DNA of 24,000 bases from Aquamicrobium aerolatum DSM 21857. Its GTDB lineage: Bacteria > Pseudomonadota > Alphaproteobacteria > Rhizobiales > Rhizobiaceae. Positions 1-24,000 of this stretch are shown here, piece after piece; positions within the stretch are counted from its first letter, which is position 1; each line of letters opens with the position of its first letter. The translations under genes and the position numbers were made by a program. The stretch is taken from NCBI RefSeq assembly GCF_900113935.1, contig NZ_FORF01000003.1:91084-115083 (forward strand), written 5' to 3'. A model generated the notes under the pieces. That model did no database searches and was not told the origin of the DNA. It saw nothing but the letters and a program-made list of their open reading frames with translations.

Positions 1-387
1 TCACGCGCGCACCAGCTTCAGCTGCTTGTCGAAGACGCTGAGAACCCGTGCGAGCTCGTGGCCGCGCTTGAGGATGAGGCCGCCGGCGGCCATGACGCTG
101 TAGGCGCCCTGCTTGCGGGCCAGCGCCGGTGTCTTGATGATCTGGTAGAGCGGAACTTCGCTGGTGCGGCGAAAAACCGAGAAGACGGCGCGGTCTTTGA
201 GATGGTCGATGGCATAGTCGCGCCATTCGGAAGCGCCGACCATCATGCTGTAAACACGAAGGATTTCGTCAAGCTCACGGCGGTGGAAGGTCACCGGGAG
301 GTCATCTTGCTGCCGTCGCGCCTCATGCAGCGCGATCACTATTCCGGAGCCGTCCTTATCCTCCGCATTCGCGTCGTGACTGGTCAT
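1..387 (-). CDS. Small conserved alphaproteobacterial protein, DUF2794-like (128 aa from the internal ATG)
   Basis: ORF 1..456. The ATG at 385-387 gives MTSHDANAEDK..., with AAGG about 9 nt upstream. The core VTFHRRELDEILRVYSMMVGASEWRDYAIDHLKDRAVFSVFRRTSEVPLYQIIK matches my recollection of the DUF2794 family. The family name is from memory, not from a search. Confidence 0.7.
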   Translation of the reverse strand: MTSHDANAEDKDGSGIVIALHEARRQQDDLPVTFHRRELDEILRVYSMMVGASEWRDYAIDHLKDRAVFSVFRRTSEVPLYQIIKTPALARKQGAYSVMAAGGLILKRGHELARVLSVFDKQLKLVRA

Positions 388-734
388 GCCCACGCCTTTC
401 GTGACGGTTGTACGACAAAGCAGCGTCGCCCGTTGCCGCCGGAAAAGCAAGGCCATGCTGCGGTCAGGGCGCGGCGGCGTCTGAGAGGCGGCTGCGCTGC
501 TGGATCACGAAGATGCACCCTATGTGACGATAGGTGATGATCGGCCACATTTGCGCCACAAATTGCCCAATCTGCTGCCCCAATGTGTGGCAACATTCGG
601 TCGTTGCCTGAGACGGTTCGGTCCGGCATGGTCCCTGTAACCCCAAGCCCCCCGCCCACGGGGGCCTGTCGGATCGAACCAACTCTCTTCCATAACCGAG
701 ATGCCTTGGGCGCGACGATCCCGAATTTCAGAAG

Positions 735-766
735 CCGGCGCTGACCATTTCAGGGCCGGTTTTTTT
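735..766 (+). terminator. Rho-independent terminator oriented on the + strand, with no annotated + strand gene upstream
   Basis: CCGGCGCTGA (735-744), loop CCATT, TCAGGGCCGG (750-759): a 10-bp stem with one mismatch, followed directly by TTTTTTT (760-766). Confidence 0.6.
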
Positions 767-784
767 ATGGGCGCGTATGGCGCG

Positions 785-824
785 TCTGTATCCCGAAACT
801 GGTTCCCAATTTCGGGATACATGC
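785..824. repeat. Palindromic intergenic element, family B copy 1
   Basis: Perfect 11-bp inverted repeat GTATCCCGAAA (788-798) / TTTCGGGATAC (810-820) around the loop ctggttcccaa. About 41 bp match 20356-20400 with roughly five mismatches. The copy ends 2 nt before the TAA stop (826-828) of the barrel gene. Confidence 0.75.
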
Positions 825-825
825 T

Positions 826-3800
826 TTAGAACTTCCCCACCACATTGAGGAAGAGCCCTCTGTCGTCCATCGTCAAGTCGCGCAGGTCGTCTGAGAAGCG
901 GCCAAAATTGTAGCCGATGCCGACTTTGAAATTGTCGCCGACATGGCGGTAGACCGCAGCGAGAGCTCCGAAATCTGTCGTCTTGGCCTCCGGCGAGTGC
1001 AGGATACGTCCTTCGAGCAGAAGATCCCATTTGCGCACGATATGCAGGTCTGCGCGGATGATGCCCAGATGCGCTGACGAGCGCTGCCATTCGGTTTCGA
1101 ACGGATAGCCAACCGCGTCTGTGCGATACTTCACCTCGGCGAGGCGAACGCCATATTTTGCGCCGACGGACAACCAGGGGACGAGATCATAGGTGAAATC
1201 GGCTGACAGGATATGGCTGCGCTGCGCGGGGGCATACATCTCGCCCGTGGCGCCGCTGACCCGCTGACCGTTCCCCGGCAGATCATAGAGCCAAGTATAT
1301 TTGAACAGCGCGTTGAGCCGGTCATTGTCAACCGGGCGATAGGCCCAGCCAAGCGATGTCTCGGCGTAGCGGGTGTCCTGGTAGGACGTGACCGACGACT
1401 GCGTGTCGGACCACACAGCATCCACATTGATCATCGCGCGCCAGTTTTCGCTGGTCTTCCAGAGCAGTCCGCCGGCGAACAGATAGGTGTTCTGATCGCG
1501 GGTTCCGTCCTCGGAATCCTCGATGCGTGCCTCACCCCTCATCCGGCTGGCAATGCCGCGTTCGTCGTCCTTGTATGACATCGACAGCGACGGCGCATAG
1601 CGCTCGAAATCGGACCTTTCGAGCCCGCTGACAGGGTCGATGGTGTTGTCCCTGATAAGCCCGCCTTCAAACCCGCCATTGACGGTCCACCGTTCATCGG
1701 GCGTGTAGACCACGCCATAGGTCTGGTTCAGCGAGCGGCGCTGGCCGTAGAGGTCGTAACTGTTTTCGCTGTAGGCGGACAGCTGGTCGTTGATGCGACG
1801 CCTGACACCAGCCACGACGTCGCCGCGATCGGTTCCTGCAAGGTCGAATGTCCGGTTGAGGTCGTAAGCGCGATCCGGATCGAGGCGATAGGCGATATAA
1901 TACTGATCATTGGCATTTGGATCGTAGGTCAGGCCGGCAAGCCCGCCAAGCCCATGCGTGCCGTAGGAAACCTCACCGTTCAGACCGACCGTATCCGTCA
2001 GCTTGAATTCTGTGCCCACGCCAAGCCGGTCGTTTCGGTCAATGTCGTTGGACCGATCGATCGTTGCCTGCCCGAACGCATAATAGAGGTGGTCGTCGTT
2101 TGGCCGGTAGTCGAGCCTGACGCCGCCGTCGAGACGCGCGCCGTTGTAGCCGCTCTTGCCGGCTGCGATTGCGTTCGGCGACAGGATGTCGGTGTAGGTC
2201 AGGCCGTATGACAGGCGCCAGCGCTCATCCAGATCGTGTTCGAGCGATGATGATCCCTGGCGCTTGGTCTGACCGGTGCCATCGCTGAAGTCGTCATAGG
2301 CAAGTCGGGCCCGCATGTTCGGCGCAAGTTCGAGATCTGCATCCATGCCCCAGAGACGCTTATCCGTCGCAGTGGTGCCGTCGAGCGTCGAGAAACCGGC
2401 GTCCTGATGCTCGAAATAGCCTCCGACCGTCCCTTTGGGCGCGTTGGGGTCGATGTCCCTCAGATCGAGCCGGCCCTTGAGCCGCCATGCCAGCGCGGTG
2501 TTTCCGGCACCGCCCGAGACGAGACTGTCGCTCTGGCTCAGGCCGCCATCATAGGAGCGCGACAAGCCGAAACCTGTCCCGCGCGATGCCGCGACCTCGG
2601 CGTCGAGATAGGAGCGCTCGGACATGCGCAGCCGGACATCGACGCCGCCGGCCTTCTGGTCGGCGTCGCCGGATGTTTCCTGCATACCGGTCAAGCCGAC
2701 GCGGACATGTTCGCCCAGCCAGTGCTGACCACGACCGCCGATGCTGTAGCCATCGACGTCGGTTGCGATCGGTTCATATTCATACTGGGCAATCAGGAAG
2801 ACTTGGTTGCCGCCAAGGGCCCCGTCACGCACCGGCCCGATGCTGCCGGACGTGGACGAAAGCGGACGGTTGAGAAGGATCACGCCCTGCAGATAGTCGA
2901 AGCGATAGTCTTCACCTTCCGTCAGATGACGACGCTCGAGCACCCGACCGGTGATGGGATCGCGGATTTCCACGGTCACGGTCTGCGAACCGCTGATCGT
3001 ATTCTGGCGCTTCAGGAAGTAGGACGATCCGCCGGTCGCGCGGAACTCGTCGCGTTGCGGCAGCGTGTCGGGCTGCGCCGCATAGACCGAAACCTCGGTT
3101 CTGCGCTCGCCGAATTCGGTGCTGTCTGGCGATACATAGACGCCCTGCGCGCCGTAGAGCGCGCGTTCGTTGCGCAGGAACTGCGTGCCGGTGACGTTGG
3201 TCTTGAAATTTCCCCACATCGCATGGCTGTCGCCGCGTTCGATGCGAACGTAGAATTTGCCGTTGGTTGGCGCATCCTCGATCATCGTCGAATCGTCGCC
3301 ATAGACCGGATAATAATCGTCAGGATCGAGGTTGCGGAGAATGTGGCGCGGATTGCGCGCGCCAAGGTTCTTGAAGATCCGGTCGAGATCATCCTCCGCC
3401 GTATCGGCGGCGGCGGTCAGCAGATACTCGCCCTTGATCTTGCCCTTCAGATAGAAGGCGAGACGGCCCTTGGTATAGACGGAATCGTATTCGCCCGGAC
3501 GAACCGCCTCGATATCCTTGCTGCCGGTGCGCTTGCCAACCGTCAGGTCGGCAAGACCGACATAGAACCAGTCATTGTCAGGAATATCGATGTCGCGGCT
3601 GAAATGTAGTCCGCCTTCAGTCGTGGTGCCCTGGACCACCACATCGACGCTGTGATCGCCAGGTGCCAGAATGCGCTGGATGACGAAAGCATCGTCCCCG
3701 TCCACCGGCACGGTTTCGCCGAAGGCAGAGACCTGGTGGCCCGCAGGGACGTTCTTGCCGTAGACGGTGACGGCACCGCCATGGACGCGAATATTCCGTA

Positions 3801-4593
3801 TGGCAGTGCGATCCTCACCCATGCCGGGCGCGATGGGATCTGTCGTCAGCTTCGGCGTGTCCTGCACCGCGCTGCGACGCAGCGTCAAAGGCGCGGTTTC
3901 GTCGTAACGACCCTTGCTGTCGTAGACACGCAGGACATACAGAAATTCCCGCTCATCTCGGGTTTGCGGCATCACCCAGTCAGCGGTCGCGTTTGGCTTT
4001 ACCGGCAGGACGGCGACAGGGTGCGGCGTCGCCGACGTGTCGTCCGGCAGATAGATGCGGATCTCGCCGCGCTCGATGAAGTCGGGGTAGTTGGTGGTTG
4101 CCAGGAAGCTGATGGCATCGCCTGGGCCAAAACTGCGCCGCATGTTCGTCGTTGCCACATTGAGAAGCGGCGTTGCACCGAGGCCATCGAACTTGATCTG
4201 GATATCGACGCTGCTGAGGTCGAGATCGGTCCGCCGCTCACGGTCGATCTGGCGCGGTTCGCCAGCGACGATGCGGTCGCCCTTCGCATTGTCCGGCTTG
4301 CTCGTTTCCAGCACCGCGCCATCGACGCTGATCGAGAACGGAATGCTGCCCTGATCCGGGATGCGCTGGCGTTCGGTATTTGCCCCGACGGGTAGATCGT
4401 GGCTGCGGGCGTCATCGTGGATCTTGCCGCGGATCTGTCCCTCGCAGTTCTCGGCGGCACAGTCTGCATCATTGGCCAGAGACGGTTGAGCAAGTAGTGC
4501 GAAACCGATCAGGGCCGTGCCGGCCAGCAGCCGCAAACGCACGGAAGAGAGGTCGGGGCGGATGGAGCGCATTGTTTCTGTTGCCTGTCCCAT
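826..4593 (-). CDS. Large (~1255 aa) outer-membrane beta-barrel-like protein of unrecognised family, translationally coupled to the giant repeat protein
   Basis: ORF 826..4596. The ATG at 4591-4593 shares one base with the TGA of the upstream gene (TGATG); an alternative ATG lies at 4570-4572 (MRSIRP...). The N-terminus is signal-peptide-like (...LLAGTALIGFALLAQPSLA|ND). From about nt 3573 downward (DWFYVGLADLTVGKR...) there is a long run of amphipathic G/Y/D/R-rich beta-hairpin-like segments (RLSYGLTYTD, GVRLDYRPNDDHLYYAFGQA, VGLNGEVSYGTHGLGGLAGLTYD). The protein ends ...DDRGLFLNVVGKF; a terminal Phe is the classical OMP beta-signal. Confidence 0.8.
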   Translation of the reverse strand: MGQATETMRSIRPDLSSVRLRLLAGTALIGFALLAQPSLANDADCAAENCEGQIRGKIHDDARSHDLPVGANTERQRIPDQGSIPFSISVDGAVLETSKPDNAKGDRIVAGEPRQIDRERRTDLDLSSVDIQIKFDGLGATPLLNVATTNMRRSFGPGDAISFLATTNYPDFIERGEIRIYLPDDTSATPHPVAVLPVKPNATADWVMPQTRDEREFLYVLRVYDSKGRYDETAPLTLRRSAVQDTPKLTTDPIAPGMGEDRTAIRNIRVHGGAVTVYGKNVPAGHQVSAFGETVPVDGDDAFVIQRILAPGDHSVDVVVQGTTTEGGLHFSRDIDIPDNDWFYVGLADLTVGKRTGSKDIEAVRPGEYDSVYTKGRLAFYLKGKIKGEYLLTAAADTAEDDLDRIFKNLGARNPRHILRNLDPDDYYPVYGDDSTMIEDAPTNGKFYVRIERGDSHAMWGNFKTNVTGTQFLRNERALYGAQGVYVSPDSTEFGERRTEVSVYAAQPDTLPQRDEFRATGGSSYFLKRQNTISGSQTVTVEIRDPITGRVLERRHLTEGEDYRFDYLQGVILLNRPLSSTSGSIGPVRDGALGGNQVFLIAQYEYEPIATDVDGYSIGGRGQHWLGEHVRVGLTGMQETSGDADQKAGGVDVRLRMSERSYLDAEVAASRGTGFGLSRSYDGGLSQSDSLVSGGAGNTALAWRLKGRLDLRDIDPNAPKGTVGGYFEHQDAGFSTLDGTTATDKRLWGMDADLELAPNMRARLAYDDFSDGTGQTKRQGSSSLEHDLDERWRLSYGLTYTDILSPNAIAAGKSGYNGARLDGGVRLDYRPNDDHLYYAFGQATIDRSNDIDRNDRLGVGTEFKLTDTVGLNGEVSYGTHGLGGLAGLTYDPNANDQYYIAYRLDPDRAYDLNRTFDLAGTDRGDVVAGVRRRINDQLSAYSENSYDLYGQRRSLNQTYGVVYTPDERWTVNGGFEGGLIRDNTIDPVSGLERSDFERYAPSLSMSYKDDERGIASRMRGEARIEDSEDGTRDQNTYLFAGGLLWKTSENWRAMINVDAVWSDTQSSVTSYQDTRYAETSLGWAYRPVDNDRLNALFKYTWLYDLPGNGQRVSGATGEMYAPAQRSHILSADFTYDLVPWLSVGAKYGVRLAEVKYRTDAVGYPFETEWQRSSAHLGIIRADLHIVRKWDLLLEGRILHSPEAKTTDFGALAAVYRHVGDNFKVGIGYNFGRFSDDLRDLTMDDRGLFLNVVGKF

Positions 4594-7500
4594 CAATTTC
4601 CAGCCTTCACAGTCGTCTCGATCTCAAGCGGATAGGCCTCGCCTTTGCGCTTCCAGAGATCGGCAATTTGATTGCGCAGCGCCTTGACGCGCTTCTTCGC
4701 CAGTTCCTGCTCCGCAGCCGGCGCCACGAAACTGAGCCGAAGAACCGAAGGCTCCTGTTTCAGCACGTCGATGAGCTGATCCAGATTGTCCTGCCATTGC
4801 TTCTGCAACTCGGTGCTTTGCGGCTTGAACGCCTCACCCTGCAGGTCGAGACGAACCACACGGCTGATGGACGCACCGAAATTGATCTTCGTCATCTTGC
4901 CGGCGGTGAGGCGCACAACGCGCGGGTTCTCCGTGGTCAACCGGTAGCCGGTCGGCAAGGTGCGCTCGTCCAGCTTCATGATGAAGTTCGAACCGATCCG
5001 CTGATCCGGAAGCGCTGCGCACGGAACATGGAAGCGGCCGTGCTTGTCGGTCGTGATCAGCCAGCCCTTGACCGTCGCCACCCGGACGCCCGGCAGTCCC
5101 GGCTCACCCTGATTTTGATAACCGTCAAAGTTGCGATCGTCGAAGACGGTGCCGATGACCTCGCCGCAGTCGAAGATCGGCTCCGCGACGATCTCGACAG
5201 CCGCCTTTGCATCCGGGGCAAGCCGAGTTCCGGCCCGATCGAAGATCGAGGCGACGTTGACATGCGTGCCGGGGCCAGCCGAACTGAGAACCAGAAGATC
5301 AAGCCGGATGTCCACGACGCTGTTCGGCCCGAGCGACAAATTGGTGAAATTCACCTGGCGACCGGAGACGTCCGGTACAAAAGGAGCCCCGTCCAGCGTT
5401 GCCGAGCCTTCGATGAACCGGAAACCGGAAGGCATCGTGTCCAGAATATTGACCGGACCGGCATTGCTCGAGGAGGTGTTTTCCACCTTGATCACATAGG
5501 GAACACGCTCGCCACGTCTGACCTGATGAAGCAGCGCCTGCTTGGTGATGCGCACATCACTCGGCTCCGTGGCCGGCAGGGTCACGACAGCATCGACCGG
5601 CGCGGTTTCATAGGGCCGCAGGTTGCGCAGATTGCCCACCGCAACCGCCGTGTTGACGACCGCGTCCATGATACCCGACGCAGCATCGATATCATCCTGC
5701 GACAGGATATAGGTCGCCGTGAACCTCTGGCTTTCGTTGGGTGCCAGGGTGACCGGCGCCGGCGAAAAGGCCGACAGCGTGTTGGTTGCGGGCTGCCCCC
5801 GGAAAACCGGGCCGTCGTCCTTGGGAGTGACGTTGTAGAGCGTCGCGTTGCCGTTATTGGTGATGTCGAACGTATAGGCGATGGTCTCACCGGGTTCCGG
5901 GTAGCCATTGCCGTTCGTATCGTTCCAGGTTCCCTTCTTGACGATCGTCAGTTCCGGCGCCGGCGGAATGACCGGCACGATCAGTGGAAGATCGTCGTCG
6001 AACGTCGGCCCGGACTTGTCCTCGATATCTTTCGGACCACTGCCATCATCATAGCGTGCCGCGACAATGGCCTGATTCTCGACCTGCTCATTGTCGATGT
6101 CATCTTCGGTAATGGCATAGACCGCCTGGAAGACCTGTTGCTGACCGGGCACCAATACGCTGATTTCCGGGAACACGTTGGGCGACAGGCCTGGAAGTGG
6201 GTCGTTGAGCCTGACATTTGTCAGCACCAGATTGCCGGTGTTCTTCACCGTGAAGGTATAGGCGATCAACTGCCCCACCTCGGCCGGCTCGCTCAGCGTC
6301 GTGTTCGCGACGTCCTGCTCCTTGATCACAGCGATCGAAGGCAACTGGTCGAGCGGCACCGTGATCCGATCCGATATATTGGGGACGTTTTCGGGCGTTC
6401 CGGTCGACGGGTTGGTATAGATGCCATTCACCGACGCCTGGTTGATGACCTCACCGGCGACGATGTCGCTCTGCGTGATCGTATAGGTGCCGTCCAGCGT
6501 CACCGCATTGTTCACGCCTGGAAGCAGGAGCGGTATTGTGGTTTGCGGAAGCACGATGCCGGCCAGCGTATCGGTAAGCACGACATCGGTGAGCGTGACA
6601 TTGCCGATATTGGTGATGACAAAGCTGTAGCTGATTTCATCACCGGCCTGCGGTGGCGTTTGCAGCGCGCTGTCATCGGCCGTTTTGACGATACGGATGC
6701 CCTTGTCGAGATCAATCGGGAATGGCGTCGGCGTATCGTTTGTGGTGTCCGTACCGGAGACATCCCTGACATCATCCACGGTGCCGCCAACGCTGGAGCC
6801 GATCACCTGCGCCGTATTGGCGAATTCGCCGTTGTCGATGTCCGACTGCTTCAGCGCATAGGTCGCGATGAACGCGGTCGAATTCCGTTCCGTCGGTCCC
6901 AGCGGGCCGGTCCAGCCGGTGACGTTGGTGACCTGTACGTCGGCGACAAGGTCCTCGATCCGGATGTTTTCCAGCGTGATGTTGCCGGTATTCTCGATCG
7001 TGAAGGCGTAGGTGATGACATCACCGGCCTGAACGGGGCTATCGGGCTGGGTTGCGATCGACTTGACCAGCGTGATCGCGGGTGCCCGCACCAGCGTATT
7101 TACGGTCGGGTTGTCGGTGGTGAAATCGGACCCGCTGGCATCTTCAACCGGGGTGTTTGGCCCGCTAACCGGCGTACCGGTGGTCCGCGCCATATTGCTG
7201 ATGCTGCCATGATCGACATCGGCCTGGGTCAGAACGTAAGTTCCGCGAACCACAAACTCTTCCAGAGGCTGGAGGGTTGCGGCAGACAGCGCCGCCATGT
7301 CGGTGGCATTCAGAGCAACGATAATCTCATCGTCACTCACGTTCAGTTCGTCAACCAGCGTGAGATTGTTCAGCGCAATGTTGCCGGTATTGCGGATGGT
7401 GAACGTGTAGGAAATGACATCGCCCTGCACTGGCGGCGTCGACAGCGCATCCAAGCTCGCAATCTTCTTCAACGCGATCGACGGCACCGACTTCAACGGC

Positions 7501-10500
7501 ACTGTCACCTGATCTGACGGCACCGGGGGTTGCGGTCCGGTTGGATCGCTGAAGCTGGCGGTCGCAATGTTGAGCACTTGGCCAGCGTTGATCCAGCTCT
7601 GCAGGATCGGGGCCGAGACAGTGAACTCAACGTTTGCGCCGGGCAGCAATGACGCAACCACAGCCGGTGAGACGGTCGCTCCATCCAGCGGATCGGCGAC
7701 GCTCACATTGCTCAACGTGACATTGCCCGTATTCGTAGCAGTGACCTTCCAGCGAAGAATGTCGCCCGCGCGCGGATTGACCGGCTCGGACCCGATCAGC
7801 TCCTTGACGAGGGACAGGCCGGGCTGTCTGAAGGTTTCGACATCACGGTCGGACGGATCGCTGGAAATCGGCGTGTTGGTGGGCCCGTAGCTACCCGAGG
7901 CCGTCGCGGTGTTCTCGATCAGGCCTGTGTCGATATCGGCTTGTGTCACCGCATAGGTGGCATAGATGACGACGACCTCATCAGGCGCCATGTCGCCGAT
8001 GACGAAGGAGCTTTCCGGGGTAATGCCCGACAGAAGATCAGCAACCGTGACATTCTTCAGGTTGGTGTTGCCGGTATTGGTGACGGTGAAGCTGTAGCGG
8101 ACGATATCGCCAACCGCCGTCCGTGGATTCTGGATGTTGTTGGCGGCGATATCCTTGACCAGCTCGATCCCTGGATTGCTCAGGCTTGGAACGGTTGCCG
8201 TCGCATCCTTGGTGACGGTCAGTGGCGTTCCGCCAGAGGTGCCCCATTGCCCGACGACCGTGGCCTTGTTGTCGACCTTGCCGCGATCCAGATCATCCTG
8301 CGTCAGCAGATAATAGGCTGAGATCTCGCCATTATAGGTCTCGCCCGGTTCCAGTCGCGCGATGTTTGTCGGGCTCAGAGCCTGAAGGCCCGGCAAGGTG
8401 TCGGACAGCACGATGTCCACCAACGGTATGTTGCCGGAGTTCCTGATTGTGAAGCTGTAGTTGATCCTGTCGTTCAGTGCGGCAGCGCCGAGCGTGCGCA
8501 CAGGCGTGGCAGCCTTGGTCAGTTCGATCGCAGGCGCCGGCGTCACCGTCACCGTCGTCGGCGTGTTGGATTTGGGATTGTCCTGGCCGGTCGCCGTGTT
8601 GTGAGATGCGTCGCTGGCCGGTTTGCCTGAATAGGTGCCGGTCGCGGTCACTTCAGCCTGATTGACGTGGGTGGTGGAGGTGCCAACCCACGGCACCTGC
8701 GGCTGGACCTGAACTGTAAAGGTCATCTCGGCGGTCTGACCGACGGCAAGCGTACCGCCAGTCACGATTTGCGGTGTACCGCTGCCGTCGAAGCCGGCAT
8801 TCAAGCCAATGCCGGACGCGGTCACGCTCAGTACCTTGTATTGGCCCGGCGAAAGCGTTGCGTTTGCAGCAACCGCCGTTCCAAACAGCTGTGCCGCGTC
8901 GTCCATCACGTCGGTGAGGTCGACGTCTTCAAGCGGCTCCTCGGAATGGTTCCGGACCTTGATCGTGTAGGCAAGCCGGTAGCTGCCATCGGCCTGAAAC
9001 TGCGCGGCGCCAACCGTCTTGCCAAGACCGATCTGCGGCAGCGGCACGAGGGTGAAGTCATTGTTGACGTGGTCATACTCACCCGTCGTGACAATGTTTG
9101 TGATGACCGATTTGCCGGTGTTGGTGGCGGTTCCTTCGCCGGCCGGATTGCTTCCCGGAAACGCTCCGCCATCGCCAGCAGCCGAGGAATAGTCGGCCAG
9201 ATTAGAAACGGTGTAGCTCACCTGATAGGAGCCGGGCGGCAGATCCTGGAATATATAGGTTCCGTCAGATTTCGTCGGGATCGTCAGACTGATGTCAGTG
9301 CCGTCGTGCGTCGCCTTGCCGGTGATGGTGACCTGCGCGCCGGCAATCCCGCTATCCGTCTGGTTCAGCGTGCCGTCATTGTTGAAATCCTTGTAGATCT
9401 TTCCAGAAACGGAGCTTCCGCGAACAGTGCTGACACTGCCGGTGGAGGTGTTGTTTCCAGGAACCTTGTCGAAGGATTCCGTATCGACCGTGGCCGTGTT
9501 GGACGCGGCCTGCGCACCAAGATCGGTGATCTTGGTGTAAAGCCTCACGGTGATTGTGCCGCCAGCCGGAATATCACCGAACGTGCAATCGATCTGACGA
9601 CCGGTCACCACGCCGGTGCACAGGCCTGCCCCGGCCGGGATGATCTCCGGCAGCCGTGTGAGTTCCATGCCCGCCGGCAACGTATCCGAAAGCGTGACCT
9701 CTTCAGCGATATCAAGCCCTGGGCCGGGGATGTTGGTGATGACGAGATCCCAGTAGAACTCCTTGCGAAGATCGACCGCGGCCACAGACGGTGTCTTGAC
9801 GACACTGATGTCGGCGCGTGTGCGCACCGTGGTCGTCTCCCGCGAGACGTTGTTTGCCGATGGCCCTTCGTAGCCTGCCGCGGTTTCGTCGGACGACACT
9901 GAGACGGTGTTCTCCCAGCGGCCATGCTTGAACGACGTCATCTGCAGCTTGAATGAAACCGTTTCGCCAGCTTCCAGCCTTTCCTGGGTACAGTGGATCT
10001 GCCCCCCCGGTGCTGTGGTGCTGGTGCCGCTCAACGTGCATGTCAGTCCGGCCGGCACATCGACAAGTCGCGGATCGGTGAAGCCGTCAGACGGAAGCTG
10101 ATCTTCGATGACGATACCGAATGCGTCGGATGGGCCGGCATTTTCCAGCGAGATCGTGTAGGTGACCGGCGTCGTGATTTCGACTGGATCATAGGGATCG
10201 TCCGTCTTGTCGATAATCAGATCGAGGCTCGGCGGCAGGATAGTGATGCCAAGCTGGGTAGAGTTGTTGCCGGTATCAGTCTCATCCGTGTCGGTCGCAA
10301 CCGACGCTTCGTTGATTATTGCGGCACCAACCAAGTCCGTTGTTGGGACGACAACGATGTCGAGCGTCTTTTGTGAGCCGTTGTTGATGGTTCCGAAGGC
10401 ACAGGTGATTTCCCTGTTTGTCGTACCAATCAGAGTGCCTCGCGCAGGAACATTCGTGCAGGTCGCCCCCTCGGCTTCTGCGCTGACGAAGATGACCCCT

Positions 10501-12767
10501 GCGGGCAGCCGCTCGGTGACGACGACATTTTCGGCGTGGCTCAGTCCCGATCGGGGAACAGAGGCGGTCACCGTGTACAGGATCTCCTGACCGGCAAACG
10601 CACCCGACGCGGAAGCAGGGCTGATCTTGGAAACAGTGACGTCCGTGAGCGGCGTAACCGTATACGAAACCTGATCCTCGTTATTGTCCAGATCCGGATC
10701 CGGGACATCGACGGAATAGGCATTGACCGTATTCGACTTGAGGCCTTGCGATCCCGGACGAACGGTGACCGAGATCGTCGGACAGTCCACACCTTGCACG
10801 CAGACCGGCAGCGAGGCGATGCTGCATTCAAGATTGCGGCCGAAATCGCCTGCCGGGGTCGAACTGCACGTCAGGCCGCGCGCCACCCCCGTCGAGACAA
10901 CCGGGACCACAACGACCGGCTGCCCGCCGCCTGCCGCCCCGACGATGTCGTTCAGGCGGTCGGCGACCTGGACATTCGTCGCCTCGGCGACGCCTTTGTT
11001 GTAGACTTCGATGACAAAAGTGACTTCACCGCCAGCCTGAACCGTCTGCGCCGAGACGCTTTTCACCGTGCCGATATCCGCCCAGTTCTTGTCGTCCGCG
11101 CTCGTCACCCCGGCATGGGTGGTATTGTCCGGCAGATAGTCGTCGATGGACTCATAGTCCGGGAAAGAGACGACCATTCCGTTCGAGATCGTGCCGACCT
11201 GCTGAACTTCAGCCGTGATCGTGATCGGGTCCGTAAAGCTTCCGATCGCAAGGCCGCTGGTCGTGTAGCGGCTCGTCGTGCAGGAGATGCTCGCAGGGCC
11301 TTGAATGGGCCCCGAGGACGGGTTGCAGACCCAGCCGTTGGGCGCGTTCACTTGCGTGACAAGCAGCCCCGCCGGCAACAGGTCCGTAATCGTCATCTCA
11401 TCGGTGAACGGCTTGTTGCCGCGGTTTTCGGCGCGCAGAACGAAGTCGTAGGAGTTTCCGACCGTGACAAGACCGCGAGGCGTTCCGGATTTGTGGGCCT
11501 TCAGATCGACGATCGGCGCACGAATGTCGGCCTTGAGATCCTGTGCCTGGTTGTTGTCGCGTGGAGCATCTGCATTTTCGTCAGGCGATGAGATGTTCGC
11601 CGTGTTGACGACGCCGCTCGCGTCGGTGACGAGGTCGGCGGTCGCGCTGATGGTGATCGGGCTTGCATAGACCGAGCCAGCGGCTTTCGTATATTCGCAG
11701 GTCAGCGTCCGACCAGACAGGTCGCAGCTCCAGCCCGAGCCAGCCGGCACCTGGGTGTCCACAATTCCATAATTGTCCGGAATGACATCCACGATCGTGG
11801 CACGTTCCGGTTCAATGCCGGAAAAGGCAGGCGTCAGCGTGAAGGTGACGGGATCGCCAAGCAGCAACAGGCCGCCAGGCGACCGTGTCTTCTGCAGGCG
11901 GACATCGGTCCCCGGTGTGACGTTCAGCGTGATGGTGTCATTGTCGTTGGCAGAAACCGGATCCTGCGGCGCACCGCCTTCGACCCGGCCGGGAATCGAT
12001 ATGGTGGAAATGTCGCCTGCGGTCACCTGCGCGGACAGGTCGAATTCATAGCTTTCGCCGACCGCCAGGGCTTGCGGGACAACGCAGATGATATTGCCGC
12101 CGGAAAGGGAACAATCTCCAGGAAGCTGCGCAATGGTCATTCCCGACGGCAGCGGGATGACAACTTGCGAACTCGTGGAAGGATAGGGACCGTTATTGGT
12201 GACGGTAGCCTTCAACGGTACACTGGAGCCAGCCTGTACCGTCGTTTGCGCAGCGGAGATCTGCAGTTCGAGATCGGCGCCGACCGTGATTGTCGTTGAG
12301 CGTTCGGCGGTGGTCCCGCTTCCCGGCGCTCCATTCGGGTCGGAAACACGACCTTCCAGCTTGATGACGCAGTTGCCACCGGAGCATTCCCCCTGCATCG
12401 GCGACAGGAGAACTTCCGCGGGCAAATCCTGCCCCGGTGTCAGAACCGGCACATCGCAACTGACCACAAGCGGAGCGGCAAGAACCTGCCCATCCGGCGC
12501 CGGCGTACAATTGTCCAGACCAGACACGCCGCGGTAGATCGTCGTTGCCGGGATGGTAAGATCCAGCTTTCCAGCGACTGTATCGTAGTTGCCGTCATTC
12601 GTGATCCTGAGATCGTACGGCAGTGTGCCGCCGGCAGGGATGATTGCCGCTCCATGACGATTGTTGATGTTCAGCGTCCATTCGCCAACAGACTGAGCCT
12701 GAGCTGCCTGCACGCACAAAAAGGAGGCGAGGGAAACGATCCCAGCCGTCAACGAGATCCGGAACAT
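4593..12767 (-). CDS. Giant (2724 aa) secreted or surface repeat protein with DUF11-type conserved repeat modules and two SdrD-B/Cna-B-like modules; putative adhesin
   Basis: Uninterrupted 8.2-kb ORF. ATG at 12765-12767 with an in-frame TAA 9 codons upstream. Sec signal peptide [26 protein letters not shown]. Repeated signature G[DE]x[IV]xYx[FV]x[IV]xNxGNxxLxxVxxxDxL, typical of the DUF11 / TIGR01451 conserved repeat domain. Ca-binding-like DxNxDG motifs ([32 protein letters not shown]). Confidence 0.9.
   Translation of the reverse strand: [2724 protein letters not shown]
4596..4868 (-). other. C-terminal ~90-aa tail of the giant protein with a degenerate OmpA-C-like beta-alpha-beta-alpha pattern
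   Basis: [91 protein letters not shown]. The F-x-P-x-S-x-E-L ... L-x-x-L ... hydrophobic strand ... LAKKRVKAL layout resembles OmpA/Pal/MotB C-domains. The GHTD loop is missing. Confidence 0.35.
4865..5172 (-). other. SdrD-B-like module 2 of the giant protein
   Basis: [50 protein letters not shown]...[28 protein letters not shown]. Confidence 0.6.
5565..8534 (-). repeat. Eight tandem Cys-free modules of ~124 aa (period 340-410 nt) within the giant protein
   Basis: Each unit starts P[AGSE][IL]x[LIV]xK, carries the Y[ST]FT[IV]xNTGN[IV]xLxN[IV] core, and has a Y.[LI][TS]Q.D[IV]D.G motif. The conserved NTGN cores lie near nt 5850, 6240, 6600, 6970, 7380, 7720, 8060 and 8430. The units are strongly diverged at the DNA level. 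Confidence 0.8.
9205..9419 (-). other. SdrD-B / Cna-B-like module 1 of the giant protein
   Basis: [69 protein letters not shown]. This fits the V-Y/F-x-D-x-N-x-[DN]-G ... G-[IV]-x-G-[AV]-x-V-x-L ... T-x-x-x-G-x-Y-x-F ... L-x-x-G-x-Y pattern of SD-repeat B domains. Confidence 0.7.
9420..12695 (-). other. N-terminal array of eight Cys-pair DUF11-type modules within the giant protein
   Basis: Each module ends with a C-x(6-20)-C pair. Examples: [113 protein letters not shown]. Confidence 0.7.
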
Positions 12768-12951
12768 CTGGCTTAGACTTTCATTTCCAATTTAGGCTCT
12801 GGGAGAATTTGAGCGGCCTTGGCGGCCTGCCCGACCAAACCCGAAAAGACGGTTGATCCAACTGGCAGCGATGCGGAACGAGCGACCGCGAGGGTAGGAA
12901 AAACGAGACGCCAATGTGAGCGCATGGATTTTCCACGCGGAGCTGCCTGCG

Positions 12952-12973
12952 ACCGCGTCATGTCTACCGCGTC
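12952..12973. promoter_or_regulatory. Direct repeat ACCGCGTC-N6-ACCGCGTC in the divergent spacer between the giant gene and luxR; candidate regulator site
   Basis: ACCGCGTC occurs at 12952-12959 and again at 12966-12973. This is the only exact 8-mer duplication I see in the 373-bp spacer. Confidence 0.2.
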
Positions 12974-13140
12974 TGCTAGTGAGTGATCCGGCTCATCTAA
13001 CCAGATCCGGGGTGGCGCGCGGCTGGTGAGGTTGTCAGTTGCACACCCTTGACGTACCAATAACTTGGGGGGTCTTCTGATTCGTTTTGTGAGTGTGGTA
13101 CGATTTTTTTGCGCTTGATCGGTCGGTGGTTGAGATAGGC

Positions 13141-13806
13141 ATGTCAACCAATAGAGATCAGTTGATTTCAGCAATCTCGGACGGAATACTTCGTTTCGGA
13201 TTTCAGTCCTTCAATCTGACCTACAATAAATCCAATACTCATGAATTCATGACTGATCCGACTTTGACGGACTGGTCGAAAAGTGATCTTGAAGGCTATC
13301 ATCGCAACAATCTGATCGATTGCGATCCTTTGCTTGAGCTTCTGGCGGAACGACATGTTCGCAAATTGTGGCGTCCTGCCGATTGGCACGGCAAGCCCAA
13401 GGCGCAAGCCTATCGTGCATATGTCGAGCAGATCGGCGTGCGCAGCGGCGTGACAGTAACGCTTGCTGGGCGCGCGGACCGCATCAGCGCCTTTGCGGCC
13501 CTCTCCAGAGAAAATGTTGAAGATCCGTCCGTTGCGCCGGCCATTGCCGTCCTGGCGCAAGCCGCGCTCGCAAAAGCGGCGGCTCTGGAAATTCCAGGCG
13601 AAGATCTTCCCGCTGCCTGCGCCCGGCAAAGTTCTCTCACCGCCAAGCAACTGGAAATATTGTCGTGGGCACGCGAGGGAAAATCGAACCGCGACATCGC
13701 CACGATCCTGAGTATCTCGACGCGGACGGTGAACTATCACATGTCGGAGATCCTGAAAAAGCTCGGCGTTGCCAGCCGCACGCAGGCCATCACGATGACA
13801 TCATAG
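13141..13806 (+). CDS. LuxR-family transcriptional regulator (solo; autoinducer-binding-like N-domain plus C-terminal HTH), 221 aa
   Basis: The ORF opens at GTG 13093; the ATG at 13141 (MSTNRDQL...) is preferred. The C-terminus LTAKQLEILSWAREGKSNRDIATILSISTRTVNYHMSEILKKLGVASRTQAI is a canonical LuxR/GerE HTH of the quorum-sensing subtype. The N-domain has a partial W...Y...DP signature (DWSKSDLEGYHRNNLIDCDP). No luxI/traI-type synthase lies in the window. Confidence 0.85.
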   Translation: MSTNRDQLISAISDGILRFGFQSFNLTYNKSNTHEFMTDPTLTDWSKSDLEGYHRNNLIDCDPLLELLAERHVRKLWRPADWHGKPKAQAYRAYVEQIGVRSGVTVTLAGRADRISAFAALSRENVEDPSVAPAIAVLAQAALAKAAALEIPGEDLPAACARQSSLTAKQLEILSWAREGKSNRDIATILSISTRTVNYHMSEILKKLGVASRTQAITMTS

Positions 13807-13811
13807 CCGGG

Positions 13812-13833
13812 AACCGGCGGTCCCCGCCCGGTT
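13812..13833. terminator. GC-rich hairpin between convergent luxR and the DUF1223 gene; weak terminator candidate
   Basis: AACCGGCGG / CCGCCCGGTT: a 9-bp stem with one bulge and a 3-nt loop, starting 6 nt after the luxR TAG. No U-tract on either strand. Confidence 0.3.
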
Positions 13834-13902
13834 GAACAACATGCACTCCTTTCGAGCCCTCTGCCGTTGGCGCAGGCCTGCGAAAATCTGGGATCATACA
13901 GT

Positions 13903-14694
13903 TTAGCGGGGAGGCTCGAGGATTGCGGCGCCGAGGATGGCGCCGGGCAGGCCGCCTTCGCGCATTTCCTGCAGCAGCACCGCGCAGCCCCCCGCGCCCT
14001 TGCGGGTGATCTCGCTGAGCGGGATTTCCAGCCGGGTGCGCTCTCCCGACCACATGCCGACCGTGTGGAAGCGCGATACCGAATTGACATAGGTGAACTG
14101 ACGGCCGTTGTCGCGCCCGCGCGTGATCTCGACCCTGGTCGTCGGATTGAAATAGACCAGCACGATCTGCACCTGATCGACGGGATGCGGATAGGCTTCG
14201 GTCTGGATGGTCAGAGCGCCGTCGTCATAGGACAGCCGCACCGGGACGCTGAGGCCGTCTTGCGCATTGTCGAGCTGCGAGATCGAGGCCTCGATGTGAT
14301 TGCGCTTGGCGCCGTTCATCTGCTGGCGGCCATTGATGATCGCCTGCGGGGTATAGACCGAGCGCTCGCCGAAGGCGCGGCTGTAATCCTGCTGGCGCGC
14401 GGTGTTGTCGACCGTGGCCAGCGTGTCGCGCCAGCCCAGATAATCCCAGTAGGTGACGTGATAGGCGAGGGCGACGACATCGTCGCGCTCGGCCATTTCG
14501 CGCAGCATCTCGTCGGCAGGCGGGCAGGAGGTGCAGCCCTGGCTGGTGAACAGCTCGACCACCGCGCGCGGGCGGGTGTGGCTCTCCTTCGCCCCTGCGC
14601 CTGCGGCGGCGGGCAAGGAGACAAGAAATGCAGCCGCGGTCAGGCTCAGACAGGTCAGATGCAACGCTTCATCCCGATCGGTTTTTCGGCCCAT
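13903..14694 (-). CDS. DUF1223-family secreted thioredoxin-like protein
   Basis: ORF 13903..14721 opens with TTG; the first ATG is at 14692-14694 (MGRKTDRDEALHLTCLSLTAAAFLVSLPAAAGAGA, signal-like). Hallmark ELFTSQGCTSCPPADEMLREMAERDDVVALAYHVTYWDYLGWRD. Confidence 0.8.
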   Translation of the reverse strand: MGRKTDRDEALHLTCLSLTAAAFLVSLPAAAGAGAKESHTRPRAVVELFTSQGCTSCPPADEMLREMAERDDVVALAYHVTYWDYLGWRDTLATVDNTARQQDYSRAFGERSVYTPQAIINGRQQMNGAKRNHIEASISQLDNAQDGLSVPVRLSYDDGALTIQTEAYPHPVDQVQIVLVYFNPTTRVEITRGRDNGRQFTYVNSVSRFHTVGMWSGERTRLEIPLSEITRKGAGGCAVLLQEMREGGLPGAILGAAILEPPR

Positions 14695-14743
14695 GAGGCC
14701 CGGTTTGAATTCATGGCGCAAGATTAGGCCTGCGGGGGGCTCG

Positions 14744-14757
14744 ACGTGAAGTCACGT
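14744..14757. promoter_or_regulatory. 14-bp palindrome ACGTGA-AG-TCACGT in the divergent promoter region
   Basis: Perfect 6-bp half-sites at 14744-14749 and 14752-14757, between the DUF1223 gene start and the ceramidase-like gene start. Confidence 0.2.
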
Positions 14758-14805
14758 TGAGGTGAAACTTGGCGTCCTGCAAGGGGCGGGCAAGGGGGAG
14801 TGTCC

Positions 14806-15480
14806 ATGTTCAGCGATCTTCATGCGCAGCTTGATCTTTATTGCGAGCGGACGGGGCCGGAATTCTGGTCCGAGCCGGTCAACGCGCTGACCAATCTGGC
14901 TTTCGTTGCCGCGGGGCTTTGGGGGGTGTCGGTTTCGCGGCGACGTGGAAGGGACGGCTTTGCGCTGCTCCTGTGCTGGTGGGTGGTCGCCATCGGTCTC
15001 GGATCGTTCCTGTTTCACACTTTCGCGACGCGGGCAACGATGTGGGCCGACATCCTGCCGATTGCCGGTTTCACGCTGGCCTATACCTTGTTCAACCTGC
15101 GCCGCTTTCTCGGCTTTGGCTGGCCGAAGGCGCTGGCGATCTTCGCCGCGTTCTATGCCGTGGCAGCCGTGCTGACGCTGCTGGTGCCCGAATGGCTGCG
15201 TGAAGCTTCAAACGGCACTACCGGCTATTTGCCGCCGTTTCTGGCGCTCTTGTTCTTCGGCGCGTGGCTGGTGCGGGTGGGACACCCTGCCGGCTGGTAC
15301 AATCTCGGCGCGGTGGCGATCTTCGTCGTGTCGGTGACGTTTCGTGCGCTCGACCCGGTGGCCTGCGAGGCGATGCCGCTCGGCACGCATTTCCTCTGGC
15401 ACAGCTTCAACGGCCTGATGCTGGGCGTGGTGCTCGCCGCTGTGGTCAATCATGGCCGCAGCAAGATTGCGCAACGCTAG
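14806..15480 (+). CDS. Polytopic membrane protein, ceramidase-like family (224 aa)
   Basis: The ORF opens at GTG 14800. The ATG at 14806 is preceded by GGGGAG 6 nt upstream. The N-terminal YCERTGPEFWSEPVNALTNLAF, followed by about 6-7 hydrophobic helices, resembles the bacterial ceramidase-domain family. The family name is from memory. Confidence 0.7.
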   Translation: MFSDLHAQLDLYCERTGPEFWSEPVNALTNLAFVAAGLWGVSVSRRRGRDGFALLLCWWVVAIGLGSFLFHTFATRATMWADILPIAGFTLAYTLFNLRRFLGFGWPKALAIFAAFYAVAAVLTLLVPEWLREASNGTTGYLPPFLALLFFGAWLVRVGHPAGWYNLGAVAIFVVSVTFRALDPVACEAMPLGTHFLWHSFNGLMLGVVLAAVVNHGRSKIAQR

Positions 15481-15486
15481 ATGTGA

Positions 15487-15514
15487 AGAGACCCGGCATT
15501 GCTGCCGGGCCTCT
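15487..15514. terminator. Hairpin between convergent gene ends (ceramidase-like gene and amtB)
   Basis: AGAGACCCGGCA / TGCCGGGCCTCT: a 12-bp stem with one mismatch and loop TTGC. No clear U-tract. Confidence 0.45.
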
Positions 15515-15533
15515 CCTGCGGTTCCCCTCCGCA

Positions 15534-16856
15534 TTATGGGTGATAGGCGACTTCGCCATGGCTCGACAGGTCGAGGCCGACAGCTTCGTCCTCGGCGCTG
15601 GGGCGTAGGCCGATGAGGAGATCGACGAGCTTGTAGAGGAGCGCTGAGACGACACCGCACCACAGGACCGTGACGGCGACGGCGGCGAACTGCGTCCAGA
15701 GCTGCGCGACCATGGTGACACCTTCCTCGTAGCCGACGCCGCCGAGCGAGGGGGCTGCAAGGATGCCGGTGCCAAGCGCGCCGATGATGCCGGCAATGCC
15801 GTGGATGCCGAAGACGTCGAGCGAGTCGTCGTAGCCGAGCCTGTGCTTGACGACAGCGACGAAGTAGTAGGCGACCGCGCTGGCAAGCGCGCCGAGCACC
15901 ATCGCGCCGACCGGGCCGACAAAGCCGGCTGCCGGGGTGACGGCGACCAGACCGGCGATGACACCGGAGGCGCCGCCGAGCAGCGAGGCCTTGCCACGCA
16001 TTGTCTTTTCAACCAGCGACCAGGCGATGATGGCACCGGCGGTGGCGGTAAAAGTGTTGATCATCGCAAGCGCCGCGCTGCCGCCTGCCGAAAGCGCCGA
16101 GCCGGCGTTGAAGCCGAACCAGCCGACCCACAGGATGGCCGCACCGATGAGCGTCAGAGGCAGGCTGTGCGGGGCCATGTTGTCACGACCAAGACCGCTG
16201 CGCTTGCCGATGATCAACGCGCCGACGAGGGCAGCGATGCCGGCATTGATGTGCACCACGGTGCCGCCGGCAAAGTCCATCGCGCCCCAGCCGAAGAACA
16301 GGCCGTTGGCGTCCCATGCCATGTGGGCGACGGGGAAGTAGACGAGGCTGACCCAGAGGACGACGAACAGGATCACCGCGCCGAACCTGACCCGCTCGGC
16401 AAAGCCGCCGACGATCAGCGCCGGGGTGATGCAGGCAAAGGTCATCTGGAAGCAGATGAAGACGAGTTCGGGGATTGTGCCGGATTCGGATGCAGGGGTG
16501 ACGCCGGCAAGGAAGAGCTTGCCGAAGCCGCCGAAATAGGCGCTGTCGCTGCCGCCGAAGGCGAAGGAATAGCCCCACAGTACCCAGACGACGATGACCA
16601 CCGCAGTGATCATCGTCGTCTGCATCAGCACCGACAGGATGTTCTTGGCGCGCACGAGGCCGCCATAGAACAGCGCCAGGCCGGGCAGGATCATGAACAG
16701 GACGAGGATGGTCGACATCAGCATCCATGCGGTGTCGCCGCTGTCGATGCCGGATGTGGCGGCGGCGGCTTCTTCCTGCGCCCATGCGGGCGCGGCGGCG
16801 ATGGTCAAAGCTGCGAATGCCGCGCCTGCCATCGATACAAGGTGTGAACCCTTCAT
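15534..16856 (-). CDS. amtB: Ammonium transporter AmtB
   Basis: 440 aa with a signal peptide (MKGSHLVSMAGAAFAALTIAAAPAWA). Conserved MDFAGGTVVHINAGIAALVGALIIGKR and DVFGIHGIAGIIGALGTGI segments (twin-His pore). It starts 33 nt downstream of glnK. Confidence 0.95.
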   Translation of the reverse strand: MKGSHLVSMAGAAFAALTIAAAPAWAQEEAAAATSGIDSGDTAWMLMSTILVLFMILPGLALFYGGLVRAKNILSVLMQTTMITAVVIVVWVLWGYSFAFGGSDSAYFGGFGKLFLAGVTPASESGTIPELVFICFQMTFACITPALIVGGFAERVRFGAVILFVVLWVSLVYFPVAHMAWDANGLFFGWGAMDFAGGTVVHINAGIAALVGALIIGKRSGLGRDNMAPHSLPLTLIGAAILWVGWFGFNAGSALSAGGSAALAMINTFTATAGAIIAWSLVEKTMRGKASLLGGASGVIAGLVAVTPAAGFVGPVGAMVLGALASAVAYYFVAVVKHRLGYDDSLDVFGIHGIAGIIGALGTGILAAPSLGGVGYEEGVTMVAQLWTQFAAVAVTVLWCGVVSALLYKLVDLLIGLRPSAEDEAVGLDLSSHGEVAYHP

Positions 16857-16889
16857 TTCAAATCTCCTGAGGTCGGGTGAGCGTGCCGC

Positions 16890-17318
<429 letters not shown>

Positions 17319-17344
17319 GTTGCCGATAGAAAACGACAAGCTCT

Positions 17345-17400
17345 TGAAAACAAAAGAAATAAAAATGAAACGCCGCGCTCCGGGATAGCCGGGCGCGGCG
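17345..17400 (-). terminator. Rho-independent terminator of tesB
   Basis: Hairpin GCCGCGC(T)CCGG-gata-(G)CCGGGCGCGGC at 17371-17400. On the minus strand it is followed by TTTCATTTTTATTTCTTTTGTTTT. It lies 37 nt after the tesB TAA. Confidence 0.7.
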
Positions 17401-17436
17401 CTTTTGTCTAAAATTCAGGCATATTTACGCCAATGA

Positions 17437-18312
17437 TTATTTCTTGGGCTGCGTGCGCAGGCGAACCAGCCCTTCCTGTGCGGTGGAGGCGATCAGGGTA
17501 CCGTCGCGGGCATAGAGGAAGCCGCGGGCAAGGCCGCGCGCGCCAATCGTGGTGGGGCTGTCCTGCGTGTAGAGCAGCCAGTCGTCGAGCTTGTGCGGGC
17601 GGTGGAACCACATTGCGTGGTCGAGGCTGGCCATCTGGATCTGCGGGTCGAAGCCGACCTTGCCATGGGCGAAGGTGGTGGTTTCCAGCAGCGTCATGTC
17701 TGACAGATAGGCAAGGATCGCCGCCTGCAAACGACTGTTGTCCGGGACCGGCCCGACCGTGCGCAGCCAGACATTCTGGCGCGGCGGCAGCTTGTCGGTG
17801 CTGGTGTAGTGCTCGGTGTTGACCGGGCGGATGTCGAGCGGGCGCTCGCGCGACCAGAACTTGCGCACGGCGTCCGGGACGGGATGACCGGTCTGCTCCA
17901 GAAGCTGCACCTGCGTTGGCAGGTTTTCGGGATCCGGCACGTCGAGCGGCATCGGCATCTGATGCTCAAGCCCGTCCTCAACCACCTGAAACGAGGATTC
18001 GAGCGAGAAGATTGCGTGGCCATGCTGGATCGCGGTGACGCGGCGGGTGGTGAACGAGCCGCCATCGCGCAGTCGGTCGACCTGATAGATGATCGGCACC
18101 TGCGGATCGCCGGGGCGCATGAAATAGCAATGAAGGGAATGTACCGCGCGGCTGTCATCGACGGTTCGCTGGGCGGCGACAAGCGCCTGCCCGATAACCT
18201 GGCCGCCAAAGACGCGCTGCCAGCCGACCTTGTGACTGCGACCACGATACAGGTTGTGTTCCAGCTGCTCGAGATCGAGAATATCGAGTAGCTCTTGCAT
18301 GGCCTGTGTCAT
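17437..18312 (-). CDS. tesB: Acyl-CoA thioesterase II
   Basis: 291 aa. MTQAMQELLDILDLEQLEHNLYRGRSHKVGWQRVFGGQVIGQALVAA aligns with the E. coli TesB N-terminus (LLxLLxLExIExxLFRGxS...QVFGGQVVGQAL). AGGAA SD upstream. Confidence 0.9.
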   Translation of the reverse strand: MTQAMQELLDILDLEQLEHNLYRGRSHKVGWQRVFGGQVIGQALVAAQRTVDDSRAVHSLHCYFMRPGDPQVPIIYQVDRLRDGGSFTTRRVTAIQHGHAIFSLESSFQVVEDGLEHQMPMPLDVPDPENLPTQVQLLEQTGHPVPDAVRKFWSRERPLDIRPVNTEHYTSTDKLPPRQNVWLRTVGPVPDNSRLQAAILAYLSDMTLLETTTFAHGKVGFDPQIQMASLDHAMWFHRPHKLDDWLLYTQDSPTTIGARGLARGFLYARDGTLIASTAQEGLVRLRTQPKK

Positions 18313-18406
18313 AGAGAGTTCCTAAGCATTCATCTGGTCCGGATTTCCGACACATTGGCACATCAAGTCAAGGCAGGTGGAGCTGCCGGCAGCAAAAGGA
18401 CAAAGC

Positions 18407-19651
18407 ATGGCTGACACATCCGCGCGTTTCGACGTGATCATCGCCGGGGCAGGCTATGTCGGCCTCGCCATCGCCGTCTCCATTGCGCAGGCGCGACCCA
18501 GCCTCGCTATCGCCATCGTCGATGCAGCGCCGGAAGGCGCGTGGCAACGCGACCGGCGCTGTGCCGCGATTGCCGCTGCGGCGACGCGGATGCTCGACCA
18601 GCTCGGCTGCTGGGAAGAAATCGCCCCCAAGGCACAGGCGATGACCGATATGGTGATCACCGATTCGCGCACCGCCGATCCGGTGCGCCCGGTGTTCCTG
18701 ACTTTCGACGGCGAGGTCGCGCCGGGCGAGCCGTTTGCCCATATGGTCGCCAATCTCGACCTGACGACCGCGCTGCGCCGCCGCGCCGGCGAACTTGGCG
18801 TGCACATGATCGAGGGCGTCGGCGTCACCGGTTTCGACACCGACCCGGCAAAGACCAATGTTCACCTTGCCGATGGGCGCGAACTGGAAACCCGCCTGCT
18901 GGTTGCCGCCGACGGCGTGCGCTCGCGCCTGCGCGATATGGCCGGCATTAGGACGGTGAAGTGGGAATATGGCCAGTCGGGCATTGTCTGCACCGTCGGC
19001 CATGAGCGCCCGCATGGCGGCCGCGCCGAAGAGCATTTCCTGCCAGCGGGACCATTTGCAATCCTGCCGCTGACGCCGGACGAGAACGGCACCAACCGTT
19101 CGTCGATCGTCTGGACCGAGCGGACCGAGGACGCCGACCGGCTGGTGGCCGAGGATGAACTGGTGTTCGAGGCCGAACTGGAAATGCGCTTCGGGCTCAA
19201 GCTCGGCGAGATCCATGTGATGGACAAGCCGCATGCCTGGCCGCTTGGCCTGACGCTGGCGCGCGACTTCGTCAGGCCGCGCTTTGCGCTGGCGGGCGAT
19301 GCGGCGCATGGCATCCACCCGATTGCGGGGCAGGGGCTCAATCTTGGCTTTCGCGATGCGGCGGCGCTGGCCGAAGTGGTGGTCGAAGCCGACCGGCTCG
19401 GACAGGATATCGGTACGCTCGACATCCTCGAGCGCTATCAGGAGTGGCGTCGCTTCGACACGCTGCAGATGGGCGTGACCACCGATGTTCTGACGCGGAT
19501 GTTCTCCAGCGATTTCGGCCCCTTGCGCATGGCGCGCGATTTCGGCCTCGGGCTGGTCGACCGCATGCCGAAGCTGAAGGACTTCTTCATCCGCCAGGCC
19601 TCAGGCCTTTCGGACAAGGCACCGCGGCTGTTGCGCGGCGAGGCGATCTGA
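18407..19651 (+). CDS. FAD-dependent ubiquinone-biosynthesis hydroxylase, UbiH/UbiF/VisC/COQ6 family
   Basis: The ORF opens at GTG 18377; the ATG at 18407 has AAGGA 7 nt upstream. FDVIIAGAGYVGLAIA (GxGxxG), LLVAADGVRSRLR and ALAGDAAHGIHPIAGQGLNLGFRDAAAL are the three flavin-monooxygenase motifs. Confidence 0.9.
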   Translation: MADTSARFDVIIAGAGYVGLAIAVSIAQARPSLAIAIVDAAPEGAWQRDRRCAAIAAAATRMLDQLGCWEEIAPKAQAMTDMVITDSRTADPVRPVFLTFDGEVAPGEPFAHMVANLDLTTALRRRAGELGVHMIEGVGVTGFDTDPAKTNVHLADGRELETRLLVAADGVRSRLRDMAGIRTVKWEYGQSGIVCTVGHERPHGGRAEEHFLPAGPFAILPLTPDENGTNRSSIVWTERTEDADRLVAEDELVFEAELEMRFGLKLGEIHVMDKPHAWPLGLTLARDFVRPRFALAGDAAHGIHPIAGQGLNLGFRDAAALAEVVVEADRLGQDIGTLDILERYQEWRRFDTLQMGVTTDVLTRMFSSDFGPLRMARDFGLGLVDRMPKLKDFFIRQASGLSDKAPRLLRGEAI

Positions 19652-19755
19652 GGGAGGGGAGTAGGCAGTAGGGGAGGATATGATCCGCCCCTCTACCTTC
19701 AAGCTTATTCCAGCCCACCTGTTCCCCTACTCCCTTATTTCCCCTATTCCCCTCA
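19651..19755. repeat. G-rich/C-rich palindromic intergenic element, family A copy 1
   Basis: GGGAGGGGAGTAGGCAGTAGGGGAGG...AAGCTT(19701-19706)...CCCCTACTCCCTTATTTCCCCTATTCCCCTCA. The ~70-bp core is the reverse complement of the core at 20885-20945. The element starts on the last base of the upstream TGA stop. Confidence 0.8.
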
Positions 19756-19767
19756 CGGCTCTCCCCG

Positions 19768-19795
19768 CTTGCATCCCCGGCAATTCTGGCTATCT
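19768..19795 (+). promoter_or_regulatory. Candidate sigma-70 promoter of the ybaK-like gene
   Basis: CTTGCA (19768-19773), 16-nt spacer, CTATCT (19790-19795), compared with the rhizobial consensus CTTGAC-N17-CTATAT. The -10 ends 8 nt before the ATG, implying a nearly leaderless mRNA. Confidence 0.3.
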
Positions 19796-19803
19796 TGCCC
19801 GCC

Positions 19804-20262
19804 ATGAGCCTTGAATCCGTACGTGCCTTCCTCGCCGATAAAGCCCCCGATATCGAGATCATCGTCACCGAGCAGAGTTCTGCCACGGTGGAACTCGCCG
19901 CACAGGCGCATGGTGTCGAGCCTGCCCAGATCGCCAAGACGATCTGTGTGCGTGTCGGGGAGCAGGCAATGCTGATTGTCGCTGGCGGCACCGCGCGTCT
20001 CGACAACAAGAAGTTCAAGGCGCAGTTTTCCGGCAAGCCGCGCATGCTCGGCGCCGAAGAGGTGGTGGAACTGACCAGCCATCCGGTCGGCGGCGTCTGC
20101 CCGTTCGGTGTTGCAACGCCGATGCCGATCTATTGCGACGAGTCCCTGCGCGCCTTTGACGAGGTGGTTCCGGCTGCCGGCGCGACCAATGCGGCGGTGC
20201 GCATCGGCACCGAGCGTCTCGCCGAAATCACCGATGCCAGCTGGGTCGACGTCTGCCAGTAG
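19804..20262 (+). CDS. YbaK/EbsC-family aminoacyl-tRNA deacylase-like protein
   Basis: The ORF opens at TTG 19795; the first ATG is at 19804 (MSLESVRAFL...). Diagnostic segments: KTICVRVGEQAMLIVAGG...KK and HPVGGVCPFG. Confidence 0.8.
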   Translation: MSLESVRAFLADKAPDIEIIVTEQSSATVELAAQAHGVEPAQIAKTICVRVGEQAMLIVAGGTARLDNKKFKAQFSGKPRMLGAEEVVELTSHPVGGVCPFGVATPMPIYCDESLRAFDEVVPAAGATNAAVRIGTERLAEITDASWVDVCQ

Positions 20263-20298
20263 ACGGCGACTACCTATAGGCACTGGGCCTGCATCCCC

Positions 20299-20340
20299 TA
20301 AAGCGTGTCGCGATCCTTCGGATTCGCTTCACACGCTTTA
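20299..20340. repeat. 10-bp perfect inverted repeat TAAAGCGTGT / ACACGCTTTA (22-nt spacer) downstream of the ybaK-like gene
   Basis: Arms at 20299-20308 and 20331-20340. The spacer holds a second imperfect hairpin (GCGATCC-TTCG-GATTCGC). It may be a terminator or part of a composite repeat with the family B element that follows. Confidence 0.5.
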
Positions 20341-20355
20341 AGTTCCTGCATTGAC

Positions 20356-20400
20356 GCATGTCTTTATCCCGAAACCGGTTCCCACTTTCGGGCGACATGC
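20356..20400. repeat. Palindromic intergenic element, family B copy 2
   Basis: GCATGTC-TTTAT-CCCGAAA-ccggttcccac-TTTCGGG-c-GACATGC. Same orientation and about 85 percent identity to 785-824. Confidence 0.75.
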
Positions 20401-20444
20401 GCTATCTTGCAGCGTAGCCACCACTACAAACCAGGGAGATGATC

Positions 20445-20873
20445 ATGGATCGCCACGCAACTGCCGTCTGGAAAGGTGCTCTCAAGGACGGGTCGGGAAC
20501 GCTCGACACCCAGAGCGGTGTCCTGTCGGCCAATCCCTATTCCTTCAAGGCGCGCTTTGAGGACGAAAGCGGCAAGTCCGCAACCAATCCGGAAGAGCTG
20601 ATCGCCGCCGCCCATGCCGGCTGCTTTGCCATGCAGCTGTCGCATTTCCTTGCCGAAAACGGCACCCCCGCAGAGAGGCTCGAAGCCAAGGCCGTGGTCA
20701 CGCTCGTGCCCGGCACCGGCATCACCCGCAGCGCGCTGACGCTGCGCGGCAACGTCCCCGGCATCGACGACGCCAAGTTTCAGGAACTCGCCGACAAGGC
20801 CAAGAAAGGCTGCCCCGTGTCGCAGGCGCTCGGCGCGATCGAGGTGACGCTGGACGCGAAGCTGGGGGAGTAG
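20445..20873 (+). CDS. osmC: Peroxiredoxin OsmC (organic hydroperoxide reductase family)
   Basis: AGGGAG SD lies 6 nt before the ATG at 20445 (the ORF opens at 20439). MDRHATAVWKGALKDGSGTLDTQSGVL...NPEELIAAAHAGCFAMQLS...KKGCPVSQAL aligns along its length with E. coli OsmC, including both catalytic Cys. Confidence 0.9.
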   Translation: MDRHATAVWKGALKDGSGTLDTQSGVLSANPYSFKARFEDESGKSATNPEELIAAAHAGCFAMQLSHFLAENGTPAERLEAKAVVTLVPGTGITRSALTLRGNVPGIDDAKFQELADKAKKGCPVSQALGAIEVTLDAKLGE

Positions 20874-21014
20874 GTTGGTAGGGGAGTAGGGGAAGAGGTG
20901 GGCTAAAATAAGCTTGAAGGGAGAGGGGCGGGTCGTATCCTTCCCTTATTCCCTTATTCCCTTATTCCCTTATTCCCTTATTCCCTTATTCCCTTATTCC
21001 CTTATTCCCTTACT
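20864..21014. repeat. G-rich/C-rich palindromic intergenic element, family A copy 2, with an expanded C-rich arm
   Basis: GGGGGAGTAGGTTGGTAGGGGAGTAGGGGAAGAGGTGGGCTAAAATAAGCTT(20910-20915)GAAGGGAGAGGGGCGGGTCGTATCC followed by the octamer array. It overlaps the last codons and stop of osmC, and the stop of ccmG. Confidence 0.8.
20943..21014. repeat. Octanucleotide microsatellite (CCCTTATT) x8 plus one variant unit CCCTTACT
   Basis: Eight perfect head-to-tail units span 20943-21006; the variant unit is at 21007-21014. The ccmG TAA stop (21010-21012) lies inside the variant unit. Confidence 0.95.
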
Positions 21015-21588
21015 GCGCTGCCGCTGCCTTCTCGATCTCCGCCTTCAACGCTCCCGCCACGATCTCCGCCGTGAACGGGCCGACCTGTTTCCAGGCGATC
21101 TTGCCGTCCTTGCCGACGAGGAAGGTTTCGGGCACGCCGTAGACGCCCCAGTCGATGGCGGCGCGGCCGCTGTCGTCGACGCCGATGGCGTCGTAGGGAT
21201 TGCCGAGATCGCCGAGGAAGCGACGGGCGTTCTCCGGGCGGTCCTTGTAGTTCAGCCCGACGATCGTGAGGCGTTCATCCTTGGCCAGCTGCATCAGGAA
21301 TGGATGCTCCTGCCGGCACGGACCGCACCATGATGCCCAGACATTGACCAGCGTGACCTTGCCGGCGAATTGCGCCGGGTCGAGACCGGGCAGCGCTACG
21401 CCTTCCAGCGGCGGCAAGGCGATCTGCGGCGCTTGTGCGCCGATGAGGGCAGAGGGCACCACCGAACTGTCGCGGCCTGACAGGAGCTGGGCGGCAAAGA
21501 CGCCGGCGAGCGCCAGGAAGACGAACAGCGGCAGCAGCGCCAGCCAGCGCCGCCTGGTGCCGGCGGGCGTTTCGGGCGTGGTGGTCAT
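21010..21588 (-). CDS. ccmG: Thiol:disulfide interchange protein CcmG/DsbE (cytochrome c maturation)
   Basis: 192 aa with an N-terminal membrane anchor and the thioredoxin motif WASWCGPCRQEHP. ATGA overlap with the ccmD stop. Confidence 0.92.
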   Translation of the reverse strand: MTTTPETPAGTRRRWLALLPLFVFLALAGVFAAQLLSGRDSSVVPSALIGAQAPQIALPPLEGVALPGLDPAQFAGKVTLVNVWASWCGPCRQEHPFLMQLAKDERLTIVGLNYKDRPENARRFLGDLGNPYDAIGVDDSGRAAIDWGVYGVPETFLVGKDGKIAWKQVGPFTAEIVAGALKAEIEKAAAAQ

Positions 21589-21755
21589 CGGGCGGTGCCT
21601 GCGCGGTCGGAGCGGCGGCGGATGCCGGCCTTTTCAAGCTGGGCAAGTTCGCGCTTGCGCGCGCGCTGGTCGAGAAGGATCCAGAAGGCGAGCGCGCCAA
21701 GGACGAGGAGCGTCGCGCCATAGGCGGCGGTGACGTAGATCGCGTGGGTGCTCAT
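21585..21755 (-). CDS. ccmD: Heme exporter protein CcmD
   Basis: 56 aa from the ATG at 21753-21755 (MSTHAIYVTAAYGATLLVLGALAFWILLDQRARKREL...). It starts 1 nt after the ccmC TGA. The single-TM small protein has the typical position and composition. Confidence 0.85.
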   Translation of the reverse strand: MSTHAIYVTAAYGATLLVLGALAFWILLDQRARKRELAQLEKAGIRRRSDRAGTAR

Positions 21756-21756
21756 C

Positions 21757-22524
21757 TCAGGCCTCCTGCCGGTCGGCGCTGCGCGCGGCGATGCGGCGCA
21801 TGGCGGCAACGCGTCGACGCCAGATTTCGGTGCGCATCGCCATCAGGTGCAGGGTGAAGAACAACAGCGAGAAGCCGACCGCGCAGATCAGGAGCGGCCA
21901 CAGCATCGAGGGATGAATCGTCGGGCCGTCGAGGCGGATGACGGAGGCTGGCTGATGCAGCGTGTTCCACCAGTCGACCGAGAACTTGATGATCGGAATA
22001 TTGATGAAGCCGACCAGCGTGACGATGGCGGCGGCGCGCGCGCTGCGGCCGGGATCGTCAAGCGCGCGGGTCAGCGCGATGACGCCCAGATACATCATGA
22101 ACAACACGAACACCGAGGTCAGGCGCGCGTCCCACACCCACCAGGTGCCCCACATCGGCTTGCCCCAGATCGAGCCGGTGATCAGCGCCAACAGCGTGAA
22201 GGCGGCGCCGATCGGCGCGGCGGCCTTGAGCGACACGTCGGCCAGCGGATGACGCCAGACCAAAGTGCCGAGCGCCGACAGCGACATGATCGAGTAGCAC
22301 ATCATCGCAAGCCAGGCGAAGGGCACGTGAATATACATGATCCGCACGGTGATGCCCTGCTGGTAGTCCTGCGGCGCATTGAAGGCGAGCCACAGGCCAA
22401 CAGCCAGCGCGATTGCGGAAAGGGCGGCAAGCCACGGCACCAGCCGGTCGGCCAGCGCGATGAACCGTGTTGGATTGGCAAGGTCCATCCAACGTCCGGC
22501 AGGTGCTGTTGCGCTATCGTTCAT
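21757..22524 (-). CDS. ccmC: Heme exporter / heme lyase subunit CcmC
   Basis: 255 aa polytopic protein with the WWD heme-handling motif WGKPMWGTWWVWDARLT and the conserved WWNTLHQ segment. Confidence 0.95.
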   Translation of the reverse strand: MNDSATAPAGRWMDLANPTRFIALADRLVPWLAALSAIALAVGLWLAFNAPQDYQQGITVRIMYIHVPFAWLAMMCYSIMSLSALGTLVWRHPLADVSLKAAAPIGAAFTLLALITGSIWGKPMWGTWWVWDARLTSVFVLFMMYLGVIALTRALDDPGRSARAAAIVTLVGFINIPIIKFSVDWWNTLHQPASVIRLDGPTIHPSMLWPLLICAVGFSLLFFTLHLMAMRTEIWRRRVAAMRRIAARSADRQEA

Positions 22525-22565
22525 GGCTGTCTTTCATAAACGGGGTCGGCGGGGATCGCAATTTG

Positions 22566-22603
22566 CTGCACTTGTCGCAGTTTGCGCGGCGCGGCAAGTG
22601 CTG
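22566..22603. repeat. Imperfect inverted repeat in the 155-bp ccmB-ccmC spacer
   Basis: CTGCACTTGTCGC (22566-22578) / GCGGCAAGTGCTG (22591-22603). 11 of 13 positions are complementary, with a perfect core GCACTTG / CAAGTGC. Confidence 0.4.
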
Positions 22604-22679
22604 CACCGGGTTTGCCAGCGCATCTGATAAGGCAGGATGGCCTGTTAGAGCAAGACGGCTGACCTCAATGTGATCGGGA

Positions 22680-23345
22680 TCAATCGGCCCCTGATTTCAG
22701 CGCCAGCGCGGCGGCAAACGGCCCGATGACAGCGAAGAACAAGGTCAGCGCCACCAGAATCAGGAAAGGCGGCAGGAACGGATTGGGATCGTTGACCGCG
22801 CCATAGGCTGCCGAGACGCCGAAGATCAGCACCGGGATCGCCAGCGGTAGCACCAGCACCGACACCAGCAACCCGCCGCGCGGCAGCGCCACGGCGACGG
22901 CGGCTCCGACCGCGCCGATGAAGGCGATGGCCGGGGTGCCGACAAGCAGCGTCAGCGAGGTGGCGGCAATGCCGACCGGCTCGATATTCATGAACAGGCC
23001 GAGCAGCGGCGAGGCGATGACCAGCGGCAACACCGAGGCGGTCCAGTGCGCAAGGCATTTGACCAGCACGGTCAGCGCCAGCATGTGGCGGGATTCGGCA
23101 AGGATCATGAGGTCGAGCGAGCCGTCCTCGCGCTCGGCCTGAAACAGGCGGTCGAGGCCAAGCAGGCTGGCGAGTAGCGCGCCGACCCACAGGATCGCCG
23201 GGCCGATGCGCGCCAGAAGGTTAAGGTCCGGGCCGACGCCGAATGGCACCACGGCGACAACCGCGAGGAAGAACAGGACGCCGACCAGCGCTCCGCCGCC
23301 AGCGCGGATGCCGAGCCGCAGATCACGGACGAAAAGAGCTAGCAT
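22680..23345 (-). CDS. ccmB: Heme exporter permease CcmB
   Basis: 221 aa from the ATG at 23343-23345 (MLALFVRDLRLGIRAGGGALVGVLFFL...). The longer ORF, extending to 23462, reads into the palindromic repeat and is not credible. Confidence 0.9.
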   Translation of the reverse strand: MLALFVRDLRLGIRAGGGALVGVLFFLAVVAVVPFGVGPDLNLLARIGPAILWVGALLASLLGLDRLFQAEREDGSLDLMILAESRHMLALTVLVKCLAHWTASVLPLVIASPLLGLFMNIEPVGIAATSLTLLVGTPAIAFIGAVGAAVAVALPRGGLLVSVLVLPLAIPVLIFGVSAAYGAVNDPNPFLPPFLILVALTLFFAVIGPFAAALALKSGAD

Positions 23346-23394
23346 GTGGCGGTTTCCGTCGGGTGGATGGTGGGGTGAGCGTAACCTTTGGCAA

Positions 23395-23544
23395 CCCCCT
23401 CTGGCCTGCCGGCCATCTCCCCCGCAAGGGGGGAGAAACGCATTGGCTCCGCTACCGCCCAACCGTAAGCCGAAATCAGCTGGAAAGGTCGTGCCAGCTT
23501 GTCTCCCCCTTTGAGGGGGAGATGGCCGGCAGGCCGGAGGGGGG
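23395..23544. repeat. MITE/RIME-like palindromic element (family C) inserted in the ccmA-ccmB spacer
   Basis: A ~42-bp unit CCCCCTCTGGCCTGCCGGCCATCTCCCCCGCAAGGGGGGAGA (23395-23436) recurs inverted at 23502-23544 after a 65-bp spacer. Each unit contains its own TCTCCCCC/GGGGGAGA mini-hairpin. Confidence 0.85.
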
Positions 23545-23571
23545 CCGTCCAGAATAAAGCTCGCTGCGCCA

Positions 23572-24000
23572 TCAGTCCGCCGCTCCCATCACCAGCGATT
23601 TGACGCCCTCAAGGCCAAGCGGGATGTGGGTGGCGGCGACGATCATGCCGCCATCTTCCAGATGCGCGCGCATCAATGCGGCGAACTGCTTTTCGGAGCG
23701 CGCGTCAAGCCCGGCGGTCGGCTCGTCGAGCAGCCAGATCGGGCGGTAGCTGACCAGGATCTTGGCGATGGCGATGCGGCGCTTCTGGCCGGTGGACAGA
23801 TAGCCATAGGGCAGGTGGCCGACCTGCGGCAGCCCGACCATTTCCATGGCGTCCTCGATGTCGAGATGGGCGTTGCCGCAGAATTCCTGCCAGAATTGCA
23901 GGTTCTCCGTCACGCTCAGCGCGGTTTTCATGGCGTTGCCATGGCCCAGATAATGCAGCGCCGATGCGACATCTGGCCACGCCTCGCCGCCGCCCTCAAG
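23572..24000 (-). CDS. ccmA: Heme exporter ATP-binding protein CcmA (3' part; N-terminus beyond the window edge)
   Basis: The frame stays open to nt 24000 (LEGGGEAWPDVASALHYLGHGNAMKTALSVTENLQFW...). ABC signature LSTGQKRRIAIA and Walker B IWLLDEPTAGLD. Confidence 0.9.
   Translation of the reverse strand, partial: LEGGGEAWPDVASALHYLGHGNAMKTALSVTENLQFWQEFCGNAHLDIEDAMEMVGLPQVGHLPYGYLSTGQKRRIAIAKILVSYRPIWLLDEPTAGLDARSEKQFAALMRAHLEDGGMIVAATHIPLGLEGVKSLVMGAAD

What the first reader, a model, noticed from the sequence alone, without database searches (positions are those of the whole stretch)
826..12767. Giant Sec-dependent DUF11 repeat protein coupled to an unclassified ~1255-aa outer-membrane barrel: candidate two-gene surface-display system
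Two genes fill 11.9 kb and are joined by a one-base stop/start overlap (TGATG at 4591-4595), so they are made together.

Giant protein (2724 aa):
- It has a cleavable Sec signal peptide followed by about 20 beta-sandwich-type modules.
- I find none of the usual export or anchoring features for giant adhesins.
- There are no RTX GGxGxD nonapeptides or an acidic T1SS C-terminus.
- There is no N-terminal TPS domain and no beta-barrel domain of its own.
- There is no LPXTG or T9SS-type tail.

Partner protein:
- It has a signal peptide and a ~300-aa beta-rich N-terminal region (FSISVDGAVL, IRVHGGAVTVYGKNVPAGHQVSAFGETVPVDGDDAFVIQRILAPGDHSVDVVVQG).
- About 900 aa of amphipathic beta-hairpin sequence follow, ending in ...LFLNVVGKF (OMP beta-signal).
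- I do not recognise POTRA, usher, LptD, TonB-plug or Omp85 signatures in it.

Working hypothesis: the barrel is a dedicated translocon or anchor for the giant protein, a route distinct from T1SS and T5SS.

The module sits between core genes, next to a divergent LuxR solo. I see no integrase, tRNA gene or flanking direct repeats.
Basis: partly seen in the sequence, partly recalled or inferred. Interest (0 to 1): 0.8.

Follow-up and report, generated by a model that had tools for sequence, protein, structure and literature searches.

The report
Giant adhesin with its own mega-barrel
Two overlapping genes encode a 2724-residue stalk-like surface protein and a dedicated, unusually large outer-membrane barrel. 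The same pair recurs across many Gram-negative bacteria and is often fused into one protein, which points to an uncharacterised autotransporter-like display route.

Summary
On the minus strand, a 2724-aa Sec-signal protein (11 DUF11, 8 DUF7507, 2 SdrD_B modules) ends in TGA, one base into the ATG of a 1255-aa outer-membrane protein.

That partner has no Pfam, NCBIfam or PDB match. Public records call it "TonB-dependent receptor", but it has no plug and no TBDR barrel.

AlphaFold predicts N-terminal beta-sandwiches and at least 34 long barrel strands. Foldseek finds only generic large barrels, at TM 0.1-0.3.

Evidence that the two genes are coupled:
- About 60 of 72 informative loci carry a giant gene directly upstream, usually with an ATGA overlap.
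- The giant's last ~245 aa are its most conserved part (55-74% identity; 51% in a betaproteobacterium).
- The pairing recurs in Burkholderiales and Vibrio.
- At least 18 of the best 150 cluster representatives are single polypeptides that run passenger, C-terminal domain, linker, N-domain, barrel.
- OmpA peptidoglycan-binding domains are sometimes inserted at the junction, which places it in the periplasm.

Best reading: a split member of a widespread, autotransporter-like but non-homologous anchoring and probably secretion module. Translocation itself is not shown.

The parts
4593..12767 (-). Giant repeat protein gene (2724 aa): a Sec-exported, CLIPPER/DUF11-type fibrillar 'passenger'
   Evidence: ORF, translation. 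Pfam finds 11 DUF11, 8 DUF7507 and 2 SdrD_B. TIGR01451 matches 12 times.
12696..12767 (-). Signal peptide of the giant protein (residues 1-24, AQA|Q)
   Evidence: Read directly from the translation. No prediction program was run.
5589..8555 (-). Eight tandem DUF7507 (CLIPPER_2) units, residues 1405-2393. Each keeps a Lys...Asp...Asn triad.
   Evidence: Self-BLAST and MAFFT of the units show K, D and N columns conserved in at least 85%. The triad is the isopeptide signature given for DUF7507 in PMC12617251.
4596..5330 (-). Conserved C-terminal domain (CTD, residues 2480-2724). It comprises the end of the last DUF11, an SdrD_B-like beta-sandwich (about residues 2536-2634) and a beta-alpha-beta-alpha-beta subdomain (about residues 2636-2723).
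   Evidence: It is 55-74% identical in Hyphomicrobiales loci, whereas the N-terminal and middle parts are 25-50% identical or give no hit. It is 51% identical, E 6e-70, at the very C-terminus of the Eleftheria giant. The AF2 model has pLDDT 87. Foldseek matches SdrD/UafA B domains for the sandwich and finds nothing confident for the alpha/beta part.
4591..4595 (-). TGATG stop/start overlap, indicating translational coupling
   Evidence: Among 46 related paired loci, 37 have an ATGA overlap, 3 have GTGA and 1 has TAATG.
826..4593 (-). Partner outer-membrane protein gene (1255 aa)
   Evidence: It is 100% identical to P0001 of Aerobium aerolatum, and 2584 homologues were found.
4474..4593 (-). 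Signal peptide of the partner protein (residues 1-40, SLA|ND)
   Evidence: Read directly from the translation.
3529..4206 (-). N-domain: two predicted beta-sandwich modules, residues ~130-355. Inferred to be periplasmic.
   Evidence: AF2 strands at model residues 75-297, pLDDT 65-90. The region is conserved from about residue 157 in Vibrio, Ralstonia and Croceibacterium. In relatives it is preceded by OmpA domains.
2809..3501 (-). Most conserved stretch of the partner, residues ~365-595. It contains the hairpin GRLAFYLKGKIKGEYLLTAAADT, the motif DPDDYYPVYGDDS and a small beta region. It is a candidate plug or partner-binding element.
   Evidence: Column identity is 0.80-0.92, against 0.73 for the barrel. 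Much of it nevertheless has pLDDT below 50 in the monomer model. Homology with the Acinetobacter fusion protein starts exactly here.
829..2805 (-). Transmembrane beta-barrel, residues ~597-1255. About 34 long antiparallel strands, ending in the beta-signal GLFLNVVGKF.
   Evidence: DSSP of the AF2 model shows 34 strands of 8-16 residues between model residues 542 and 1198, pLDDT 70-93. Foldseek returns only generic large barrels.
787..821 (-). Perfect 16-bp hairpin directly after the partner's stop codon, marking the 3' end of the two-gene unit. It has no U-tract.
   Evidence: z-score -7.9 against shuffles. The simple terminator scan did not call it.

Best explanation
The window holds a split, two-gene member of a large and so far uncharacterised family.

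In this family a Sec-exported fibrillar protein, built of isopeptide-type Ig-like modules (DUF11/CLIPPER, DUF7507/CLIPPER_2, SdrD_B), is coupled to a dedicated outer-membrane protein. That protein has periplasmic N-terminal beta-sandwich domains and a very large barrel of at least 34 and probably about 36 strands.

Proposed mechanism:
1. The two proteins are made together by translational coupling, and each crosses the inner membrane by Sec.
2. The barrel is inserted into the outer membrane.
3. The giant's conserved C-terminal beta-sandwich domain docks on, or in, the barrel and its N-domain at the periplasmic face.
4. The variable repeat stalk passes through the wide lumen and is displayed outside. 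The C-terminal domain stays behind as stopper and anchor.

Shown here: gene coupling, co-inheritance, fusion, the periplasmic location of the junction, and the absence of homology to known systems.

Inferred only: surface exposure of the stalk, passage through the lumen, and the stopper role of the C-terminal domain.
For: (1) Translational coupling. The window has a one-base overlap. A 4-nt ATGA or GTGA overlap occurs in 40 of 46 paired relatives.

(2) Synteny.
- The genome scan found 580 relatives, of which 80 loci were kept.
- Of the 72 loci with at least 1.5 kb of upstream DNA, about 60 carry a CTD-encoding giant ORF (1300 to more than 3288 aa) ending at, or within about 1 kb of, the barrel start.
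- Many contigs break inside the giant gene.
- The same gene order occurs in Eleftheria terrae (Betaproteobacteria; 2647 aa then 1405 aa), Ralstonia (1858 aa overlapping 1201 aa) and Vibrio campbellii (3771 aa then 1171 aa).

(3) The giant's C-terminal ~245 aa are far better conserved than the rest of the protein.

(4) Fusions.
- The 880-aa barrel module always lies at the extreme C-terminus of its hits. There are 3142 clusters at E<=1e-3.
- 16 of the best 150 representatives are 2134-6889 aa long.
- These are collinear with window giant C-terminus, then linker, then partner N-domain, then barrel.
- They have N-terminal signal peptides and hydrophilic junction linkers without an internal signal peptide.
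- Their N-terminal parts contain DUF11, DUF7507 and SdrD_B.
- A complete Acinetobacter plasmid carries such a fusion protein.

(5) Topology. OmpA (PF00691) domains lie between the CTD and the N-domain in fusions P0343 and P0381. They lie at the N-terminus of the partner in Eleftheria, P0313 and P0342. In Vibrio and Acinetobacter they are encoded by the next gene. This places the junction in the periplasm.

(6) The barrel is not a known transporter.

(7) DUF11 and DUF7507 are stalk domains of cell-surface fibrillar adhesins (PMC12617251). The window's eight DUF7507 units keep the K-D-N triad.
Against: - No experiment, and no paper found here, shows that any member is surface-exposed or secreted.
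- The AF2 model of the partner is only moderate (mean pLDDT 68, pTM 0.52). I could not inspect the coordinates, so barrel closure, lumen size and any plug are not verified.
- One monophyletic clade of barrels in Nitratireductor and Chelativorans has no giant gene next to it.
- CTD-bearing genes without an adjacent barrel also exist. The coupling is therefore not obligatory in cis.
- OmpA domains at the junction fit a purely periplasmic tether equally well.
- Isopeptide-locked domains cannot unfold once formed. Passage would need either a very wide pore or folding after export, and neither is shown.
Confidence: 0.6

Rival explanations
1. Anchor only. The barrel and its N-domain hold the giant's C-terminal domain, but the stalk crosses the outer membrane by another machine (BAM/TAM-assisted, or a type II system).
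For: - The CTD is the conserved part, which is all that an anchor needs.
- A type II/pilus-like cluster lies near the Eleftheria module.
- Orphan barrels and orphan CTD genes show that the two can be separated.
Against: - In fused forms the passenger and barrel are one chain, with the junction in the periplasm. The stalk must then reach the outside past its own barrel.
- No second secretion system is conserved near the module. No third gene is conserved in the alphaproteobacterial loci, and none is present in the window.
Confidence: 0.2
2. Envelope-internal scaffold. The giant protein stays in the periplasm, and the complex tethers the outer membrane to peptidoglycan or organises the envelope, as SlpA and OmpM-type connectors do.
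For: - OmpA peptidoglycan-binding domains sit at the junction or are encoded next to it.
- The junction is periplasmic.
- The best TM-scores normalised to the query in Foldseek (about 0.20) are to Deinococcus SlpA.
Against: - The stalks are 1300 to more than 6000 aa of tandem Ig-like modules, which is far longer than the periplasm is wide.
- The passenger is hypervariable in length and sequence while the CTD is conserved, the usual pattern for exposed adhesins.
- DUF11 and DUF7507 are described as extracellular stalk domains (PMC12617251).
- The module is often plasmid-borne and its genomic context is not conserved, which does not fit a core envelope component.
Confidence: 0.15
3. The database name is right: the partner is a TonB-dependent receptor or FadL-type nutrient channel, and its position next to the giant gene is incidental.
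For: NCBI and UniRef names for P0001 and most homologues. TBDT structures appear among the Foldseek hits.
Against: - No Plug (PF07715), TonB_dep_Rec (PF00593) or Toluene_X/FadL hit at E<=0.01.
- No NCBIfam hit.
- The TBDT matches have TM 0.14-0.31.
- About 34 strands are predicted, against 22 or 14.
- Conserved overlap, synteny and fusion with the giant protein.
Confidence: 0.03

Closest known systems
Type V secretion (Va classical autotransporters; Vb two-partner secretion TpsA/TpsB)
   Same: A Sec-exported large passenger is paired with a cognate outer-membrane beta-barrel. The pair exists both fused, with the passenger N-terminal and the barrel C-terminal, and as two adjacent co-translated genes. 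No ATPase or inner-membrane component is encoded alongside.
   Different: - The barrel module is about 880 aa with at least 34 strands, against 12 or 16.
- No Autotransporter, ShlB, Omp85 or POTRA model matches.
- The passenger lacks an N-terminal TPS domain. Its recognition element is a C-terminal beta-sandwich.
- OmpA domains can sit at the junction.
Type IX secretion: SprA translocon plus C-terminal-domain (CTD) signal
   Same: A very large barrel (36 strands in SprA). The cargo is Sec-exported and carries a conserved C-terminal beta-sandwich domain. The cargoes are often long Ig-repeat adhesins.
   Different: - No sequence match to SprA, Por_Secre_tail or TIGR04183.
- Foldseek TM to SprA is 0.09-0.13.
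- No other T9SS genes are present.
- The family is found in Pseudomonadota, Verrucomicrobiota and Acidobacteriota rather than Bacteroidota.
- Cargo and barrel can be one chain.
Inverse autotransporters (Ve, intimin/invasin)
   Same: An Ig-like repeat passenger, a barrel anchor, and a periplasmic peptidoglycan-binding domain adjacent to the barrel.
   Different: The domain order is reversed (periplasmic domain, barrel, then passenger at the C-terminus). The barrel has 12 strands and the binding domain is LysM rather than OmpA. There is no homology.
CLIPPER (DUF11) fibrillar adhesins, e.g. Acinetobacter silvestris B9T28_05395 (PMC12617251)
   Same: The same stalk domains (DUF11/CLIPPER, DUF7507/CLIPPER_2, SdrD_B) with the isopeptide triad, plus a signal peptide. 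The paper describes that protein as a Gram-negative fibrillar adhesin with an 'OmpA-like anchoring domain'.
   Different: That paper does not describe a barrel partner, the conserved CTD or a secretion route (the word 'barrel' occurs 0 times). I could not test whether B9T28_05395 carries this barrel module.
Superfamily of very large outer-membrane barrels predicted to have 38 and 40 strands (Solan et al. 2021, PMC8346858)
   Same: Single-chain barrels larger than any solved at that time, predicted from sequence and contact maps, and of unknown function.
   Different: Identity with the present family could not be checked because no supplement is held. That paper reports no link to DUF11 proteins (0 occurrences).
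LapA/LapE retention (type I adhesins)
   Same: A giant repeat adhesin is held at the surface because a folded terminal domain cannot pass the outer-membrane pore.
   Different: In LapA/LapE the pore is TolC-like, export is by an ABC transporter without Sec, the retention module is N-terminal, and RTX repeats are present. None of these features is found here.

Membership tests
TonB-dependent receptor (the NCBI name of the partner) | N-terminal plug domain (Pfam PF07715) | tested here: not met
   No hit at E<=0.01 and none at E<=10 on residues 1-580. The N-terminal region is predicted to be all-beta sandwich.
TonB-dependent receptor (the NCBI name of the partner) | 22-stranded TonB_dep_Rec barrel (PF00593) | tested here: not met
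   No Pfam or NCBIfam hit. About 34 strands are predicted. Foldseek TM to TBDTs is 0.14-0.31.
FadL / long-chain fatty acid transporter (the UniRef name) | 14-stranded Toluene_X barrel (PF03349) | tested here: not met
   No hit. The protein is about three times too long.
Two-partner secretion (type Vb) | TpsB with POTRA domains and a 16-strand Omp85/ShlB barrel | tested here: not met
   No POTRA, ShlB or Omp85 (Bac_surface_Ag) Pfam hit. No PDB profile hit.
Two-partner secretion (type Vb) | TpsA with an N-terminal TPS (haemagglutination activity) domain | tested here: not met
   It is absent from the 14 Pfam families that hit the giant.
Classical autotransporter (type Va) | C-terminal 12-strand Autotransporter domain (PF03797) in the passenger protein | tested here: not met
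   No hit. The giant ends in a soluble beta-sandwich plus alpha/beta domain.
Chaperone-usher | Usher barrel (PF00577) and a periplasmic chaperone gene | tested here: not met
   No Usher hit. No chaperone gene is among the flanks.
Type IX secretion | Por_Secre_tail/TIGR04183 CTD on the cargo; SprA-family translocon | tested here: not met
   No such Pfam or NCBIfam hit. SprA TM-scores are 0.07-0.13.
Type I (RTX) adhesin | No Sec signal; RTX nonapeptides; adjacent ABC, MFP and TolC genes | tested here: not met
   A Sec-type signal peptide is present. There is no HemolysinCabind hit and no transporter genes in the flanks.
CLIPPER/DUF11 fibrillar adhesin (PMC12617251) | Signal peptide plus tandem DUF11/DUF7507 stalk modules | tested here: met
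   11 DUF11 and 8 DUF7507 stretches. Signal peptide.
CLIPPER/DUF11 fibrillar adhesin (PMC12617251) | Lys-Asp-Asn isopeptide triad in the modules | tested here: met
   K, D and N columns are conserved in the eight DUF7507 units. Actual bond formation cannot be tested here.
CLIPPER/DUF11 fibrillar adhesin (PMC12617251) | Location on the cell surface | not testable with these tools
   Needs protease shaving or immunolabelling.
Large OMBB superfamily with 38/40 strands (PMC8346858) | Single closed barrel of about 38-40 strands; sequence membership in families 002/003 | tested here: inconclusive
   DSSP gives 34 long strands plus a possible N-terminal hairpin.
The family defined here (CTD-bearing giant plus N-domain/mega-barrel; split or fused) | C-terminal ~880-aa barrel module with the YYPVYGD region and an aromatic C-terminus | tested here: met
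The family defined here (CTD-bearing giant plus N-domain/mega-barrel; split or fused) | Passenger ending in the conserved GxPGVR...GRxH...NF..K.D..TLP.G...NP...R.T.GK..K.NFG beta-sandwich, encoded immediately upstream of the barrel or fused to it | tested here: met

The most novel reading that the evidence does not exclude
This is a distinct outer-membrane protein-export and anchoring pathway. It is autotransporter-like in logic but uses a non-homologous barrel of about 36 strands, wide enough to pass, or to be plugged by, folded Ig-like domains. A C-terminal beta-sandwich acts as the targeting and stopper signal, and peptidoglycan-binding modules brace the complex. The pathway would be widespread in Pseudomonadota and present in Verrucomicrobiota, Acidobacteriota and Gemmatimonadota, where it is currently hidden under the labels 'TonB-dependent receptor' and 'hypothetical'.
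Probability: 0.4. Interest if true: 0.9.

Novelty: new variant of a known kind. Interest (0 to 1): 0.75.

Why it matters
- **Secretion.** How Gram-negative bacteria put multi-thousand-residue, Sec-dependent Ig-repeat adhesins on their surface without a type I, V or IX system is unexplained for thousands of genes. This pair gives a concrete, testable answer: a two-gene cassette that could be moved into a naive host.
- **Mechanism.** If the barrel is the conduit, it would be a new secretion route with an exceptionally large single-chain barrel. It would also raise the question of how isopeptide-locked domains cross the outer membrane.
- **Annotation.** The family (at least 3142 clusters at 50% identity) is systematically misnamed 'TonB-dependent receptor', which distorts counts of iron and nutrient transporters in Hyphomicrobiales genomes.
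- **Application.** The split and fused forms offer a natural scaffold for surface display.

Tried and rejected
- **PDB sequence searches.** Searches with the partner, its 46-sequence profile, the Acinetobacter fusion and the giant found nothing.
- **OmpA-like CTD idea.** I suspected that the last ~90 aa of the giant (beta-alpha-beta-alpha-beta) were a degenerate OmpA-like peptidoglycan-binding domain. Pfam at E<=10 and Foldseek do not support this. Vibrio and Ralstonia giants lack this subdomain altogether. The idea was dropped.
- **LuxR solo as dedicated regulator.** The LuxR solo and the other flanking genes occur in none of 80 related loci.
- **A third conserved component.** Clustering ORFs in the 5 kb downstream of the barrel found only lineage-local synteny in the alphaproteobacterial loci. 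tblastn with OmpA proteins found none in the alphaproteobacterial loci or in the window.
- **Fusions as frameshift artefacts.** Rejected. The junctions lack the partner's signal peptide and are hydrophilic linkers. One fusion lies on a finished plasmid.
- **Literature.** Searches for DUF11 with barrel, secretion or OmpA, and for TIGR01451, found no description of the pairing. One search was badly designed and uninformative.
- **Link to Solan et al. 2021.** The 38/40-strand families of Solan et al. 2021 could not be tied to this family.
- **Model coordinates.** They are not exposed to scripts, so strand count rests on the DSSP string alone.
Full report
**1. The observation**

The two long ORFs are real and lie on the minus strand. 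The giant gene is 4593..12767 (2724 aa) and lies upstream of the partner gene, 826..4593 (1255 aa). The plus strand reads ccatcaatt at 4590-4598. The partner's ATG (4593-4591) therefore shares one base with the giant's TGA (4595-4593).

The giant starts with a Sec-type signal, MFRISLTAGIVSLASFLCVQAAQA|Q. Pfam resolves it into 11 DUF11, 8 DUF7507 and 2 SdrD_B stretches. NCBIfam finds 12 TIGR01451 repeats. No RTX, TPS, autotransporter, LPXTG or T9SS-tail model matches.

The partner has a signal peptide (…QPSLA|ND) and ends in GLFLNVVGKF. It reaches no Pfam cutoff (best: DUF7840, 24 bits against a cutoff of 27). It has no NCBIfam hit and no PDB relative by sequence or by profile.

The window contains no tRNA gene. 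The flanks encode:
- a DUF2794 protein,
- a divergent LuxR solo,
- DUF1223,
- a ceramidase-like protein,
- Amt,
- thioesterase II,
- a flavin monooxygenase.

**2. Identity and database names**

The partner is identical to a protein of Aerobium aerolatum. It has 2584 detected homologues, mostly in Hyphomicrobiales: Brucella/Ochrobactrum, Pseudochrobactrum, Agrobacterium, Sinorhizobium, Mesorhizobium, Phyllobacterium, Devosia, Nitratireductor and Chelativorans. Some are in Rhodobacterales.

Almost all carry the NCBI name 'TonB-dependent receptor', and a few are called fatty-acid transporter or porin. None has a precomputed Pfam domain. Those names are not supported: the protein has no plug, no TBDR barrel and no FadL model.

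**3. Structure of the partner**

I predicted residues 56-1255 with a 46-sequence alignment (A1). The model has mean pLDDT 68 and pTM 0.52. In protein numbering it shows four regions:
- a disordered N-terminus;
- two beta-sandwich-like modules at about residues 130-355 (pLDDT 65-90);
- a hairpin at about 375-397, then a stretch at about 400-485 with pLDDT below 50, then short strands to about 575;
- 34 long antiparallel strands from about 597 to 1253 (pLDDT 70-93).

The low-confidence stretch is nevertheless among the most conserved parts of the protein. Column identity is 0.80-0.92 there, against 0.73 for the barrel, and it holds the motifs GRLAFYLKGKIKGEYLLTA and YYPVYGDDS. That combination is what one expects of an element that folds against a partner or inside the lumen. 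This is inference.

Foldseek against the PDB finds LptD, TonB-dependent transporters, SprA, Deinococcus SlpA and MtrB at E~1e-6, but with TM-scores of only 0.1-0.3. That amounts to 'a big outer-membrane barrel', not a family assignment.

**4. Is the pairing conserved?**

A scan of one genome per species found 580 relatives, and 80 loci were kept.

- In the loci with enough upstream DNA, a plus-strand ORF of 1300 to more than 3288 aa ends at the barrel's start. Many contigs break inside it, as expected for a repetitive gene.
- tblastn with three pieces of the window's giant shows a sharp asymmetry. The last 245 aa match at 55-74% identity in essentially every such locus. The middle matches at 25-50%, and the N-terminus matches in only a few loci.
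- Combining, about 60 of 72 informative loci have the CTD-encoding gene directly upstream, or in a few cases within about 1 kb.
- The junction is ATGA in 37 of 46 examined loci, GTGA in 3 and TAATG in 1. Translational coupling is therefore a family trait.
- No flanking gene of the window recurs in those loci. No third gene is conserved downstream in the alphaproteobacterial loci.

The unit is the two genes. It sits in varied places, including plasmids.

**5. Exceptions**

Eleven loci lack a giant gene: L051-L053, L055-L058, L062, L063, L065 and L069, from Nitratireductor and Chelativorans. The seven included in the neighbour-joining tree form one clade, a paralogous subfamily.

In L063 this orphan barrel lies between biotin carboxylase and carboxyltransferase genes, next to a DUF922 gene. 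Several of these genomes also hold a paired copy (L010/L051, L016/L053).

Two cases run the other way:
- A 210-aa CTD-only ORF sits beside a transposase in N. aquimarinus.
- A Chitiniphilus CTD gene is not followed by a barrel.

Linkage in cis is therefore the rule but not absolute.

**6. Beyond the Alphaproteobacteria**

tblastn against plasmids and chromids found several informative cases.

- **Eleftheria terrae (Burkholderiales).** A 2647-aa SdrD_B/DUF11 protein lies directly upstream of a 1405-aa homologue of the partner, 36% identical over 94% of its length. The giant's extreme C-terminus is 51% identical to the window's CTD, E 6e-70. The barrel protein carries an OmpA (PF00691) domain at residues 114-209.
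- **Ralstonia.** An 1858-aa ORF overlaps a 1201-aa homologue.
- **Vibrio campbellii.** A 3771-aa DUF11 protein is followed by a 1171-aa homologue (26% identical), then by a 301-aa OmpA-family protein.

The Vibrio and Ralstonia giants end right after the CTD's beta-sandwich. The universal core of the CTD is therefore that sandwich. Its motif is GxPGVR..TV.G…TD..GR.H…NF..K.D..TLP.G…NP…R.T.GK..K.NFG.

**7. Fusions**

On an Acinetobacter haemolyticus plasmid, one 2008-aa protein contains three parts in order:
- DUF11 and SdrD_B, the latter 31% identical to the window's CTD, E 1e-14;
- a middle region;
- a C-terminal 800 aa that aligns with residues 376-1255 of the window's partner to the last residue, E 1e-26.

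It is followed by an OmpA-family gene.

An exhaustive HMMER search with the 880-aa barrel module found 3142 clusters (50% identity) at E<=1e-3 and 809 at E<=1e-30. The module was always at the extreme C-terminus of the hit. Sixteen of the best 150 representatives are 2134-6889 aa long.

BLASTP shows these giants, plus P0241 and P0265, are collinear with the window's two proteins. The order is last DUF11 and CTD (37-48% identity), a linker, the partner's N-domain from about residue 85-130 (29-43% identity), then the barrel.

They begin with signal peptides. Their junctions are hydrophilic P/A/G/D/E-rich linkers with no internal signal peptide, so they are genuine fusions rather than frameshift artefacts. 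Their N-terminal parts are DUF11, DUF7507 and SdrD_B.

A search seeded with the Acinetobacter module shows the family also occurs in Psychrobacter, Steroidobacter, Hydrogenophaga, Verrucomicrobiota, Acidobacteriota, Gemmatimonadales and Candidatus Eisenbacteria. SdrD_B, DUF11, Big_1 or invasin-type domains are often present in the same chain.

**8. Topology**

Where about 550 aa separate the CTD and the N-domain in fusions (P0343, P0381), those residues are OmpA domains. Mid-sized stand-alone partners (P0313, P0342, Eleftheria) carry one to three OmpA domains at their N-terminus.

By established knowledge, OmpA-C domains bind peptidoglycan in the periplasm. The C-terminus of the giant and the N-terminus of the partner therefore meet in the periplasm.

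The CTD model (pLDDT 87) is an SdrD-B-like sandwich plus a beta-alpha-beta-alpha-beta subdomain. Foldseek confirms the sandwich (SdrD/UafA, E 5e-7) and finds nothing confident for the second part.

**9. The passenger**

A 2025 survey renamed DUF11 'CLIPPER' and DUF7507 'CLIPPER_2'. It describes them as isopeptide-bonded stalk modules of cell-surface fibrillar adhesins. It also solved a DUF11 domain from a 2129-aa Acinetobacter silvestris protein, described as having an 'OmpA-like anchoring domain' (PMC12617251).

The window's eight DUF7507 units all keep the Lys…Asp…Asn triad. The passenger is therefore best read as a mechanically robust stalk. No specific adhesive head domain was recognised.

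**10. Mechanism**

Shown:
- co-translation signals;
- co-inheritance across three proteobacterial classes;
- a conserved C-terminal domain on an otherwise fast-evolving giant;
- repeated fusion into one chain in the order passenger, CTD, (OmpA), N-domain, barrel;
- a periplasmic junction;
- no homology to known secretion barrels.

Inferred: the stalk lies outside the cell, the chain crosses through the wide lumen, and the CTD, possibly with the conserved 365-595 region of the partner, forms the stopper or plug.

The arrangement works like type V secretion, with fused and two-partner forms. It also recalls the T9SS pairing of a C-terminal beta-sandwich signal with a giant barrel. It fails every membership test for those systems.

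The main rivals are:
- an anchor-only role, with another machine doing the export;
- a periplasmic tether;
- the database's TonB-receptor label, which is effectively excluded.

**11. Novelty and literature**

I found no paper describing the pairing, the CTD or the fusions. Two papers touch the parts:
- Solan et al. 2021 predicted a superfamily of 38- and 40-strand barrels of unknown function (PMC8346858). I could not establish identity with this family.
- The CLIPPER survey covers the stalk domains.

Subscription-only literature was not searchable. I rate this a new variant of a known kind: autotransporter or two-partner logic with an unrelated mega-barrel. There is a substantial chance (about 0.4) that it is a distinct secretion pathway.

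**12. Verdict**

The translocon role and surface display are plausible but untested. Interest 0.75.

Noticed in passing
window 787-821 (-): A perfect 16-bp hairpin lies immediately after the partner's stop codon (z -7.9 against shuffles). It has no U-tract and was not called by the terminator scan. A second GC hairpin followed by a T-run on the plus strand lies at about 735-768.
   Followed up: partly
window 826-4593 and homologues P0001-P0120: The family is systematically named 'TonB-dependent receptor' (NCBI) or 'long-chain fatty acid transport protein' (UniRef). It has no plug, TBDR or FadL signature, so this is probably propagated misannotation.
   Followed up: yes
L051-L053, L055-L058, L062, L063, L065, L069 (e.g. 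L063:9683-13582): Barrel paralogues in Nitratireductor and Chelativorans have no giant gene next to them. The seven placed in the tree form one clade. In L063 the barrel lies between biotin carboxylase and carboxyltransferase genes, beside a DUF922 gene. Their partner or function is unknown.
   Followed up: partly
L081/L082:8001-8633: Nitratireductor aquimarinus has a 210-aa ORF consisting of the CTD alone. It sits next to a transposase fragment with no barrel downstream, and looks like a decayed module.
   Followed up: partly
L007 and L013 (Pseudorhizobium tarimense contig NODE_18): At least three giant-plus-barrel modules lie within about 55 kb of one contig, one of them in the opposite orientation.
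   Followed up: no
window 13093-13806 (+): A LuxR solo (Autoind_bind plus GerE) is divergent from the giant gene, across a 325-bp intergenic region. It is not found next to the module in any of 80 related loci, so any regulatory link would be specific to this organism.
   Followed up: partly
L084:14419-15501, L086:15268-16173, L085:11239-15456: An OmpA peptidoglycan-binding component travels with the module in Gamma- and Betaproteobacteria, either as a separate downstream gene or as an N-terminal domain of the barrel protein. It is absent from the alphaproteobacterial two-gene form, including this window.
   Followed up: yes
L085:18254-27116: In Eleftheria terrae a type II secretion / type IV pilus-like gene cluster (GspE, GspF, secretin, prepilins) lies about 3 kb downstream of the module on the other strand. 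This may be coincidental.
   Followed up: no
window 4380-7517 (+) and other long ORFs antisense to the two genes: Several long ORFs of up to 1045 aa lie on the strand opposite the giant and barrel genes. They were not searched against any family library, and I take them to be artefacts of the ~60% GC content.
   Followed up: no
window 1-14000 versus 14001-24000: The module and its left flank have GC 0.58-0.62. The genes to the right have 0.62-0.65. The difference is mild and there is no tRNA or integrase, so this is weak evidence at best for horizontal acquisition.
   Followed up: partly
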